Positions 1 through 64,000 of a stretch of 64,000 nucleotides of DNA are shown piece by piece (the first letter of the stretch is position 1; the number at the start of each line of letters is the position of its first letter). Made by a program: the position numbers and the translations under genes. The notes under the pieces were generated by a model that was not told where the DNA came from, did not search any database, and was given only the letters and a program-made list of their open reading frames with translations. Source of the DNA: a virus (lineage: Duplodnaviria; Caudoviricetes); the IMG/VR virus record IMGVR_UViG_3300012979_000031, positions 30,807 to 94,806 of that record; one strand, 5' to 3'.

Positions 1-65
1 TCAAGTCAGGTATCTAATAAATTCTTTGAGTTGTAAAAACTCCTTAAGTAAAAAAGAATAAAAAT

Positions 66-110
66 AAAGAGGGAATCAATTACACATCTAGTAGTTGGTT
101 TCCTCTTTTT
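66..110 (+). terminator. Rho-independent terminator of the upstream (off-window) gene
   Basis: Hairpin AAAGAGGGAATCAATTAC / GTAGTTGGTTTCCTCTTT (with G-U pairs) followed by a T run. Confidence 0.7.
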
Positions 111-137
111 AATTTAAGATAATGATAATAATAATAC

Positions 138-365
138 ATGGCTAGATTTATTTTAAAACGTAAGATTTTCTTTGTTGGACTTGGAAACCTGGCCAACGCT
201 GCTACAGGTATGAAAGGTGCTCAACAATTAACTTCTGCTGGAAAAGCCTGGGAAGCAACTAAAGGAATAACTAAGTTAGGCATTGCTGGAACTGCTGTAG
301 CTGCTCCTATTATTGCTGCTAAAGGGGCGTATGATATTGCAACTGGAAAACCTTTAGAAAGTTAA
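138..365 (+). CDS. Small Gly/Ala-rich hydrophobic protein, KxF N-terminal motif family
   Basis: 75 aa, starts MARFILKRKIFF; hydrophobic GIAGTAVAAPIIAA segment. Confidence 0.75.
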   Translation: MARFILKRKIFFVGLGNLANAATGMKGAQQLTSAGKAWEATKGITKLGIAGTAVAAPIIAAKGAYDIATGKPLES

Positions 366-369
366 AAAG

Positions 370-948
370 ATGATTATAGTAAGACAAAAACAATTTGATG
401 AAGAAGAAAGTAGTACTGGTTCTAAAATTTTAAAAGGAACACTAGGAGTTGCTGGAACTGTTGGTGCTTTCTACGGTGCTCGAAAAGGTATGCTAGGTAA
501 TACTATTCAGATGGGAGCTAATAAACTCTACGGACAAGCTGGTGTTCAGTTGCAAAGACTAGGTAATACAGTTGCAGGTGGCTGGAAAGGAGGCGGTAAT
601 TTCCTTGCTAAACGTGGAAATAATATGGTAGAGTCTGCTTCTAAGGAATACGGAATCGCTAATGCACAGAAAAATTTAATCCAAGAGGGTATGAGCAAGG
701 ATCAAGTAGTCGGAGCAATTAATAAAGGTAAATCACAACTCAGAAATGATCTCTACAAAGATTATGGTGGTAGAAGTGGATTTAGAACACAACAGAATAA
801 TATAGACTATAAAAATATGTACGACTCCCAGAAAGCAATTAAGAAACCTGTAACCCCTACTCCTGTAACTAGTGGTGATTCTATAACTACAGCTAATAAC
901 CACGTACCTACAGTTGATCAATTAAAAGGTGGTTTAAGACTAGCATAA
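370..948 (+). CDS. Gly-rich protein, KxF N-terminal motif family
   Basis: 192 aa, starts MIIVRQKQF; GTLGVAGTVGAFYG segment. Confidence 0.8.
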   Translation: MIIVRQKQFDEEESSTGSKILKGTLGVAGTVGAFYGARKGMLGNTIQMGANKLYGQAGVQLQRLGNTVAGGWKGGGNFLAKRGNNMVESASKEYGIANAQKNLIQEGMSKDQVVGAINKGKSQLRNDLYKDYGGRSGFRTQQNNIDYKNMYDSQKAIKKPVTPTPVTSGDSITTANNHVPTVDQLKGGLRLA

Positions 949-959
949 AAATAATAATA

Positions 960-2033
960 ATGAAAGAGTTTATATATAGAGGTCTAGTATTAAGTACTAA
1001 CTGTAAATACTTTAATGTAGTGAAAGGCATTAGTGATTCAGTTGTTGAAGATAATACGACGTCTACATTAACTTTATCATTTACAGAAGGTAGTACAACA
1101 GACTCATTTTCGGAATTAACAGGTACACCTAAGATTGGAAAGTCACAGGAACTGGAACCTCTCGGAGTACCAATGAAACTTTCTGATCAAATATTAACAC
1201 TGAATGGCCTGAAGTTAAGAAAAAAGACTATAGATTCTCATGTGATTAATATAGTAATAGTTAGTGATTGTGAGTCTAGAGTAAGTCAAGATTACTGGCA
1301 TACAACTATAGTAGTTTCAAAGAATGATGCTAATAATCCAGAATTCGCCCAATACTTATTCTATTCTGGAAACTTAAAATTCTTACAACCAGTCGGACCT
1401 ATGCCAGATTGTTGGGAGATTAGAAACTTTCCAAAGATAATAATAGGAGATACTAGCTTAACATTAACATCAACCAGTACAGAGGTTTTTCAGCTTAGAA
1501 GGACTTATGATGATTATGTAATACGAGCCATAGACTATCAAGAACAAGCTATATCAGAGTTTAGAAGAATACTTGATGGATATGGATTAGAGCTAGTAAG
1601 ACAAAATAAAGAAACTACATTGAAAAAGACATCTTATGTAGTTTATCAGTTCTCTCAAACCCCAACTAAGATCAATCACCCATATTACGATGAAGTTGGT
1701 AGAAGAGTTATTTCACACAAGCTACCAGTCAACTTTTCATTACATACTACAGATATGGTTATGTTCTTTGATTTTAAAAATAAGTATACAAACCTAGATC
1801 TATTAACTAATTTCTGTGAGTATAAGACCTATGATAAGTATGGGAAAAGATGGACTGCTGCTATAAAATGGGGAGGAATCACAGAGGACTTTAATCATCA
1901 ATACCAATCAGATGATAATTCTAATTTTGCATTTCAGTGTCAGTTTATGTGTGAAATACATTTTTATGAAGTATTTGATGATAGATATGATGTGTTGAGA
2001 GAAATAGAACAATCGATTGAAGCAGAAGGATGA
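960..2033 (+). CDS. Hypothetical virion protein, possibly tail terminator/completion protein
   Basis: 357 aa ORF in the head-tail region; beta-rich C-terminal half; function inferred from position only. Confidence 0.45.
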   Translation: MKEFIYRGLVLSTNCKYFNVVKGISDSVVEDNTTSTLTLSFTEGSTTDSFSELTGTPKIGKSQELEPLGVPMKLSDQILTLNGLKLRKKTIDSHVINIVIVSDCESRVSQDYWHTTIVVSKNDANNPEFAQYLFYSGNLKFLQPVGPMPDCWEIRNFPKIIIGDTSLTLTSTSTEVFQLRRTYDDYVIRAIDYQEQAISEFRRILDGYGLELVRQNKETTLKKTSYVVYQFSQTPTKINHPYYDEVGRRVISHKLPVNFSLHTTDMVMFFDFKNKYTNLDLLTNFCEYKTYDKYGKRWTAAIKWGGITEDFNHQYQSDDNSNFAFQCQFMCEIHFYEVFDDRYDVLREIEQSIEAEG

Positions 2034-2401
2034 TTTCATTTAGACAGAAGAAAACTTTGATACAAAATATGATGCCAAAGGCGATGGAGTATCTAGAGGG
2101 AGAAAATATTCCATTTAACCGTATTAAGAAGGAGGATGCAGATAGAGTATCTTCTGTAAATAGTAAGGCAATGGTTCTTGTATCATTTATTAAGAACGAA
2201 CATGGAAATTATGAAATCCAAGTTCAAGATAAGAAGCTTTATAGTTACACAGTCAAGTTGCTCAAGGAAATCTTTAGAATGAATATTAAAGAAGTAGATG
2301 AGAAGAATAGAACTATAACTGCAGAATGTAACTATGAAGGAATTATACTAGATATTATAGATATACTAGGAAGAAAATATAATCTATCACTAGTTTGTTA
2401 A
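2030..2401 (+). CDS. Hypothetical protein, partial KxF motif
   Basis: 123 aa, starts MISFRQKK; ATGA overlap with the previous gene. Confidence 0.75.
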   Translation: MISFRQKKTLIQNMMPKAMEYLEGENIPFNRIKKEDADRVSSVNSKAMVLVSFIKNEHGNYEIQVQDKKLYSYTVKLLKEIFRMNIKEVDEKNRTITAECNYEGIILDIIDILGRKYNLSLVC

Positions 2402-2406
2402 ACCTT

Positions 2407-3084
2407 ATGATACAGTTTAGACAAAAAGAGTATACGGAACATGACGTTATGAGATTACTCTACGTCGAGCTTAAGAAAGATGGATTCTGGAGAGATCGAG
2501 TAAAGGTAATTAATAGAAGTTCAATAATTCCGGTACTCAGAGGAAATAATATTTTAATAGAGCGCTTTGTTATATCTACTAATTTATTTAGTAAAGATAA
2601 ATATAGATTATATATCAAGATTGGAGCACAAGCAAAATTACCTGATGAAGTTAGATTACCAGAGATTATACGACAAAGAAAAGTTCTAAATACAAAACTA
2701 AATTTTAGAGCTGCTGGTGGACCTTTCTTTCAGAATGAATTTAGCGAAACTGAAGAGGACATATTGTTACGTGAAAAGTTGTTTGGAAATAATAAGAAGA
2801 ATAAAGGCGGAAATAACAACAATAATAACAACGGTAACAATAATAATAATAGTCAGGCTGCATCTCCTTCTGTATATGCTGAGGTTTCAAATACTACACC
2901 TGGTGCTGATATTGAGTATGATATCAGATATCTCCTAGGTGAAGCCGTAAAGTATGATAAAAAAGACAGATCTTTGGTTCTTGAGTTTGACGGTCCTAAA
3001 GAGGATGCTATCAGAAGTATTAAAGAAGCTCTAAATATTCTCCCTTTCGGATTAGAATATAACATTTATTTACTAGATGTATGA
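2407..3084 (+). CDS. Hypothetical protein, KxF motif family, with Asn-rich linker
   Basis: ATG at 2407 gives MIQFRQKEY; internal REKLF followed by poly-Asn. Confidence 0.75.
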   Translation: MIQFRQKEYTEHDVMRLLYVELKKDGFWRDRVKVINRSSIIPVLRGNNILIERFVISTNLFSKDKYRLYIKIGAQAKLPDEVRLPEIIRQRKVLNTKLNFRAAGGPFFQNEFSETEEDILLREKLFGNNKKNKGGNNNNNNNGNNNNNSQAASPSVYAEVSNTTPGADIEYDIRYLLGEAVKYDKKDRSLVLEFDGPKEDAIRSIKEALNILPFGLEYNIYLLDV

Positions 3085-3320
3085 TGTTGACTTTAAAAAG
3101 AACTCTTCAAAATCCTATCAAGAAGAAACCGACTACTATGAATACTGGCGGAGGAATTGTTGGATTTAATAAAACTAGAAACTATGACCAGGATTTTAAT
3201 AGACTGGGGAAATTAGAGACTACACGCCAATTAAGTCAAGTAGGAGAGTTGCAGAAGGAAATGAAGAAGTTAAGTACGGAATTAAATGAGGGAAGAAGAG
3301 GAAAATGGCTAGATACATAA
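3081..3320 (+). CDS. Small basic hypothetical protein
   Basis: 79 aa, overlaps both neighbours; weak motif-like start MMLTLKR. Confidence 0.6.
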   Translation: MMLTLKRTLQNPIKKKPTTMNTGGGIVGFNKTRNYDQDFNRLGKLETTRQLSQVGELQKEMKKLSTELNEGRRGKWLDT

Positions 3321-3619
3321 TAAAAAGAAAATTAAAGCAGTTTGGTGTTATATCAGAAACTGGTGCGGGACTTGTTAATGGACTGGGAGCTGGTGTAGAG
3401 ACTGCGGGTGATGCTGTAAAAAGTAAAGCTGGACAAACTGCTGGTGGTATAGCTTCTGCAATGAATTTTGGAAGTGCTGTAGGTGGAATGTTAGGCGGAG
3501 GACCTTTAGGAATGTTAGCTGGTTATGCTGGTACTTATTTAGCAGGTAGAGCAGCAGCTAATGCAGTAGGAAGTGGTCTACAATCTATGGGTCAGAGCAT
3601 GCAAAATGTTCAGGGTTAA
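3305..3619 (+). CDS. Glycine-zipper protein, KxF motif family
   Basis: Starts MARYIIKRKLKQF; GSAVGGMLGGGPLGMLAG GxxxG repeats. Confidence 0.8.
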   Translation: MARYIIKRKLKQFGVISETGAGLVNGLGAGVETAGDAVKSKAGQTAGGIASAMNFGSAVGGMLGGGPLGMLAGYAGTYLAGRAAANAVGSGLQSMGQSMQNVQG

Positions 3620-3624
3620 AGGTT

Positions 3625-4707
3625 ATGATAAAATTTAGAGAAAAGATATTTTTTGTTCAAGGATTAATGGCAGTAGGCTCAATAGCATCTCTTCCTATGA
3701 TGGCAATGCAGATGTCTCAAGGTTCTGAACAAGCTGAAATGGCAGAAAAACAAAATGCCGAAAACATAAAAGCCATGAACTCTCAAACAGCAGCCATTAA
3801 CCGTCTTGCTAAAGCTAATCCAGGAATGGGAACTCAGGTAGGACAGATTAAGGCAGGTAGATTCAGTGATACTAAGGAGGTAGGTAGAAGAAAATTATTT
3901 GCTGCCGCTGGAGGAATGGGAGTATTATCTAAGTCATGGCAAACTGCTAAAAATCTATGGAAAGAGAACCCAAAGATAGCAGAACAGGTTAAGATGGGTG
4001 TTGGTATTGGTGCAACACTAGGAGCTGGAAAGTATATTGTCGGAAAGATGATCTCTAATGATGCTAAGAATAGTGGAATTGACTTGAACGCTGCTACACA
4101 AATGAATAAGGATATGCAACAAAAGGCTTATTCAGCAGAAGTAGTTAATCAAGTAGCACAACAGGGAGCCGAGAATACAACACAAAAGACCGCTGGTAAT
4201 TTTCTAGGTAAGGCTAAGAAATTTGCTGGAGGACAGTTACTTAATGTTGGTTTTGCCGGATTTGAAGGAGTTAGTAATTGGGGAACTTGGAAAGCTGAGA
4301 AAGAAGCATTACAAGGTATGACTAGACAGACTAATTCATTTCAGAGACAGAAGGCTTACTCTATACTACAGAAAGAGTTTGGCGTAGGAACATTCTTTGC
4401 CAGAGCTGCTAAAAAGACTACTAATGGACTTGGTAGTTTCTTAGGTGTAGGTAACTCAAAGACAATGGCAAATGTAGGTAAGAAGTTGAGTAAGACTGCT
4501 GGAGAAAATAATATTCAGAAAACTGTTGGAGATTTCATGACTAACCATAAGTATGCATCTACAGCCCTAGGTGTTGGAGCTGGTATTGGTGTTGCTTTTC
4601 CATTAGGTGAGAAGATTGGTAGTACGGCTGTTGAAGTTCCTACTAAAGCCATGGATAAGAGTGCATATGATTGGGAAAATTATCAAAATTCAAAAGTACA
4701 GTCGTAA
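3625..4707 (+). CDS. Gly/Ala-rich multi-segment protein with repeated KxF/Y motifs
   Basis: Starts MIKFREKIFF; internal RRKLF, QQKAYS, RQKAYS and LQKEF. Confidence 0.8.
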   Translation: MIKFREKIFFVQGLMAVGSIASLPMMAMQMSQGSEQAEMAEKQNAENIKAMNSQTAAINRLAKANPGMGTQVGQIKAGRFSDTKEVGRRKLFAAAGGMGVLSKSWQTAKNLWKENPKIAEQVKMGVGIGATLGAGKYIVGKMISNDAKNSGIDLNAATQMNKDMQQKAYSAEVVNQVAQQGAENTTQKTAGNFLGKAKKFAGGQLLNVGFAGFEGVSNWGTWKAEKEALQGMTRQTNSFQRQKAYSILQKEFGVGTFFARAAKKTTNGLGSFLGVGNSKTMANVGKKLSKTAGENNIQKTVGDFMTNHKYASTALGVGAGIGVAFPLGEKIGSTAVEVPTKAMDKSAYDWENYQNSKVQS

Positions 4708-5138
4708 TGGGAAGATTTATATTGAAGAGAAAACTTTATACTGTTTATGATGAGACTGATTCACTAAAGAGAATGAAGGACTCAGATATACTAGCACAAC
4801 AGAAAAAGGAAGCCCCCGGTCTAGGTAATGTAGCTCAATCGGCAATTACTGGAGCGGTAGCAGGTGCAGGAGCTCTGGGAGTAGCTGGAACTATCAAGAA
4901 TACAGTCAACGGTGGAGGTTTCAAAGGTGCATGGAAAGGATTTAAAGGTGGAGCTGGAACAGGTGCAATCTTAGGTGGACTAGGAGCTGGAGCTTACGCA
5001 ATGTACAAGAGAAGTAAACAGGTTGAGGATAATAGTTTCTACAATAAAAGACTTGATTATGCAAAGAAACAAGCTTTACGTAGAGAGAAGATTGATTGGA
5101 AAAATAATATGACCCAGCGTGATGGGTATTCTTATTAA
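4707..5138 (+). CDS. Glycine-zipper protein, KxF motif family
   Basis: ATG overlapping the upstream TAA (TAATG) gives MGRFILKRKLY; two GxxxG-rich hydrophobic segments. Confidence 0.8.
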   Translation: MGRFILKRKLYTVYDETDSLKRMKDSDILAQQKKEAPGLGNVAQSAITGAVAGAGALGVAGTIKNTVNGGGFKGAWKGFKGGAGTGAILGGLGAGAYAMYKRSKQVEDNSFYNKRLDYAKKQALRREKIDWKNNMTQRDGYSY

Positions 5139-5146
5139 TTTATAAA

Positions 5147-5878
5147 ATGGTTAAATTTAGATTAAAGAACTTTTCTATTCAGGATGGCGGATATAAAGGC
5201 GGAAAGTATCAACCAGTAAAAGCTAACTATGCTAAAGGTGCAGGTTTAGGAGCTAGTGTTGGTGCCATTGCAGGAGTTTTGAGTGGAATGAACAAAGGAA
5301 ATACAGTTGGAGGAGCAGCTCTTGGTTTAGCGGCTGGAGCAGGTATTGGAGCATTTATATCATGGATGAGAGAGAAGTGTGATCAGTCAATTTTTAATAG
5401 AGGAGAGGCTATTAGTGCTAACTCTTTCACCTTAATGCAGATACTTGAGGATAACTATACAAACTATGATCCAGATAATGAGGAGATTAATGTATCAAGA
5501 ACTCAGACAGATGATCAAGGAAATACTGTAACTGTAGCAAAGAAAACTACTAGATCAAATAAAACAGGTGTTGTAGCTAAAGGTAGTTTGTATACAGTAA
5601 ACCAAGATCCGAATAAATGTACAATATCTGCTTACTATAGTGCGGGAGTTCTAGTACTTTATGTTAATCGTCCGAAGAATCATGAGCTTAGTTTCTTGAA
5701 TAAAATATTAGATAAGTATTGCTATAGCTACAAGAATGCGGATTATACAGCAACACAAATTAGAAATAATGTATATGAAGTAGAGGTAGCTATTGTGGCT
5801 GGAACTGAAACTGATATTTGTGAACAGCTAGTTGATTCTGGTTTCTGTTTGAACATTATGACTACTAATAAATTCTAA
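5147..5878 (+). CDS. Glycine zipper plus alpha/beta domain protein, KxF motif family
   Basis: Starts MVKFRLKNFS; GAGLGASVGAIAG; resembles the N-terminal half of 11098..12369. Confidence 0.8.
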   Translation: MVKFRLKNFSIQDGGYKGGKYQPVKANYAKGAGLGASVGAIAGVLSGMNKGNTVGGAALGLAAGAGIGAFISWMREKCDQSIFNRGEAISANSFTLMQILEDNYTNYDPDNEEINVSRTQTDDQGNTVTVAKKTTRSNKTGVVAKGSLYTVNQDPNKCTISAYYSAGVLVLYVNRPKNHELSFLNKILDKYCYSYKNADYTATQIRNNVYEVEVAIVAGTETDICEQLVDSGFCLNIMTTNKF

Positions 5879-5881
5879 CTT

Positions 5882-6166
5882 ATGTTAATACTTAGACAAA
5901 GAAGTTTCGGAAGGAAAGAACAGATTGGAAAATTCTTGAAAGAGTCTCCAGTGATGCCAGCTACTGCATTAGGTCTAAGTGCTACTAGTGTTTATTTATC
6001 AGCTACTCGAAACAAACAGCTAAAAGAACAGAATCAGAAACAACTTGAAGCTTTGAAAGACTTGACTAGATCACTAAATAAAGTTGACAGAACAATATCT
6101 AGTGCTAGCAATGATAACCTAGAAGAAGCTGCTAAAAATAAGAAACGTAAATATTCTATATTTTAA
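5882..6166 (+). CDS. Small protein with hydrophobic segment and coiled coil, KxF-like motif
   Basis: Starts MLILRQRSFG. Confidence 0.75.
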   Translation: MLILRQRSFGRKEQIGKFLKESPVMPATALGLSATSVYLSATRNKQLKEQNQKQLEALKDLTRSLNKVDRTISSASNDNLEEAAKNKKRKYSIF

Positions 6167-6811
6167 ATGATAAAGTTTAGACAAAAAGATTTCGGATTTA
6201 CTGATTCTGCTATTAGTGGTAGTGTAGCAGGTTGGCACTTAGGAGGTGCTGTAGGTGGATTAACTAGACTAGATGCTCCTGCAAAGTTGTTAGGAATGTC
6301 TAAAGGCCTAGAAGGTTATGGACCCGGACAGAGGATGCTTGCGGGAGCTATTACTGGTGCTGTCATTGGTGCATCTCTTGGAATTCTTGCAGAGGGGATC
6401 AAGAAAATCTCTACTAATATAAACAGAAGAAATACAGTAGATAATAGACTGTTAAAAGTTGTTGTTGAAAATCTTCAGAAACAAGGATTCAAAGAAGGAG
6501 AAAAGTTCACAAGAGATCCAAAAACAGCTAGTGAGTTAAGAATAAAGATCTGTATTTCTGTAGCTAGAGTTAATGGTGATCTTAGGCTTCTTGTAAATAC
6601 TATTAAGGATCCTAAGTTGAAAGATTTATCTGAAACTATGATATCTCGTCTACCTAATTCTAGTGTAGTGAGACAGGACATGAAAGATAAGTTTAATGAG
6701 ATATCAATCACTTCTATTTCAGATTCTTCAGCGGATTCTGGATTAATTACTGGAATTGCTGAGTACTTTATAAGAAATGGTTATCCAGTATACTTAGTAG
6801 AAGTGGGTTAA
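6167..6811 (+). CDS. Glycine zipper plus alpha/beta domain protein, KxF motif family
   Basis: Starts MIKFRQKDFG; GAITGAVIGASLG; resembles the C-terminal half of 11098..12369. Confidence 0.8.
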   Translation: MIKFRQKDFGFTDSAISGSVAGWHLGGAVGGLTRLDAPAKLLGMSKGLEGYGPGQRMLAGAITGAVIGASLGILAEGIKKISTNINRRNTVDNRLLKVVVENLQKQGFKEGEKFTRDPKTASELRIKICISVARVNGDLRLLVNTIKDPKLKDLSETMISRLPNSSVVRQDMKDKFNEISITSISDSSADSGLITGIAEYFIRNGYPVYLVEVG

Positions 6812-6839
6812 AATAAACAAATAAATATTTTAAAATAAT

Positions 6840-9185
6840 ATGGCACAATGGAATGAAACTCTTGAGCCTTATATTAAAGTTCAGGAGGAAGTTAAAACCG
6901 CTACTCTAAATCCAACTACAGGTGAGGATTTAATTGTTGGATGTGTTATTTTCGCAGATGCAGGTCCTTCCGTTCCTACACTAATTAGAGGTCAGAAGGA
7001 GTTTAAGTCAGTTTTTGCATCACAAGAAATTACTGAAGATTATATAAACAGCCTGAATAAACTATATGATTGCGGTGAGAAGGGAGATAAAACACTTCCA
7101 AGTACACTCTGGACTAATGCTTACCGCCTGGCTGGATCTAATACATTACTAGTTGTTCGTGCTGGTAAAAGTAAAGGAGTTAATTTTGTAAAGTCGGTAG
7201 AGAAGAATGATTTTAGTACATATCTTCTTAAGGACGGTGCAGTATTGAAGAAAGTAGAACCATTTAAGATTGTTGTAGATTTCGATGGAGACTCAGCTGC
7301 TCATTCTACAGATGGTTGGTCAGTTAATATTGAAGGTGTAGGTATCATTGGTAATAGAGTAACAGATAATGGTTCTCAATATGATATTCCTGCTAATAAC
7401 CTTCCAGAACTAGTAAAGATTCTTAATGAAACTTCTGTATTCTTCTCTCCATCATACAAGTTCTATTCAGATGTTGAAGCTACAGATGCTAATGAGGTTC
7501 CAGCAAGTTCTAGTGAGATTCGTTCTGTAAAATTTGATGAAGTATATCTTGCTAATACTATTCTAGATACAACAGATGAAAGATGCCCTAACGGAACTTG
7601 TTATCTTGTATTCTGTGAGCCTGATTTCAATGAGCCAGATCAGCAAGTTATTAATGAGTTCTTACAAAATAAATCAGGTTTACTAGATGCGAATACAATA
7701 GCTAATTTCGATGCCCCAGAGTTTTATGCAATCAATAATTATAATACTGCTTCAGAACTTAGAGTTAGAATTCGTAGATTTAATCATGATGCAGTAAATA
7801 CTAATAACATTGGTACATTAACTCAGCTTACTTCTACAGGTCCTTCAGCAGTTGTTCCAGTGAAGGAGGTTCTAGATACATTTACTAAGGGAGGTACATC
7901 AGAGGTTAGTGATTCAGTTAAGAAAAGAGATTTCTTCGAAGTAGCTATCTATGACCCTTCTATATCTAGTGAGGTATTATTCTTCAACATTGGTAACATT
8001 AGCGGTCGTGGAGATGTAACAGTTGATGAGTTTAATAGCCAGATGAGCATGATTGGATTCAACTTACCTAAGGATCTTCATGACTTGGATCTAAACTACT
8101 CTGGATATGATGCGGATGAGGCTACTTGGGAACTTCTTGTTGATGGACTACCTGCAGGAAAACAAGCTAGTTTCGTTAAGTCAAGCTTTGAGGAACTAAA
8201 TAAGGTAGATAAGACTACTTGGATTGTTGGCGAGACTATTGCTTACGTTGATGGAAATTACTACCTATACGTAACTAATGGTGAGGATCAGATTTACTGT
8301 GACCTTAAGATTGATCCAACAGTTTATAAGATTCTAATGGCTAATGATACTGATCTATTGAATGCTGTTGATCTACTAGAGGAGGATGAGGTTTATGTTA
8401 CAGAAGGTTTGTCAGATCTTGGAAATACTAACGCTTCATTCCAATCTTATGCAGCAAACTTAGCAATCAATGGAAACTACTTCTACCCTATTAGTACTGT
8501 AAACTCTACTAACTACATGACTATTGGCAACTCTATTTCTAAGATTAGCCAGAACTCTTACAAACTATATGCATCTTCTCCTTGGGATCTTGACACTAGT
8601 ACTCTTGGATGGCCTTGTTACATTTCTCCTAGTGTTCTTTATTGGGAGGCTGTATCAAGAAATCGTAGAAATAATGAAGAGTTCCGTGGAGTTCTTGGTC
8701 AGCAGGGTGGTTTAGTTCAGTATCAGTCTCCTGTAGTTGAGTTTAATAAGAAGACTAGACAGCTACTATTAACAAAGAAAGTAAATACAGCTACATGGGA
8801 TATTCAGACAAGCAGCTGGATAATGAATGATAACTATACTAAGCAGTCTGAAAATACAATTCTTAGTGATGATGGAAATTCAAGACTACATCTAAGAATC
8901 TCAAAATCTATTCCAGTAATTCTAAAGCAGTTTATTGGAAGAAAGATTACAGATAAGTTGTGTGATGATATTGAGTATACTATCAAATACTTCTTCCAGA
9001 CTACAATTCAAAGTTACTCATATACTGTAGATGATTATCAAGTATTCTGTGACTATGATGAAGCTTTGGCACGTCAGAATAAAGTAAAGGTAGTTATTAA
9101 TGTAAGATATCATAGAACAGCTAAGTATATCAATGTAATTAACAGAGCATTCGATGTTGGTATGAGTATCGATTCTGCAGAGTAA
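6840..9185 (+). CDS. Contractile tail sheath protein
   Basis: 781 aa; sheath-like N-terminus (EPYIKVQE...GPSVPTLIRGQKEFKSVF...LLVVRA) and C-terminus (RLHLRISKSI...FIG...NKVKVVINVRYHRTAKYINV). Confidence 0.85.
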   Translation: MAQWNETLEPYIKVQEEVKTATLNPTTGEDLIVGCVIFADAGPSVPTLIRGQKEFKSVFASQEITEDYINSLNKLYDCGEKGDKTLPSTLWTNAYRLAGSNTLLVVRAGKSKGVNFVKSVEKNDFSTYLLKDGAVLKKVEPFKIVVDFDGDSAAHSTDGWSVNIEGVGIIGNRVTDNGSQYDIPANNLPELVKILNETSVFFSPSYKFYSDVEATDANEVPASSSEIRSVKFDEVYLANTILDTTDERCPNGTCYLVFCEPDFNEPDQQVINEFLQNKSGLLDANTIANFDAPEFYAINNYNTASELRVRIRRFNHDAVNTNNIGTLTQLTSTGPSAVVPVKEVLDTFTKGGTSEVSDSVKKRDFFEVAIYDPSISSEVLFFNIGNISGRGDVTVDEFNSQMSMIGFNLPKDLHDLDLNYSGYDADEATWELLVDGLPAGKQASFVKSSFEELNKVDKTTWIVGETIAYVDGNYYLYVTNGEDQIYCDLKIDPTVYKILMANDTDLLNAVDLLEEDEVYVTEGLSDLGNTNASFQSYAANLAINGNYFYPISTVNSTNYMTIGNSISKISQNSYKLYASSPWDLDTSTLGWPCYISPSVLYWEAVSRNRRNNEEFRGVLGQQGGLVQYQSPVVEFNKKTRQLLLTKKVNTATWDIQTSSWIMNDNYTKQSENTILSDDGNSRLHLRISKSIPVILKQFIGRKITDKLCDDIEYTIKYFFQTTIQSYSYTVDDYQVFCDYDEALARQNKVKVVINVRYHRTAKYINVINRAFDVGMSIDSAE

Positions 9186-9193
9186 TAAAAGAT

Positions 9194-9228
9194 AAGAGAG
9201 GGACGTAAAAATCCTTCTCTTCTTTATT
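9194..9228 (+). terminator. Terminator after sheath gene
   Basis: AAGAGAGGGA-N8-TCCTTCTCTT hairpin plus T-rich tail. Confidence 0.7.
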
Positions 9229-9243
9229 AAACTTTTAGAAATT

Positions 9244-9975
9244 ATGGAGAAAACATTATTAACTGACCTTAAGAAAAAAATATTTATAAGATCTGCCTTA
9301 ATAGCTGTAGGTTCGCTAGATGAGATACTAGGGATGAATGATTACTTGTCGGCTGATGAAATCTTACTAGAAATTATAAAAGAAGCTTTAAGAGAATTTG
9401 AAGAGACTAATCCACTAATTCTTGAGATGAAACTAAACAAGGAACAGATGTCAACTTGTTATGGTATGGAAGGATTCTATGAGATTAAGTCAAACTTCAC
9501 TTTATTCCTAGACTGTATGATTTCAGAGGATCAGATAGTACTTGTCCCTAATAGTATGCCAATGTGGAGAAACCTAGGCTCTTATCCAGTAGCAGGTGGT
9601 TATAGTTATTTCTCAGAGTATAGAAGACCTTACATATTCTTAGGTGATCTACCCTCGAATGATCAATTTTATCTGAGAGGAATATGTAGTAGACCTATTA
9701 TTCCAGATTTTTTACCGGACAAAACTTTCAACCCAGAGAGCAATAAAGCAGCAATATACTGGATGAATATTGAAGAAGGTGCTAGAGCTAATTATTTCCT
9801 AGATCTATGTTTATGCCACTTACTTGATTATATTCGCCAGCTTAAATCTAGTGTACAATTACCAGGAATGTCTATAGATGTTTTTGGTAACGTAGATTCT
9901 GCTTATCAAGAACTTAGAGCTAGAGCTGATCAGGAAAGATTACAATCGGGTTGGTATGGAGATTTATTAATATGA
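9244..9975 (+). CDS. Putative neck / head-tail adaptor protein
   Basis: 243 aa; helical N- and C-termini around a beta core, with C-terminal QLPGMSIDV...ELRARA like myovirus neck proteins; position supports. Confidence 0.5.
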   Translation: MEKTLLTDLKKKIFIRSALIAVGSLDEILGMNDYLSADEILLEIIKEALREFEETNPLILEMKLNKEQMSTCYGMEGFYEIKSNFTLFLDCMISEDQIVLVPNSMPMWRNLGSYPVAGGYSYFSEYRRPYIFLGDLPSNDQFYLRGICSRPIIPDFLPDKTFNPESNKAAIYWMNIEEGARANYFLDLCLCHLLDYIRQLKSSVQLPGMSIDVFGNVDSAYQELRARADQERLQSGWYGDLLI

Positions 9976-10390
9976 TAATACAATACTGAGGCAAAAACAA
10001 TATATATCTCTCCCCTCTTTTTCTTTCCCTAAGCCAAATTTAGTAAGTAATATAGGAGAGTCTGTATCAAGTAACATTTACGCTATGAGACAGAATGTAG
10101 CAGATGCGGCACTTGGAAGAACAGGCTTAAGACTTAAATTAAAACCGACTCAAGTTCAAGCAGCAGAAAGTATGTTAGTTAATAATACAGGACAAGCAGC
10201 GTTAAATGCAGGTGAAAAATTTGCTTATAAACTTGGAGGAGATTCTTTACAAAATACCTATAATAATACAATTAAACCTATGGCTAATAGTACTGGGTTG
10301 AATAATGTTAGTATAAGAGGTGTAGGAAACTCTATGATTGGTATTGGAGGTTCGAGTGGAGATGAAATGATAGGAAACTTTTTAATGTAG
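9972..10390 (+). pseudogene. KxF-motif family gene disrupted near its start by an apparent 5-bp duplication (AATAC x2)
   Basis: ATGATAATACAATACTGAGGCAAAAACAATAT; removing one AATAC gives MIILRQKQY in frame with ORF 10085..10390. Confidence 0.6.
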
Positions 10391-10397
10391 TATATAG

Positions 10398-10434
10398 AAA
10401 GAGAGGGATTTTATAACCTTCTCTTTTTATTTTT
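10398..10434 (+). terminator. Rho-independent terminator
   Basis: AAAGAGAGGG...CCTTCTCTTT hairpin plus T run. Confidence 0.7.
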
Positions 10435-10467
10435 CTCTTACCCCGATTGATTTAGGAAAAATAATAG

Positions 10468-10484
10468 CTTGAACCTTATTTATG
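10468..10484 (+). promoter_or_regulatory. Putative promoter box CTTATnnnTG
   Basis: CTTGAACCTTATTTATG between a terminator and the ATG at 10506. Confidence 0.5.
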
Positions 10485-10505
10485 ATATAATATTAATGAA
10501 ACTCT

Positions 10506-11090
10506 ATGATTATATTAAGAAATAAGATGTTTGTCAGCCTAGATAATATATGGAATGATAAAAAAGCACCAAAAAGGACTTTTATCAATAAACTAAAGCT
10601 GACTGCAAAGAATGGACTGAATAACTTAGGGGTAGCGAAAAAGAAAATTTTTAATCCGACCAAGCCCCTAACCCTAGAAGATAAAAGAGGAATTATAAAG
10701 GAAACTAATTCAAGTCTAGACTATATAAAGAATCTTGGAACTAAACCTACAGAAACTCTTGCAAAATCTGGAGCTAGTATTGTAAAAGAAACTTTAGAGT
10801 CTCCTATTCAAAATTCTATAACAAAAGGAGTAGGATCCATTGGCGTTATAACTACTGGAAATCCTTTAGCTTATAGTCCAGGAGCAGAAACTGTAGTAAA
10901 AGAGACAATAAACGGAGTTCCAGTACTAAAGAAAACAATAGGAGCTGTAGATAATGTGGTAGGTTCTAAGAAATTGGCTAGTAAGATAAATCCAGAGGCA
11001 ATAGGTAAAGCTGCTTCTGTTGTTGATAATACTGCTAAAACTGGAATAAAAGGTGGACTTAATTTAGTAAAGAGAATTTTTAAACGATAA
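10506..11090 (+). CDS. Basic amphipathic protein, KxF motif family
   Basis: 194 aa, starts MIILRNKMF; Lys-rich. Confidence 0.75.
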   Translation: MIILRNKMFVSLDNIWNDKKAPKRTFINKLKLTAKNGLNNLGVAKKKIFNPTKPLTLEDKRGIIKETNSSLDYIKNLGTKPTETLAKSGASIVKETLESPIQNSITKGVGSIGVITTGNPLAYSPGAETVVKETINGVPVLKKTIGAVDNVVGSKKLASKINPEAIGKAASVVDNTAKTGIKGGLNLVKRIFKR

Positions 11091-11097
11091 GAAGTAC

Positions 11098-12369
11098 ATG
11101 GGAAAGAGTTATAGAATAAAAAGAAAAAATTTTACAATACCTGAAGGACATTTTACAGGACAGAAAGATATGGAAGAAATACCTAGTCTGTTAAGTAATG
11201 TAGGAAAAGGAGTTATGTATGGATCAGGTATTGGTGCAGGTGTTGGAGCTATAGTCGGACACTTTAATAATGATTCTACTACACTAGGCGGAGCTATAGA
11301 TGGCAGTATACAGGGAGCTAAAGTTGGTCTTGCCTCCGGTGTTATGTTAAAGTTCTTCCAAAATTATATGCACAAGCCAATGAAATCTATAAAGTTCCAA
11401 GAAGTAGATCGAGGAATTCGTAGACAGTTTGGTATGTATAGAGTTTCTGGATTATCGGTAGGAGATTCTATTGATAACCGAATGACTATGGATGAAAAAT
11501 TTAGCTTCAATGATAGAAATGTAGCTGACTATAAGATTAATATTGCTATTCAAAATGACAGTGTTACTATGTATACTTTCGGAATGGATAATAAAGAGCT
11601 TGACTTGTGTTCTAGTATTCTTGATTTCTATGCACAAAAGTATTTCGGAGTTAACTATAGTTCTAAGCTAATAAATAAAACAGTTAATTCTTACAGTATA
11701 GATATTACTTTTACAAACTATAATGTAATTACTAACTTTATCATGGAACTTTCTCAGAGATTGCAGACTAAGATTAACTTGATGAATGAGAAAGCTATTA
11801 TTCCAGGGAGACTTAGTGATGCAGCGTCTAGTATAGGAGGAGACCAGAAAAATTTTAGTATACCCGAGCTATCAAAAAGTGATGTAGCCAAGATACTCGG
11901 GAAAACAGGACAACATATAATAAGTGAGTCTAAGGGTGGCTGCGGATGGAGAAAACTAGGAACTGCTGCATTTATAGGTCTGATTTCTAATACACTAGAG
12001 AAGATAACTAGCATAGAATCAGCGAAGTACGGATTAAAAAAGCCTAGAAGTGAATATGGTAACTCATTCCTTGGAAAAGAGCTAAAGAAACTACATTACG
12101 TCGAGAATACATCATATACAGTTGGAGATGTTGAGGCTTCTGATAATATTGCACTAGTTAATGGAAGATTTATAGTTACTACATACACTGGAAGCGAGAA
12201 TCAGAAGAAAATAGATGAATGTTTCTATAATCCATATCAAATGAAAATTAATAAGAGTAACACAGGAGGAGCTACAGTCTATTCTTATGTTATAGATTCT
12301 ATTAGCGAATTCGAACTCTTGATTAATAAGCTATTCTCAACTAAAATAAAATTTAACGTATTTATATGA
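11098..12369 (+). CDS. Two-unit glycine-zipper protein, KxF motif family
   Basis: Starts MGKSYRIKRKNFT; internal QKNFS at the junction of two paralogous halves. Confidence 0.8.
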   Translation: MGKSYRIKRKNFTIPEGHFTGQKDMEEIPSLLSNVGKGVMYGSGIGAGVGAIVGHFNNDSTTLGGAIDGSIQGAKVGLASGVMLKFFQNYMHKPMKSIKFQEVDRGIRRQFGMYRVSGLSVGDSIDNRMTMDEKFSFNDRNVADYKINIAIQNDSVTMYTFGMDNKELDLCSSILDFYAQKYFGVNYSSKLINKTVNSYSIDITFTNYNVITNFIMELSQRLQTKINLMNEKAIIPGRLSDAASSIGGDQKNFSIPELSKSDVAKILGKTGQHIISESKGGCGWRKLGTAAFIGLISNTLEKITSIESAKYGLKKPRSEYGNSFLGKELKKLHYVENTSYTVGDVEASDNIALVNGRFIVTTYTGSENQKKIDECFYNPYQMKINKSNTGGATVYSYVIDSISEFELLINKLFSTKIKFNVFI

Positions 12370-12707
12370 TTATTCTTAGAAATAATAAAAATAATAGTCC
12401 ATTTGAGAAGAAACTTGAAGGACAGAAAATTCTAGATTATGAAATATCTGAAGAAATTCCAAAAAATAATATAAGTGTAACCAAAGACTTAGGGAATTTC
12501 AAAGTATTTTTTCCAATCGATTATGAATTTGACCAATATGAAATTTCAGATACTATCAGATTGTCTCAGCCTGATGTAAGGACGAATGCAGAGCAAGAGT
12601 ATGATATTATTACTCTATCTACTAATAAGCCAATCAAAGAGACTACATTCTTTAAAGTTCTGAAAAAGATTATTGAAATTGAAGGATTTGTTACAATAAT
12701 TGAATAA
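12366..12707 (+). CDS. Hypothetical protein, partial motif
   Basis: 113 aa, starts MIILRNNK. Confidence 0.7.
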   Translation: MIILRNNKNNSPFEKKLEGQKILDYEISEEIPKNNISVTKDLGNFKVFFPIDYEFDQYEISDTIRLSQPDVRTNAEQEYDIITLSTNKPIKETTFFKVLKKIIEIEGFVTIIE

Positions 12708-12712
12708 GGTAT

Positions 12713-13150
12713 ATGTCAGCAGAAAATATGGCCTCTAAAACACTAGATAAGGCTAATCAACTCTATACTATCGGTGCTAAGAATATAAAGTTCTTGAAAA
12801 CAGTTAAGGGTACTGATTTTGTTGTTTTACGTCCAAAGGATAACAGTAAATGGAAAAATGTCTTTGGAGGTTCGTATTCTTCCGACAGTACTCTAGAAAA
12901 TGATTATGAACAGTTTACAACTACGCTAATTCTCGAACTAAGTGATATGAGAGACGTCTGGAATAGAAACCGTGATATTATTCAAACTATTACAGATGAC
13001 GACTCTCTTCAGGTTGGTGATGAACTTCAGTATACAAGAGATAAAATAACCTATAGATTTAAAATTATTCAGAAAAGCTCATTCTCTGAAGCAGCTAAAG
13101 TTATTTTCCAGTATACACTTTCTAGCATAGTTGAAACACTTGATGAATAA
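12713..13150 (+). CDS. Putative head closure / neck protein
   Basis: 145 aa beta-rich with LQVGDELQY...YRFKI, a pattern typical of head-tail joining proteins. Confidence 0.45.
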   Translation: MSAENMASKTLDKANQLYTIGAKNIKFLKTVKGTDFVVLRPKDNSKWKNVFGGSYSSDSTLENDYEQFTTTLILELSDMRDVWNRNRDIIQTITDDDSLQVGDELQYTRDKITYRFKIIQKSSFSEAAKVIFQYTLSSIVETLDE

Positions 13151-13155
13151 TAACT

Positions 13156-16100
13156 ATGGCAGACATTTTAAAACAAAATAAAATTCCAGGGAGGGAACAA
13201 TTAACTAGACCGTCTGAAATTAGTGCTCTGTCTAAGTATCTTGGAAATATAAAGAAAATACAAGACGAACATACTAAGCTAGATGATAGAATCCTAGAAG
13301 TAAAAGGTCGTGGTGATAAAGCTTATTTTCCAGAACTTAATTCCCTTGATGATTCAGTAGAAATTCTAGAAAATACAGGATCTGCAATTTTACTTGATGA
13401 TTCTAGGACTTCAATCCCTGGTAATATTCAAGATAAAATAAAGCTAAATGAAACCGTAATAAAAAACAATATCCCTAATCTTATCGAGGGTTTGGATGAT
13501 AGAGTTTCATTAGCCCCAGGAGAAATACCAGAACTTAATTCCCTTGATAACACAGTAATAAAAAATGAGGGTGACTTAAAGAAACTAGAAACCCTTGATG
13601 ACTCTGTTACTAAGATACATGTTGAAAATAAAGTTACTGGCCTAGATAATACAGTAATAAAACAACACCCAGAGAATACTATTAAAGAACTTGATGACTC
13701 TGTAGAAAATCTAGAAGTAAAAAATTTAATAAGCAAACTGGATAATTCTGTTCCCGGACTCAATGTTAATTCTAAGGTACAGTCATTACGAGATTCTGTA
13801 GAAAAACTAGAAGTACAAGAGAAAGTTTCCGGATTAGAGAAAGAAGTTGTTAAGGGAAATTTTGAGAATAAGGCAGAGGAGTTAAATAATAAGGTTGAGA
13901 GAATTCAGGTTGATGATAATATTGACCTAGATAATACCGTAGAAAATCTTTATATTGAAAATCCTATAGAAAGCTTGGGGGATATAGTTATTAAGAGATC
14001 TAGTAACTTTAACTCCGACATTGATAGCTTGGAGAATACAGTTATAAAGAGGTCTAGTAACTTTAACTCTGACGTTGATAGCTTGGAGAATACGGTTATA
14101 AAGAGGTCTAGTAATTTTAACTTTGATATTGAAGGCCTAGATTCTAGTATTTCTAAGTTAAGTGTCCAGGAACCTATTGATGATCTTGATAATTCTATAA
14201 AAAAGCTAGAAGTCAATGGAACAGTAGATAGCCTAGAGAAATTTAGAATAGAACTAGAAAATACTCCACAAATTACTGAGCTTAATAATGATATAGACAG
14301 TCTTGATATTGATGGAAAGATAGATAAGATTATTGAAGGGCTTAGAGGTGATGATGATGTTTCAGAATTAGAGGTTGTTTCCAAAGTAGATGAATTAATT
14401 ACTAAGATTCTGAGACTACCAATGGATAAAAAGTTTTCAGAAGCTAAGAAGGCGCTAATAGATGCAGAACGTGAAGGACAACCTATAGATAAAGCTTTTA
14501 ATATTGTCATGAAGATGTTGGACGACTACAGAGATAATAGTAGTTCTCCTTGGGTTGTAGATAAAATTAAAAGTATTCTAACCGATGCAATCTTTAGTTC
14601 ACCAATAGATAGACCTTTCTCCGGTTATGATTCAACTACAAGAGAGAGATATTCAGTACTTATAAAGAAACTGGAGGAAGCAGTAAATATAGCTGAAGTA
14701 TCTTTATGGGAATCTTCTGGAACACGAAATAGAATTAGTCAGGTAGGAGAATTTAAGAAAACTAGAAAAAGAGACGAAGATGATATTGAGATAGTTCCTT
14801 CTTATACATTACCTAATCACAGACTTCCAAAGATAGGCAAAGATTCAACTGTTAATAGTGTACTTTCAGATTTAACGTCGGGAAGCTTATCTGTTAATGG
14901 AATGGATTATGCTCGCTTTAGTATTGAGAAAGGTTTGAAGGATGTAAGAGGTAGTTTAAAGATGCACATACTAAAAGAATCTCTACGTGCAGTTAATTAT
15001 CTTAGAGACCTCGGTGAACGTACTCTTGGAATTAACCCGGGTAGACTTCCTGGAACACCTGTAGATGATTCTTCCGTAACTAGTGTAGCAAGATCTATTG
15101 TAAAAACTTTAAAGAATACAACAGTTCTTCTCAATGATACTAACGCTCTTCATTCAAAACTTAGAAACTCAATAATATCAATAGTAGACCTCTCATTGTC
15201 GAAGAATAGACCAAAGACTGTTACTACTAAGAGTGGAAAAGTTGAGAAAGTACCTACTAAGAATTATCAAGCGGCTAATAATAGAAAAAGAAAAATAGAT
15301 AATGATAGCCTAGCAATAACATATAAACTACTATCTAATATAAAGTCTGATTTTGATCCAACATTACAGTCAGTAGAAATAGTAGATAGCGATTATATAA
15401 ATTTTGCTAGAAACTATATGTACTCTGAGGGAATTCAAACTACTTTAATGGATCTTTGTAATATAAGTAGTAGTGATATCCCATCAAGTTTTGAAGAGCT
15501 ACAAAAAATACTTAGAGAAAGTCCGTATATAACAACCCCAGGTAAATTTGGCAATACTAGTTATAGCGAAAATAGAGCACAGACACTTGCAGTTACTAAT
15601 TATTGGGAAATCTTACTAGAGCCTTTTGTTAACAATGAGATGAATGGAGGCTTTAGTTATTTACCAGCAATTCAAGAGATCAACCTAATAAACCAGAAGA
15701 AACATGGAGTGAATACAGGTTATAATGCTTGGATACCTTTTACTGGTTTTGATATGACTCTTAGTAAATTAAATACAAAGTCTGTCGGGTTGTATGATGG
15801 AGAAATAGTTTATCCAATATCTTCAGAATTAACAAATGAACTAAGGATAACTATTGCAGATGATATTTATAAGTCATGGAATTGGTACTTTAAAACAGTT
15901 TCCGATGTTTCTGTTTATAGTTCAGTACCTCACAATAAATATTACTATACCGGACAATCACTAAAATACCCTATTGCTCCAACGTATGTAGATAAAACTT
16001 GTCCTTGTGTAGCTTTATATAAGAACATTACATTTAGGATTAGAATATTTATCATGACACCTCAATACTCTACTATAAAATCTTTTGATCTACTTTGTGT

Positions 16101-16416
16101 ATTGAAAGATTGGACAGAGAATTATGTTGGAGATGTTGATACAGGTGGAAGTGGTGATATTAATTTGTCATTTAGTGTTGTAGGTGAGAATCCAGATAAA
16201 TATGTTCCACCAGTTAACTTAATAGAGGTGACAAGCAGAGGTCTAGGTAATTCAGAAGATAGACCAGAGGATGATATAGCTACTGAAAAAGATGTAAATT
16301 TAGTAGAAGTAGACTCTAGAGAAAGTGCTTACCTACAAAACGATAAAAGAGTACCTGAGAATACCATTACAGGACCTTCAACCTTAGAGGGAACTGATGG
16401 AGTAATAGAATTATAA
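13156..16416 (+). CDS. Large virion protein with N-terminal acidic repeats and a C-terminal tail-tube-like domain
   Basis: 1086 aa; ~17-18 aa LDD/NSV/TV repeats; C-terminal ELRITIADD..WNWYF..INLSFSV resembles tube/tube-initiator folds. Confidence 0.55.
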   Translation: MADILKQNKIPGREQLTRPSEISALSKYLGNIKKIQDEHTKLDDRILEVKGRGDKAYFPELNSLDDSVEILENTGSAILLDDSRTSIPGNIQDKIKLNETVIKNNIPNLIEGLDDRVSLAPGEIPELNSLDNTVIKNEGDLKKLETLDDSVTKIHVENKVTGLDNTVIKQHPENTIKELDDSVENLEVKNLISKLDNSVPGLNVNSKVQSLRDSVEKLEVQEKVSGLEKEVVKGNFENKAEELNNKVERIQVDDNIDLDNTVENLYIENPIESLGDIVIKRSSNFNSDIDSLENTVIKRSSNFNSDVDSLENTVIKRSSNFNFDIEGLDSSISKLSVQEPIDDLDNSIKKLEVNGTVDSLEKFRIELENTPQITELNNDIDSLDIDGKIDKIIEGLRGDDDVSELEVVSKVDELITKILRLPMDKKFSEAKKALIDAEREGQPIDKAFNIVMKMLDDYRDNSSSPWVVDKIKSILTDAIFSSPIDRPFSGYDSTTRERYSVLIKKLEEAVNIAEVSLWESSGTRNRISQVGEFKKTRKRDEDDIEIVPSYTLPNHRLPKIGKDSTVNSVLSDLTSGSLSVNGMDYARFSIEKGLKDVRGSLKMHILKESLRAVNYLRDLGERTLGINPGRLPGTPVDDSSVTSVARSIVKTLKNTTVLLNDTNALHSKLRNSIISIVDLSLSKNRPKTVTTKSGKVEKVPTKNYQAANNRKRKIDNDSLAITYKLLSNIKSDFDPTLQSVEIVDSDYINFARNYMYSEGIQTTLMDLCNISSSDIPSSFEELQKILRESPYITTPGKFGNTSYSENRAQTLAVTNYWEILLEPFVNNEMNGGFSYLPAIQEINLINQKKHGVNTGYNAWIPFTGFDMTLSKLNTKSVGLYDGEIVYPISSELTNELRITIADDIYKSWNWYFKTVSDVSVYSSVPHNKYYYTGQSLKYPIAPTYVDKTCPCVALYKNITFRIRIFIMTPQYSTIKSFDLLCVLKDWTENYVGDVDTGGSGDINLSFSVVGENPDKYVPPVNLIEVTSRGLGNSEDRPEDDIATEKDVNLVEVDSRESAYLQNDKRVPENTITGPSTLEGTDGVIEL
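13987..14140 (+). repeat. 54-bp tandem repeat (~3 copies) encoding VIKRSSNFNSD(I/V)DSLENT
   Basis: Units begin at 13987, 14041 and 14095. Confidence 0.9.
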
Positions 16417-16427
16417 AATATAGAGAA

Positions 16428-19400
16428 ATGTTTATAAGATTAGGAAATACAAAAATAAACTATCGAGATGCAAAGCCTGAAAAGTATATGTTGTTTGCTG
16501 AGGTAGTTAATTCTCCACTATCTTATGAAACTCCAATTCTAGTTAATAGTATATCAGAGCTTAATGCATTATTCTCTAAAGATTTCGATGATTATATTTA
16601 CCTGAAGAGATTACTAGAGACTTACGGGAATATTGGACTTTACTTATTTAAACCATTTTCCCCTCATAAATCTCAAAGTGTACTAGAGAGTGATGAGTAC
16701 CTAGATTATAGCGGGTTTACAAAGATTAAGCCTTATGATATATTCGTCCCAGATAAAAGTTATATAGGTTACTTTGAAGAATGGAAATCAAATCCAGACT
16801 TAGTTATTGAGGTATTTATAGATGAAAATGACCTGGGAAAAGGAATTTCTTATAAAAAGCTTGTAGGAGATTCTTGGGTAACAGTAGATAAACCAAGCGC
16901 TGGATTAATTTTCAAAGGTGAACCAATAGTAGATAAAAAATTAAGCGAATTCAAAACCCTTCGTGATTCTGATGAGGTATGTATAGTACTAGGAGAGGAT
17001 GTTTGGGTATATTGCGAGGGTTTTGGGTTTGTCTTAGAGTCTGAATTACCACAAAACTTAGCTGGTATAAAAGATTCTGAGTCACTTGATAATAGAAGCA
17101 CAATTTTTATTCCAAGTACTCCAGAGATAGATTACATTCACCCTGAGTATAGAACTGGTAAAGGTTTAGGTGTATATTCTTTTTCAGATCTCCCCGATAT
17201 TCCGAGAACTAGTATAAATCCGGAAAGAATTAGAGAAGGTTATGAAACTCTAGCATTAAGATTACATGTTTCAGAGGAGCTTAGTTCTGATAATAATAGC
17301 GTATTTAGTTTCCTTAGAATTGGAGATAATGGAACTCGTGTAACTTATTCATTCAGTACATCACTCAAACCTGCCGGAATATCAGAGAATGAAACTTTTA
17401 TCACTCTCGGTTCTACTACAAACTTGATAGAAGAGGTTGAAAACTACTTTGCTGGAAATCAATACATAACTACATTCAGAGATAATTCAGACCTAATTTT
17501 ATGTGGTAGACTGGTTGATCTTGGTTATAATACTTTCAATGGATTAAGCTTAGAGCCAGATTATACTATTACACAGTCCATCATATATAAATCATGTGAG
17601 AATATCCCAGGAATTCAAGCTTGGAGTAAAACTATTGGTGGAACTTCAGAACTAGATGATGATGGAGTAATTAAAGTTCAGATAGAGCATGTTGAGAATT
17701 ATGAATATCTTATTATAATTTCTAGATATGACTATACAGAAACTTTTCAGGGTAGTATAAAAAATATAACAGGCTTAGATAGACTTGATTATATAGTTAG
17801 TAAAAATTCTAAACTACTTTACCTCAAACTCACTGGAAACTTGGAAGAAATAAAAACTGGCGAATTCTACTTATCTAGAGGAACCTACTTAAAAGATTAT
17901 CATAGAGAAGATTGGATGAATTCTCTGAAGATAATGTTTAATGAAAATTCTAGTAAAAATGTAAGAGCTGATTTTCTTCTTATTCCTAATATTCAAAACT
18001 ACGTACCAAAGACTATAGATAAAAATTACAACTATTACAAGGAGTATGAAACTATCTTAAAGTATTGTAGAGCAAATTGTATTCAGGCTTTAATTCAAAA
18101 TAGTCCTAGTGAGAATAGGTTCATAGAGATTAGTGAAGATCCTGAATCAGTTAATTTCGAAAAGGGAACTATATACTATGTCCCTGGAGAAAATGTAGAT
18201 GATTACTTGAACGAGTATAATGAGCTTTCTGTAGATACTGGAATACACTTAAGATATAATGAGAAAATTCAAGAGTGTAGTTATAATGGTAGTACAGTAA
18301 GGTCCGTAGTATTTTCAGAGAATTGTTCAGGTCAGGAAGTAACTTACGTCGAACCGATTACCTTAGATGCTAGTAATGAATCTTGGTGTACTGTAAATCA
18401 AAAAACTGGAGCTGTAACATTTAAGGAGAATAAAGGAGATATAAGAGCAGTTATTATTACAGCCAGCTATATTAAAGACGGCGTTACCTGGAAATATGAT
18501 CATTTTGCAGTTCAGAAAGGAAAGACTGGCGGAAATAACCTAGACTTGGAACAGGAATTCGTTTATACTATACAAAAATCTAATGGTGGTGTAGCTAGAT
18601 TACGTCCTTTTAATATTCCTGGGGTAGGTCAAGCTAGTTCTAGTAATCTTGTTTATTGTGGTATTGAAGGAAATAAGCCTGAGTGGTGTGAAATTGACTC
18701 TAAGGGAAATGTAACTTTCTCTGAGAATCAAGATGAATATCCAAGATCAGTACTAGTTAAGGCAAGATGGAAAGTAGGAGAGGAATATTACGATTGGATA
18801 ACTATAGCAACTCAATGGGGAACAAGAGGTGAGACAGGCAAGTATCCACGTTTATCGGGAGTTTCTTCTTGTTATATACCTATTTCTAGTACAGGAGGAT
18901 CAGATACACCAAGAAACGGATGGACATTCTACAGCTCTCAATATAATTATTCTTCAGTTGATAGGAAAACTATGACCTTTGAATTAGCTAGTAATGTATC
19001 TAATCCTGGGTGGAAAGATTTCTTTAAAGATGGATATATATTACAGTTTAGAAATTTATCCAAGTATCAGCAGGTTATTAGAGTTCCAAAGAGAGATACT
19101 ACAACGCTAGGTAATGACTGTTTGATTCAGGAGTACGTAGTAAGTCCAGGGAAATCAATAGTATTAAAAGTAAGTCACCCAGAGAGAAAAATATTCGAGT
19201 GGGAAAAAATTCAAGTAAATAGTGGATATTGGATTTTAGGAGAGAATGGAGAACTAGAAAAGGTACACGATACAGCGACGATAGATACAGCAGTTAGTGG
19301 AGGAGATTTTATCTACAACTATATAAAGGATAATTCTAGCTGGTTACTATATTTCTATGGCTCTATTTATACGAGAACCTATGGAATAAAATATCCTGGT

Positions 19401-19880
19401 TATTGTATATTTATAGATGGACTCATGACTGGTAATTATTCGGGAAGTGTTGATAATATTCTCTATAATACACCAGTTGAAAATCCATACTCAACCGAAC
19501 CAATAGAAGCATTACTAGAAAAGTATAGAAGTAACTACTTAGTATTTAATGGGCAGAAATATTACTATAAAAAATACTTAGAGTCTCCAAATAAAAACTT
19601 CTCATTATTCTTAAGATTTATAATGGGAAAAGTAACGAGGGAGTTATTTAAGAAGAAAAGTGAGTTAATAGGAGAAAAGACTGTAGGAAGAATAAAGCAA
19701 GCTGTAACAGACATACTAGGGAAGATTGGAAATAGTTTTAGTATAGTTGATAAAATCGAGTTAGCTAATTTCAGTACAGATCTTGAGAATAACACATTAA
19801 ATATTGAAGTACTTACAGCAGTTAAAACGTTGTTAGATAAAGATATAGTACTTAACATAACTTTAAATTTAAATAAATAA
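16428..19880 (+). CDS. Second, divergent tail-sheath-like protein with inserted BACON/Ig-like domains
   Basis: Sheath-like N-terminus (ETPILVNSISELNALF) and C-terminus (ELIGEK..IKQAVTDIL..NNTLNIEVLTAV..IVLNITL); directly upstream of the tube gene. Confidence 0.6.
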   Translation: MFIRLGNTKINYRDAKPEKYMLFAEVVNSPLSYETPILVNSISELNALFSKDFDDYIYLKRLLETYGNIGLYLFKPFSPHKSQSVLESDEYLDYSGFTKIKPYDIFVPDKSYIGYFEEWKSNPDLVIEVFIDENDLGKGISYKKLVGDSWVTVDKPSAGLIFKGEPIVDKKLSEFKTLRDSDEVCIVLGEDVWVYCEGFGFVLESELPQNLAGIKDSESLDNRSTIFIPSTPEIDYIHPEYRTGKGLGVYSFSDLPDIPRTSINPERIREGYETLALRLHVSEELSSDNNSVFSFLRIGDNGTRVTYSFSTSLKPAGISENETFITLGSTTNLIEEVENYFAGNQYITTFRDNSDLILCGRLVDLGYNTFNGLSLEPDYTITQSIIYKSCENIPGIQAWSKTIGGTSELDDDGVIKVQIEHVENYEYLIIISRYDYTETFQGSIKNITGLDRLDYIVSKNSKLLYLKLTGNLEEIKTGEFYLSRGTYLKDYHREDWMNSLKIMFNENSSKNVRADFLLIPNIQNYVPKTIDKNYNYYKEYETILKYCRANCIQALIQNSPSENRFIEISEDPESVNFEKGTIYYVPGENVDDYLNEYNELSVDTGIHLRYNEKIQECSYNGSTVRSVVFSENCSGQEVTYVEPITLDASNESWCTVNQKTGAVTFKENKGDIRAVIITASYIKDGVTWKYDHFAVQKGKTGGNNLDLEQEFVYTIQKSNGGVARLRPFNIPGVGQASSSNLVYCGIEGNKPEWCEIDSKGNVTFSENQDEYPRSVLVKARWKVGEEYYDWITIATQWGTRGETGKYPRLSGVSSCYIPISSTGGSDTPRNGWTFYSSQYNYSSVDRKTMTFELASNVSNPGWKDFFKDGYILQFRNLSKYQQVIRVPKRDTTTLGNDCLIQEYVVSPGKSIVLKVSHPERKIFEWEKIQVNSGYWILGENGELEKVHDTATIDTAVSGGDFIYNYIKDNSSWLLYFYGSIYTRTYGIKYPGYCIFIDGLMTGNYSGSVDNILYNTPVENPYSTEPIEALLEKYRSNYLVFNGQKYYYKKYLESPNKNFSLFLRFIMGKVTRELFKKKSELIGEKTVGRIKQAVTDILGKIGNSFSIVDKIELANFSTDLENNTLNIEVLTAVKTLLDKDIVLNITLNLNK

Positions 19881-20479
19881 TGGCAGATATTAATAAGTTA
19901 GTGCCTCAACTTGTGAGAAGCGGCAATGGTTATATGAGTTATGTAGATTACATGAATTCATATAGAGAGGATAATAAAGAGTTCCTAACAGAAGATAAGT
20001 GGCATTTTGAGTTTATTAATGCTCCAAAGATTGTCTATTTCCCAGGAAGCGATCTTTTTAATAGACGTTTGCAGAATGTTAATGTAAGTGTTAGCGGCTC
20101 TGTTAATGGATTTGAGAAGAGAATGCGTGGAAACTTTACTATCATTCAGAAAACAGGACAGGATACTTCAGGTTCTTTGTCTCTTGGATTTATAGATCGT
20201 GAGGACCAGGCTATTTCTTATTTTGTTGATGATTGGAAACAGAAAATTGCAGATCGTGATACAAAATACTCTTTCAGAAAGGATGACTTGGTAGCAGATT
20301 GTAGATTGATACTTCTTAACTCAGGACGTCAGCCAGTTCGTACACTTACTTTCTGGAACTGTATAATTGATGATGCAAGTCTAGATGAGAATGGTGTAGA
20401 GAGTGATGGTTCAGATAGATCAGATATTCAGTTATCAATGAGATTTGAGCATTACAGCAGAGATTTTGATAACCTATAA
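19880..20479 (+). CDS. Tail tube protein
   Basis: 199 aa; T4 gp19-like pattern SLSLGFIDREDQAISYFVDDWKQ...VRTLTFWNC...IQLSMRFEHY. Confidence 0.75.
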   Translation: MADINKLVPQLVRSGNGYMSYVDYMNSYREDNKEFLTEDKWHFEFINAPKIVYFPGSDLFNRRLQNVNVSVSGSVNGFEKRMRGNFTIIQKTGQDTSGSLSLGFIDREDQAISYFVDDWKQKIADRDTKYSFRKDDLVADCRLILLNSGRQPVRTLTFWNCIIDDASLDENGVESDGSDRSDIQLSMRFEHYSRDFDNL

Positions 20480-20486
20480 TAAAGAT

Positions 20487-20520
20487 AAGGGGCTTTATAA
20501 AACGGAGCCTCTTCTTTTTT
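20487..20520 (+). terminator. Terminator after tube gene
   Basis: AAGGGGCTTT...GGAGCCTCTT hairpin plus T run. Confidence 0.65.
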
Positions 20521-20529
20521 GTTCTTTCT

Positions 20530-20550
20530 TAGATTCTACCCTTATCTTTG
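20530..20550 (+). promoter_or_regulatory. Putative promoter with exact Bacteroidota-type -7 box TAnnTTTG
   Basis: TAGATTCTACCCTTATCTTTG upstream of the ATG at 20580. Confidence 0.55.
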
Positions 20551-20579
20551 ATAGAAAATAAAATTAAATTTAAAATATT

Positions 20580-21323
20580 ATGGAAATACTAACTACACAA
20601 TTACCAAGTGGAGGTTATAAATACCCTTTCACAACTGTAAATATTTCTCCAATGAATTTTTTACAGATTACAAAATACCTAGAGAATTGTCCTAAAGATC
20701 CTCTAGAAAAATACTTATATGATATTAGATTATTAAAACAAGAAGATCCTAGAATTGAAGATTGTTATGTAATGGACCTAGATTTTCTTATATTCCTAAA
20801 GAAGCTTATTACAGTTAGTGATGATCTTACTTATACTATATCAGCTAAATGTCCAGGTTGTGGAAAAATATTAAAGAAGAAGATTAGTCTAGAAAATGAT
20901 ATCCACTTCAAACAGATAGATTCTAAAATTATGGAAGGAGCTCAGATTAGATTAGGAGATAGATCTTATGATACGATAGTTCCTACTGTAAAAGATCTAG
21001 AGGAAGTAATGGGTATGTACATCAGATATAGAAAAATTACAGACATTAGATTAATAAAGACAATTTCACTGATAAAGAATTTCAAAATAGCAGCTAATCA
21101 GATTGAAAAAGACGTTCTTGAAGCAACACATTCAGATATTACTTTGTTACTTGCTTTACAGGAATTATATTTTGATAGATTAGAGGGAGTTGAGTTAAGT
21201 TGTTCATGTAATAAAGAAGGAAGGGGGAGTATGACAGTAAGCGTTGATTCACTTATTGTCGATTTCTTTCGAGACATCCTTAACAACTGCCCGATTAATG
21301 AGTCTAAAATTTTATTTAAATAA
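20580..21323 (+). CDS. Baseplate hub assembly / tail assembly chaperone (T4 gp26-like)
   Basis: Starts QLPSGGY; DLDFLIFLKKLIT, CPGC and CSC; lies between tube and tape measure. Confidence 0.6.
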   Translation: MEILTTQLPSGGYKYPFTTVNISPMNFLQITKYLENCPKDPLEKYLYDIRLLKQEDPRIEDCYVMDLDFLIFLKKLITVSDDLTYTISAKCPGCGKILKKKISLENDIHFKQIDSKIMEGAQIRLGDRSYDTIVPTVKDLEEVMGMYIRYRKITDIRLIKTISLIKNFKIAANQIEKDVLEATHSDITLLLALQELYFDRLEGVELSCSCNKEGRGSMTVSVDSLIVDFFRDILNNCPINESKILFK

Positions 21324-21537
21324 GATTCTAAAATGTGATAATATCGAACATTACTCTTTAAGAACATTAGAAGAGCTGAAGAGTTGTTATGATGATTTTA
21401 TAAAGAAAACTGGAAGTGATCCTGATTTTCCTACTCTACCTATGAATTCTGATGGATCTTTAAACATTGGAGCAGATAAATTGTCTGGTGATAGCTTAGA
21501 AGATGCGGGTATGAGTCAAGATAAAGGATTACTATAA
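21298..21537 (+). CDS. Small tail chaperone partner, possibly expressed by frameshift from the upstream gene
   Basis: Overlapping +1-frame ORF (open from 21244) immediately before the tape measure gene. Confidence 0.5.
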   Translation: MSLKFYLNKILKCDNIEHYSLRTLEELKSCYDDFIKKTGSDPDFPTLPMNSDGSLNIGADKLSGDSLEDAGMSQDKGLL

Positions 21538-21548
21538 CTTAATTAAAA

Positions 21549-24500
21549 ATGGCAGATAAGAGTTTAGACCGAGATACACGAAGAATTGATCAAGCTAGGG
21601 TACAGAAGGGCAGAGAACTTGAAATGATGCAGCAAGCTCAAAATCAATTCTTAGCTATTCAGGCAGAAAGAAAACAAAACCTGACAGAACAGAGAAATAT
21701 TATGGGTATGGAACAACAGCATAATATGAGTTTAATGCAGGGTGCTCAAATTGCTGCAAGTGGAAGTAATGACCCGGGGATACCTCAAACTGTTGATCCA
21801 CGTACACAAGCAGTAATGAATAAGTATGGAATGGGTCGTCCTAGGTTCCAAAAATCCTCTCAACATACACAACAGGTTACTAAACAAAATGTAGTTATAA
21901 ACAATACTACGAACAATAATACAACTAATAACGTAAATGCTGGAGGATATGGAGGACCTGTACAAGGAAGAGCATTATCCTTTAGAAATACTGGAAACGA
22001 AAGTACTGAAAAATTTAAAGTATGGCTAACTAATTCCTACGCACGTCAACAACAACAAGCCGCTATACGTAACAGAGAATATGAAAAACGTGAAGATTCT
22101 TTAGTTCGTAGTAGTAATAAAATGATGAGGAAACTAGAAGGTATTGGCAAAACTATGGGTAAATTATTAGACCCTAGGAGAATTGGAAATACAATAGTAG
22201 ACCCTCTTAAGATGCTTTTTACTTTCATGGGATTTCACCTATTTATTAAGAACTGGGGAATCTTGATGAATATAATGAGAAAAGCTGAATCATTTTTTAC
22301 TGGAGTTGCAACAAAACTTGGTTTTAGTATAGATGACGGCAAAGTCTCACTAAATAAAGATAAACTAGTTAGTGCAACAGATAAAAAGTTTGGTTGGTTT
22401 GGTACACAGATGATTAAAGCCTTCGGTGGTAATCCTAGTAGGGGTGAATCCATTGGAGATGTTCTTAAGTGGACAATCATTGGAGACAGTCAACACTATG
22501 GTCTCTGGGAACAAATAAAAGACTATCTTAATGACAAGTTTGATGAGAGAAGTGAAGCAATCAAATCCTTACAAAGACCGGATCTATCTAAGTATATAAA
22601 TGGAACTCAGGTTGATTTTGTTGGTGCAGGTAGTGAGCTTATTAAATACCTAAGTGATGTTCTTGCAGTTTCTATTACAGGATCCAGAGCTTTAGCTAAA
22701 ATGACCTTAGAAAAAACTCAAGCTGAAGACATAAAAAAATATGAAGGCTTTGGAAATTATAAGGTAGTAAATTCTGATAATTCTAACATAACAGATAATA
22801 GTCAAAACCTTAAGAACAATCTAAGAGCGCAAGGATCAGTTTTCAGTAAGACTAATGTTTCTTTTCAGCCTAGAAATACATTAGATGGAGCTAAACATTC
22901 AGAATTTTTCTCAGACGTTCAACTTAGACATCTTAAAGCGGCAGGTCTTACTCCACTACTTGATGAGAAAGGTACAGAGGTTGGAGCTACTTCCTACTAC
23001 ATGGGCATTAAAGATAAATATGGTCGAGATACAGATGAACAAGGACTTAGATTTAGATTTAAAGATGAGAATGGTACTATCTACGCCATTGGAATGCATA
23101 AAGACGGAAGATGGCATGAAAATGGATTAGTAATAGATGACCCAAGATATCAGTTTAGTGGAAAAGATTGGTACTCGGGTGGATTGATAACTTACACTGG
23201 AGAATCAAGAAATGTAGTAAATAAAACTAGATTATCGGCAGGAGAAATAGAAGATGGAAAACTAAAGAGTAAATCTGCCTTCTTTAAACAGTGGAATGAT
23301 GAAGTTACGGAAGCTCAAAATAAAAACTCTGGTGATGTCATGAAGTTTATCTGGGGTATGGATAGAATTAAAGCCTACGTAGATAAAATGGAAAACAATG
23401 ACTACTTACCTATTCCAGAAGACGCTTTAAAATCCGTACTAGCTCTAGATGATGAAACTATTGCGAATTATAAAAGTGAAAATATCCTAGTTCAAAAAGT
23501 ATTTCTATCAGTTCGAAGAAATATGAGTATAGGGGAAATGTGTTCTATAAGTGGTAAACCAAACCCAATGCAGACAGGAGCTACAACCTATATTAATACT
23601 ATGATCAGAAATAAAAGCACAATGTTAGCTATTTATGATTATGGTAAGGCTCTAACAAAGGATATGTCTGCTGTATGGAATGTTCTTTTCCCAGACGAAA
23701 CTATTTATAATAGTGCAAGAGCCGCTGGAGCTGGTAATTTTGTAGCACGTTATTTAAGTATGCTTCCTCTTTCAACTGTCGGAACTATTATAAAAAGAAA
23801 TCCCGCATTAAGTGGATTAGTTGATTACAGTCTAGCAAAAAATCTAGGTCTTGAAGGAGTTCCTACAGTAATAGCAGATACAATTCCAGAGGAAGATTTT
23901 CAAAAGTTAAAAGCACTTGATGAAAGAGCTCTAAAGGATAAAAGAATTAACGCTAGAGTATTTAATGTAAGCTTAATAGATGCTGTTACTGGAAACTTAA
24001 CTAATGACAGAAGAAAATCCGAAATTAGATTATGGGCTATCAAGGCTGGAGCTCTAAGAAAGATTTTAAAGAATATTGGAGTTGATGATAGCATATGGAA
24101 TTCTAAGACAGATGATGAAGTAGCTGAAAGTAAAGAAGAAGATGCTGCTCATAAAACCGCTAATTGGTTACAGAGAAAATTGTGGGGTAATACTGAGTTT
24201 GATGCTAGAAAAGACTTCCCTGAATTACAATTATCTACTACAGCAGCTAATACTGAAATATACGATAAAGAAAAACGTAATAAGAGAAGAAGAGCTGAGA
24301 AAAGAGCTGACCAAGAAACAGAGTATGATAGAATCAGAACAGCAGCAGAGATTGATGAAACTACAGCTAAGAGTTATAACCTAGAGGGATTATTACCTCC
24401 TAATGCTGGACAAGAATCAAAAATAGCTTATATTAAGAATGAATTAAGCAGAGCTGGTATTACTGATAAAGATACTCAAAATGCAATCATCGGTAATCTA

Positions 24501-25610
24501 CTTTCTGAATCTGGATTAAAAGAATATAGTGCAGAAATAATCACTGACAAAAAGACTGGTCAAAAAGTAATAAGAGGAGAAGGAATAGCACAGTGGACTT
24601 CACAAGATAGGAAAAAGTCTGTCTTAGATTACATTAATAAAATCAGAAAAGACAATGGTGAACCTCCTGTAAGTAAAATTTCAGATGCTACTTTCGAACA
24701 ACAAGTATCAGCCCTATTATATAACTCTACGGATGGCTTAAAAAATTCTAAGTTAGGAAGAAAGACCCTAGATAATATGGGAAAACAGTCAGATCTTAGA
24801 GGAAAAACAATAGCTTACATGGATACTTGGGAAAAATCTTGGGCTAGTGGAAGTTTTGAAAAGAAATTCCCAGATGCACCTTCAGGACCTAAAGCTAAAT
24901 CTAGAAATGATGAATCCTTACGAAGAACTAGACACTCTGAAACAGCTTCCCTAGTAGATGGTGGAGAAGGTTCTTTATTAGCTAGAGGTGTAGGAGCAAT
25001 AGCAGAAGGAGCTACTGGATTGATTAATAAAACTATCGGTGGTATAAATTATCTCATTGACTCGGAGGGTGGTGCTTATATCAAAAATGCGATTACGGGT
25101 GCTATAGAGAAAACAGGAAAAACTGTAGATGAGTTGAAAGCAAGAATCCCTAAAGTAACTACAAGACGATACAATGTAGGAGACCTTGGACCAGAATTCA
25201 ATAACTATGAGTATTATCTTCAAAATTCAGGTCAACTTCCAGGGGGTCTAAGCCCAGCACAATGGGAGGAGGCTGTACACACTAGAACTGGTTTTTATCC
25301 TAATGTATTAACTGATATTAGTGGTAGATTCAATTCCATTTCTCCATCAGATGTTGTATTCGCTAAAGGATCTGATAGTACGATAAGAGGCGAAGCTGCT
25401 ACTCTAGAGGCTATATCTAAAATTAAGTTTGGAGCTAGTAAGATGGAAGAGGAAGCTAAGAAAAAGAAAGAAGAGGAAGAAAATAGAAATAAAGAAAATA
25501 GTCTCCACCTGGCTGAAATTGCTGTTAATACTAAGATTATGGGCAATACTTGGGCTAGAATGGTTGACTCTCTTCGCGGTGCTTCTGATACCCCTATTAA
25601 AACGAATTAA
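21549..25610 (+). CDS. Tape measure protein with phage-tail-lysozyme-like domain
   Basis: 1353 aa, helical and Q-rich N-terminus; NAIIGNLLSESGL...GIAQWT..R motif of tail lysozymes. Confidence 0.75.
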   Translation: MADKSLDRDTRRIDQARVQKGRELEMMQQAQNQFLAIQAERKQNLTEQRNIMGMEQQHNMSLMQGAQIAASGSNDPGIPQTVDPRTQAVMNKYGMGRPRFQKSSQHTQQVTKQNVVINNTTNNNTTNNVNAGGYGGPVQGRALSFRNTGNESTEKFKVWLTNSYARQQQQAAIRNREYEKREDSLVRSSNKMMRKLEGIGKTMGKLLDPRRIGNTIVDPLKMLFTFMGFHLFIKNWGILMNIMRKAESFFTGVATKLGFSIDDGKVSLNKDKLVSATDKKFGWFGTQMIKAFGGNPSRGESIGDVLKWTIIGDSQHYGLWEQIKDYLNDKFDERSEAIKSLQRPDLSKYINGTQVDFVGAGSELIKYLSDVLAVSITGSRALAKMTLEKTQAEDIKKYEGFGNYKVVNSDNSNITDNSQNLKNNLRAQGSVFSKTNVSFQPRNTLDGAKHSEFFSDVQLRHLKAAGLTPLLDEKGTEVGATSYYMGIKDKYGRDTDEQGLRFRFKDENGTIYAIGMHKDGRWHENGLVIDDPRYQFSGKDWYSGGLITYTGESRNVVNKTRLSAGEIEDGKLKSKSAFFKQWNDEVTEAQNKNSGDVMKFIWGMDRIKAYVDKMENNDYLPIPEDALKSVLALDDETIANYKSENILVQKVFLSVRRNMSIGEMCSISGKPNPMQTGATTYINTMIRNKSTMLAIYDYGKALTKDMSAVWNVLFPDETIYNSARAAGAGNFVARYLSMLPLSTVGTIIKRNPALSGLVDYSLAKNLGLEGVPTVIADTIPEEDFQKLKALDERALKDKRINARVFNVSLIDAVTGNLTNDRRKSEIRLWAIKAGALRKILKNIGVDDSIWNSKTDDEVAESKEEDAAHKTANWLQRKLWGNTEFDARKDFPELQLSTTAANTEIYDKEKRNKRRRAEKRADQETEYDRIRTAAEIDETTAKSYNLEGLLPPNAGQESKIAYIKNELSRAGITDKDTQNAIIGNLLSESGLKEYSAEIITDKKTGQKVIRGEGIAQWTSQDRKKSVLDYINKIRKDNGEPPVSKISDATFEQQVSALLYNSTDGLKNSKLGRKTLDNMGKQSDLRGKTIAYMDTWEKSWASGSFEKKFPDAPSGPKAKSRNDESLRRTRHSETASLVDGGEGSLLARGVGAIAEGATGLINKTIGGINYLIDSEGGAYIKNAITGAIEKTGKTVDELKARIPKVTTRRYNVGDLGPEFNNYEYYLQNSGQLPGGLSPAQWEEAVHTRTGFYPNVLTDISGRFNSISPSDVVFAKGSDSTIRGEAATLEAISKIKFGASKMEEEAKKKKEEEENRNKENSLHLAEIAVNTKIMGNTWARMVDSLRGASDTPIKTN

Positions 25611-25615
25611 TAATT

Positions 25616-27109
25616 ATGGCAAATTTTACAACAGGAACAGGTTATAATAAGACTTACACTGATAGAAATAGACCGTTCTCTGGGTGGTATTATGATGATC
25701 AACAGAATATCTTCAATACTTCAAGACTACTTACTGTTTCTCTTCATGCTAATTCAGTTCCAGTTACTGCAGAAGAGACGACTGAAATAACTGATGGAAA
25801 AGAGACAGTCAAAAGAAGTAAGAGTAAGTTAATGTGGTATCATCATAATAACTCTGCCCTACGTTCCGGAAGTGCTCTACTCCGCTATCCTTATGGTAAA
25901 CTAGATAGAGATGATTCTGCTAGTTTTAATAAAGGCATAGTAGGTAAAGAAGCAGTTAGTGGATATTTTATTGAGCCCTTATGTACTTGTTTTACTAATG
26001 AAGACTTTAATATAACTGTAAGCAATAATTATCAACAGGCAGGTGGTGATATGGTTGAACAAACTTGGAATAGTATAAAACCTATCGCCCCAGCCATTGA
26101 TAAGATGATAAGAATGGGAGATATGGCAGTTAAAAAGCTAGAAAGTGAAAGTAAGAGTGCTAATAATGGCCCTATAATGTCTGCCCTGACTGATTGGCTT
26201 TATAGAGGTGGAAATACTATTCAAGGCTTTCTTAGTGAGACTGGTGGTGTAATGTCGGAATACTTAAATAAATCTCTAGTTTTGAATGGTGCTAGATTTT
26301 CTTACTACGGTGGAACTAACTTAGCTTTTAATACCCTAGGAATGAAGTTTACAATATTTCCCAAGTGGTATATAAATAGTGAAGGTAATGCAGTATTAAG
26401 ATCAGTAGTTGAGCAAGTAAATGATATCCTTCCGTATGTAGTTGGTCAGTACTCTGATTGGTCACTTCCAGCGGCTATACTAGGAGATCACGTTGATGGT
26501 GTCTTAGGTTGGATGACTGCTCCTGGTGATTTTAGAATGAACGGTAGTGACGTTGATATTGTACAGAAAGGAACACTAAAACTAAAAATAGGTGCTCAGT
26601 ATTCTCTAACTAATCTTGTCATTGAATCTGCTTCTTTCAACTTCTCTAAACAAATGGTAAAGAATCCAGCGGCTAATTATGACTATGCTAATGGAAGTGA
26701 TGCTACGTTTGGATTTGATAATAAGAACTTTACGGATACTAATAAATCTGTAGGAGCGTTATCACCATTATATTGCGAGGTAAACTTACAACTTCGACCT
26801 ATCACTAAATATACAAGTCAAATGCTAGAAAGGTTTATTAGCGGTACTTATAATAGATACGATATGGACCTTGTTAATGGCGAATATAATAAAAACTTGT
26901 ATAATGGTAAGAAAGATATGGAAGAGAGGTATATGACTAATCAACCTGCTGAACAATTCGTTAAACTACAACAACAGTCGGATTTCCAAAACTTCTATAA
27001 TTCTCTTACTCCTGACGTAATTGATGATGAACCAGATCTTAGTTACCCAGAAGGAGGAATTGATAATGTAAGCGCAGGTGATAATGAAACAGGTACTTAC
27101 TTTACTTAA
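25616..27109 (+). CDS. Putative baseplate / tail tube initiator protein
   Basis: 497 aa following the tape measure; LKLKIG..LTNLVIESASFNFS..PLYCEVNLQL pattern. Confidence 0.55.
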   Translation: MANFTTGTGYNKTYTDRNRPFSGWYYDDQQNIFNTSRLLTVSLHANSVPVTAEETTEITDGKETVKRSKSKLMWYHHNNSALRSGSALLRYPYGKLDRDDSASFNKGIVGKEAVSGYFIEPLCTCFTNEDFNITVSNNYQQAGGDMVEQTWNSIKPIAPAIDKMIRMGDMAVKKLESESKSANNGPIMSALTDWLYRGGNTIQGFLSETGGVMSEYLNKSLVLNGARFSYYGGTNLAFNTLGMKFTIFPKWYINSEGNAVLRSVVEQVNDILPYVVGQYSDWSLPAAILGDHVDGVLGWMTAPGDFRMNGSDVDIVQKGTLKLKIGAQYSLTNLVIESASFNFSKQMVKNPAANYDYANGSDATFGFDNKNFTDTNKSVGALSPLYCEVNLQLRPITKYTSQMLERFISGTYNRYDMDLVNGEYNKNLYNGKKDMEERYMTNQPAEQFVKLQQQSDFQNFYNSLTPDVIDDEPDLSYPEGGIDNVSAGDNETGTYFT

Positions 27110-27114
27110 TTACT

Positions 27115-27417
27115 ATGTTTAAACAAAATAAACTAATAAACACTAATAAAACAGAATTGGCTAACTTTATAGAAGGTCAAGATATATTCAATTCATTACT
27201 AATATCTGAAATGAATAGACCTGGAATTATGAAGACTATCTATACGGTCACTACTGATTATAGACCTGACTTGGTAGCTCTTGAATTCTATGGCTCTGAA
27301 AATTATCTAGGAATTCTTCTATTACAAACTAGCCCTTCTCTTAGTGTTTTCAAAAAAGGTACTCAACTGAAATTACTACCTAAAGAAACAATTGATGAAA
27401 TAATAACTAGACTATGA
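27115..27417 (+). CDS. LysM / tail-X-like baseplate protein
   Basis: YRPDLVALEFYGSENYLGILL...GTQLKL motif. Confidence 0.7.
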   Translation: MFKQNKLINTNKTELANFIEGQDIFNSLLISEMNRPGIMKTIYTVTTDYRPDLVALEFYGSENYLGILLLQTSPSLSVFKKGTQLKLLPKETIDEIITRL

Positions 27418-28508
27418 GTAACAATATTAGTGGTGATGTAAACGGAATTTCTGTATATTTTAAACCTTGGACTACAGAACATTATTTTAGTATATCCGTT
27501 CTTAAAATTCATGAAGAGCTTGGAGGTGAAATAGCAGGAGGTTATATGAAATTAATTCTACATGATGTTTCTGATGTAGAGTCTGTAAAATTAGTAACCG
27601 AACTAGATACAGGCACTATTGAGATATCTTATAACTACAATAATACTCCTGTCCTGAGAATTCCTGTATATATCACTACTAAAAGTTACTTCAAAAATTT
27701 CCTAGAGATTAAATTCCTTTGTACTTCTAGGGGTAATGATGACTTCCTTGTAAAACTAACTTCTCAAACCTATACCGGAATTGAAGAAGCTATTAGTACA
27801 TATTTTCCAGAACCAGATACAGACATAGATCCTATTACAGACTTAGAGAAAATCAGAATTCAACAAATAAATGAAACTGGTATAGACTTCTGTAATAGAC
27901 TGGCCACCGGTTGGAATTCATCTACTGTCTTTGGTTATAATGCTGAAGGTAATATAATCATTAGAGATGTATCCGATCCAGGGAAAACTAAAGCAAAAGT
28001 AATCCTGGGAAAAACTAGAAGATTTAAAGAGGCACCTATTCTATCTAGGACTCCTCTACTTGATACTGAACCTATTAATCCTTGGGAAAAAGAAAGTAAA
28101 GATATTGATTATAACCTCACCAGAAAAGACTACTCTGATGTAATACCTGTAAACCTAGAGTCTAATGTGTATAGAGAGTCTTATAACATTTTCTCTAAAC
28201 AATACTCCCCCTTGATGGCTGCTTATTCTACTAATCTCAGACTACTTAAATCTAAATTCTATTCTGAAGGTGAATTAGTGGCTCTAAGTTATCCTCAATA
28301 TAGACTAGGGGATATCGTAGAACTAACTTATGAGGGTGGTGATGTAAAGAAATCTGATAAAGAAAATGAACCTATACTCTATACTAAGAATTACTTGGTA
28401 GCTAGCTGGAACTTTTTCTGGGTAGGAGCAGGAGCAGAGGGTGAAACTGATAAAAATGGTGCTCCCTTCTCTGTGATCTCAGACTTATATGGACTAGATA
28501 AATATTAA
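27414..28508 (+). CDS. Baseplate hub protein (gp27/gpD-like)
   Basis: 364 aa between LysM-like and spike genes; QINETGIDFCNRLA and YRLGDIVEL motifs. Confidence 0.6.
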   Translation: MSNNISGDVNGISVYFKPWTTEHYFSISVLKIHEELGGEIAGGYMKLILHDVSDVESVKLVTELDTGTIEISYNYNNTPVLRIPVYITTKSYFKNFLEIKFLCTSRGNDDFLVKLTSQTYTGIEEAISTYFPEPDTDIDPITDLEKIRIQQINETGIDFCNRLATGWNSSTVFGYNAEGNIIIRDVSDPGKTKAKVILGKTRRFKEAPILSRTPLLDTEPINPWEKESKDIDYNLTRKDYSDVIPVNLESNVYRESYNIFSKQYSPLMAAYSTNLRLLKSKFYSEGELVALSYPQYRLGDIVELTYEGGDVKKSDKENEPILYTKNYLVASWNFFWVGAGAEGETDKNGAPFSVISDLYGLDKY

Positions 28509-28513
28509 AACTT

Positions 28514-29137
28514 ATGAATAACAATTACTATCTTGGTATCGTGGTTGCTGTAGATAATCACGAACTACTAACTAAAAGCAAAGAACATAGAGAAATTATA
28601 GCAGATGTTCCCGGGGTTATTGAAGGAATCTTAGCTTATCCTAAAAGTTCTGAGCTAGATGAACCTAAAGTCGGAGACCCTGTTATCTTGGAATGCTTAG
28701 ACCCTATTCACAATTCCTACTTCACTTACTATAAATTAAAAGAAAATAATTTTATAGGTATTCGTGCAGCCGGGAAAATGATTAGTATAACTCCTGATAA
28801 CATAACTATTGGAATATTTGATAAAGATACTTCCTACTCCGATGATGAAATTCCAGAATCTAAGACTACAATTAAAATAGACTCTGAAGGAAATATAGAA
28901 GTGGTTTCAGAAAATAATATTCACGTAACTTCTAATAATAATATAAACATAGAGTCTAAGGGTAATATAAGTATAGACGCTGGAAATAATGAGGTATCAC
29001 TGAAAAATATAAGCTCACTAAAAACAGCAGGAGGCCAATCGATTGCTAATGGAACTGGCGGTTTTTGTGGTATACCTATTTGTCCTTTTACTGGAGCTGC
29101 TCACGTATCTAATGAAATAACAGGAATACATGAATGA
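28514..29137 (+). CDS. Baseplate central spike (gpV/gp5-like)
   Basis: OB-fold-like YLGIVV...PKVGDPV; beta-helix-like repeats (GNIEV, NNIHV, NNINI, GNISI); C-terminal Cys/His motif. Confidence 0.75.
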   Translation: MNNNYYLGIVVAVDNHELLTKSKEHREIIADVPGVIEGILAYPKSSELDEPKVGDPVILECLDPIHNSYFTYYKLKENNFIGIRAAGKMISITPDNITIGIFDKDTSYSDDEIPESKTTIKIDSEGNIEVVSENNIHVTSNNNINIESKGNISIDAGNNEVSLKNISSLKTAGGQSIANGTGGFCGIPICPFTGAAHVSNEITGIHE

Positions 29138-29759
29138 ACTAACTAAGGCTACTACTATACTGGGAATGAACCTGGAAAATGCTTGTAAGTGGTTGGATAA
29201 GGTAGAACAGAATACTTACTACTCCCTAATGAAAAATTTTAGAGATACTATTGCTGACTACTTGAGGGATTACGTAGAGTACACAGCAACTTTCAATGGT
29301 AATATAACTTCTACTACACCTCCAACACCACTGGTCCAGGTTCCACTACAAAAAGGCAAATTATCTACTGACCTGATGAAAACCCTACCTCCACCAGTTT
29401 GCTCTATGTATTCAATCGAGAGTGGGGAAGATGGTCTTAGTCAATGGATAACCTGGATGACTAGTGTGTATGCTCAAATAACTTCTGGAACTTTTATACT
29501 CGGAACTAACTTTCAACCAACTTCTATGACTACTCCGATGGGTAATTTTCCTGCCTTTACATCTTTAAGTCTAGGCTGGAGTAGAGATGATTTATTAGGC
29601 GCTCTGGAAAATAAACAAAGCATTTTCGATACAATAGCTGGTAATATAATATCTGACTTGAAGAGAAGTATAACAATTCCTTCTTATCCAAGTTCAGGGA
29701 CTATAAGCATGCAACCAGTCTTAGGAACAGATACTATAACTACGTTTATCTATCCTTGA
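29130..29759 (+). CDS. Hypothetical protein downstream of spike
   Basis: 209 aa ORF overlapping the spike stop. Confidence 0.65.
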   Translation: MNELTKATTILGMNLENACKWLDKVEQNTYYSLMKNFRDTIADYLRDYVEYTATFNGNITSTTPPTPLVQVPLQKGKLSTDLMKTLPPPVCSMYSIESGEDGLSQWITWMTSVYAQITSGTFILGTNFQPTSMTTPMGNFPAFTSLSLGWSRDDLLGALENKQSIFDTIAGNIISDLKRSITIPSYPSSGTISMQPVLGTDTITTFIYP

Positions 29760-29804
29760 AAAAAAAATAAAGAGAGGGAACACTATATCCTTCTCTTCTT
29801 TTTT
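29760..29804. terminator. Probable bidirectional terminator at the convergence of the + operon and the minus island
   Basis: A run, AAGAGAGGGA-N8-TCCTTCTCTT, T run. Confidence 0.7.
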
Positions 29805-29816
29805 ACTAATTTACAG

Positions 29817-29855
29817 AAAAAAAATAAAGCCAATCCATCACAGACTAGCTTTATT
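29817..29855 (-). terminator. Minus-strand terminator
   Basis: Minus strand AATAAAGCTAGTC-TGTGATG-GATTGGCTTTATT then T run; pairs fully only on the minus strand via G-U. Confidence 0.7.
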
Positions 29856-29885
29856 CATTACCACAATTTCGATTTTGACATTTTA

Positions 29886-29903
29886 CATATATAAGGAATC
29901 TAG
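29886..29903 (-). promoter_or_regulatory. Putative promoter box
   Basis: Minus strand CTAGATTCCTTATATATG. Confidence 0.55.
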
Positions 29904-29914
29904 GGGAAGAGATG

Positions 29915-30229
29915 TTATGCCTGTCCCCATTTATTTAGTTCTGCATAATCTGAGCCTGGTAAGAACTGAATATTACTCTTTAGATTACCTATCAAGTCAT
30001 CAATAGATTTAAATAAATTATCCCTAGTTATAGTTATCTTGGCTTCTGATTTTACACCACTACTATTACTATAACTATACTTCACCTGATAAACTTCATC
30101 TGCAGACTTAATATCACTCTCATTTTTCCACAGCTTAATCTCTATATAAGTTACTTCTCCTTGCACAATCTTTTCATCTGCTAGAAAAAATACCTCACTT
30201 CCAATATCAAACTTAGTCTCTAGTATCAT
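29915..30229 (-). CDS. Hypothetical phage protein
   Basis: 104 aa, starts MILETKFDIGSEVFFL. Confidence 0.7.
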   Translation of the reverse strand: MILETKFDIGSEVFFLADEKIVQGEVTYIEIKLWKNESDIKSADEVYQVKYSYSNSSGVKSEAKITITRDNLFKSIDDLIGNLKSNIQFLPGSDYAELNKWGQA

Positions 30230-30240
30230 AACTTAAAAAA

Positions 30241-30786
30241 TTAATATTTATTAAACTTAATAGGCTTCTTTACTCCATTATTATCCAAGGATTTAAATAC
30301 TCTAAGTACTAATCCTAACTCCTCTATTATAGCATCAGTAACTTTCTCCTTAGCTTTCTTGTTTGTCTTAGCTAGCTTTGATAAGAAACGAGTCTTTCCT
30401 AGGAATGGAGTTAATTCTCGATACCCTAAAATCTTATCTAGTAACTTTATAAATTCCTCTTTATCAAGCTCAATAGATTTTTCTCTCGAATTAAACATCT
30501 TAGCCCACACCGCTTTTACTATCTTCTTAGATTTCTCCTCCCAGAACAAACCTAATAATCTATTTAACGAAACCGCAACTCCAGGGACACCATACTTATT
30601 TAATTGTAGTAATAGGATCTTTCGAACTTCCTTGTACTTCACTGTGATGGTAATAGGATCTTCAGGTTTCAGCTTCTCTATCCAGTTAAAGAAGAATATA
30701 TTTCCCTCTATCTCAGAAAGCGCTTCTCCTTTACTGATCTTCTTATTAATGTTCTTCAATGACCTTTTCTTTGCATCAGATTTCAT
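30241..30786 (-). CDS. Basic hypothetical protein
   Basis: 181 aa Lys-rich ORF with an upstream promoter box. Confidence 0.7.
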   Translation of the reverse strand: MKSDAKKRSLKNINKKISKGEALSEIEGNIFFFNWIEKLKPEDPITITVKYKEVRKILLLQLNKYGVPGVAVSLNRLLGLFWEEKSKKIVKAVWAKMFNSREKSIELDKEEFIKLLDKILGYRELTPFLGKTRFLSKLAKTNKKAKEKVTDAIIEELGLVLRVFKSLDNNGVKKPIKFNKY

Positions 30787-30807
30787 AGTAATAATTATTT
30801 TAATCTA

Positions 30808-30827
30808 CATTTATAAGATTAATCTAG
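30808..30827 (-). promoter_or_regulatory. Putative promoter box
   Basis: Minus strand CTAGATTAATCTTATAAATG. Confidence 0.5.
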
Positions 30828-30848
30828 CCTATGATCAGTGAATTCAAG

Positions 30849-30880
30849 AAAAAAAAAAGAAGACCTATCTCTAAGCCTTC
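30849..30880 (-). terminator. Terminator after FNT gene
   Basis: Minus strand GAAGGCTTA-GAGA-TAGGTCTTC followed by a long T run. Confidence 0.7.
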
Positions 30881-30892
30881 TCTTTCTATTTT

Positions 30893-31585
30893 CTATTCCA
30901 CTTCTTTGTACACTACTCTTCTCATATTACAACCTATAAAGTTACCTATGATAGAAGAAATCCAAATTAAAACCGGAGCATTATACCAATTGTCACCTGC
31001 CTTTATCATATAATTTTCTAGATATTGTAACCCTGGTATATAATCTGGTGCTCCTATAAACGGTGATGCTGCCATTGCATAATAAGTCTTAATGTCATAG
31101 AAGAAACCTAATGCATAGTAAAAACAATCTGCAATACTATGATAGAATCCACATAAAATAAATGCAGGAACTCCAAGTAATACCGGAACTACATTTCCGG
31201 TCTTCTTATATGCATAAACTATACAATCAATAATAACTCCACACATCACGGCCTTTGAAATTGCCTCTAATACTGTAGTTGAGTATCTTGTCTCTAAGGT
31301 CTTCCTCAAACTCTCACCTACAACATCTGAAATAACTGGAATAGAACAAATACCTGCCGTAATAATACAGCCAATGAAATTACCTACTAGGATAACTCCA
31401 AAGAGCTTTCCTAACTCACTTTTTAGGTCTACTGTTCCCGCTTTTACTGTGAATAGATTAGCGGAAAACATACATACTAAGACTAGCCCTAAACTAAATC
31501 CTAGAGCTCCAATCACGCCTCCTACATTAAGATATACGAAACTCGCTATCCCAATAAAGAACCCTGCTAAAATAGAATTTCTCAT
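30893..31585 (-). CDS. Formate/nitrite transporter (FNT) family channel
   Basis: SILAGFFIG, FSLGL...ANLFT, two GNFIG motifs and FILCGFYHSIAD. Confidence 0.85.
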   Translation of the reverse strand: MRNSILAGFFIGIASFVYLNVGGVIGALGFSLGLVLVCMFSANLFTVKAGTVDLKSELGKLFGVILVGNFIGCIITAGICSIPVISDVVGESLRKTLETRYSTTVLEAISKAVMCGVIIDCIVYAYKKTGNVVPVLLGVPAFILCGFYHSIADCFYYALGFFYDIKTYYAMAASPFIGAPDYIPGLQYLENYMIKAGDNWYNAPVLIWISSIIGNFIGCNMRRVVYKEVE

Positions 31586-31612
31586 TTTTATTTGTTTTAA
31601 ATGTTATTATTT

Positions 31613-31633
31613 CTATATATAAGGGTTTTCTGA
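31613..31633 (-). promoter_or_regulatory. Putative promoter box for the FNT gene, overlapping the MFS stop
   Basis: Minus strand TCAGAAAACCCTTATATATAG. Confidence 0.5.
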
Positions 31634-32806
31634 CTTATTAATTTTATAGATAGTGTAGTTAGAAATAAGATATAGAATAGCTAGGACATAAAATAGAGTA
31701 TTATATCCAAGCTCTAGTCTATTTACAATTATATTAGACAAGGAATTACCACACAATCCAGCCACACCCCAAGCAGATAAAGCAAGACCGTGAACGATAC
31801 TTAATTTTTTTACTCCGTAAGTGTCTGCAATAATAGGAGGAAGTGAAGAGAAACCACCACCATAACCTAGATTGATGATAAGAATAAGAGCTAAGATAAT
31901 AGAAGCGTTCCCTAGATTACCTAATACACAAATTATAGTACAGAGTGTTAAGAATGTTGTATAAGTTAGAGTTTTGTTTTTCAGGTAATCAGACCAAGTT
32001 GCAAAACCTATTCTTCCTATAGTATTAGACAGGGCGGATAATGAGCTAACAATTCCCGCAGAGATAAGGATACTATATTCTGCTACTATATTTTTCTCGA
32101 ATGATATAATAGCTAGACCACAAGTAATATTAAGGAAGAAAGCGAACCACAGTTTTAGGAATACCTTATCAGTTTTTACAAATTCTACCACATTAAAATC
32201 TTCTTTCAAGTGTATATCTTCGCTCTCCGGTTTCTTGATGAGTAGAGTTGCCGTAAGAATAGAAACAGCTCCAATACCAGAAATAGTTAAGATAGTACAG
32301 TAAGTAGAGGTATTAACTAGTAGGTATTCGATCATTGGGGAGAAAATAACTTTAGACAATCCAAACCCGGCAATAGCGATACCTGCAGCTAGTCCTTTAT
32401 TATCTTTAAACCAGAGCATAAGAGTTTTAACTGGAGTAAGATAACCAATCCCTAGACCTATACCCATTACTACTCCATAGCCTATAATAAAGAGTGAGGC
32501 AAGCTTAGTATCGATCCCTAGAGCTGCAATCCCCAGGCCGGAACAGAAGAATATACCAGAAACGAGAGCAGATAGTGTAACGTTTTTCTCTACGAACTTA
32601 CTACAAAAAGCTGCAGACATACCTAAGAAGAAGATAGCCAGTGAAAATGCAACCTCAATATCAGAAGTCTTAACACCAAGGTCACCAGCCACACTATCTT
32701 TAAGGAGTGACCAACAATAAACGCTACCGATACATACATGAATTAACAAAGCTGGGATTGCACCACAGATCCATTTGTTTTCTTTTTTGTTTAATAGTTT
32801 TATCAT
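31613..32806 (-). CDS. MFS transporter, oxalate:formate antiporter (OFA) family
   Basis: ~12 hydrophobic segments; IHVCIGSVYCWS, GIGLGIGYLTPVKTLMLWFKDNKGLAAG, YGGGFSSLP. Confidence 0.85.
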   Translation of the reverse strand: MIKLLNKKENKWICGAIPALLIHVCIGSVYCWSLLKDSVAGDLGVKTSDIEVAFSLAIFFLGMSAAFCSKFVEKNVTLSALVSGIFFCSGLGIAALGIDTKLASLFIIGYGVVMGIGLGIGYLTPVKTLMLWFKDNKGLAAGIAIAGFGLSKVIFSPMIEYLLVNTSTYCTILTISGIGAVSILTATLLIKKPESEDIHLKEDFNVVEFVKTDKVFLKLWFAFFLNITCGLAIISFEKNIVAEYSILISAGIVSSLSALSNTIGRIGFATWSDYLKNKTLTYTTFLTLCTIICVLGNLGNASIILALILIINLGYGGGFSSLPPIIADTYGVKKLSIVHGLALSAWGVAGLCGNSLSNIIVNRLELGYNTLFYVLAILYLISNYTIYKINKSENPYI

Positions 32807-32827
32807 AATATTTTAAATTTAATTAAT

Positions 32828-32846
32828 CGTATATAAGGGTTTCAAG
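32828..32846 (-). promoter_or_regulatory. Putative promoter box for the MFS gene
   Basis: Minus strand CTTGAAACCCTTATATACG. Confidence 0.55.
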
Positions 32847-32865
32847 AATTCTATACCTTCTTTCT

Positions 32866-33934
32866 TTATAACTTTTCTAATATTCTTACACCCTCTATTT
32901 GTTTACCTTCTACTGATTTTGTAGCTCTCTTTGTTTTTAAATATTTATCTAGTTCTGATGCCTTTGGACAAGCTTTATAACCAAGATTACTATAGATTTC
33001 TCCTAATAATTTTTTCACGTCCTTGTTAGAATAAAACTCACCTACCTGAAAAGTATTGTAGATGTTATTAAGTAAGGCTTCTTCATCTACCTTCACCTCT
33101 TCTTTCTTTTTTTTCTTCCTTTTCTTTCTTCAATTTTCTTACCTTCACTTTTATAACTCCATTCTTAATATCTTCGTACTCTCTTCTAATATCCGTAACA
33201 TTATAACCATGAGCTTTACATCTTCCAGGACCGAGGACTATGTAATATTTCTTGTAGGTTAGTGGAATTTGATTAAGTATAGCCAGTCTTTCACTCTCAC
33301 TAAAATTATTATCACACAATGCTTTCATTTTATGACTAAAGTCTGGAAGTGTATTAAAGTTCTCTAAAAACTTCTTAATATCATCTCCTAGGTCTACATC
33401 AATAATACTTAAATCTCCTTCACTGAAACACTCCTTAAACATCTTTACACTAAAAATAGTTTTACCTAACATTGGAATATATTTATCTATCAAGGTATCA
33501 TATTCTTTTACTATTTCCTCAGAGTTATTCTCCTTTAGCCGCTCAGTGCAATATATATTTATTAGCATCTCTACTTCTTCTCTGAACTCAATATATCTCT
33601 CAGTTAACCTTCCATCAGTCCCTCTGATAAAGTAAGCTAGGTCAGATACTTTAAACTCATTATCTAAACTTTCTTTTGTTCTATGTCTATCGAAAAACCT
33701 TAGAATCTCTACACTATCCTCAAACCATTCCTTTCTATATATCAAGTACTCATTGAACTTGGCTTGAATTAATTTCTCATGATCCTCTGTAGCATCTGGT
33801 ATTGTATATAAAACTTTACAAAATGGATTATGTAGTTTATAAAAATTTAGCCTTCTTTCAAAATTATCATCATTAGTATAACCAATTTTATAATAAGTTT
33901 CATTTCTACCTTCACTTTCTATTAGATATACCAT
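32866..33934 (-). pseudogene. GIY-YIG/T5orf172-like nuclease-domain gene split by a 1-nt frameshift in an A8 run (ORFs 33083..33934 and 32866..33096)
   Basis: N-terminal MVYLIE..YYKIGYT..RRL..Y..HNP..E..WF; removing one A at 33107-33114 joins the two ORFs, and the joined C-terminus parallels that of the adjacent helicase-like protein. Confidence 0.65.
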
Positions 33935-33936
33935 TA

Positions 33937-35934
33937 TTACTTCTCCTTTCTTTTAATTAATCCTAAACAATTACTAATAACTCCCTTTTTCATAATTCTA
34001 CATGGTTTTGTTTCAAAGTATCTCTCTAGATCAGTTGCCTTAGGAGTAGCTTTATATCCAAACTCTTTATAAATATTACCGAGACTTTCTTTTATTTCTT
34101 TTAATGTATACTTTTCTCCTATAGTAAACTTTTCATAAATTACATCTCTCATAGACTTAGTTATAGAGGAATTTGACTTAACTATATTATACTCAGCTTC
34201 AAGTTTAGATTTTTGATAACTAAGGGCTTTAATTTTATCCTTTCCTAGTATAGTTAAGTAATTTCTAAACTCCATTGGAAGACGAGAGACGAACCTATCA
34301 TAATCCTCCATTCCCGTTATTCCAGGATCACAGGCAAACTTCATCTTATCAATAAATGTAGTAAACTTGCAAAATTCTTCCTCCTTCTTCATTACAATGT
34401 CTCCAGTAGTATTATAGTTCAAGGTAGTAACCGTAGCATATACTGAGAATCTATTCTTATAATCTATCTGTTGAATTTCAAAACACCTCATCTCTGATAT
34501 CATTACTAGGTTGTTAAATACTGGAAATAAATCATCACCACCATGCTCATTAACTGCTACGTAATGATGCTTGTAGTTGAATATTTTGGCTGAATTTCTA
34601 TACTCCTCTGCTAATACATGCTTTCCAGAAACTTCCTCATATGATTTTAATAACGAATTTGTTCTTGATATCTTCTCCTTTAAGTAATTATCAAAATCAT
34701 CCTTAGTCTTAAAATTTTTACCTATCAATGTCTTGTAATATAACTTGGCATAATTTTTCCACGGATTTGTTTCTAGTCTTTGTCTTCCTAGAATTTGTGG
34801 TAAGTCTAGAGAAATATCAACAACTAAACAATCTATATTAGCATCACTGAATATAAAGGTCTGTGCATTAGTTGAGTAAAAGTCAGCACCAAGATAAACT
34901 GTTCTAGTACAAAAGGTAAACATTTTATGAGGCTCTCCTTCTAATGGTGGCTCTCCTATACAACTAACTCCTCTTTTCTTAACCTTTAATGCCTGCTTGA
35001 TCTTCTTTTCATTATCTGGAGTTCTAGCACAAATTACATTAGTCTCCTCATACGTTAATTTAGCTTTCTTTATAATATCACAAATATTTTTTACCGAATT
35101 AACATATATCACACACTCTTTACTCTGAATCTCCCTTATCACTCCATCTTCATCTACATATGATGCTATTGCCGTTTTTCCTATTTTATATCCTTCTATT
35201 ACATTTAATGCCTCTGTTATGATGTTTGTACAAGGCTTTATTTCTAAATTCGGTACATCTATTCTCCCCGGATCTTCTGATGACCAGTCTAGTTCATAAT
35301 ACGGAAGATCTTTAAATTCATCCAACATATCTAGATATTTATCAATCATAGGTGTAGCTGAGACAAAGCATATTCTCTTTAAATCTTGAATATGTCCTAA
35401 AAATCCAATCTCTGTATCAGATTTGAACTTACTATCTATAAATATACTCTGAAATTCATCAATAACTACATAATAATCTGTAATACTACTTCCCAAGGCT
35501 TCTTTTACTAATCTAAAGGAGTCATATGTAACTAAAATTTTTATAGGCAAACTTTTAGTTCTTCTCCGTAAAACATAATTGATTATAGATAACTTTAGTT
35601 GCTCTATCTTCTCCTTATTACTCTCTTTTACTTCAGCAATTTTTACTAAATCTTTTGGCTTCGCATCAACAGTTAAGTCTTTATCTACTGGTGTAACCTT
35701 CTCTAATTCATTTCTTACATAAAGTACTTCTGGATGTTGCTTTTCTTTATTCTCTAATAACACCTTTCTTGGAGAACAAAGAATGACATTTTTAGAATTA
35801 GTTATACAATATTTAGTAAAACCACAACCAGTTAACTGTTTATTTAAAATACAGGGTTCCTCTGGTAACGAGAACCCTGTCCATTCACTAATGTACCTAA
35901 TACCTTTTGGTACGTTTAATTTTTCTTTTCTCAT
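33937..35934 (-). CDS. SF2 helicase-like protein with degenerate Walker A; candidate origin-binding protein
   Basis: LTGCGFT (Walker A-like), VIDEFQS (Walker B), VSATP (motif III), QILGRQR (motif VI); probable ATG at 35934. Confidence 0.65.
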   Translation of the reverse strand: MRKEKLNVPKGIRYISEWTGFSLPEEPCILNKQLTGCGFTKYCITNSKNVILCSPRKVLLENKEKQHPEVLYVRNELEKVTPVDKDLTVDAKPKDLVKIAEVKESNKEKIEQLKLSIINYVLRRRTKSLPIKILVTYDSFRLVKEALGSSITDYYVVIDEFQSIFIDSKFKSDTEIGFLGHIQDLKRICFVSATPMIDKYLDMLDEFKDLPYYELDWSSEDPGRIDVPNLEIKPCTNIITEALNVIEGYKIGKTAIASYVDEDGVIREIQSKECVIYVNSVKNICDIIKKAKLTYEETNVICARTPDNEKKIKQALKVKKRGVSCIGEPPLEGEPHKMFTFCTRTVYLGADFYSTNAQTFIFSDANIDCLVVDISLDLPQILGRQRLETNPWKNYAKLYYKTLIGKNFKTKDDFDNYLKEKISRTNSLLKSYEEVSGKHVLAEEYRNSAKIFNYKHHYVAVNEHGGDDLFPVFNNLVMISEMRCFEIQQIDYKNRFSVYATVTTLNYNTTGDIVMKKEEEFCKFTTFIDKMKFACDPGITGMEDYDRFVSRLPMEFRNYLTILGKDKIKALSYQKSKLEAEYNIVKSNSSITKSMRDVIYEKFTIGEKYTLKEIKESLGNIYKEFGYKATPKATDLERYFETKPCRIMKKGVISNCLGLIKRKEK

Positions 35935-36010
35935 AAATTTTTTAATAATAATATTTTTGTAAATCAAAATTACAAAAGTTCTTTAAAAACCTTTAATAAT
36001 TTATCTATAA

Positions 36011-36028
36011 CAATTATAAGAAATTCTG
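36011..36028 (-). promoter_or_regulatory. Putative promoter box for the helicase-like gene
   Basis: Minus strand CAGAATTTCTTATAATTG. Confidence 0.4.
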
Positions 36029-36130
36029 GTTAATAAAACTCCTAAATTGGATAATTTTTTCACTATTTTTACCCTATTACTATTAATATAACGAAAAAAT
36101 GTCAAAATAGTTTATTTCAATTTAAGCTAA

Positions 36131-36258
36131 GATGACGACCCCCTTGTAGGACTTTGGGGTCGTCATCCAGATAGAAGAGTAAACGGGCTTTGATTTTATT
36201 TGAGATATAATCGAGAATAAAATCAGTGGCACGTGTGGGAGGGCGTTTACTCTTCTAT
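36131..36258. repeat. Cluster of perfect inverted repeats in a divergent intergenic region (candidate origin or structured RNA)
   Basis: 12-bp IR 36131-36142/36156-36167; 15-bp IR 36171-36185/36244-36258 enclosing a 10-bp IR 36191-36200/36216-36225. Confidence 0.85.
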
Positions 36259-36409
36259 ATTGTCCTAATTAGAGTTTATTTAAGTTAGTTTTAAAGAGAA
36301 GAATAGAAGAAATTAATTAGAGGAAGTCAGGTGGGACTGGGGCTCCCAGGCTGGCTTTTCTAGAGTTCACATTTTTTCTCCTCCGTTTCGAAAAAGAGGT
36401 TTTTGAGAG

Positions 36410-36425
36410 TAGACTCTTATAGGTG
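36410..36425 (+). promoter_or_regulatory. Putative promoter box for the baseplate wedge operon
   Basis: TAGACTCTTATAGGTG upstream of 36448. Confidence 0.4.
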
Positions 36426-36447
36426 TGAACAAAAGACATGAAAGTTT

Positions 36448-36792
36448 ATGGAAAAATATTTATTATCAACAGGAAAATCAACATATAGACTCGAGTTATA
36501 CATATTAGACCAGTTTAAGTTGTATCTCACTGTTAATCCTGGAGACATACCTGGAGATTCTAGCATAGGTTTTGATTTTACTTTAACGAATGTAATGAAA
36601 TCAGAATTAAGGGAAGAGGTATCGAAGAGGGTTATGGAGTTAATACAGAAGATACAGTCGGAATATGGAAAAGGGGTGACAATAGTAGTGAATTCGCTAG
36701 ATATAATAAATGAGGAGAGAGCGGACTTAGTTATAACAGTCACAGCCGGAGGAGAGGTAATGGATAATATAAGTGTAGATTTATATAAGTAG
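36448..36792 (+). CDS. Baseplate wedge / sheath initiator (gp25-like)
   Basis: 114 aa; LTVNPGDIPGDSSIGFDF motif; first gene of the wedge cluster. Confidence 0.65.
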   Translation: MEKYLLSTGKSTYRLELYILDQFKLYLTVNPGDIPGDSSIGFDFTLTNVMKSELREEVSKRVMELIQKIQSEYGKGVTIVVNSLDIINEERADLVITVTAGGEVMDNISVDLYK

Positions 36793-36797
36793 AAGTT

Positions 36798-38258
36798 ATG
36801 AAGTCATTATCAGATTACAAGAATATATACAGAGAGATTGCATCGAAGTTAAACCTACAAGGAGACAGTGTAGATTTGTTAGTTCAGTTATTATCGAATG
36901 CATCTTACATAGAGGAGGTAGAGAACATTACGTATGCCAGGGAATCGAACCTAGAGACGGCGATGTTTATGAATTCTAAGATAGTACATTGTATTAATCA
37001 GATGTATTCAGTATTTAGAGGTTCATGTCCTAGAGTATTAATGAAGTTTAAGCCTACTCGAGTACAGTCATTTAATTTATTTGATGAGATCTCTGTAAGT
37101 AATAATTTCAAGATATATTACTTAGGTTACTATAATGGAAAGACGGAAGTTGAGCAAGGGACGGAAGCTGTAGCAATAGATGAGGGATTTGTATATGCAC
37201 CGTTATCTATAAATGTAAGTAATATAGCACAGGAAGAGACGTTTACTATAGTTGGATTAATTTCGAAGGAAGTAGTAGATGAGGAGTGGACAATAGACTC
37301 TAGTAATCCATACTATGTTAATTGTAATACGGAGTCTAACCTAAGTAATGATATGTATGTTAGAATATCTGGAGAGCCTGGATATATACCGGTTACTAGA
37401 CATTTTTCAGATCATGTAGAGTTTGGAAAGATATTCGACCTAACTTTGCCTGATTTCGGTTCTAGGTTATATTTTTCTGGAGTTATAGAGGGAACATCAG
37501 CCAGTACGAAATTAAGTGCTAGATATTTTAAGTATACAGTCTTAGGGGAGTATAATGAGAGTGAATTAAAGAAGGTAAAGTTAAAGGGAGCAGAGCTAGT
37601 ATCATTTTCTTCAGATTGGTTAGAGAAGAGAGGATATGATATTTCCTCAGAGTTATCTCCTGGTTTACTTTATATAAATAGCAATAATAGAGATACAGTA
37701 ATTAGTACACATTATAATGCTAACAAGGAGAGATACTTAGGTTCGATTATACGTAGCAATTCAGACTTAGGAGCTTTACTAGAGGAGCTATATCCAGAGA
37801 AAGTAAAGAGCACCTACTATGAATATGACACAGAGAGTTCTAAGTATGTAATCTACTATATACCTAAGGGAGAGAGTAAGTTAACTGTATCAGAGCAGAA
37901 CAATTTTATAGAGAACAGGAAGGGATATTTCGTAACAAATAATATATCAATCAGTCAAGGAAAGAGTTACGAAGCGGTGTTTAATATAAAATTGAACTTA
38001 GTAGATATATCAGAATCAATAGAGTCCCAAGTTAATGATATCTTAGATGAGTATTCTAGAGAGTTTAATGTCAACCTAGGATCAGTCATATCATTAATTC
38101 GAAGTACTATAGCTAAGATTTCTAATGTAAAAGAGGTAGTAAATATATCAGTAACTTATCTGGAGAACGGAGTAGAGGTAAGTGAGAGTATAGTTAATAA
38201 AGATCTGCACAAAACTTACTTTAATATATCTACAATTATAACTACATCAGAAAAATAA
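36798..38258 (+). CDS. Baseplate wedge protein (gp6/gpJ-like)
   Basis: GDSVDLLVQLLS...ARESNLETA N-terminus typical of gp6-like proteins. Confidence 0.7.
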   Translation: MKSLSDYKNIYREIASKLNLQGDSVDLLVQLLSNASYIEEVENITYARESNLETAMFMNSKIVHCINQMYSVFRGSCPRVLMKFKPTRVQSFNLFDEISVSNNFKIYYLGYYNGKTEVEQGTEAVAIDEGFVYAPLSINVSNIAQEETFTIVGLISKEVVDEEWTIDSSNPYYVNCNTESNLSNDMYVRISGEPGYIPVTRHFSDHVEFGKIFDLTLPDFGSRLYFSGVIEGTSASTKLSARYFKYTVLGEYNESELKKVKLKGAELVSFSSDWLEKRGYDISSELSPGLLYINSNNRDTVISTHYNANKERYLGSIIRSNSDLGALLEELYPEKVKSTYYEYDTESSKYVIYYIPKGESKLTVSEQNNFIENRKGYFVTNNISISQGKSYEAVFNIKLNLVDISESIESQVNDILDEYSREFNVNLGSVISLIRSTIAKISNVKEVVNISVTYLENGVEVSESIVNKDLHKTYFNISTIITTSEK

Positions 38259-38267
38259 TAGAGAGTT

Positions 38268-38840
38268 ATGAAAATATTTATTCCAAAGCATCTACGTAAT
38301 CTAGTTGTAGTAAATCAATTAGCTGAGATGATTTCTGCATATAATCGAATGAAGAGGGAGAGTACTGAGGTTCTAGAGAATATGGAAGGGATTAATCAGG
38401 AGAAGAGTTTAGATCCCGTCAAGAAGTTTATATACATGAGAGTTAGTCCAGGGAATTCTATATTTACGGAAGGATCTCAGAATTATGCAGATGTTATTAA
38501 TTATCTTACGGCTTTATTTTATTCAGTCAAGGGTACGCAGAAGGTTTTAGAATATATGAAGAAGTTCTTAGGATTTACGGATAAGGAGGTTATATATGAT
38601 GTTAAAAGTATCTCTATATTTCCAGCTAATTTTGAGTTAGGAGATGAGAGATTATATTATGAAGCCTTATTCGGATTTCTAGAGGAGTTACTATACTTTG
38701 AGGATTTTAAGACTGACTTAGGACCTATAAACTTATTAATAGATCATAAAGTAGTAACAAAAGTAAATGTATGTAAAGATGTCCATTGTTATAAGAAGAT
38801 AGAGGTTACTACATTTGTGGATGGTTCACAGCTACATTAA
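38268..38840 (+). CDS. Baseplate wedge protein (gpI/gp7-like)
   Basis: FYSVKGTQKVLEYMKKFLG motif. Confidence 0.6.
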   Translation: MKIFIPKHLRNLVVVNQLAEMISAYNRMKRESTEVLENMEGINQEKSLDPVKKFIYMRVSPGNSIFTEGSQNYADVINYLTALFYSVKGTQKVLEYMKKFLGFTDKEVIYDVKSISIFPANFELGDERLYYEALFGFLEELLYFEDFKTDLGPINLLIDHKVVTKVNVCKDVHCYKKIEVTTFVDGSQLH

Positions 38841-38854
38841 CAGTTTAGAGTATT

Positions 38855-40951
38855 ATGAGAATAGAGAAATTTGGCAGCCTAGAGAGTATAGTGACTGTAG
38901 TTTATTATACCTGGACTAGAGGAAATATATTATACCCGCCAGAATGGAATGCAGACTCGGAGAATAGTGTTGATCTTAGTCTTATTCCAGAGGCTTCAAA
39001 GATAGAGTATAAGTCGTCGAGTAGTTCTATAAAGATGAAAGATTTTAAAGAGTATGGGTATGATTATTTTCCAGAGAAGGGTAAATATAAAGATTACGAC
39101 ATACTAGACCTATACGGAGATGAAGCTAGAGAATTGATAGGGGCAGATCCATCAGATATAGAGAAGATAAGTACATTTGCTATCCCAAGTATATATACTA
39201 ATGAAAAAATAGATACTAGTGAGGTAGGATATTTCAAGACAAAGGTATTATCTGGGGGAAGAGTTGTATGTCAGTTATTAGCTCCAGAAGGTTGTTATAA
39301 GATAGAGTTATATACAGAAATACTTGACTTAGAGGGAAATGGAAATTGTAGTAATGGGAAAATCTTAGCTGCAGAATATGAGAATAAGGCTAGGGTAGAG
39401 TATACAAAGAAGCCTATTATATCAATTTTCTTAGGACCTGATAAAGACAATATACTAAATCCATCATCATTCTATTATAAAGGAAATATTGATGTAACCA
39501 GGTATCCAGGGAAAGTTACAGTAAAGGAATATAAGAAGCTACTAGAGGAAATCACATGTTCAAAGGTAGTTACTATAGTTTCTGTTAATGGTGAGGTTGA
39601 GAATTTTACTATAAACACTGTACAAGATAGTTTTTATGAGTCACAGGATCCTCTTAGAAATTTATCAGATCTCGTATTAAGAAATGATGAGTGGTATGGA
39701 AGTAAGGATAGTATAAGTCAAGTTGGAGTAAGAAGGGGAAGTTTGTATGACCTAGGAACTGGAACATTACTGGGAAATAAGATAACCAGCTCTACTCCTA
39801 TCCTAGATTCAAAAAAGAAGATATTATCACAAGTCAGAAGATATTCACAGGATCATGCTTATAATAGAGGGGATGTTGTATCAGTAGGAAAGAGTAAGTA
39901 TGTAAGTGTGAGTGATAATAATAGGGGAAATCAACCTCTTATATCTCCGGAGTGGTTATTAGAAGAGGATTTTATAGGAACATTCACTAAGATCATCAAC
40001 ATATTTGTATCACCTAAAGGAGGAGGGTTTTCTAGTAAGGGTTATTTGATTTATGATAGTGGAAAACCTAAGACTATAGAATTTACACCAGGTTATGGAT
40101 TTGAATTTAGATGGAATGAGACTACCGGATTAGGAAATAGCAAGTTAACGAATGGAGAGGTAGAGCTTATTATAGGAGAGGATTTTAAGTATGTAGAGTT
40201 CCTAGATAATAAGACTGGAAAATTATCAAGGTTTATTACTATCTTGAAGTGGGATAAATTATTAGAAACAGAGAAGTTATATATTTGTCCTGTAGAAAAT
40301 AATAAAGTATGTGATATTAGGTTATTATACAAGAATCAATATTACTACCTTGGTGAAGATAAGAGTCCTAGATTATCAAAATTCCCAGATAACTCACAGA
40401 AATATTCATACAGAGATATATACTTTAATGATCAACCTATTTCCGGAAAGGAGTTATTATCTAGTCTTAGTGCTACCAGTGAATCATCTAGAATTGGAAC
40501 ACAGAACTTAGAAACCCTACATCTTTCAGTTTCTGGGGTAGAGGCTCTTTATACTTATTCTGATTTAACGACTAGCACAGAGTTATTACCAGAGGTTGAG
40601 AATAATGTATTTGAGGATAGTGTAGTTTCATCAAAAGTAATATACACAATCTTAGTTAATGATAGAGAGTATAGGTGTAAGGTTTATTTCAATACGGAGA
40701 AGTTAGAGGTAGAAGAATCATGTCCTATAGCTTATTATGAAAAACCATTGACTGTACGTTTTTACACAATTAATAACTCTAGTTTAAAAGACATAGAGTT
40801 GTATCATTATAATCAGGGAGAGTGGGTTAAATTTCAGACTTACTTACCAGGGGATGATGTATTTACAGAAGAGGATGGCATAATAACCTTAACTATACCT
40901 GAGAATCTAGTTACTAATGAATTAAAGATATTTATAAATGTTAATGAATAA
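38855..40951 (+). CDS. Baseplate-associated protein with CBM5/12-like module
   Basis: YSQDHAYNRGDVVSVGKSKYVS...NQP..W. Confidence 0.55.
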   Translation: MRIEKFGSLESIVTVVYYTWTRGNILYPPEWNADSENSVDLSLIPEASKIEYKSSSSSIKMKDFKEYGYDYFPEKGKYKDYDILDLYGDEARELIGADPSDIEKISTFAIPSIYTNEKIDTSEVGYFKTKVLSGGRVVCQLLAPEGCYKIELYTEILDLEGNGNCSNGKILAAEYENKARVEYTKKPIISIFLGPDKDNILNPSSFYYKGNIDVTRYPGKVTVKEYKKLLEEITCSKVVTIVSVNGEVENFTINTVQDSFYESQDPLRNLSDLVLRNDEWYGSKDSISQVGVRRGSLYDLGTGTLLGNKITSSTPILDSKKKILSQVRRYSQDHAYNRGDVVSVGKSKYVSVSDNNRGNQPLISPEWLLEEDFIGTFTKIINIFVSPKGGGFSSKGYLIYDSGKPKTIEFTPGYGFEFRWNETTGLGNSKLTNGEVELIIGEDFKYVEFLDNKTGKLSRFITILKWDKLLETEKLYICPVENNKVCDIRLLYKNQYYYLGEDKSPRLSKFPDNSQKYSYRDIYFNDQPISGKELLSSLSATSESSRIGTQNLETLHLSVSGVEALYTYSDLTTSTELLPEVENNVFEDSVVSSKVIYTILVNDREYRCKVYFNTEKLEVEESCPIAYYEKPLTVRFYTINNSSLKDIELYHYNQGEWVKFQTYLPGDDVFTEEDGIITLTIPENLVTNELKIFINVNE

Positions 40952-42185
40952 AAGAAGCGTGATTGGATTTTATATCTGGTCGGACGCTGGAGAATATGAA
41001 AAAGGAGACTTTGTAGTTAAGGGTGATTGTATTTATAAATGTATTGCCCTAAATCCTACTAATAAAGAAAATTTTACAGTTATAGGCAAGGATCCAGAGG
41101 TAGATAGAGAGAATTACAAAATATACCCTGGAGAAATGATTACGTCAGCCGAGGAATACTTCAATTACGTAGAAGAAGCTAAAGATGATACAAAAGAGCC
41201 GCCCGTAGATAAATTTATTTCTATGCATGCTCTTTATGAAATTTTACAGAAGCTATATTTTGGAGTATCTTGTAATGGTGTAGTAGATAATTACGTACTA
41301 AAGACAGAGGAGGGTATAGATTTCTTAGTATCCGGAATCACTGACCTAGATAAATCCACTGAGCCTATAGATGTTATTCTTCAATCTCCTAATCTAAATA
41401 ATGGTGTTCTTAAAGTTTCTAGAGATTTTTTTCCAGGATTATTTATTACAGATCCGAATAACTTAGAGGAAGCTACTAATTATTATTCACAGAAGTCTAT
41501 AGATAATTCAGTTGTAATTCTAAGACAATATACATACGATTATACAAAGGCAGATAGTGAGGAAGTTATTAGAAGAAGAACACAAGAGTTGATTGATCCT
41601 GTTTATGGAGATATTTTTGTTAGGTATTCAGATGGAGTAGTGAGCAAAGAAACTGGAGCCTATATATTCCCTAGTTCATCATCTTGGAAAAGGGTATCTA
41701 TAGGAAATGATAATATTAGAACTACTCTTACGGCTGTTCAGAATACTTACCAGAACATGTATGATAGTTACAGAGAGAAAACGGAATCAGAGGGTACATT
41801 TTTCAAAACAGTATATCCAACAAAAGTTCCTCTATCAGAATATGTAACTTATCAATATCCAAGTGCAGAAGTATGGATACCAGATCAATCGGGAGCTATA
41901 GATTTCAGTTCGACTAGATTAGGAGGATGTTTATATACTGTTGTGGTTTCTACGTCTCTTCGAAATGGTTTATACAAGAACAGTAACCTAACATTTGATG
42001 GACTAGAATTAAATGACGATGGTGGAATAAAGACTTGGTGGTTATCGGATGCAGTTAGCTTAAGGGTTACTAAGAGTTCTGTAGATGTTAATAGTGGACT
42101 AGGATTAAAGTTTGAGGTTCTTAGTAATAATGATGTCCTAGAGTCTGTAATCACAAATATATACTGTAAGAAAAATAATGAATAA
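40938..42185 (+). CDS. Baseplate-associated protein with N-terminal CBM5/12-like module
   Basis: WSDAGEYEKGDFVVKGDCIYKC. Confidence 0.55.
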   Translation: MLMNKRSVIGFYIWSDAGEYEKGDFVVKGDCIYKCIALNPTNKENFTVIGKDPEVDRENYKIYPGEMITSAEEYFNYVEEAKDDTKEPPVDKFISMHALYEILQKLYFGVSCNGVVDNYVLKTEEGIDFLVSGITDLDKSTEPIDVILQSPNLNNGVLKVSRDFFPGLFITDPNNLEEATNYYSQKSIDNSVVILRQYTYDYTKADSEEVIRRRTQELIDPVYGDIFVRYSDGVVSKETGAYIFPSSSSWKRVSIGNDNIRTTLTAVQNTYQNMYDSYREKTESEGTFFKTVYPTKVPLSEYVTYQYPSAEVWIPDQSGAIDFSSTRLGGCLYTVVVSTSLRNGLYKNSNLTFDGLELNDDGGIKTWWLSDAVSLRVTKSSVDVNSGLGLKFEVLSNNDVLESVITNIYCKKNNE

Positions 42186-43023
42186 TAGTAAGTTAGGAAC
42201 AAATACTATCTCAGGTTATATAGATCACTTAGGAATAATAACTGACAGTGGATATGTACCTGGGACTGTATTTATAGAAGGAGATTCTTTATCATATATT
42301 CCGAATGACAATAATGAATCTGGAGAAGTTATACCTATCTTGAATAATAACTCTACTTTTCGACCTATTCGTTGTTCAGAATTACATAATTCAATTCTAA
42401 GGAAAGTATTTTTTAAACAATGCTTAGTATATCAGGAAGATGAAGATACTGTAAAGATGAAGATTAACCCGGATTCATTACAGTCAGATATTCCAGTAAT
42501 TACGCAGAAGTCTTTATCAGAGCTATCAAAATCTGCAGATGGAATTTCTTTTAATAATGAGTTTGGGGTTGAAGATATACAAGAAATTAATTCTAGATAT
42601 TCTGAGTTATATAGTGGAGAAGATAAAAATGGATTCGACTTCTTACAACTAACTACGAAGAATAAGATAGACCTAGGAGATAAGTATTTTTCAACAACAG
42701 TCATCTCAGCGGATTCAGATGTTTATACAGATACTTTGAACCTCAATGGAGTTATCAGGCATTGTGTATCTCCCGAGTTGAAAGGATCGGCAAATATAGA
42801 CGTTAGATATTCAACAGCTAAAGGAGTGTTTTCAGAGAATGTTGTATTTTCTGTATTCTCGTATGATAAAGATCTGAAGCTTGAGGTTAAAAACTTTATT
42901 CAGGATATTAATGATAAAGTTCAAGTAGAATATATTAATGGAGTCTTAAGAGTATATCCTTTAGATTCCACAGTTAACGAGTGTATTATTAATAATTGTA
43001 TATTAACTTATGCCAAGTCCTAA
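42178..43023 (+). CDS. Hypothetical structural protein
   Basis: 281 aa, overlaps neighbours in the operon. Confidence 0.65.
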   Translation: MNNSKLGTNTISGYIDHLGIITDSGYVPGTVFIEGDSLSYIPNDNNESGEVIPILNNNSTFRPIRCSELHNSILRKVFFKQCLVYQEDEDTVKMKINPDSLQSDIPVITQKSLSELSKSADGISFNNEFGVEDIQEINSRYSELYSGEDKNGFDFLQLTTKNKIDLGDKYFSTTVISADSDVYTDTLNLNGVIRHCVSPELKGSANIDVRYSTAKGVFSENVVFSVFSYDKDLKLEVKNFIQDINDKVQVEYINGVLRVYPLDSTVNECIINNCILTYAKS

Positions 43024-44623
43024 TACAAGTGGGTCTCAGACTCAATTATTAGGGTCAGCCACTGCAGCTTCTAGTAGTTTAAAGATTGTTCTCTTCAATC
43101 AGTCCCTATTGAGTACTAAGATTTCTTTGTATGGAATAAAGGCTTACTATAATGATGTAATACTTAAAGGAGAGCACTTAGACTTAACAAGGGAGAATGA
43201 GACTGACCCTTTTGAATATAATTATAGAAATGGAAAGATAGATGGTTTTGATTTAATTATTTATCTTTCAAATTCTAATAATGCTCCTCTTGGTTTTACG
43301 GAGTTTAGTAGAGTTCAAGGCTTATCTAGGAACTTATCTATTATTGTAAAAATAGAAGATGACTTAGAGGATCCAATGACTGATATTGTAGAAAGAACAG
43401 ACTTAGGACAACTTAAGGTAACTGATCTATCTACTATCTTACTCGGTGATCAGGATTATAAGTATACATCAAGTTCTAAGATTTTCGAGAATATAGTAAC
43501 TCCAAGGCATTCTTATACAGTACATGTTGAAGATCTAGAAAAAGGAAAAGCCATAGTTACATCATCTGGGGGAGTTGTAGAGAGTGGATTATATCATTGT
43601 GGAGTTTTGAGAAATAGAAACTTTGATCCACATAATATAGGTTTTACTGGTTATTCTTTCTGTAAAAATAATACGGACTTTGTTATCTTAGAGTGGGTTG
43701 GTAATAAGTATTCAATCTATTCTATGACTCTAGCTAATCGTTTTGGAAATCCTAGAGCCTATACTAGAGATAACCTTGGAATAAATCCGAACGGTGAGGT
43801 ATTTTCTCTTTCAGCAGCATTAACAGAAGATGTATATGAGAAGAGTGCTGGTTTTTGTGAGATTCCAGTATACGAAGAAGGGTTATCTCAAAGAATTATT
43901 TCATGTGCAGGAAGATATATACTAGTTGATGTAGATGGAAATTCTAAAGTATATGATGTAATAGAAGATAAGTTTGTTAATATCTCAGGTCAGGTTGTAT
44001 TAAATGAGAGATCGTTTACTTCCGGACTTACTATACTTGAACCTGGACATGAAAATTTTTTACTAGGTTGTCCGGAGTTAATGAATCTTTACATAGATAT
44101 TTCACCATTATTTGTAAAGAACTTAACTATATACAGGCGGATAGGAAGTTGGTTTATCCTACAATATAATTATAAAGTAGGAACAGATATATACATTTGT
44201 GCTTCTCCGGTCAGTTCAGTATATTTAACTAAAGAAGACCTAGATAAGTTGATTATATTAAATGATAACACTATTCTATTAAAAGAAAAGGATTATTATG
44301 TTATGTATTCTGGTTACTCTAAGACTTTTTATTCAGAGAGAGCTAGAAATATAATAGAAGGTGGGGAACTTGAAACCTTAACTATTAAACCTGGAGTAGA
44401 TATCTTATACAACGCTAGAGGAACTTATGATGAATTATACAAAGGTTATTATAAGGAGAAAGATATTGAGGTTGTTGGTAAGAAAGAAGAATTATATACT
44501 ACAGTTTTTAATAGATTTAGAAAAAATAGCTATCCAGTAAATATTCCAGGAATTCCAGATATTGTTGGAGGCTGTGAAGGATTAGTGTTTTATAAGAATG
44601 GAAAAATAATTAATTACTTATAA
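43010..44623 (+). CDS. Hypothetical structural protein
   Basis: 537 aa, beta-rich. Confidence 0.65.
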   Translation: MPSPNTSGSQTQLLGSATAASSSLKIVLFNQSLLSTKISLYGIKAYYNDVILKGEHLDLTRENETDPFEYNYRNGKIDGFDLIIYLSNSNNAPLGFTEFSRVQGLSRNLSIIVKIEDDLEDPMTDIVERTDLGQLKVTDLSTILLGDQDYKYTSSSKIFENIVTPRHSYTVHVEDLEKGKAIVTSSGGVVESGLYHCGVLRNRNFDPHNIGFTGYSFCKNNTDFVILEWVGNKYSIYSMTLANRFGNPRAYTRDNLGINPNGEVFSLSAALTEDVYEKSAGFCEIPVYEEGLSQRIISCAGRYILVDVDGNSKVYDVIEDKFVNISGQVVLNERSFTSGLTILEPGHENFLLGCPELMNLYIDISPLFVKNLTIYRRIGSWFILQYNYKVGTDIYICASPVSSVYLTKEDLDKLIILNDNTILLKEKDYYVMYSGYSKTFYSERARNIIEGGELETLTIKPGVDILYNARGTYDELYKGYYKEKDIEVVGKKEELYTTVFNRFRKNSYPVNIPGIPDIVGGCEGLVFYKNGKIINYL

Positions 44624-47600
44624 TGATAGCAATTTTTAGTGATAAATTTAAGAAAGACCTAACAATACAATCAGAGATATACATAGCGGGTTGGTCAGAA
44701 TCTTACGTCGAGGTTCCTAATTCTGAGTTATCTAGGTTATGTATTGAAGGTGAAAAGAAACAATTATCTACTTTAAAACGCAATACCCTTAGAACAATCT
44801 GGGATAATGAAAGTAAAGTCCTTGAATTAAAAATTGATGGATTTGATGTTAATTACTCAGATTCAGATGACTATGATGTTCTGATGAGTAAAAACTATGT
44901 TCCATTAATTTATTTCTACTATGGTTTTGAGGATACTGTTGACTTAGCCTTCATACTTAAGCCTGATAGAGATGAATTAAGTATAGAAGGTAATAATATA
45001 ATAGACCTACAATTTAATAGTACAGTAAAGGCGGAGTTTGTAAATATCAGAAAGAATATTAATAATGACTTTGATTTCTTAGAGGGTGTTGTTTCTGAAG
45101 CTAAGACCTGTGCAAAGAATATCCTAGTAGTAGATCCAAGTGAAGAAGTATTGGTTACAAAGGATAGTTATTACAGATTATTACGTAAAAAAGCAGCAGA
45201 GGTTGGTTGTAAAGAAGGTAGATGTATTGATGAAACTGGAAAATATCAGGATTCTTACTATACCTATCGAATTTATAAAGAAGATACATTAACTCCTATA
45301 CTCTTCGATACTACTGGAGCAGAATTAATTACCAAATATTCACTAAGTAAGGATGGAGGTTATGTTCAGATTAGAGGAACCGTTGAGTATGAGGAATATA
45401 AGGTAGGTAAAGATGGAGAGATTGTAAAGATAGATGAAGGTATAACTGAAGTCTCTGGAATAGATGGAGTTTCAATTATCCTAGAATCAAAATCTTCCAT
45501 GTTTGATTGTACTATAGACGAAGCCTGGAATAGAGTAGTATACGGAAAGTTATTAGAAGAAGATGAAGCTAGTTGGGGTATCTTTCATCTAGAACTCAAC
45601 TACCTAGATCATGACTTAAAACCACAAACCTTAGTATCAAAATCATTCAAGCTAGTTCAAGGATTACTGGAGACTTATGTTAGAATTACTGAGGCTTCTA
45701 CGGATTTTACAGAGTTAGGAGATTATCTTTTTCTATTTGATGCTTCCGGAAAGACTATACATAATTTCAAGCTTAAGATTTCTTCATTAGAGGTTATTGG
45801 AGTAGAGAATATAAAGATCTCAGCCCCTACAGAATCAGATACAGATTATATGTTTTCTAAGTTTTCTGTAAGTATTGAGAATTTTAACTTAAGTGATGAA
45901 GGTTCAGTGGTTGTAGATTTTAAATTAACTACAAAAGAAACTAATAAGCTAACTACACCACTCCCTGCTAAAGATGGAAAGTTCTCTCTAATTCCGATAA
46001 TGATAAACTTAGTAGGTACGGAATATAAGGCTTCAACAATTAATTTCTATCTAGTACAAAAACCTGCCACTGTAACATTAGCTGCTTTTAATCCAAGTAC
46101 AGGTTTAAGCATAGATACAGTAACCCTAGATTATGATCAAAGTTCTATTCCAGTTATCTTAGGTGTAGAGGATGATACAGAGGGTGATTATTGGAAATTA
46201 ACAGGTCCAGTAAATAGTAGAATTAATGTTACGCCAGAGGTAGGAGAAATTACAGGAATATACACTACAGAGAGAGGTTATTCAGGTTTCGTACTTAGTA
46301 ATAAAGATACAGCAAACTCTCTTAGTATCTATGTCTCTGGTCAATCTGATACTAGACTAGATGAAGACTTAGGAACTTTAACTTTTACTAGATACTTAGA
46401 AAACCCTAATGAGAAGGATCTATCAAGTTGGAGAATGAATCTTTCTGTAGCTACTGTAACAATTAACGTAGTAAAGAAAGGAGCTCCACCATTTGTAAAT
46501 ATTATAGACGACAATGTTTACGTAAAAAAGATAGAACCGATTGATGTAAACCTAGAGAGTAATATAGATGTTTATTGTAAGTTTACCCCTAATTTTACAA
46601 AGTCTAGGAGTAATGATTATAATAAGGATAGGTTTGAGTTCTTAGAGAAGTATCCGGAGTATATAATGACTGTCTATGTTGAGGGTCAGGAGAATGAAGA
46701 AACTAGAGTAGGAAAAAATCTATACCTAATCAAAAACACAACCGCCGCTAAGGAAAGTGTAAGAATCGTATTAGAGGTTAGACATTTCCCAGCTGCAGGA
46801 GGTTATGATAGATCTACATATTGGGAAAGTAGTGACCCGAGTATAACTAGAGAAAATGCCTTTGGATTACTGACCTTCTATCTCGACGAGGAGTGTACTA
46901 AGCCTGTAGATTCACTTAACATAGGAGTACATGAAGATCCCAGTTATTATAGTACAGGTTATGGAAAGGATGAGTGGGAATATTCTGAAACGAGTCTAGT
47001 TAGTTATGAAGGAACCTATATGAAGCCTGAAGATCTAGATTGGAAGGATAGGTTTTTCTTCATTCCGCCAGATAGTCCAGTGAGTGTTTGTGTGAAAAAT
47101 AACTATACTATATACTACGATAAATTTGATAGCTCTGGACATATAGGCGGTATCTTAGAAGAAGGAGGATATCAGGCGGGAATAAGAATTTCTCAAACAT
47201 GTGATCTCGACCTATGTTCTGATGTTGAGTTGATTGGGGAAGACATGGAATATAAAGGAAAGCTGTACGATAGTTATATGAGTATTCCAACTTATGATAA
47301 AGGAAACCTAGTCGGAAATGTATTTAAGTGTACTTCCAGTGCTTATCGCTACAATTCCGAGGATGATGTAACTTCTAGCCATAAACAACAACCAACCACA
47401 CTAGCTTTTCATAATCTATCAGAACCCCTCAGAGAATACTATAAAGGAGTTGTCTCTAGTGGTGGAATTATAGATACAAGCATAGATAGACTTAGACTGT
47501 ATTTCTTCAGATGTCCAAAACCATTCTATGTAAAGGGAGTAAGCTTGTCTAATTACAGAGATCCAAGTTTAATTCCAGGGGATACAGTAGAAAAGAGATA

Positions 47601-49914
47601 CCTAGGACAGATTTATGATTATGACTATATAAATACTACTAATTACTTTACAAAGGATACAGAGGTTATTATTCCATATTCTAGTGAAGTAAAGGAGCCT
47701 AGTTATTTATCTACATACTTCGCTAACTTGATTATAGAAACGGCAGCTAGTCTAGGAATTCACTGGGTAACTATGAATCTTTCTGTTGATACTACTAATC
47801 TTAAGGTAGTTGATGGAAAGCATGTATTCGTAAAAGATAAACAGTATAAAGCAGTTCCGGAAGGTAGTTCAAATCCAGGGAGAGATACAGATGAATGGAC
47901 TTATGTAGATAGAGGTATTATGTTAACCTTAGATAGTGATATAGATAAAAGTTCAGATTCAGACTTAGATGTAACTTCTCTAGGTAAAATGAAGTTCTAT
48001 ATTACTCCTACTATGGTTTGGACTGGTTACCCTGTTCATTACTCTGAAGATACTGAGGTTAAAACATTACGAAGACACTGGGATGTAGGGACTTTAAATA
48101 CAAATAACCTCCTAGACTTAGTAAATGAGCCTGATATTAATACTTCTCCAAGAGACCATGACTTTGATTTCTACGTTAATAGCTGGAGAGGTCGTTTTTC
48201 TACTGGGTCATGGTTAGAATATGTGAGTGGAGGAAATACGATTGCTGAATATTTCTATACTAAGCGAGTAGATTCTAATGGTAATGTAGTAAATAATCAA
48301 GAAGACTGTGAGAAGTTTTTGAAATTTATCAGGAACTTACTAACGGCTACTATTACAGTCAACCTAGTATACATGAAAGACGTTGTTTATGTTACTGGTA
48401 TTAGTGATGGAGTTAGTTTTGGTGGAGATTCTGTTTATCCTACTCTTAATTATAACTTTTCAACAGAGAGTACTATAAATTTAAGAAGAAGTAATGGATG
48501 TACGGCAAAAGTTCTCAGCCTGGATTCAATAAACTGGCCAACTAATGAAATAAAGAAAGCCGTTGAAATTACTTGCCTAGATCGTTCATGTGCTATTACT
48601 TATTCTCCAGAGGTTGCTAAGAATATTGCCAATAACTCTACATGGACAGCTGATTTTAGTATGAAGGAGAAGTCGACTGGAAATAATAAGGACTTCAGTA
48701 TTTCAGGAATTCAGCTTGGTCATGATTCTGGAATATTGTTGAATAATACTAATCTTTATGTTGGTTCAAGTGGTTCTAGGGTTGTACAAAATATTAATTC
48801 AGGAACTTTAACATATACAGTAGGATGTAAGGCAGTATCTATTTCAAAGGAGGATGGTAGCTTAACAACAATCCTTGGAGGTTTAGATATAGAGTCTACA
48901 TTATCTAACTATACTATTTCCGGAGATAATATTATATTCAGCTTTGATAAGAATCTAGAGGGAGATAATAAACAATACACTTATACAATAACTCATAAGA
49001 ATAGTGATGGTATAGTTGATTCATTTACTCTAACTATAAATCAAGGAGGAATTACACCTATCCTAGAATGGAGTGAAGAGTCGGGAAATACAGAACCATA
49101 CACATTACCTTTCTTATCTGATGGAACATGTTGTATTGGAGAAAGTTCTACTCTTGTTCTTAATACTAATGTTGAGACTCTTTATGTAACCAGATCTCCA
49201 GCATTCGGCTCCAGCTATTTAGAGGAATCTTACACAGAAGACTTATATGGGGTAGAAGATGGAGTTTTTGGCAATGGAGATGTTAAATATAAGTTCACTA
49301 TTCCGATTCAGCTAGACTACAACAATACTAATAAAGAGAGGTCGGGAATACTGGAGATATCAACATCAGGTAATAATGATTCTAATGCAGTTACTAAGAC
49401 CTTTAATTGTGTTCAGGGTTATTATACATTGAAAGTTAGTCCGGGGGCAAATCAACCAGCTTATACAAAAACTAATGCTATAGAAGTTAACTCCGACTAT
49501 CAGACTTATCCAGTTTCATTATATATTAGTGCAGAAAAGAAGGAATATGTACTTAATTCTGGTTCTTGGGTATTGACTACATTATCAGTTCCATTACCAG
49601 AGACTATTACATATTTTCCTAATGTTAAGTTCTATCCATGTAATGAAGAGGGTAATAAGGATGATGGTCTGGGTAGTATTCCATTAGTTTCTCCAAGAGT
49701 TGAGATTAATAATACGGCTTCATCCAGTCCTACTCTAACCTTTAAATGGGATAGTAGTAGTTCTTCAGAATTTTATTTTAAGACGGATGGATTTAAGATT
49801 ACGCTTCTTGAGTCTAGTGGTTCGTTTTATAATAAAGATTGTAATTATATGTTTTATGGAAATATTCTAGAGTTATCACTGGATGAATATTACTATCACT
49901 ATATTACAGATTGA
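44623..49914 (+). CDS. Large beta-rich virion protein with tandem Ig/BACON-like domains
   Basis: 1763 aa; segments such as NNTNKERSGILEIS..TFNCVQ and KNLEGDNKQYTYTIT..LTINQ. Confidence 0.6.
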   Translation: MIAIFSDKFKKDLTIQSEIYIAGWSESYVEVPNSELSRLCIEGEKKQLSTLKRNTLRTIWDNESKVLELKIDGFDVNYSDSDDYDVLMSKNYVPLIYFYYGFEDTVDLAFILKPDRDELSIEGNNIIDLQFNSTVKAEFVNIRKNINNDFDFLEGVVSEAKTCAKNILVVDPSEEVLVTKDSYYRLLRKKAAEVGCKEGRCIDETGKYQDSYYTYRIYKEDTLTPILFDTTGAELITKYSLSKDGGYVQIRGTVEYEEYKVGKDGEIVKIDEGITEVSGIDGVSIILESKSSMFDCTIDEAWNRVVYGKLLEEDEASWGIFHLELNYLDHDLKPQTLVSKSFKLVQGLLETYVRITEASTDFTELGDYLFLFDASGKTIHNFKLKISSLEVIGVENIKISAPTESDTDYMFSKFSVSIENFNLSDEGSVVVDFKLTTKETNKLTTPLPAKDGKFSLIPIMINLVGTEYKASTINFYLVQKPATVTLAAFNPSTGLSIDTVTLDYDQSSIPVILGVEDDTEGDYWKLTGPVNSRINVTPEVGEITGIYTTERGYSGFVLSNKDTANSLSIYVSGQSDTRLDEDLGTLTFTRYLENPNEKDLSSWRMNLSVATVTINVVKKGAPPFVNIIDDNVYVKKIEPIDVNLESNIDVYCKFTPNFTKSRSNDYNKDRFEFLEKYPEYIMTVYVEGQENEETRVGKNLYLIKNTTAAKESVRIVLEVRHFPAAGGYDRSTYWESSDPSITRENAFGLLTFYLDEECTKPVDSLNIGVHEDPSYYSTGYGKDEWEYSETSLVSYEGTYMKPEDLDWKDRFFFIPPDSPVSVCVKNNYTIYYDKFDSSGHIGGILEEGGYQAGIRISQTCDLDLCSDVELIGEDMEYKGKLYDSYMSIPTYDKGNLVGNVFKCTSSAYRYNSEDDVTSSHKQQPTTLAFHNLSEPLREYYKGVVSSGGIIDTSIDRLRLYFFRCPKPFYVKGVSLSNYRDPSLIPGDTVEKRYLGQIYDYDYINTTNYFTKDTEVIIPYSSEVKEPSYLSTYFANLIIETAASLGIHWVTMNLSVDTTNLKVVDGKHVFVKDKQYKAVPEGSSNPGRDTDEWTYVDRGIMLTLDSDIDKSSDSDLDVTSLGKMKFYITPTMVWTGYPVHYSEDTEVKTLRRHWDVGTLNTNNLLDLVNEPDINTSPRDHDFDFYVNSWRGRFSTGSWLEYVSGGNTIAEYFYTKRVDSNGNVVNNQEDCEKFLKFIRNLLTATITVNLVYMKDVVYVTGISDGVSFGGDSVYPTLNYNFSTESTINLRRSNGCTAKVLSLDSINWPTNEIKKAVEITCLDRSCAITYSPEVAKNIANNSTWTADFSMKEKSTGNNKDFSISGIQLGHDSGILLNNTNLYVGSSGSRVVQNINSGTLTYTVGCKAVSISKEDGSLTTILGGLDIESTLSNYTISGDNIIFSFDKNLEGDNKQYTYTITHKNSDGIVDSFTLTINQGGITPILEWSEESGNTEPYTLPFLSDGTCCIGESSTLVLNTNVETLYVTRSPAFGSSYLEESYTEDLYGVEDGVFGNGDVKYKFTIPIQLDYNNTNKERSGILEISTSGNNDSNAVTKTFNCVQGYYTLKVSPGANQPAYTKTNAIEVNSDYQTYPVSLYISAEKKEYVLNSGSWVLTTLSVPLPETITYFPNVKFYPCNEEGNKDDGLGSIPLVSPRVEINNTASSSPTLTFKWDSSSSSEFYFKTDGFKITLLESSGSFYNKDCNYMFYGNILELSLDEYYYHYITD

Positions 49915-49944
49915 TAATTAAACACTTTAAAAATAATATTTATT

Positions 49945-50478
49945 ATGGCAGATTTGAATTCAGTTATTGTTGATGAGGTAAACGTAGAGAAGGTTGTATA
50001 TCCAGATGTTCATTGGACCGTTGGATCAGACCTAGTTTCAAGTCCTCTCTATCAAGTTTATCAGATTTTAACTAATTGGGCTGGTAAAGATGATGAGAGT
50101 TTGTATAACCGTTTTGATGTAAGAGATAATAACGGTAACTTACTTAACTCTACTGTAACATTCGTAGCACCAACACCAGCAGACCCTGAACACCCAACAG
50201 AAGCGGAGCAGGCAGTTATCGATAAGGTTAATTCTTATGGAAACGTAGGTGACAATAAGTTTGGTTACGCTAATGGAAAAGTAACTATCTCAATCACACC
50301 TAATGTTACTATGAAGACTAATAATCCTTTTGCTATTGTTAACATCGATGGTAAGGAGTATGATCTAGCTCGTTTGAATAGTAATATCACATTCGACATG
50401 AGCTGTAAGGACCACTACGTAGACATTCATTGGGATGGTTCTACTGTTGAGACTATAAGAATTGTTGCAAATCGCTAA
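49945..50478 (+). CDS. Hypothetical protein, possibly abundant virion component
   Basis: 177 aa; uses AAC/ATC/TTC/CGT codons like the sheath gene; followed by a terminator. Confidence 0.65.
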   Translation: MADLNSVIVDEVNVEKVVYPDVHWTVGSDLVSSPLYQVYQILTNWAGKDDESLYNRFDVRDNNGNLLNSTVTFVAPTPADPEHPTEAEQAVIDKVNSYGNVGDNKFGYANGKVTISITPNVTMKTNNPFAIVNIDGKEYDLARLNSNITFDMSCKDHYVDIHWDGSTVETIRIVANR

Positions 50479-50495
50479 TTCTAATTGAAAAACAT

Positions 50496-50549
50496 AGACC
50501 TAAGACAATGATGAGTAATATCATTATTTGTCCTGGGTCTTTTTTATTT
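50496..50549 (+). terminator. Terminator
   Basis: AGACCTAAGACA...TGTCCTGGGTCT plus T run. Confidence 0.65.
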
Positions 50550-50560
50550 ATAAATTTAAT

Positions 50561-53500
50561 ATGAGCAGTAATTCAATTGTTAAAATATCACGTGACTCAG
50601 TTATTGAAAGTTCTTATAATGTAGCCATAATAAAACTAAATAATTTTTCTCACGTTCCCGGTCAACCTGTTCTAGTTAGATATTATGATTCTATCGGAAG
50701 AGTTAATTCTATACTAGCTATTGGAATTTCAGATGGACCAGGGAAAGAAAACTATACTATTATTTCTAATGGCGATATTGAACCTGTAACTGGAGTATTT
50801 TCAACAAGATTTCCAGATGCTTCAAGTCTAGTTAATGATGAGGTATATGTTTGTTATGATTCCTCAGATAAACCTGCCTACTGTTATCTAGAGAATAATA
50901 CAAAAACATTTAGTCCGATAGTAGCTGATAAAACTTTCTATTCAGCTCTTGATGGATTTCTATGGTTTGTAACTGGAGGAAAAATTAGAAGATCAGACTC
51001 CCCATTTGATTATGATACTCTCCTAGGTTTAGTTCAGAGTATGATAGATAATGGAGGAATAACTATAAACCAAAACCGAACTGTATATACTTGGGCTGAA
51101 AATCCTGATGGCGTAGTTAATGAGGAATATGCTAGAGTTTTTGATATTCCTTCCGGCCAATCAGTTATTATGTCTGTTACAACTCAGGTAGGTAATAATA
51201 TTTCGGTAGATATTATAACTTATGGAAAGAGTGTTGGTTCAGAGGGTTATAATCTTACTACTAGGACCAATGCATTCTTAGCAGCCAAACTTGAAAGTAA
51301 TAATCTACCTAGAGGAATAGTTCACCCTACTGCAAATCCAAGTAATGCTGTTTATAAGTTTACAGTAATTAGTTCTACTTGTAGTGAAGATCAAATTCAA
51401 TGGTTCTCTGCTGTAGGTTGGAATGGACCAGTTTCGGAATTAACACAGATCGGAGGAAATCAAGGAAGTAGTATTAATAATCTAGTTTCTGGAGATTCAA
51501 GTATTTCTATTACAACCGAGAATGATCAAGTAAGTCTAGAGGTAAGTGATAGTGCGGCTTCTAGAGAATTTATGTGGTTAAAGGAAGCTGGTTTATCTAC
51601 TTTCAGCAATCAATATTCTTGGGTTAGAGTTATTGATGTTCTAGAGAAAGATAATTCTAGCCTGGGGGGAATAGAGTTTAAGTGTAAGGAACTTGGTGTA
51701 GGTGGATTCTTTAGGATCGACTTCAACCTTAATAAACTATACACAAACGGTAGTCATGAATTTGTAAAAGCTGTACAAGATAATTTCGAGTTTGCAGTAG
51801 AAGTTTTAAGTACAGGTTATTATTTTTATGCTAGACCGATTTATTCGAAGGGTTTAAAGAGTTTCGAGGTTAAAGTTATATCAAGTAAACTAAACTGGAT
51901 CTACTCTTCTGAAAATTATAGTGGATCAGGTAGAAGTCCGTATAAAACTAAAAACTCTGCTATTGATATTGCTACTATAGTTACCGGAACAACTACTACA
52001 TTAACTGAAGGTAGTGATAAATTAATTACATCAGGGGCAGTTTATAGTAAGACTAGTGAAATAGAATCAGTAACAGAAAACTTAGTAGATAGAGTAGATG
52101 AACTGGAGGACTCTTATGTAAGTTCTGCTACGTTAAATAATGAAACTATAAATCCTGTTAGCGGAAACTTAGATCTAGGAACATTATACGGACCTGAAAA
52201 TACAACGGTTCTTAATGTAGATACTGAGATTAATGGAGTTCTAGCTAAGAGAGGATCCTTGGTAAAGCTTGGAAGTGATGGTAGTTATGAATCTATTATT
52301 ACTCTTAGCTCTACTTCAATATTTTATAAACTTATTGCAGATTCTCTAGTTTGGTGGGAATTAGGTAAAGTTAATGGATTAGGAGCTATCAGAGTATCAA
52401 TTTCAGGACCTAAGCTTAAAAAGATAGTTGGAGATATTTGGTGGACTAGACATGAAAAGCCTGTAACTAATAATGAATCTTTGTCTGGTTATATAAAGGT
52501 TGGAGCAAATAATAAACTTTATGTTAGAGGTTCAGTCACTCATCCATTTACTATTGAGATTGAAGATTATCAGGGAGAGTTTGTTTATTCAGGTACAGTA
52601 GTTAGCTCTAGTTCTGCAGTTTATAATACGATCGGAGTAGTTAGAGTAGATTCTCAACTAAACTATCTTAATATTAATTCTGACAATAGAGAAGTAGTAA
52701 CAGACGCTTCTTATGATTACTATGTTGTTTCTGATGTAACCGATCCAGTTATTGATATTGAAAAGTCAGAGAGTACTTGTAATTGCTTTTCTTTCAATGT
52801 TGTCTTTAAGGATTCTAAGAGTACTTCACTAACAGTTTATCTAATATTATCTGGAAGTACTGTACAAACCTTAAGCCTTGACAGAATATCGGTATCTCCT
52901 GGTGTAATATATACAGTAACTTATAAACAGGATGAATTTATCTACTCTACAAAGACAGATAATACACTTCCATTAACAGTTTCAGATCTTGGAGTTACAG
53001 TAGAAGCTATAGAAAATAAGGTTACATTAATTACTTCAGATAGTACAGATAATCAATACCCTACTGCGAAAGCTACATGGAATTTATTTAAAGGTAAGGT
53101 TAATCTAGACTTTACTAAAACTTCTGAATATGATAATACAAATAAATATCCATATCAGGCGGCTTTTAAGGTTACAACTCCAGCTATCCTCGATGTACAT
53201 TGGACTAAACCTACAGGAACTTACTCAGATACTATATATGTAAATGGAAAGCCTGGATTATCAAGTACTTACAACATTAGATGCCATAATCAGCTTGGTG
53301 TATTTTCTTTACGATACTATAATGGTGATTTTTATGTTTGTATACCTGCTAAGTCTTCTGTAAATTCTGAGGCTGTAACTTATAATTTTGTACCAACTAC
53401 TATAGGATCTGCGACTGTTGTTAGTACTAAGCTATTCTTTAATTCATCAGTTCCATCAATTTTCGTAGGACAGACATTAAGTAATCCAGGGAATAGTATA

Positions 53501-54727
53501 TATAACCTAGATACTAATACTTCTGTTACTGATTTTGATTTCTTAAACTATGATACAATATTAGCTACAGTAGGTTCGGGAAATAGTATATCAATAAAGG
53601 GACCAAGTTTACCTGAAGGAGATAAGATTTATACATTTATTAATAACACTGGAAGAGACCTGACTAACTTGTATTTTGAAGGAAGAAATAGTTCTAATAT
53701 TATTTCTAAGATTAATATACCGAATGTTCAGGAAGGTGCTATTGTTACTTTGGCTTATGTTGCAGAAACTAACACATTCGATTATAATATTTCACTACAG
53801 GAGATTATTAGCCCTCAACATACTATAGATATTACAAAGGGTGTTAATCAATGGAAAATAGATGTAGATCCTGAAATTATAAACAAGATAAATACACCAG
53901 TTAGTATAGAAACAGACATAGATAGTGGTACTAGAATTGCAACAATTAATGGAACGGAAATTTTAATACCGTCTACAATGGAGGATGAGACACTTAGCAT
54001 TACTCCAACAGTTACAGTAGGTGGTATTAATGCAGGAGTTAATCTAGCAAATAAAACAGCACTAGAGATACTTACACAAATGCTTACTCCATACGTTGCA
54101 CCTAAGATTGCTTCAATGTCAGTTTCAGTTCCAGTAATGTTATATGGAAAGACTTACTCAGATATAATTATTAGTGCAGTAGGTAAAGCTGGAAGTAGAC
54201 CTGTAAGAAGTATGACTATTGATGGAAATACATATTCAGATGTAGTGTCATTAAATAAGAGTAAAAGAATAGATACTTTAACACCTAGGGATTCTTCTAT
54301 TAACACTATTACTTATCAATCTTCTATTAGTGATGTGGATAATGTTGTAGGAACTGGATCAGCTAGCATACAACTTGTCGGTGGAGTGTTTATATTCTTC
54401 AGTACGAGTGAGGAACTTCCAACTACTAATCTTGACTTTATTACCTACGGATGTCAAAGTGAGAGAACAGAGATAAAAGGAATCTATGAAAATATCTATC
54501 ACGAAGACGATGCTTACCTTTATATAGTAGCTCCAAATACTAGTAAGATGGAAATTAAGTCTATAAAATCAGGCGGTTATGTTGTTCCTATAGATTTCAT
54601 TGGTACTAGAACATTAAAACAAGGAACTGGAGATATCTTTGTTAGTCTAGAAATGAGAGTTTACAGAAGTGATAAGAAACATAACGCTGGATACTTTAGT
54701 TGTGAAATAAATAATCCAACTATTTAA
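50561..54727 (+). CDS. Large tail fibre / receptor-binding-like protein
   Basis: Ser/Thr/Val-rich; fibre-type motifs LITSGAVY and STDNQYPTAKA; ATG at 50561 lies after the terminator. Confidence 0.6.
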   Translation: MSSNSIVKISRDSVIESSYNVAIIKLNNFSHVPGQPVLVRYYDSIGRVNSILAIGISDGPGKENYTIISNGDIEPVTGVFSTRFPDASSLVNDEVYVCYDSSDKPAYCYLENNTKTFSPIVADKTFYSALDGFLWFVTGGKIRRSDSPFDYDTLLGLVQSMIDNGGITINQNRTVYTWAENPDGVVNEEYARVFDIPSGQSVIMSVTTQVGNNISVDIITYGKSVGSEGYNLTTRTNAFLAAKLESNNLPRGIVHPTANPSNAVYKFTVISSTCSEDQIQWFSAVGWNGPVSELTQIGGNQGSSINNLVSGDSSISITTENDQVSLEVSDSAASREFMWLKEAGLSTFSNQYSWVRVIDVLEKDNSSLGGIEFKCKELGVGGFFRIDFNLNKLYTNGSHEFVKAVQDNFEFAVEVLSTGYYFYARPIYSKGLKSFEVKVISSKLNWIYSSENYSGSGRSPYKTKNSAIDIATIVTGTTTTLTEGSDKLITSGAVYSKTSEIESVTENLVDRVDELEDSYVSSATLNNETINPVSGNLDLGTLYGPENTTVLNVDTEINGVLAKRGSLVKLGSDGSYESIITLSSTSIFYKLIADSLVWWELGKVNGLGAIRVSISGPKLKKIVGDIWWTRHEKPVTNNESLSGYIKVGANNKLYVRGSVTHPFTIEIEDYQGEFVYSGTVVSSSSAVYNTIGVVRVDSQLNYLNINSDNREVVTDASYDYYVVSDVTDPVIDIEKSESTCNCFSFNVVFKDSKSTSLTVYLILSGSTVQTLSLDRISVSPGVIYTVTYKQDEFIYSTKTDNTLPLTVSDLGVTVEAIENKVTLITSDSTDNQYPTAKATWNLFKGKVNLDFTKTSEYDNTNKYPYQAAFKVTTPAILDVHWTKPTGTYSDTIYVNGKPGLSSTYNIRCHNQLGVFSLRYYNGDFYVCIPAKSSVNSEAVTYNFVPTTIGSATVVSTKLFFNSSVPSIFVGQTLSNPGNSIYNLDTNTSVTDFDFLNYDTILATVGSGNSISIKGPSLPEGDKIYTFINNTGRDLTNLYFEGRNSSNIISKINIPNVQEGAIVTLAYVAETNTFDYNISLQEIISPQHTIDITKGVNQWKIDVDPEIINKINTPVSIETDIDSGTRIATINGTEILIPSTMEDETLSITPTVTVGGINAGVNLANKTALEILTQMLTPYVAPKIASMSVSVPVMLYGKTYSDIIISAVGKAGSRPVRSMTIDGNTYSDVVSLNKSKRIDTLTPRDSSINTITYQSSISDVDNVVGTGSASIQLVGGVFIFFSTSEELPTTNLDFITYGCQSERTEIKGIYENIYHEDDAYLYIVAPNTSKMEIKSIKSGGYVVPIDFIGTRTLKQGTGDIFVSLEMRVYRSDKKHNAGYFSCEINNPTI

Positions 54728-54732
54728 AATTA

Positions 54733-54771
54733 AAAGGGGATGTTTGAGGTTAGATTCTTAGGCATCCCTTT
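54733..54771 (+). terminator. Hairpin between fibre genes
   Basis: AAGGGGATGTTTGAG / CTTAGGCATCCCTTT. Confidence 0.55.
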
Positions 54772-54793
54772 AATTAATATATTGAAACAAATT

Positions 54794-57700
54794 ATGGCAG
54801 ATATTAAAGTATATGGTACCTTGGTTAAAGAAACTGAGGATAATAAAATTGCTTACGCCAATCAAGTCTATCATAAAAGAAGAAAAAAAGATGTTGCTAC
54901 TATTCTCGACGAACTTGAAGATACAGTAGCTCAACTTCCACCTCCTACAGATCAAACTTATAAAGGAAGAATAAACATTACAGATCTACTAGCCTTAACT
55001 GATCAGAATGAAAATGATCTTTATCTTGTTTATGCTAGTGGTAATGATTCAGAGGGATGGAGTGTAGATAATACTTTTACTCTGAACAATGTAGAATATC
55101 CTGATGGTACTTTTATTCAATGGATGGTAGGGGAATGGGTAGCTGTTAATCCGGAAGAAGTTGAAATTGGAGTAACACCTATATTTCAAGAATTACAGCC
55201 GAAAATTGGACTTATATCTACTACCTTCACTGAGTCTTCTTATCCTGAATTATATGGAGCCTGGAGAGATGGTATGAAGATTGCAGAGATATATAATTAC
55301 AAGGTTGGAGATGATGGTAGATTATATATCCCAGATGAAGAAATTCGTACAGGTAGATATGGTGGAAGAACTAATAAGAGGACTATTTCAATTCCTTGGT
55401 GTAGATCTTATGCTTCAGGTGTAACGGGAGTGACTAGAAACTATACTGGAGGATTATTGAAAGACGCAGATTACGAAAGATTGATGGAAAGTGCTAGAGT
55501 TTTTATCCTAGATTCTGATAAAACAACTAGTGTAACTACTATTGATGATAACGGAACTGCACCTTATAATAGCTCTTACGGAACTACTGAGATAAGTGTA
55601 AGTAATAATGATGTAGCTCTTGAGATTAGAGAGGGCTTCTTACTTTCTATTACAAACAAACAACTCTCCGTAGATCAAGACCATAGAAACGTTAGAATAA
55701 AATTTACATCTGCTACTAATACTCTCGAACCTATTCCTCTTTTTGACGTAGATGGAACAATCCTAGACGGTTATAAAGAAATTCAGCCAGGGAAGACAAC
55801 AAATCTCTTTCAGTATCGTATCGGAATGGCAACTGGAAATGGATTTTATAAGATACTGACTGAAGGTAATATAAAAGAGATTCAGGTTAATGGACAGACT
55901 GTAACTAATGAAGATGGAATTATTAACCTGGAAGTAGATTCGACTAGTGCTAGATCTCTTCAAACTCGCGCCGAATTAACTACATCAGCTTGGAATACAG
56001 TACTTAATAACCTTTTCGGAACTACAACACCAACAGATACAGTATGGGAAGAGATTGGTTATTTTACAGTAGATAATTCCGGAGCAGACCTAGTAATAGA
56101 GAAGTCAGCAGTTTTCTCAGTTAGATGTGATTATTTTGAAAACTTCTTTAGTACGGTAGGTTGTCAGATTAGATTAGTAAAGAATAATAGTCAATACGAT
56201 GTTGCCGCTATTAGTTGTATTGTAGATAATCCAGGGCTTCGAGAATACTTTACACTAGCTTATAAGAAGAGTACTGGAAGATGTAGCCTATTAGTTCGTA
56301 GAGATAATGCAGCACAACAAATTTTTCTATACTGTATTTCATCTCTTAATAATTTTCTACAAAGCTCGGACACATCTTGGTACAGTTATTCAAGTATAGT
56401 TTCTTCTTATGGTACAGGTAATTTTGAGGTAGGAAAATATAATGGAAGTATAGTTATTGGAGATACTGAATACATACCTACAAGAGATGGACAGTATATT
56501 ATAGAAGCTTTTCCGGATCATCACTTAAAATCTAATTACTCACAGTTTACGGGGTGGAGTGAAGTTGGTTATGGTAGTTATGAGGATTTCTATAGCTACA
56601 AAAAATCTCTTACTTATTCTATCTCTGAACGTACACAAGCCTCGACTTCTACAGATAAAACAAACACCAGTGGAATACTAACTCTTACATTATTCGGAAC
56701 TAGTAACCACGATAATTATAGATTTGAGACTTTCGATTGTGTTGTAGATAATCAGAAGCTGGTAGATAAGATTAGAATGACTTATGATAAAAATGCTCCA
56801 AGTGATAAGAATATTAAGATCTACGTTAAGTGTGATTTTCCTTATCAAGAGTGGACATTACAAGATTTATCAGGAACTTCTACTTTTAAATGTACTACCA
56901 GAGAGCTCGGAGATAATGACTACCTAGCAAATGTAACTAAACCAACGACCGGACAAATAGCTTCTTCAACATTTTCAGGAGGAGGAACTATTACAGAAGT
57001 ACAGCTAAACGGACAAACTGTAAGTACTACCGGAGTGGCTAATGTACAAGCTCTTCCATTACGTTATTTCTACTCTAGTGGTAACAATGGAACTACGTAT
57101 ACTAATAAATGGAGAGAAATTGCTTATAGTCTAGTTTCTGATAATAATTCTGTTTTATCATTCTCACAGGTATTTTCAGTAAGAGAGAGAATTGGAAGCC
57201 TCAGTAAGTATGGTGGAATAATGGTCGTAACAGCTAGAGTTTCTTACGGTAGTGCCACTCATATTTCCTGTGACGTAGATAATCCAAACCTAACCGGACT
57301 ATTTAAAGCTGTCTATGATAATTCGACTGGCAGACTGAGTATCTTCGGAAAGGCTATAGGAGGTTGGAACTGTTGGGGATTAACTTCTATAAGCGATATT
57401 AATACATTTGCTCAAGGCTTAGATGTACTTGTTGATGAACCTAGTACCCCTGCTTCTGGAATGATAGCTACTTCTAGTTCATATACATCAGGTGGAGAGG
57501 GAACTATTACAGAGGTGCAGCTAAATGGACAAACTGTAAGTACCTCTGGAGTAGCAAATGTAGAAGCTATGCCATTAAAGAAGTTTGTATTATCTGCTGG
57601 AGGTTATTCTGGAAATTGGAAAGAGATAGCTGTTAAAGATGAGATTCACTTACTAAATATTTGTTACCCTAATGCATACACTGAAGTTTTCTCTGTACGT

Positions 57701-59095
57701 GGACAATCAACTAGTAGCGAATGTAGAGATGGATTGTTATTTGTAGAGATCTTATTTAAGAATATATCAAGTAGTGGTGTAGTATTAAAAATAGATTCAC
57801 TAAAATGTTATACAGATAATCCAGCTCTTACAAAATATTTCAGAGTCAGCTTCTATAATGGAAATCATGGATGTAGTATCTGGGCAGCTCAACCTTACGA
57901 ATGGACTTTGACTTGCCTTTCAGATTCTATATTTAATGCTTCAACTAGAACAAATGTTTATCCAGAGAACTTACTAATTCCAGATGACGGAGCTTTCACA
58001 ATTCCGGTTTGCTATATAGACAGCTCTTTTGAACAAATACAGGCAGATTGGAATACTACAGTTACAACAGATCCATCCTATATAAAGAATAAACCTGACA
58101 TCTTAGGCTATACTAGTGGAGATGTTTATGCAGTACCTTATCAATCATCAGGAAGTAATGAATTAAGTGGAGTAAATACAGCACTTTATTTTACTGAGGA
58201 TTATGGTATAAGGTCTCCACAATCTACATCTACAGGTAATTATGCTGTTGCATTGGGTGATAGTAAAGCAGACGGACCATATTCATTATCTGCGGGATGT
58301 GATTCAGAAGCATCCGGTAACTCATCTATGGCATTAGGATATGAATGTAAATCTAAGTCACCATTCTCTTTTGCCGCTGGTTGTCAAGCAGAGGTATCGT
58401 CTGGTATAACTTCTACTGGTGCAGTATCTATAGGTTATCACACACTAGCTGACGGTAGGTATATGACAGCTCTTGGCTCATATAATGCGGGTGTATCTGA
58501 TGGAAGAACATTACATGGATTAACTACATCTTGGTTTCCATATCTTGTTGTTGGAGATGGAACTAATTCTTCAAGAAGAAATGCCTTTAGTGTATGGTCT
58601 AATTCGTCAAGTACTCCTAGAGCATTCCTTAATACACAGGAAATTGCAACACAGAATTGGGCTAAAGAAAATTTCTACTCTAAGCCATGGTTTGATGTAT
58701 ATGTGGCAGTAACTATTACACCGCAAAAAGATGTGACATTTGCATTAGATACATCACATTCATACAACTTGGACGGCTGGTCTTTAGCAAACTCTACAAA
58801 GAACTCGGATAGTTACGGTGATTACTGCGACCTCTCTTTTTCCAAATCGGGTGAATTTGACAGCCAAATCAGCAATAAGATTAATAAGTCTGAGTTCTCA
58901 TGTAGTGTACAGAATGTGTATGGTCTAGGAAATTCAAAAGTTAATATATATGATTTCTATGCTAGAGATTATACTCACAAACTTATATTCAGACTATACC
59001 CACATGGTATGGGACATTTTATGATATTTGAGAATAACTCTAGCAGTAATGTTACTCATTACATCAGAATTATAGCATACAGTGCTTATCTGTGA
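54794..59095 (+). CDS. Tail fibre with four repeated beta modules and YadA-head-like repeats
   Basis: ATG at 54794 (MADIKVYG); four ..VDNP/VDNQ/TDNP modules; QADWN...YIKNKP; GNYAVALG/GNSSMALG repeats. Confidence 0.7.
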   Translation: MADIKVYGTLVKETEDNKIAYANQVYHKRRKKDVATILDELEDTVAQLPPPTDQTYKGRINITDLLALTDQNENDLYLVYASGNDSEGWSVDNTFTLNNVEYPDGTFIQWMVGEWVAVNPEEVEIGVTPIFQELQPKIGLISTTFTESSYPELYGAWRDGMKIAEIYNYKVGDDGRLYIPDEEIRTGRYGGRTNKRTISIPWCRSYASGVTGVTRNYTGGLLKDADYERLMESARVFILDSDKTTSVTTIDDNGTAPYNSSYGTTEISVSNNDVALEIREGFLLSITNKQLSVDQDHRNVRIKFTSATNTLEPIPLFDVDGTILDGYKEIQPGKTTNLFQYRIGMATGNGFYKILTEGNIKEIQVNGQTVTNEDGIINLEVDSTSARSLQTRAELTTSAWNTVLNNLFGTTTPTDTVWEEIGYFTVDNSGADLVIEKSAVFSVRCDYFENFFSTVGCQIRLVKNNSQYDVAAISCIVDNPGLREYFTLAYKKSTGRCSLLVRRDNAAQQIFLYCISSLNNFLQSSDTSWYSYSSIVSSYGTGNFEVGKYNGSIVIGDTEYIPTRDGQYIIEAFPDHHLKSNYSQFTGWSEVGYGSYEDFYSYKKSLTYSISERTQASTSTDKTNTSGILTLTLFGTSNHDNYRFETFDCVVDNQKLVDKIRMTYDKNAPSDKNIKIYVKCDFPYQEWTLQDLSGTSTFKCTTRELGDNDYLANVTKPTTGQIASSTFSGGGTITEVQLNGQTVSTTGVANVQALPLRYFYSSGNNGTTYTNKWREIAYSLVSDNNSVLSFSQVFSVRERIGSLSKYGGIMVVTARVSYGSATHISCDVDNPNLTGLFKAVYDNSTGRLSIFGKAIGGWNCWGLTSISDINTFAQGLDVLVDEPSTPASGMIATSSSYTSGGEGTITEVQLNGQTVSTSGVANVEAMPLKKFVLSAGGYSGNWKEIAVKDEIHLLNICYPNAYTEVFSVRGQSTSSECRDGLLFVEILFKNISSSGVVLKIDSLKCYTDNPALTKYFRVSFYNGNHGCSIWAAQPYEWTLTCLSDSIFNASTRTNVYPENLLIPDDGAFTIPVCYIDSSFEQIQADWNTTVTTDPSYIKNKPDILGYTSGDVYAVPYQSSGSNELSGVNTALYFTEDYGIRSPQSTSTGNYAVALGDSKADGPYSLSAGCDSEASGNSSMALGYECKSKSPFSFAAGCQAEVSSGITSTGAVSIGYHTLADGRYMTALGSYNAGVSDGRTLHGLTTSWFPYLVVGDGTNSSRRNAFSVWSNSSSTPRAFLNTQEIATQNWAKENFYSKPWFDVYVAVTITPQKDVTFALDTSHSYNLDGWSLANSTKNSDSYGDYCDLSFSKSGEFDSQISNKINKSEFSCSVQNVYGLGNSKVNIYDFYARDYTHKLIFRLYPHGMGHFMIFENNSSSNVTHYIRIIAYSAYL

Positions 59096-59125
59096 TAACG
59101 ATAAGAAAATTCTAAAAAGAAGAAG

Positions 59126-59158
59126 AGGCCCTATGTTGAAATATACGTAGGGCTTTTT
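59126..59158 (+). terminator. Terminator between fibre genes
   Basis: AGGCCCTATGT...ACGTAGGGCTT plus T run. Confidence 0.65.
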
Positions 59159-59176
59159 AAATTAAGTATAAATATT

Positions 59177-62100
59177 ATGGCAGATATTAAAGTATATGGT
59201 ACCTTGGTTAATGAAACTGAGGATAATAAAATCGCATATGCTAATCAAGTGTATCACATCGGAAGGGAGAATGATGTTGCTACGCTAATTGATGACCTAT
59301 ATTCAAGAACTTCAAATCTCCCAGAACCATCAGAACAATCTTATAAGGGTCAGATTAACATTGAGGATTTATTAGAGATATCTGGTGATGATAAAAAACC
59401 TGGCGACCTTTACTTAGTTTATTCAGGAGGAAATAGCGAAGATGGCTGGAATTCTGGAGGTACTTTTGAAATAGGTGATAGGATTTACGATGATGGTACT
59501 TTTATATTGTGGAACGGTGAATCTTGGGTAGGTATTGATGGAAGTGAGGTTAAGACAAAGAAAGCTGCTATGTTCGACCCTCTTCAAAATAAAGTAGCCC
59601 TGATTGAAACTGTATATCCACAAACTTCTTATGACAGCCTAGTATCAGAAGAGAAATATGGTCTACCTATTGCTAAGATTGGTTGTTACGAACTAGAAGA
59701 AGAGACTGACGTATATAAACCAGTTAACGTAAAGATTGGTGATTCTCAGACTTCCTATAAAACTATCTACGTACCTTATGCTCATCAACAGGATAGTAAC
59801 TACACTGGAGGAATGTTAACCTCTAATGATTATCAGTTATTTAAGGAGCTCCCTAGATTACTCCCTCTCACTGATGATATGGTAGACGTTACAACTTCTG
59901 AACCGATTAGCCTAGAACCTTACAATAACTCTTACGGAATCACTAATATAGTAGTTCACGATGATATTATTTCTGAACTTAGAGAGGGAACAGTTTTAAT
60001 GCCTATTGTTGGAACTAAGCTTAATGTTAGTCAAGAATATAGGAATGTAAGAATAAAGTTTGGTAGAGATAATTCCTGGATCCCTTTACTCTCTGATGAT
60101 AATACTCTTGTGGACGGTAGTGAATATTTTAAACCTTCTAGGTTCAACCTTTATCAGTATAGAATAGATAATCTTTCTGGAGTATTCTATAAGCTTCAAG
60201 GTGGTGGAGGTGATGGTAAGGTTAAAGATGTACTAGTAGATGGTGTTTCAGTTCTAGATAGTAATGGAATAGCTGATATTACTGGAGGTTTACAAGGTCC
60301 GAAAGGTGATAAAGGAGATAAAGGCGATCCATTTACCTACTCTGATTTTACTCAAGCTCAACTAAATTCACTGAAAGGAGCTAAGGGTGATAAGGGAGAT
60401 CCATTTACTTATTCCGACTTTACTCAGGCTCAACTAGATGAATTAAAAGGTCCGAAAGGCGATAAAGGAGACCAGGGAGATAAGGGAGATGCTTTTACCT
60501 ATTCAGATTTTACTCAAGCTCAATTAACAGGACTGAAGGGAGAGAAAGGTGATCCGTTTGTTTATTCTGATTTCACCCAGGCACAACTAGATTCTCTTAA
60601 GGGACCAAAAGGCGACAAGGGAGATAAAGGTGATGATGGTACAGGTATTTCAATTACAGGTTCAGAAGAAAACTACGATGCCATTATAAATCTACATCCG
60701 TCTGCTGAAAATGGAGAAGCCTATCTTGCAATGGATACTGGTTTACTTTATATATACGCTAATGGATGGCCTGCCCAGAATGAAGGTATCCAGTTTAAGG
60801 GAGATAAAGGTGACAAAGGAGATAAGGGTGATGCTTTTACTTACTCAGACTTTACTCAGGCTCAACTAGAATCTCTTAAAGGTCCGAAGGGTGATAAGGG
60901 AGATAAAGGAGATGCATTTGTTTATTCCGATTTTACTTCCTCTCAGTTAGCTAGTCTAAAGGGTGAAAAAGGAGATAAAGGAGATAAAGGAGACGCTTTT
61001 ACCTATTCAGATTTTACTCAGTCACAGCTAGATTCTCTTAAAGGTCCGAAAGGTGATAAGGGAGATAAGGGAGATGCTTTTGTTTATTCTGACTTTACTT
61101 CTGAACAACTGGCTGGATTAAAAGGACCTAAAGGAGATGCTTTTACCTATTCAGATTTTACTCAAGCTCAATTGGATTCTCTTAAAGGTCCAAAGGGAGA
61201 TAAGGGTGATAAAGGTGATGACGGTACAGGTATTTCAATTACAGGTTCAGAAAATACTTACAATGATATCATAACTAACCATCCGACAGTTAATAATGGA
61301 GAAGCCTACCTTGCAATGGATACTGGACTACTCTATATTTATGCTAACGGTTGGCCTGCTCAGAGTGAAGGTATACAATTTAAGGGTGATAAAGGAGATA
61401 AAGGTGATAAGGGAGATACAGGAACTACGCCTACTATTGCTGTCGCTAAGGGTTCTCATTTTACATCAACCGGAACACCTAACGTAACAGCTTCTACCTC
61501 TGGAACAACAACTACTTTCACTTTCGATTACATGAAGGGAGCTAAAGGAGATAAGGGAGACGCTTTTACCTATTCTGACTTTACTTCTTCTCAATTGGCA
61601 GCTCTAAAGGGTGATAAAGGAGACAAGGGAGATAAAGGTGATACGGGAACTACGCCTACTATCACTGTTGCTAAAGGATCTCATTTTGAAACTCCAGGTA
61701 CCCCTAACGTCACTTCATCTACTTCAGGAACAACAACCACATTTACCTTTGACTACATGAAAGGAGCGAAGGGAGATAAAGGAGATGCATTCACTTATTC
61801 TGACTTTACTTCTGAACAGCTTGCAGGATTGAAGGGTGAAAAAGGTGATAAGGGTGATTCTGGTACGACACCTACTATTGCTGTTGCTAAAGGATCTCAC
61901 TTCGGAACAGCTGGTACTCCTAACGTTACAGCATTTACCTCCGGAACAACAACTACCTTTACCTTCGACTACATGAAAGGAGCTAAAGGAGATACAGGAA
62001 CTACACCTACTATTGCTGTCGCTAAGGGATCTCATTTCGGAACAGCTGGTACTCCTAATGTTACTTCATCTACTTCGGGAACTACTACTACCTTTACTTT

Positions 62101-64000
62101 TGACTATATGAAGGGAGCAAAGGGAGATAAGGGTGATCCATTTACTTATTCTGATTTTACTCAAGAACAATTAGCGGGATTAAAAGGAGATAAAGGAGAC
62201 ACTGGAACTACGCCAACAATTCTAGTAGCTAAAGGATCTCATTTCGGAACAGCTGGTACTCCGAATGTTACTTCATCTACTTCAGGGACTACAACTACCT
62301 TTACATTTGATTATATGAAAGGTGCGAAGGGTGATAAGGGAGATGCTTTTACTTACTCTGATTTCACTTCTTCTCAATTAGCTAGTCTAAAGGGTCCGAA
62401 GGGAGATAAGGGTGATGCAGGTTCTCCAGGTTACTCTCCTTCAGCTACTGTTTCTGCTACTTCTGGTGGCGGTGCTTTAATTACAATAACTGATGCTAAT
62501 GGAACGACATCTACAGTAGTTAGTGATAAGAAACATTTTATAATTACAGAAGACATGTTTGAGATTACAACTGATAGTACTTCAGGTGTTTCTCCGTATA
62601 ATTCTTCTTATGGTTATACTAATGTTACTATAAACGGTAATGCTGATGTAGAATGGGTAGAAGGAGCTCTTTATTGTTTCATTATTAATACGAAAGTAGC
62701 TACAAGTAATTATAGAAATGTTAGAGTTAGAATAGGAACAGGAGATTGGAAACCTTTATGTGGAACAGGAAGTACAATAGCAACTGGTTCATCAGTCTTT
62801 ATTAAATCTACTACTTCTGTATTTATCTACAAAACTGTTCATTATAGTACTGGATCTTTAAATGCTCTATGGGATACTAATACAACCTATACAATGAATT
62901 ATCAGGTAGAGGCAGGTATTCAGAAAGCAGGTATAGGAAGTTATGCAGTTAATAGATATGCTCTAGTAATGCAAAAACCTGACTTAACTTGGGAGAGATT
63001 AACTGATACTTCTCAAAACTATTCTACAGGTACTACAAAGACTGTTAATACTAGAGGTTTCTTATTAAATAGAATTAGATACTATAATACTACTGCTGTT
63101 TGTGCTAATGGAGCTAGTATTGCATCAAATACTCTACAATCTCAAGCCGCCACATTAGACCTAAGATACTCTACAAACTGCGGTAATACTACAACATGGA
63201 CTGCCGGAGATAGAATGTACTTGGTAGGAACTCTAGGGAATGATGGTTTATTCTACCTAGATCCTACTACATGGTGGACAAATACATTACCTACTTCTAA
63301 TGATGGTAAGTTGTATATTATGTTTGGTATTGTAATTACTAGCTCTTCTTATTCAGTTTCATTATTAGCAGAGAGACTTATTCTTTATCATGATGGAACT
63401 GGAGTAAAGATTTATGAAGTCAGCGGTATTACTAATCTTGTTACAACTACGGAAGATGGTATTGTTCCTAAGATTACTACTCCGAGCGGTGGATACTTAA
63501 AGGGTAGTTCGGGAGGTACAACTTGGGTCAATGATCTTGCAGTCTCTAGGTTACTTACTAATGAAAATCTTAATAACGTACTAGATCCAGGTTTTTATAA
63601 TGCAGCTAGTGGAAATACTTGTACTAATGTTAAAACTTCTGGAAATGCATTTGGCTTAGAGGTTATTCACTGTTCTGATGGAAATTATTATAATCAAATT
63701 CTTCACGATAGCCAAGGAACTGATTATAGAAGAACTAATAAAAATGGTACATGGAGTTCTTGGAGTACAGTTTATTATACCGACACAAATACAAAAGTTA
63801 CAAGTGCAGCCAATCACTATACACCAGCTACAGATAATGCTTCTGAAATAGTGGCTAATGCAAGTGGAGCTACAGCAGCTTGGTCTATTGATGTTGTAAA
63901 AGGAGTAACATTAGAAAGGGATACTAAGGGACATGTAACTGGTCTTAGCGTAACTTCTGGTAAAATTCCAAGCAACCCTAATACTGATACAAAAGTTACA
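59177..64000 (+). CDS. Collagen-like tail fibre, truncated by the window end; absent from the ORF track
   Basis: ATG at 59177 (MADIKVYGTLVNETEDNK); frame appears open to 64000 (...DTKVT); extensive GxKGDKGD repeats. Confidence 0.8.
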   Translation, partial: MADIKVYGTLVNETEDNKIAYANQVYHIGRENDVATLIDDLYSRTSNLPEPSEQSYKGQINIEDLLEISGDDKKPGDLYLVYSGGNSEDGWNSGGTFEIGDRIYDDGTFILWNGESWVGIDGSEVKTKKAAMFDPLQNKVALIETVYPQTSYDSLVSEEKYGLPIAKIGCYELEEETDVYKPVNVKIGDSQTSYKTIYVPYAHQQDSNYTGGMLTSNDYQLFKELPRLLPLTDDMVDVTTSEPISLEPYNNSYGITNIVVHDDIISELREGTVLMPIVGTKLNVSQEYRNVRIKFGRDNSWIPLLSDDNTLVDGSEYFKPSRFNLYQYRIDNLSGVFYKLQGGGGDGKVKDVLVDGVSVLDSNGIADITGGLQGPKGDKGDKGDPFTYSDFTQAQLNSLKGAKGDKGDPFTYSDFTQAQLDELKGPKGDKGDQGDKGDAFTYSDFTQAQLTGLKGEKGDPFVYSDFTQAQLDSLKGPKGDKGDKGDDGTGISITGSEENYDAIINLHPSAENGEAYLAMDTGLLYIYANGWPAQNEGIQFKGDKGDKGDKGDAFTYSDFTQAQLESLKGPKGDKGDKGDAFVYSDFTSSQLASLKGEKGDKGDKGDAFTYSDFTQSQLDSLKGPKGDKGDKGDAFVYSDFTSEQLAGLKGPKGDAFTYSDFTQAQLDSLKGPKGDKGDKGDDGTGISITGSENTYNDIITNHPTVNNGEAYLAMDTGLLYIYANGWPAQSEGIQFKGDKGDKGDKGDTGTTPTIAVAKGSHFTSTGTPNVTASTSGTTTTFTFDYMKGAKGDKGDAFTYSDFTSSQLAALKGDKGDKGDKGDTGTTPTITVAKGSHFETPGTPNVTSSTSGTTTTFTFDYMKGAKGDKGDAFTYSDFTSEQLAGLKGEKGDKGDSGTTPTIAVAKGSHFGTAGTPNVTAFTSGTTTTFTFDYMKGAKGDTGTTPTIAVAKGSHFGTAGTPNVTSSTSGTTTTFTFDYMKGAKGDKGDPFTYSDFTQEQLAGLKGDKGDTGTTPTILVAKGSHFGTAGTPNVTSSTSGTTTTFTFDYMKGAKGDKGDAFTYSDFTSSQLASLKGPKGDKGDAGSPGYSPSATVSATSGGGALITITDANGTTSTVVSDKKHFIITEDMFEITTDSTSGVSPYNSSYGYTNVTINGNADVEWVEGALYCFIINTKVATSNYRNVRVRIGTGDWKPLCGTGSTIATGSSVFIKSTTSVFIYKTVHYSTGSLNALWDTNTTYTMNYQVEAGIQKAGIGSYAVNRYALVMQKPDLTWERLTDTSQNYSTGTTKTVNTRGFLLNRIRYYNTTAVCANGASIASNTLQSQAATLDLRYSTNCGNTTTWTAGDRMYLVGTLGNDGLFYLDPTTWWTNTLPTSNDGKLYIMFGIVITSSSYSVSLLAERLILYHDGTGVKIYEVSGITNLVTTTEDGIVPKITTPSGGYLKGSSGGTTWVNDLAVSRLLTNENLNNVLDPGFYNAASGNTCTNVKTSGNAFGLEVIHCSDGNYYNQILHDSQGTDYRRTNKNGTWSSWSTVYYTDTNTKVTSAANHYTPATDNASEIVANASGATAAWSIDVVKGVTLERDTKGHVTGLSVTSGKIPSNPNTDTKVT
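60295..62432 (+). repeat. Mosaic collagen repeat array
   Basis: By hand count: 13 D(P/A)F(T/V)YSDFT..QL..LKG units, 2 GTGISITGSE...GWPAQ.EGIQF modules and 5 GTTPTI.VAKGSHF...FTFDYMKG modules joined by Gly-X-Y runs. Confidence 0.9.

What the first reader, a model, noticed from the sequence alone, without database searches (positions are those of the whole stretch)
138..12707. Family of ~14 virion-region proteins sharing an N-terminal R/K-x-K-x-F/Y tag: candidate packaging or processing signal system
Seen: the N-termini are MARFILKRKIF (138), MIIVRQKQF (370), MIQFRQKEY (2407), MARYIIKRKLKQF (3305), MIKFREKIF (3625), MGRFILKRKLY (4707), MVKFRLKNF (5147), MLILRQRSF (5882), MIKFRQKDF (6167), MIILRNKMF (10506) and MGKSYRIKRKNF (11098). 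Partial copies occur at 2030 (MISFRQKK) and 12366 (MIILRNNK), and a broken copy at 9972. The bodies after the tag are diverse and its codons vary, so conservation is at protein level. The interleaved sheath and neck genes and the later tail genes lack it. Established: T4 internal proteins use a ~10-aa N-terminal capsid-targeting sequence removed by the prohead protease, and PVC injection-system cargo use N-terminal loading signals. Inference: this is a shared address or cleavage tag for a large set of cargo proteins packaged into the virion and ejected into the host. I do not recognise it as a described motif.
Basis: partly seen in the sequence, partly recalled or inferred. Interest (0 to 1): 0.9.

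Follow-up and report, generated by a model that had tools for sequence, protein, structure and literature searches.

The report
Shared head-protease leader on phage proteins
In an uncultured giant phage of cattle and sheep guts, about a quarter of the genes in this fragment start with the same 9-13-residue tag. The tag ends in the motif that most likely marks where the phage's own T4-like head protease cuts, so it is probably a removable capsid-loading leader like the one on T4's internal proteins, but with a new cutting rule.

Summary
In the 94.8-kb phage record, 22 genes start with M-h-x-[FLVY]-[RK]-x-[KR]-x-[FY]; 13 are in the window, plus a 14th broken by a 5-bp duplication. A strict pattern hits 17 of 80 genes, against 4 of 168 off-frame ORFs.

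The tag's last residues equal a four-residue motif, [KR]-x-[FY]-S. This motif is massively over-represented only in the head-assembly genes just upstream of the window: 27 observed against 1.5 expected. It sits at conserved positions in a T4 gp21-fold prohead protease (VIA-align Z 13.2), an acidic scaffold-like protein (13 sites) and the gp23-like capsid protein's propeptide.

The arrangement holds in all seven diverse loci examined, out of 42 related loci found on contigs up to 401 kb.

Best reading: a T4-CTS-like leader cut by the phage's own protease after Phe/Tyr. Characterised relatives (T4, SPN3US) cut after Glu. Neither cleavage nor packaging has been measured.

This is a new variant of a known kind. 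The scan has noted analogous leader systems with other motifs in other uncultured phage lineages (e.g. e1-3862018, e1-5751506, e1-5824991).

The parts
138..365 (+). Tagged gene, 75 aa. Tag MARFILKRKIF at 138-170 (class B), followed by a Gly/Ala-rich body.
370..948 (+). Tagged gene, 192 aa. Tag MIIVRQKQF at 370-396. Three internal K-x-Y|G sites.
2030..2401 (+). Partial tag MISFRQKK with no F/Y at P1. The orthologues are partial in the same way (MISFRQKQ, MITFRQKK).
2407..3084 (+). Tagged gene, 225 aa. Tag MIQFRQKEY at 2407-2433. The tag is conserved in every relative examined (MI[KE]F[RK][QE]K.F|[ST]EYDA).
3081..3320 (+). It starts MMLTLKRTL, with Leu at P1. Orthologues start MIIVLKLKRF|S, MMKIKRF|S and MILKRF|S.
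3305..3619 (+). Tagged gene, 104 aa. Tag MARYIIKRKLKQF at 3305-3343 (class B). Glycine-zipper-like body.
3625..4707 (+). Tagged gene, 360 aa. Tag MIKFREKIF at 3625-3651. Five internal [KR]x[FY][SGA] sites against 1.1 expected, which looks like a polyprotein.
4707..5138 (+). Tagged gene, 143 aa. Tag MGRFILKRKLY at 4707-4739 (class B). Glycine-zipper-like body.
5147..5878 (+). Tagged gene, 243 aa. Tag MVKFRLKNF at 5147-5173. Homologues down to 49% identity keep MI[KQ]FRQK.F|SIQEGGY.
5882..6166 (+). Tagged gene, 94 aa. Tag MLILRQRSF at 5882-5908. It is the first unit of the three-gene fusion seen in relative G002.
6167..6811 (+). Tagged gene, 214 aa. Tag MIKFRQKDF at 6167-6193. It is the third unit of the G002 fusion.
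9972..10390 (+). Broken tagged gene. A 5-bp AATAC duplication after ATGAT shifts the frame. Without it the gene would read MIILRQKQY|IS. Sister strains in two other studies lack the 5 bp.
10506..11090 (+). Tagged gene, 194 aa. Tag MIILRNKMF at 10506-10532.
11098..12369 (+). Tagged gene, 423 aa. Tag MGKSYRIKRKNF at 11098-11133. Five internal sites, including QKNF|S at residue 251.
12366..12707 (+). Partial tag MIILRNNK. The G002 orthologue has the full tag (MVILRQKIY|S).
6840..9185 (+). Untagged 781-aa gene, a weak tail-sheath match. Together with untagged genes 960-2033, 9244-9975 and everything after 12707, it shows the tag is not a general N-terminal bias.

Best explanation
The tag is a short, removable N-terminal propeptide with two parts.

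Its last residues, [KR](P3)-x-[FY](P1), usually followed by Ser, Gly, Thr or Ala, are a cutting site for the phage's own prohead maturation protease. That protease has the T4 gp21 fold and is encoded 4.6-5.8 kb upstream of the window (record positions 25008-26240).

The preceding residues, M-[I/V/A]-x-[F/L/Y]-[R/K]-x, are absent from internal sites. They most likely act as the address that brings the protein into the assembling prohead core, as residues 4 and 7 of the 10-residue T4 capsid targeting sequence do.

After the shell closes, the protease would do four things: chop the acidic scaffold-like proteins at their many [KR]-x-[FY]|S sites, trim about 73 residues from the gp23-like capsid protein, cut itself free in its linker, and clip the tags. 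That would leave about 22 or more unrelated proteins inside the head. Most are basic and several are Gly/Ala-rich and hydrophobic. They are presumably released with the DNA.

Shown here: the tag, the motif and its distribution, the protease fold, and conservation across the family.
Inferred: the cutting itself, the address role, packaging and ejection.
For: 1. The tag is real and selected at protein level. Orthologues at 75%, 49% and 40% identity keep it.

2. [KR]x[FY]S occurs 27 times in the six head-module proteins, against 1.5 expected (z 19.5). In the 32 genes downstream of the tagged block it occurs 16 times against 14.1 expected.

3. The positions of the motif are coupled in head-module proteins of three genomes:
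- after [KR]x[FY], Ser follows in 57% of cases (background 7.6%)
- P3 is K/R in 68%
- P1 is F/Y in 66%

4. The acidic 722-aa protein has 13 sites against 0.6 expected. The 278-aa protein has 7 against 0.8.

5. P0007 residues 1-182 match T4 gp21 (5jbl). Foldseek gives E 4.8e-5, probability 1.0. VIA-align gives Z 13.2, rmsd 2.6 A over 129 residues. Herpesvirus proteases come next at Z about 9. Across 38 homologues, H50, H88 and S136 are invariant. The disordered linker carries invariant K210-x-F212-S213 and K238-x-F240-S241.

6. The capsid protein candidate resembles Gp23-family clusters by language-model features. It has conserved AKMF|S and QKTF|SGY sites. The sequence between them is variable and gapped, and strong conservation begins right after the second site.

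7. All seven diverse loci examined, out of 42 related loci, show the same order: protease, a protein with 5-6 sites, an acidic protein with 11-14 sites, the capsid protein with 2 sites, then tagged small genes.

8. In a 183-kb relative, the roughly 28-30 sequences that look like the tag all lie between 5 and 57 kb around the head genes.

9. In relative G002, three tagged genes of this window form one 540-aa protein. The first junction keeps MMKKFRLF|SIQDGGY.

10. The T4 precedent: the first 10 residues of IPIII suffice for head incorporation. Residues 4 and 7 serve targeting and residues 8 and 10 serve processing. The T4 internal proteins are basic (PMC9026906). Here 16 of the 22 mature parts have more K+R than D+E.
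Against: - There is no proteomic or biochemical evidence. The phage is uncultured and no cut has been seen.
- The residue after the tag is less strict in this genome (S, G, T, F, D, V, A) than at internal sites (77% Ser), so some tags may not be cut.
- Two in-window copies (2030, 12366) lack the aromatic P1, and so do the orthologues of 2030.
- The second junction of the G002 fusion reads KFRQKNN|S, with the aromatic lost.
- Seven tagged genes lie among genes that do not look structural, including some on the minus strand, and none has a recognisable domain. Their presence in the virion is therefore assumed.
- The catalytic residues were not mapped in three dimensions.
- The Pfam scan of the protease (E<=0.1) listed only one weak, unrelated family and no protease family. 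Its assignment rests on a predicted fold.
Confidence: 0.68

Rival explanations
1. The tag is a cutting site only. It is clipped by the head protease but carries no address. Incorporation into the prohead depends on the mature parts of each protein, and the conserved M-I-x-F-R part merely makes a good substrate at an N-terminus that lacks upstream residues.
For: The P3 and P1 residues are what the tag shares with internal sites. SPN3US and phiKZ-type phages remove N-terminal propeptides from many head proteins, and no universal short address is described for them (PMC10052503).
Against: P9-P4 of the tags are strongly conserved: Met, Ile, Ile/Lys, Leu/Phe, Arg/Lys, Gln/Arg. Internal sites have acidic P9-P4 (Glu at P4 in 35 of 86) and are presumably cut anyway. 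The bodies are unrelated, so a common body-borne address is unlikely.
Confidence: 0.2
2. The tag is a membrane-targeting or signal-anchor N-terminus, a positively charged n-region ahead of hydrophobic Gly/Ala-rich segments. It would mark phage membrane proteins that act in the infected cell (lysis, exclusion, transport) rather than in the capsid.
For: Eight of 22 tagged proteins have a Gly/Ala-rich hydrophobic 20-mer, against 6 of 58 untagged ones. There are weak glycine-zipper Pfam hits below the curated cut-off.
Against: Fourteen of 22 tagged proteins have no such segment. Several tags are followed directly by acidic or polar sequence (MIIVRQKQF|DEEESS, MIQFRQKEY|TEHD). The tag has no hydrophobic core of its own. 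The same motif recurs in soluble acidic scaffold-like proteins, the protease linker and the capsid protein propeptide.
Confidence: 0.05
3. The tag is a leader cut by a host or phage Prp-type cysteine protease. Prp is the enzyme that removes the 9-residue MLxxNLQFF leader of ribosomal protein L27 and the leaders of the capsid and scaffold proteins of staphylococcal phage 80alpha.
For: The length (9 residues), the position (extreme N-terminus) and the aromatic P1 are the same. MIKF/MIIL resembles MLKL at positions 1-4 (PMC9405229).
Against: - No Peptidase_Prp (PF04327) match was found in this record or in two relatives of 183 and 207 kb, though all may be incomplete.
- The (D/N)-L-Q core of the L27 motif is absent (PMC9405229).
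- Shine-Dalgarno-like motifs upstream of the genes are at or below the random rate. This suggests, but does not prove, a host that does not use them. Such a host would be outside the phyla reported to have long L27 (Firmicutes, Fusobacteria, Synergistetes, some Thermotogae and Tenericutes; PMC9405229).
- The phage's own gp21-fold protease carries the motif in its linker.
Confidence: 0.03
4. The tag is a by-product of A/T-rich 5' codon choice, or a translation-initiation enhancer, in a phage whose genes lack Shine-Dalgarno sites. On this reading it has no role as a peptide.
For: The tag codons are very A/T-rich (ATG ATW AAA TTT AGA CAA AAA), and Shine-Dalgarno-like motifs are not used.
Against: - Off-frame ORFs (4 of 168) and shuffled N-termini (mean 3.2) do not produce the tag.
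- The presumably most highly expressed genes (capsid, sheath, tube) lack it.
- Tags stop abruptly after the head-proximal block, although base composition stays the same.
- The motif also occurs internally, far from any start codon.
Confidence: 0.03

Closest known systems
[quoted passage not shown]
   Same: A leader of about 10 residues at the extreme N-terminus of otherwise unrelated, mostly basic proteins. It ends in the cutting motif of a gp21-fold protease, and the same motif also chops the scaffold and trims the capsid protein. It is bipartite: the early residues serve targeting and the last residues serve processing (PMC9026906).
   Different: - The sequence is unrelated (MKTYQEFIAE in T4, from my own knowledge).
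- The T4 motif is (L/I)-x-E with Glu at P1. Here it is (K/R)-x-(F/Y), usually followed by Ser.
- T4 has a handful of such proteins. This 94.8-kb fragment, estimated at about a quarter of the genome, has at least 22.
- About a third of the cargo here has Gly/Ala-rich hydrophobic segments.
- Nothing has been tested experimentally here.
Prohead proteases of T4 (gp21, MEROPS S77), phiKZ (gp175) and SPN3US (gp245), with their many cleaved head and ejection proteins
   Same: The fold, autoprocessing sites, cleavage of scaffold, capsid and many internal proteins, and a P3-x-P1 style of recognition. SPN3US cuts after A-x-E and removes N-terminal propeptides (PMC10052503).
   Different: There is no sequence-level match: the Pfam scan listed no protease family and the PDB sequence search gave nothing relevant. 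The predicted P1 is aromatic, not Glu. [LI]xE and [SAG]xE are not enriched in the head proteins here (z 1.0 and 0.4). The protease carries a C-terminal four-helix domain of about 150 residues behind a cleavable linker.
Herpesvirus assemblin maturation and release sites, (V/L/I)-x-A|S (my own knowledge)
   Same: The protease fold is related (Z about 9). The site has the same shape: P3, any residue, P1, then Ser at P1'.
   Different: P3 is basic rather than aliphatic. P1 is aromatic rather than Ala. [VLI]xAS is not enriched here.
L27 N-terminal leader and the phage 80alpha capsid and scaffold leaders, cut by the host cysteine protease Prp
   Same: A 9-residue N-terminal leader ending in Phe that is removed before assembly (PMC9405229).
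   Different: The motif core is different, and no Prp gene was found. The motif is tied to a serine-protease-fold enzyme of the phage. In 80alpha only two phage proteins carry such a leader.
N-terminal cargo-loading signals of PVC and other extracellular contractile injection systems
   Same: An N-terminal signal shared by diverse payload proteins.
   Different: Those signals are longer, disordered regions that load cargo into a tail tube. They are not tied to a capsid maturation protease. Here the motif is shared with the scaffold, the capsid protein and the head protease.

Membership tests
T4-type capsid targeting / prohead-protease propeptide system | A short leader at the extreme N-terminus, shared by proteins with unrelated bodies | tested here: met
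   22 tagged genes were found. Their bodies share no BLASTP hit at E<=1e-3.
T4-type capsid targeting / prohead-protease propeptide system | The leader ends in the motif that also marks processing sites in the scaffold, capsid protein and protease | tested here: met
   [KR]x[FY]S occurs 27 times against 1.5 expected in the head module. It is invariant in the protease linker and conserved at the end of the capsid protein propeptide. The motif is inferred from sequence, not measured.
T4-type capsid targeting / prohead-protease propeptide system | The phage encodes a gp21/assemblin-fold prohead protease next to the scaffold and capsid genes | tested here: met
   P0007 residues 1-182 against 5jbl: Z 13.2, Foldseek probability 1.0. 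The gene order is conserved in 7 loci.
T4-type capsid targeting / prohead-protease propeptide system | The leader is necessary and sufficient for incorporation into the prohead | not testable with these tools
   This needs reporter fusions in an assembly system. The phage is uncultured.
T4-type capsid targeting / prohead-protease propeptide system | The leader is absent from the mature virion protein | not testable with these tools
   This needs virion or metaproteome N-terminomics.
T4 gp21 prohead protease family (MEROPS S77 / Pfam Peptidase_S77) | Sequence match to the family model | tested here: not met
   The Pfam scan of P0007 at E<=0.1 listed only one weak, unrelated family. PHROGs gave 0 families. 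The PDB profile search found nothing relevant.
T4 gp21 prohead protease family (MEROPS S77 / Pfam Peptidase_S77) | gp21/assemblin fold with a conserved His and Ser | tested here: inconclusive
   The fold criterion is met. H50, H88 and S136 are invariant in 38 sequences, but they were not placed in three dimensions because no model coordinates were available.
T4 gp21 prohead protease family (MEROPS S77 / Pfam Peptidase_S77) | Cleavage after Glu in (L/I)-x-E or (S/A/G)-x-E | tested here: not met
   These motifs are not enriched in the head proteins (z 1.0 and 0.4), while [KR]x[FY]S has z 19.5.
Prp / long-L27 leader system (MEROPS C108) | A Prp protease gene in the phage or host, and a leader with the (D/N)LQ(F/L)F'A core | tested here: not met
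   No PF04327 match was found in G000, G003 or G004, which may all be fragments. The tag has R/K-x-K at the corresponding positions. The host genome is unknown.
Sec-type or lipoprotein signal peptide | A basic n-region, a hydrophobic core of 7-15 residues, then a small-x-small or lipobox site | tested here: not met
   The tag is 9-13 residues long with no hydrophobic core. Many tags are followed by acidic or polar sequence.

The most novel reading that the evidence does not exclude
A widespread family of giant gut phages of ruminants and other hosts uses a two-part N-terminal code: an address (M-I-x-F/L-R-x) plus a new basic-x-aromatic|Ser cutting rule for a gp21-fold protease. With it the phages load two dozen or more unrelated proteins into the capsid and inject them with the DNA. 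Many of these proteins are basic or have membrane-active glycine-zipper segments. Genes are freely split, fused and exchanged behind the tag. The tag would then be a portable handle for loading cargo into such phages, and its presence would read out the injected arsenal directly from sequence.
Probability: 0.45. Interest if true: 0.7.

Novelty: new variant of a known kind. Interest (0 to 1): 0.6.

Why it matters
If correct, the tag gives a sequence-only way to list the proteins that an uncultured giant gut phage carries in its head. There would be at least 22 in a quarter of this genome, all of unknown function.

It would also show that gp21-fold head proteases are not limited to cutting after glutamate. 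That matters for predicting maturation sites in metagenomic phages.

It would extend T4's capsid-targeting principle, which is already used to package foreign proteins in T4, to a phage family that is common in cattle and sheep guts. Relatives lie on contigs of up to 401 kb.

The split and fused gene forms with the tag kept at a junction suggest how such cargo sets evolve.

Tried and rejected
- Host Prp hypothesis. This was my first idea, because of the 9-residue leader ending in Phe. I dropped it after finding no Prp gene, a different motif core (PMC9405229), and the motif in the phage's own protease.
- Complex prediction of the protease domain (A2 residues 1-182) with the first 45 residues of the 5147 family. 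The verdict was 'no answer' (score 0.02). It is not evidence either way.
- Megablast of the region and tblastn of the protease against 50,697 GenBank phage records. No match, so no cultured relative with proteomics could be used.
- Pfam and PHROG scans of 20 tagged proteins. Only sub-threshold hits came up: glycine zipper, T7_gp14 at E 0.021, tape measure at E 0.003. No function could be assigned.
- PDB sequence search with the protease profile. Nothing relevant.
Three of the largest relatives (contigs of 365, 375-383 and 401 kb) are not held for whole-record search, so no census of a complete genome of about 350-400 kb was possible.
- A check of the 183-kb relative for exact terminal identity failed, although IMG/VR classes it as having direct terminal repeats. 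I therefore do not claim it is complete.
- Paralogy among the tagged bodies, as suggested by earlier notes for 11098 against 5147 and 6167, was not detected by BLASTP at E<=1e-3 with low-complexity filtering.
- Literature searches found no paper reporting a phage head protease that cuts after Phe or Tyr, and none describing this tag. One query was rejected for a too-short term.

Full report
**What the window is.** The window is bases 30807-94806 of a 94,806-bp IMG/VR virus record that CheckV rates about 25% complete. Proteins 99% identical to its protease lie on contigs of 338-351 kb, so this is a fragment of a giant phage. Near-identical DNA occurs in contigs of bovine, sheep and rumen metagenomes from about 15 studies. 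G+C is 31-40% in 2-kb windows, mostly about 33%. No GenBank phage matches at the DNA or protease level. PHROG hits are few and weak: sheath E 1.4e-4, tube E 3.2e-7. Shine-Dalgarno-like motifs upstream of the genes are at or below the random rate in this record and two relatives. The host therefore probably does not use them.

**The observation.** There are two sub-forms:
- Class A: M-[IVL]-x-[FLV]-R-x-[KR]-x-[FY], 9 residues.
- Class B: M-[AGT]-x-[FY]-I-[LI]-K-R-K-x-[FY], 11-13 residues.

A strict pattern finds 17 of 80 genes. Controls gave 4 of 168 off-frame ORFs, 4 of 412 internal Met positions, and a mean of 3.2 (maximum 10) for shuffled N-termini. Counting near-misses by eye, 22 genes of the record carry the tag. 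Nine of them lie upstream of the window, and three of those nine are on the minus strand. The bodies are unrelated by BLASTP and the codons vary.

The 'broken copy' at 9972 is a 5-bp AATAC duplication. Contigs from two other studies lack those 5 letters, which restores MIILRQKQY. A third strain keeps the tag but lacks 354 nt of the body. Gene 3081-3320 is a further degenerate copy, because its orthologues are tagged.

**The key lead lies just outside the window.** The genes immediately upstream are full of internal [KR]-x-[FY]-S:

| Gene (record positions) | Size | Sites observed | Expected |
|---|---|---|---|
| 27109-29277 (acidic) | 722 aa | 13 | 0.6 |
| 26240-27076 | 278 aa | 7 | 0.8 |
| 24039-24866 | 275 aa | 6 | 1.4 |
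| 25008-26240 (P0007) | 410 aa | 4 | 0.8 |

Over the six head-module proteins the four-residue motif occurs 27 times against 1.5 expected (z 19.5). In the 32 genes downstream of the tagged block it occurs 16 times against 14.1 expected. The canonical T4 and phiKZ motifs and the herpesvirus motif are not enriched.

The positions of the motif are coupled. Ser follows [KR]x[FY] in 57% of cases (background 7.6%). P3 is K/R in 68% of x[FY]S. P1 is F/Y in 66% of [KR]x?S.

**The protease.** P0007 has 315 homologues on contigs up to 408 kb. Its alignment shows a conserved N-terminal domain with invariant H50, H88 and S136. After it comes a variable linker with invariant K210-x-F212-S213 and K238-x-F240-S241, plus near-invariant F189-S190 and K260, and then a helical C-terminal domain.

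The AlphaFold model is confident for residues 1-180 and 264-396, and disordered exactly over the linker. Residues 1-182 match T4 gp21 best. Foldseek gives E 4.8e-5 and probability 1.0. VIA-align gives Z 13.2 and rmsd 2.6 A over 129 residues. Herpesvirus proteases follow at Z about 9. There is no sequence-level match to any family.

**Capsid protein and other head proteins.** The 500-aa protein that ends at the window's first bases resembles Gp23-family clusters by language-model features. This is a lead, not a test. In three genomes it has conserved AKMF|S (cut after residue 42) and QKTF|SGY (cut after residue 73). The sequence between them is gapped and variable, and near-identity begins right after the second site. 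This is the pattern expected of a removed propeptide; T4 gp23 loses 65 residues (my own knowledge). A 582-aa conserved head-module protein, a portal candidate that I did not verify, has a conserved EK[ML]F|GSFA near its N-terminus.

**Conservation across the family.** The pattern-based scan found 42 loci. All seven diverse loci I examined, with protease identity down to 37%, show the same order: protease, a protein with 5-6 sites, an acidic protein with 11-14 sites, the capsid protein with 2 sites, then small genes starting MATY.LKRK.[FY], MI[KE]F[RK].K.F, MYIRRKVF|S or MIILR.K.[FY]|S. Two relatives of about 90-106 kb have 20 and 26 pattern hits.

In a 183-kb relative, all sequences that look like the tag (about 28-30) lie between 5 and 57 kb, on both strands around the head genes. 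The 11 pattern hits beyond 100 kb do not resemble the tag. The same holds here: tags span record positions 1.4-43.5 kb and then stop.

**The tag has two parts.** When 64 tags from three genomes are aligned on P1, they show this pattern:

| Position | Residues (count of 64) |
|---|---|
| P9 | Met (34) |
| P8 | Ile (25) |
| P7 | Ile / Lys (21 / 12) |
| P6 | Leu / Phe (21 / 16) |
| P5 | Arg / Lys (34 / 17) |
| P4 | Gln / Arg (17 / 14) |
| P3 | Lys / Arg (56 / 8; required by the search pattern) |
| P1 | Phe / Tyr (46 / 18; required by the search pattern) |
| P1' | Ser (24), then Thr, Gly, Phe, Ala, Ile |

The 86 internal sites share only P3, P1 and P1'. Their P9-P4 residues are acidic, with Glu at P4 in 35 of 86. 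So the upstream half of the tag is a separate conserved element. In T4, targeting maps to residues 4 and 7 of the 10-residue leader and processing to residues 8 and 10 (PMC9026906). The same division of labour is the simplest reading here.

**Split and fused forms.** One 540-aa protein of relative G002 corresponds to three consecutive tagged genes of this window (5882, 5147, 6167). The first junction keeps MMKKFRLF|SIQDGGY. The second reads KFRQKNN|S, with the aromatic lost. Within this window, genes 3625-4707 and 11098-12369 carry five internal sites each. This fits polyproteins that are cut into units, although the second G002 junction shows that not every junction keeps a site.

**What the cargo is.** No tagged protein has a recognisable domain. 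Sixteen of the 22 mature parts are net basic. Eight of 22 have a Gly/Ala-rich hydrophobic 20-mer, against 6 of 58 untagged proteins. T4's internal proteins are likewise small and basic (PMC9026906). Whether the hydrophobic ones act on the host envelope is open.

**Rivals.**
- A host Prp/L27-type leader shares the length and the aromatic P1 (PMC9405229). But no Prp gene was found, the motif core differs, and the motif is tied to the phage's own protease.
- A codon-bias or translation artefact is excluded by the controls, by untagged capsid, sheath and tube genes, and by the internal sites.
- A membrane signal does not fit the 14 tagged proteins that have no hydrophobic segment.
- The live alternative is that the tag is only a cutting site with no address role.

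**Comparison with what is known.** The characterised gp21-fold proteases I could check cut after Glu: T4 at (L/I)-x-E, and SPN3US at A-x-E (PMC9026906, PMC10052503). That phiKZ cuts at (S/A/G)-x-E is from my own knowledge. My literature searches found no report of one that cuts after an aromatic residue, and no description of this tag.

The system is therefore a new variant of a known kind. It uses the T4 capsid-targeting principle with a different predicted specificity, on a much larger set of genes, in an uncultured phage family.

Earlier notes of this scan describe analogous leader-plus-motif systems with other motifs in other uncultured lineages. I did not test those.

**Limits.** Cleavage, packaging and ejection are all inferred. 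The largest relatives could not be read whole.

Noticed in passing
L024:10446-10600 and L024:11208-11420 (the same in L037 and L053): In the relatives on 255-401-kb contigs, the prohead protease gene is interrupted twice by stop-rich inserts of about 155-200 nt. The first falls directly after the PGVSAVI motif that holds the invariant Ser. The second matches Rfam group I intron RF00028 at 28 bits (E 8.5e-5), which is below the gathering score. The two inserts share a conserved ACGACTA...ATATAGTCTA core. They are probably two small ORF-less group I introns inside an essential head gene.
   Followed up: partly
window 9977-9981: The 5-bp AATAC duplication that breaks the tagged gene at 9972 is absent from contigs of two other studies (X1, X4). 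A third strain (X3) keeps the tag but lacks 354 nt of the body (9981-10336). This gene is variable in the population.
   Followed up: yes
G001 (IMGVR_UViG_3300021256_000072) positions 1-24000 = L007, L008: About 14 paralogous genes in a row start with the same, different N-terminus (MTEKEAEDLCKMVRIG...). Their lengths range from 132 to 370 aa. This is a second, unrelated shared-N-terminus family in a sister phage.
   Followed up: no
whole record; for example upstream of window 138 and 10506, and record positions 10780(-) and 18046(-): Shine-Dalgarno-like motifs occur at or below the random rate. Several starts sit a few bases behind TATAAT-like boxes. This suggests a host that does not use Shine-Dalgarno sites, and possibly very short or absent mRNA leaders.
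   Followed up: partly
L001:6928-10090 (record positions upstream of the window, minus strand): A MoxR-like AAA ATPase (phrog_249, E 3e-30) and a CobT/vWA-like protein (phrog_1576, E 6.5e-14) are adjacent. A tagged gene (10235-10780) lies next to them.
   Followed up: no
L002:11240-12076 (278-aa protein between the protease and the acidic protein): It begins with two tandem RRKLF|S sites and then a CxxC...CxxC zinc-ribbon-like segment (weak Pfam zinc-ribbon hits, E about 1e-3 to 1e-2). The segment is conserved in three genomes. A zinc ribbon in a scaffold-position protein is unusual.
   Followed up: no
L002:5585-6391: An N-acetylmuramidase (PF11860, E 6e-63) with a peptidoglycan-binding domain lies upstream of the head module. 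It is the likely endolysin.
   Followed up: no

Follow-up and report, generated by a model that had tools for sequence, protein, structure and literature searches.

Why would a helicase-like and a nuclease-like protein, encoded by neighbouring genes of a virus of the class Caudoviricetes, end in the same domain, and does this domain bring both of them to the same place on DNA? The question arises from a preliminary description of a 64,000-nt stretch of the IMG/VR record IMGVR_UViG_3300012979_000031 (positions 30,807 to 94,806; hereafter, the window), in which the common domain was proposed to direct two different catalytic heads to one site, plausibly the adjacent palindromes, either as a two-component initiator/regulator module or as a homing nuclease that had captured the binding domain of an initiator. 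The locus comprises the following features:

34402..35934, minus strand: SF2 helicase-like core, residues 1-511 of a 665-aa protein
33940..34401, minus strand: residues 512-665 of the helicase-like protein, its copy of the shared C-terminal domain, in which a predicted winged helix follows a helical part
33635..33934, minus strand: T5orf172 / GIY-YIG-clan nuclease head of a split gene, residues 1-100
33152..33385, minus strand: frame A of the T5orf172 ORF, encoding the helical first half of the shared domain, C-domain HMM positions 5-81
33107..33114, minus strand: A8 run (T8 on the plus strand) within the lysine-rich linker, seen in the sequence itself
32869..33129, minus strand: second (predicted winged-helix) half of the shared domain, frame B, C-domain HMM positions 70-154
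35935..36447, no strand assigned: non-coding region 5' of the helicase gene, between divergent genes, 513 bp, a candidate cis site

The helicase-like gene likely starts at ATG 35934, which yields 665 aa, the length of the database entry P0003, and not at TTG 35967; the second half of the shared domain in the nuclease gene is listed as a 76-aa ORF starting at GTG 33096. The helicase and T5orf172 genes are separated by a 3-bp gap in the window pair and overlap by 4 bp in a paralogous pair. Upstream of the window, the same 94.8-kb contig carries a further helicase and T5orf172 pair, which is intact (L006:11844-13823 and 13820-14857); a third T5orf172-like protein, also encoded there (L006:2807-3766), is divergent, has the shared C-terminal domain too, and matches the T5orf172 head profile weakly (E 2e-4).

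The common C-terminal domain suspected in the preliminary description is real. Alignment of the family profiles by hhalign yields a single block of ~155 residues, positions 190-344 of the T5orf172 family against positions 512-665 of the helicase-like family (E 3.5e-54), and the BLASTP matches of the helicase-like ORF to both nuclease pieces are collinear, with residues 522-598 aligned to residues 183-258 of the T5orf172 ORF (29% identity, E 6e-07), and residues 605-654, to residues 7-56 of the 76-aa ORF (46% identity, E 8e-14). This domain (hereafter, the tail) has no match in Pfam, PHROGs, or NCBIfam. A search with its profile retrieved 1402 cluster representatives; the tail is at or near the C-terminus in all matches listed, and a few proteins contain two or three copies. 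The heads joined to the tail in 122 scanned proteins are T5orf172/MUG113 (46 and 56 members), helicase-like, or none, the stand-alone tails being 130-190 aa long.

The predicted fold provides a clue to the role of the tail. According to the AF2 model, residues 595-662 of the helicase-like protein form a helix, a strand, two helices, and two strands, the canonical order of winged-helix elements; the tail has a basic pI, and its predicted wing tip carries a conserved basic GKR. Judging from the model, it is probably a DNA-binding domain. The match to the RFX-type winged-helix domain (1dp7) is moderate, with 6% sequence identity and a modest Z, and, unlike this domain, the tail has an extra six-helix part before the winged helix. 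No Foldseek match at E <= 0.001 was found for the whole 345-aa model, and ESM Atlas returned only unnamed viral clusters and, as a weak structural lead, BT4734-like proteins of Bacteroidota (TM 0.45). The putative recognition helix, PKAxDLExYFE, is near-invariant across paralogues. This speaks against diversified specificities and in favour of a ligand common to all tails, of non-specific binding, or of binding to a protein.

The nuclease head was compared with the profiles of the T5orf172 / GIY-YIG clan (PF10544 and PF13455, curated cut-offs), and scored 32.3 bits for T5orf172 (cut-off 20) and 28.9 bits for MUG113 (cut-off 22.3). The archetype of the GIY-YIG nucleases is I-TevI. Residues Y3, K-I-G-Y, R34, and E75 are near-invariant in 98 family members, and the window copy has them as well; the catalytic assignment of the Tyr, Arg, and Glu draws on established knowledge on GIY-YIG nucleases and on PMC8263062.

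The frameshift that had been assumed in this gene is indeed present in the sequence: frame A ends at a stop at 33083, frame B (+1) is open from 33129, and both are open between 33086 and 33129. Judging from the sequence, the A8 run at 33107-33114 is most likely the indel site, as one A fewer would join both frames; the lysine-rich stretch of frame B, ending in ...KKKEEVKVDEEALLNN, agrees with intact orthologues of 348-367 aa. Natural orthologues of the nuclease, 75-85% identical to the window copy, are intact, the equivalent linker is read through in one frame in the intact orthologues P0396-P0402, and the half of the tail encoded in frame B is 85% identical to the tails of intact orthologues. 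The 283-aa product of the nuclease gene is also recorded on a separate 325,884-bp contig of the same phage, and exact-pattern scans of viral and metagenome contigs revealed no other copies of the A-run region. A helicase origin of the linker was considered as well and, in its canonical form, rejected by profile–profile comparison; some chimeric copies have a T5 head fused to helicase positions 391-504 and the tail.

For the helicase-like protein, the AF2 model (pLDDT 85.4) matches many SF2 helicases at Foldseek probability 1.00. The PDB matches include Brr2, Hel308, RecQ, and HSV-1 OBP (E ~1e-9 to 1e-8), with Ski2, RecQ, and DEAH helicases scoring as well as the OBP-named proteins do, and in BFVD the top match, an unnamed 606-aa viral protein, is followed by UL9-like “replication origin-binding proteins” as the commonest named matches (E 1e-11 to 1e-8). 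Two RecA-like domains and the invariant DEFQ, SAT, TRT, and QxxGRQR motifs place the protein in SF2; in 67 family members, the invariant residues are G36 C37 G38 T40, D159 E160 Q162, S192 A193 T194, and G383 R384 Q385 R386. The Walker A lysine of SF2 (GxGK[ST]) is missing, motif I being GCGFT in 67/67 aligned members; an invariant Lys is found four residues before this motif, on its N-terminal side, and distant homologues from cultured phages have GVGGTT and GCGAT. At the sequence level, the protein has no Pfam family at E <= 0.01, thus membership in Herpes_ori_bp was rejected, no PHROG or NCBIfam match, and no match at E <= 1 in a PDB sequence search.

By analogy, given the fold likeness to UL9-type origin-binding proteins, the helicase-like protein may be a replication initiator. 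In UL9 and in the origin-binding SF2 helicases of NCLDV, the SF2 core is likewise followed by a C-terminal region, which binds DNA in those systems; however, the tail is unrelated to their C-terminal domain, another residue takes the place of the Walker A lysine here, and, unlike those proteins, the helicases are represented by at least five paralogues per phage genome. In cultured phages, the distant helicase homologues are followed by nuclease genes of other kinds: the one in D'Alembert is annotated as HNH, and the one in Phab24 has an N-terminus that looks like GIY-YIG; the tail was looked for in these neighbours and is absent.

As for the palindromes, a 12-bp GC-rich hairpin (36131-36167) and a 15-bp inverted repeat (36171-36258) are located within 35935..36447. 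Long non-coding gaps 5' of helicase genes are typical of the family (median 567 bp at 72 loci), and only ~54 nt of the window region are conserved in the nearest relative. The palindromes are not a general family feature, GC-rich hairpins being present 5' of only 9/75 helicase genes. No motif common to both helicase upstream regions of this genome was found, a count of over-represented k-mers for a shared promoter box returned only what look like coding repeats, and Rfam families and tRNAs yielded nothing above noise in 29700-36500. Nothing ties the helicase-like protein or the nuclease to the palindromes at 35970-36447, and we treat them as a candidate cis site.

In the IMG/VR relatives, a helicase paralogue is located directly 5' of the nuclease gene in 80/80 nuclease loci, and the nuclease is present at only ~30/80 helicase loci, ~60% of the helicase paralogues being without a partner. 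Presence or absence at a conserved site is observed in two pairs of loci: between L129 and L131, whose flanks are 95-99% identical, there is a clean indel of 851 bp at the helicase stop codon, and in L156 and L169 the helicase genes are 99% identical, with the similarity ending exactly at the stop codon. Truncated and chimeric nuclease copies are common among the relatives.

On the phylogenetic tree, helicase and nuclease tails are intermixed, and well-supported branches force at least 11 switches. The nuclease tail is nearest to the tail of its own neighbour in six out of 15 locus groups (chance expectation ~1) and nearer to a helicase elsewhere in nine out of 15. Tail identity within a locus reaches 83%. 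In the window pair, the tails are 30% identical, and the window helicase ranks only 12th among the 15 locus groups by similarity to the window nuclease tail; the suggestion that both window proteins are led to the same site is, hence, unsupported.

Of the two alternatives offered in the preliminary description, an obligate two-component module is unlikely because ~60% of the helicase paralogues have no nuclease partner, and the homing nuclease with a captured binding domain fits the strict placement, the presence/absence pattern, the decayed copies, and the repeated tail swaps. On balance, we consider it probable, if well short of certain, that the T5orf172 gene encodes a free-standing nuclease of the homing type, which has repeatedly taken its predicted targeting tail from the UL9-like helicase. 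Its fixed insertion site would be the 3' end of the helicase-like gene, and the nuclease would be built of a GIY-YIG-clan head, a linker, and the ~155-residue tail as a targeting module. Recombination among adjacent and paralogous copies would re-copy the tail between helicase and nuclease genes time and again, and therefore, as we propose, the nuclease would inherit the DNA specificity of a helicase paralogue. It could then cut phage genomes bearing sites of helicase paralogues, and the cutting would drive gene conversion or the exclusion of rival phages. The break in the window nuclease, a 1-nt poly-A frameshift, would be the kind of damage that a homing gene is expected to suffer late in its life. 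At the same time, a functional partnership would explain the strict adjacency to helicase genes equally well, and the presence/absence indels could be deletions by recombination between both tail copies.

A homing-type nuclease of this kind can be compared with known systems. Odn (Gp88) of the Vibrio phage ICP1 consists of a T5orf172 nuclease and a RepA DNA-binding domain and cuts satellite origins (PMC8263062). The likeness lies in a T5orf172 nuclease with a borrowed replication-protein domain, acquired in Odn by recombination (PMC8263062); here, a domain common to the nuclease and the helicase-like protein is observed, and the initiator role of the latter is suggested by analogy. The borrowed domain of Odn is N-terminal, belongs to the RepA_N type, and was taken from a hostile satellite, whereas the tail is C-terminal, of a new helical and predicted winged-helix type, and common to the helicase-like gene directly upstream in the same phage; unlike Odn's domain, it has been exchanged many times.

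More generally, homing genes of the T5orf172 type are located at the boundaries of genetic exchange and reshuffle their DNA-binding domains (PMC10448857). Like the gene studied here, those of ICP1-like phages encode a nuclease head joined by a linker to a terminal DNA-binding module (predicted here), adjoin a conserved gene at an exchange boundary, and are often frameshifted or recombinant (PMC10448857). However, the modules they use are zinc fingers of the CapR type, AP2, or HTH rather than this tail (PMC10448857), and none of them has been described as having its module in common with the host gene alongside.

A more far-reaching reading, possible although rather doubtful, is that the upstream region, the helicase-like gene, and the nuclease gene form together a self-propagating module, a self-aiming weapon between phages. 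The DNA site would be defined by the helicase-like protein, which may be a site-specific binder without ATPase activity or one of several origin-binding initiators; the nuclease would re-copy the helicase tail by gene conversion and then cut rival or paralogous genomes at such sites, and the cutting would drag the whole module in. This would explain the at least five dispersed copies in these ~350-400-kb phages.

It is unlikely that the two proteins form a helicase–nuclease machine, with the tail taking both to one DNA site or dimerizing them, that would act as an initiator/nickase or a DNA-degrading motor-nuclease. The tight operon layout, the placement of all 80 nuclease genes behind a helicase, and the high tail identity within some loci are consistent with such a machine, but the prevalence of partnerless helicases, the clean loss of the partner at near-identical loci, the nine locus groups with the nuclease tail nearer to a foreign helicase, the combination of a frameshifted nuclease and an intact helicase in the window, and the absence of the Walker A lysine across the helicase family all argue against it.

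Still less probable is a domesticated nuclease-derived regulator, that is, a T5orf172-tail protein binding an operator, e.g., 5' of the helicase gene, and repressing transcription. Such repression is known from I-TevI, which acts on its own promoter, and from CapR, a satellite protein that does so in ICP1 infection (PMC10448857; 10.1101/2020.11.28.402263), and the unusually long non-coding regions 5' of helicase genes and the weak head match of the third T5orf172-like protein would suit this role; however, the head positions aligned with the GIY-YIG Tyr, Arg, and Glu are retained in most family members, and their near-invariance argues for retained catalysis.

We see little chance that the tail is a protein–protein or localization module, e.g., docking different enzymes on one phage or host factor. 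Such a role agrees with the most conserved residues being identical in all paralogues, with the moderate fold match, and with the existence of stand-alone tails, but not with the canonical order of winged-helix elements, the basic GKR wing tip, and the basic pI, nor with the fact that homing nucleases and UL9-like helicases classically need a DNA-binding domain exactly there (PMC10448857). Finally, the frameshift is hardly a switch, with polymerase or ribosome slippage at A8 producing a short (head and helical half) and a full-length form. In favour of a switch, the homopolymer sits in the overlap where both frames are open, the 76 codons downstream are undamaged and close to those of intact orthologues, and the 283-aa product recurs on the separate contig. 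Against it, the closest orthologues stay in a single frame throughout, a relative split in this way was not found, a run of eight A is rather short for slippage to be efficient, and other decayed copies of the nuclease family break elsewhere.

Two large phage protein families, both without annotation, are thus delineated: the SF2 helicase-like family of at least 4968 members, with the Walker A lysine in 0/67 aligned, and the family of the ~155-residue C-terminal domain with its 1402 cluster representatives, linked by recurrent exchange of the tail between a host-type gene and a probably selfish nuclease parked behind it. Domain borrowing of the ICP1 type would thereby extend to a large uncharacterised family of giant gut phages. 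If the tail is a sequence-specific DNA binder, the capture of specificity by T5orf172 nucleases, so far known from the conflict between ICP1 and its satellite, would be a general mechanism in gut jumbo phages, and the tails would provide both a handle on replication starts or gene-block regulation in uncultured phages and a natural set of swappable DNA-targeting modules.

The window (bases 30807-94806) belongs to an IMG/VR viral contig of 94,806 bp with a completeness of 25% (CheckV), and its GC content is about 33%. Relatives of the window genes are found on contigs of 290-405 kb, which makes this contig one piece of a jumbo tailed phage genome. Genes at 29915-35967 form a minus-strand island flanked by plus-strand genes; the ones considered here are:

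33937-35967, minus strand: helicase-like ORF, 676 aa; likely start ATG 35934, for a protein of 665 aa, equal in length to P0003 in the database
33083-33934, minus strand: T5orf172 nuclease ORF, 283 aa, with T5orf172 and MUG113 matches above the Pfam cut-offs
32866-33096, minus strand: 76-aa ORF matching the C-terminal domain (tail) of the helicase-like protein

Directly downstream of the split nuclease, the same island carries intact formate/nitrite-transporter-family and MFS-family genes (30893-32806, minus strand; Pfam E 2e-20 and 5e-27), which look like cargo at a nuclease-marked boundary.

The helicase-like tail is collinear with both small ORFs according to BLASTP, residues 522-598 matching residues 183-258 of the 283-aa ORF (E 6e-07) and residues 605-654 matching residues 7-56 of the 76-aa ORF (46% identity, E 8e-14). 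The profile-profile comparison of the two families yields a single 155-residue block (nuclease 190-344, helicase-like 512-665, E 3.5e-54), and no match between the profiles outside it. Taken together, the collinearity and the profile score place the homology far beyond chance, and thus the preliminary description correctly paralleled the helicase-like C-terminus with that of the frameshift-repaired nuclease.

As for the frameshift itself, frame A stops at 33083, and frame B (+1), which encodes a lysine-rich stretch ending in ...KKKEEVKVDEEALLNN, is open from 33129; their overlap spans an A8 run (33107-33114), and removal of one A would fuse the frames. An identical 283-aa product is recorded from a 325,884-bp contig, and hence the break is probably not an error private to the window contig, with the caveat that both assemblies may share reads. 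Conceivably, slippage at this site acts as a switch, but the close orthologues of the split nuclease (P0396-P0402, 348-367 aa, 75-85% identical) all have the equivalent linker in one frame.

A profile built from four intact tails identifies the domain in 1402 representatives of 50% identity clusters, at or near the C-terminus in every match listed, with two or three copies in a few proteins. Among 122 scanned tail proteins, the head matched MUG113 in 56 and T5orf172 in 46, the remaining heads being helicase-like, unrecognised or absent, and the tail itself had no Pfam family match. The AlphaFold model of P0002, the intact nuclease of a second pair on the same contig, has three parts, the helical linker and the tail among them (pLDDT 90.7); the tail is modelled as six helices, then helix, strand, helix, helix, strand, strand. 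Searching the ESM Atlas by structure with P0002 residues 190-345 retrieved a Bacteroidota BT4734/BF3469-family cluster (PF08800, TM 0.45), which hints weakly that mobile-element proteins of Bacteroidota may contain the domain too.

The helicase-like family comprises at least 4968 database proteins, those listed being all about 650-690 aa and none named, and the window member has no match in Pfam, PHROG, NCBIfam or PDB sequences. Its AlphaFold model (pLDDT 85.4) clearly predicts an SF2 helicase. Foldseek matches in PDB are Brr2, Hel308, Prp43, RecQ-type helicases, and the HSV-1 origin-binding protein (E 1e-9 to 1e-8); the best match among viral structures is an unnamed viral protein of 606 aa (E 1e-33), and of the named matches after it, UL9-like “replication origin-binding proteins” from herpesviruses and giant viruses are the commonest. 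All 67 aligned members keep motifs II (DEFQ), III (SAT), V, and VI (QxxGRQR) unchanged. Motif I (Walker A) reads GCGFT in 67 out of 67 (residues 36-40, window 35816-35830) and lacks the Walker A lysine in all of them, an invariant Lys lying four residues upstream; distant cultured-phage homologues lack this lysine as well (GVGGTT, GCGAT). Judging by these alignments, this is a whole putative SF2 family devoid of the P-loop lysine.

The nuclease gene is variably present behind the helicase-like one. When loci were recovered starting from the nuclease family, it lay immediately downstream of a helicase-like gene with the tail in 80 out of 80 IMG/VR loci, with three or four pairs in single genomes; starting from the helicase family, a nuclease followed in only about 30 out of 80, with five or more helicase paralogues in single genomes. 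Loci L129 and L131, with helicases 95% identical and downstream flanks 99% identical, differ by a clean 851-bp insertion that begins directly behind the helicase stop, and between L156 and L169 (helicase genes 99% identical) similarity ends entirely at the stop codon. Decayed or recombinant copies are common (truncated heads, truncated tails, tandem nucleases). The same traits are described for free-standing homing endonuclease genes, T5orf172 included: they are present in some relatives and not in others, insert at a fixed place where a conserved gene ends, coincide with breakpoints of similarity, and often decay (PMC10448857).

In the window's own genome, the second pair, upstream of the window, consists of a helicase-like gene (659 aa, 51% identity with its counterpart in the window) and, overlapping it by 4 bp, the intact 345-aa T5orf172 gene of P0002 with the whole tail. 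P0001 (L006:2807-3766, minus strand, outside the window; 319 aa) has the tail and a head weakly matching the T5orf172 profile (E 2e-4), is not adjacent to a helicase-like gene, and could be either a domesticated copy or one in decay. P0131 (232 aa), its middle region 95% identical to P0002 and its T5orf172 head replaced by a cysteine-rich (CxxC...CxxC) one, is an apparent case of head swapping at that locus in a close relative. In related phages, a chimera of a T5orf172 head, helicase positions 391-504 and the tail stands behind a normal pair (L035:6510-7934, also L036, L040, L041, L064, L110, L134, L135) and looks like a frozen intermediate in which a nuclease head has taken the place of the front part of a tandem helicase copy. 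Distant helicase homologues in cultured phages also have nuclease genes behind them, belonging to other families: a gene annotated HNH in Psychrobacter phage D’Alembert and, in Acinetobacter phage Phab24, one whose N-terminus looks like GIY-YIG; neither carries the tail. On the closest related contig, four tandem paralogues with a common N-terminus (MTEKEAEDLC...) and FNGDISKW-type repeats lie upstream of the helicase gene (L010:115-3372).

In the maximum-likelihood tree of 103 tails, nuclease and helicase tails interleave; the well-supported branches require no fewer than 11 head switches, and the parsimony count is 18. Identity between helicase and nuclease tails averages 64% within loci (maximum 83%) and 55% between loci. 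When orthologues are collapsed to give 15 locus groups, six of these have a nuclease tail that is most similar to the tail of its own neighbour (about one expected by chance); in the others the most similar one is a helicase tail from a different locus, at identities of up to 92%. The interleaving and the closest-tail pattern thus indicate repeated exchange, both locally and between modules. The window pair shows the poorest match (tails 30% identical, rank 12 of 15), which does not support the suggestion that both its proteins go to the same site.

Non-coding regions upstream of helicase-like genes have a median length of 567 bp (IQR 349-696; 72 loci among L094-L173), 513 bp in the window, which is unusual in a tightly packed phage genome; they are the obvious candidate binding sites for the helicase-like protein. 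In the window, a 10-bp inverted repeat is nested in a perfect 15-bp one (36171-36258), and about 54 nt therein, the sole conserved piece of this intergenic region, share 83% identity with the upstream region of the closest helicase-like relative (L094). The second helicase-like copy has repeated TTAGACA/TGTCTAA and TAATCAAT motifs (L006:11514-11821). The palindromes at 36131-36258 are not general among upstream regions of relatives and were rejected as a family feature; their proposed role as the target is accordingly unsupported. Strongly diversified specificities are made less likely by the putative recognition helix, whose sequence hardly varies between paralogues.

The original observation is thereby confirmed and extended, and its interpretation is partly supported. 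A homing nuclease that captured the initiator’s binding domain fits the presence/absence pattern and the tail swaps; the “same site” and “adjacent palindromes” parts are not supported. Such a homing-type nuclease would take its targeting module from helicase paralogues, and would therefore recognise DNA bound by such a helicase-like protein. For some copies, a domesticated repressor role is possible by analogy with CapR and with I-TevI at its operator. A true helicase–nuclease partnership, the two-component module initially envisaged, is unlikely: the adjacency is strict from the nuclease side, but about 60% of helicases have no nuclease partner, and the nuclease is cleanly lost. That the tail binds something other than DNA is improbable.

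The closest precedent for capture of a targeting domain is ICP1 Odn, a T5orf172 nuclease with a copy of the DNA-binding domain of the satellite RepA replication protein, which binds and cuts the satellite origin (PMC8263062); such pairing recurs in other phage-satellite systems (PMC10448857). Unlike Odn, whose donor is a satellite, here the donor would be a UL9-like SF2 protein that the same phage encodes just upstream of the nuclease, and exchange has taken place repeatedly. Thus, while related systems are already known, a captured-targeting-domain system would now be found in two large uncharacterised phage families.
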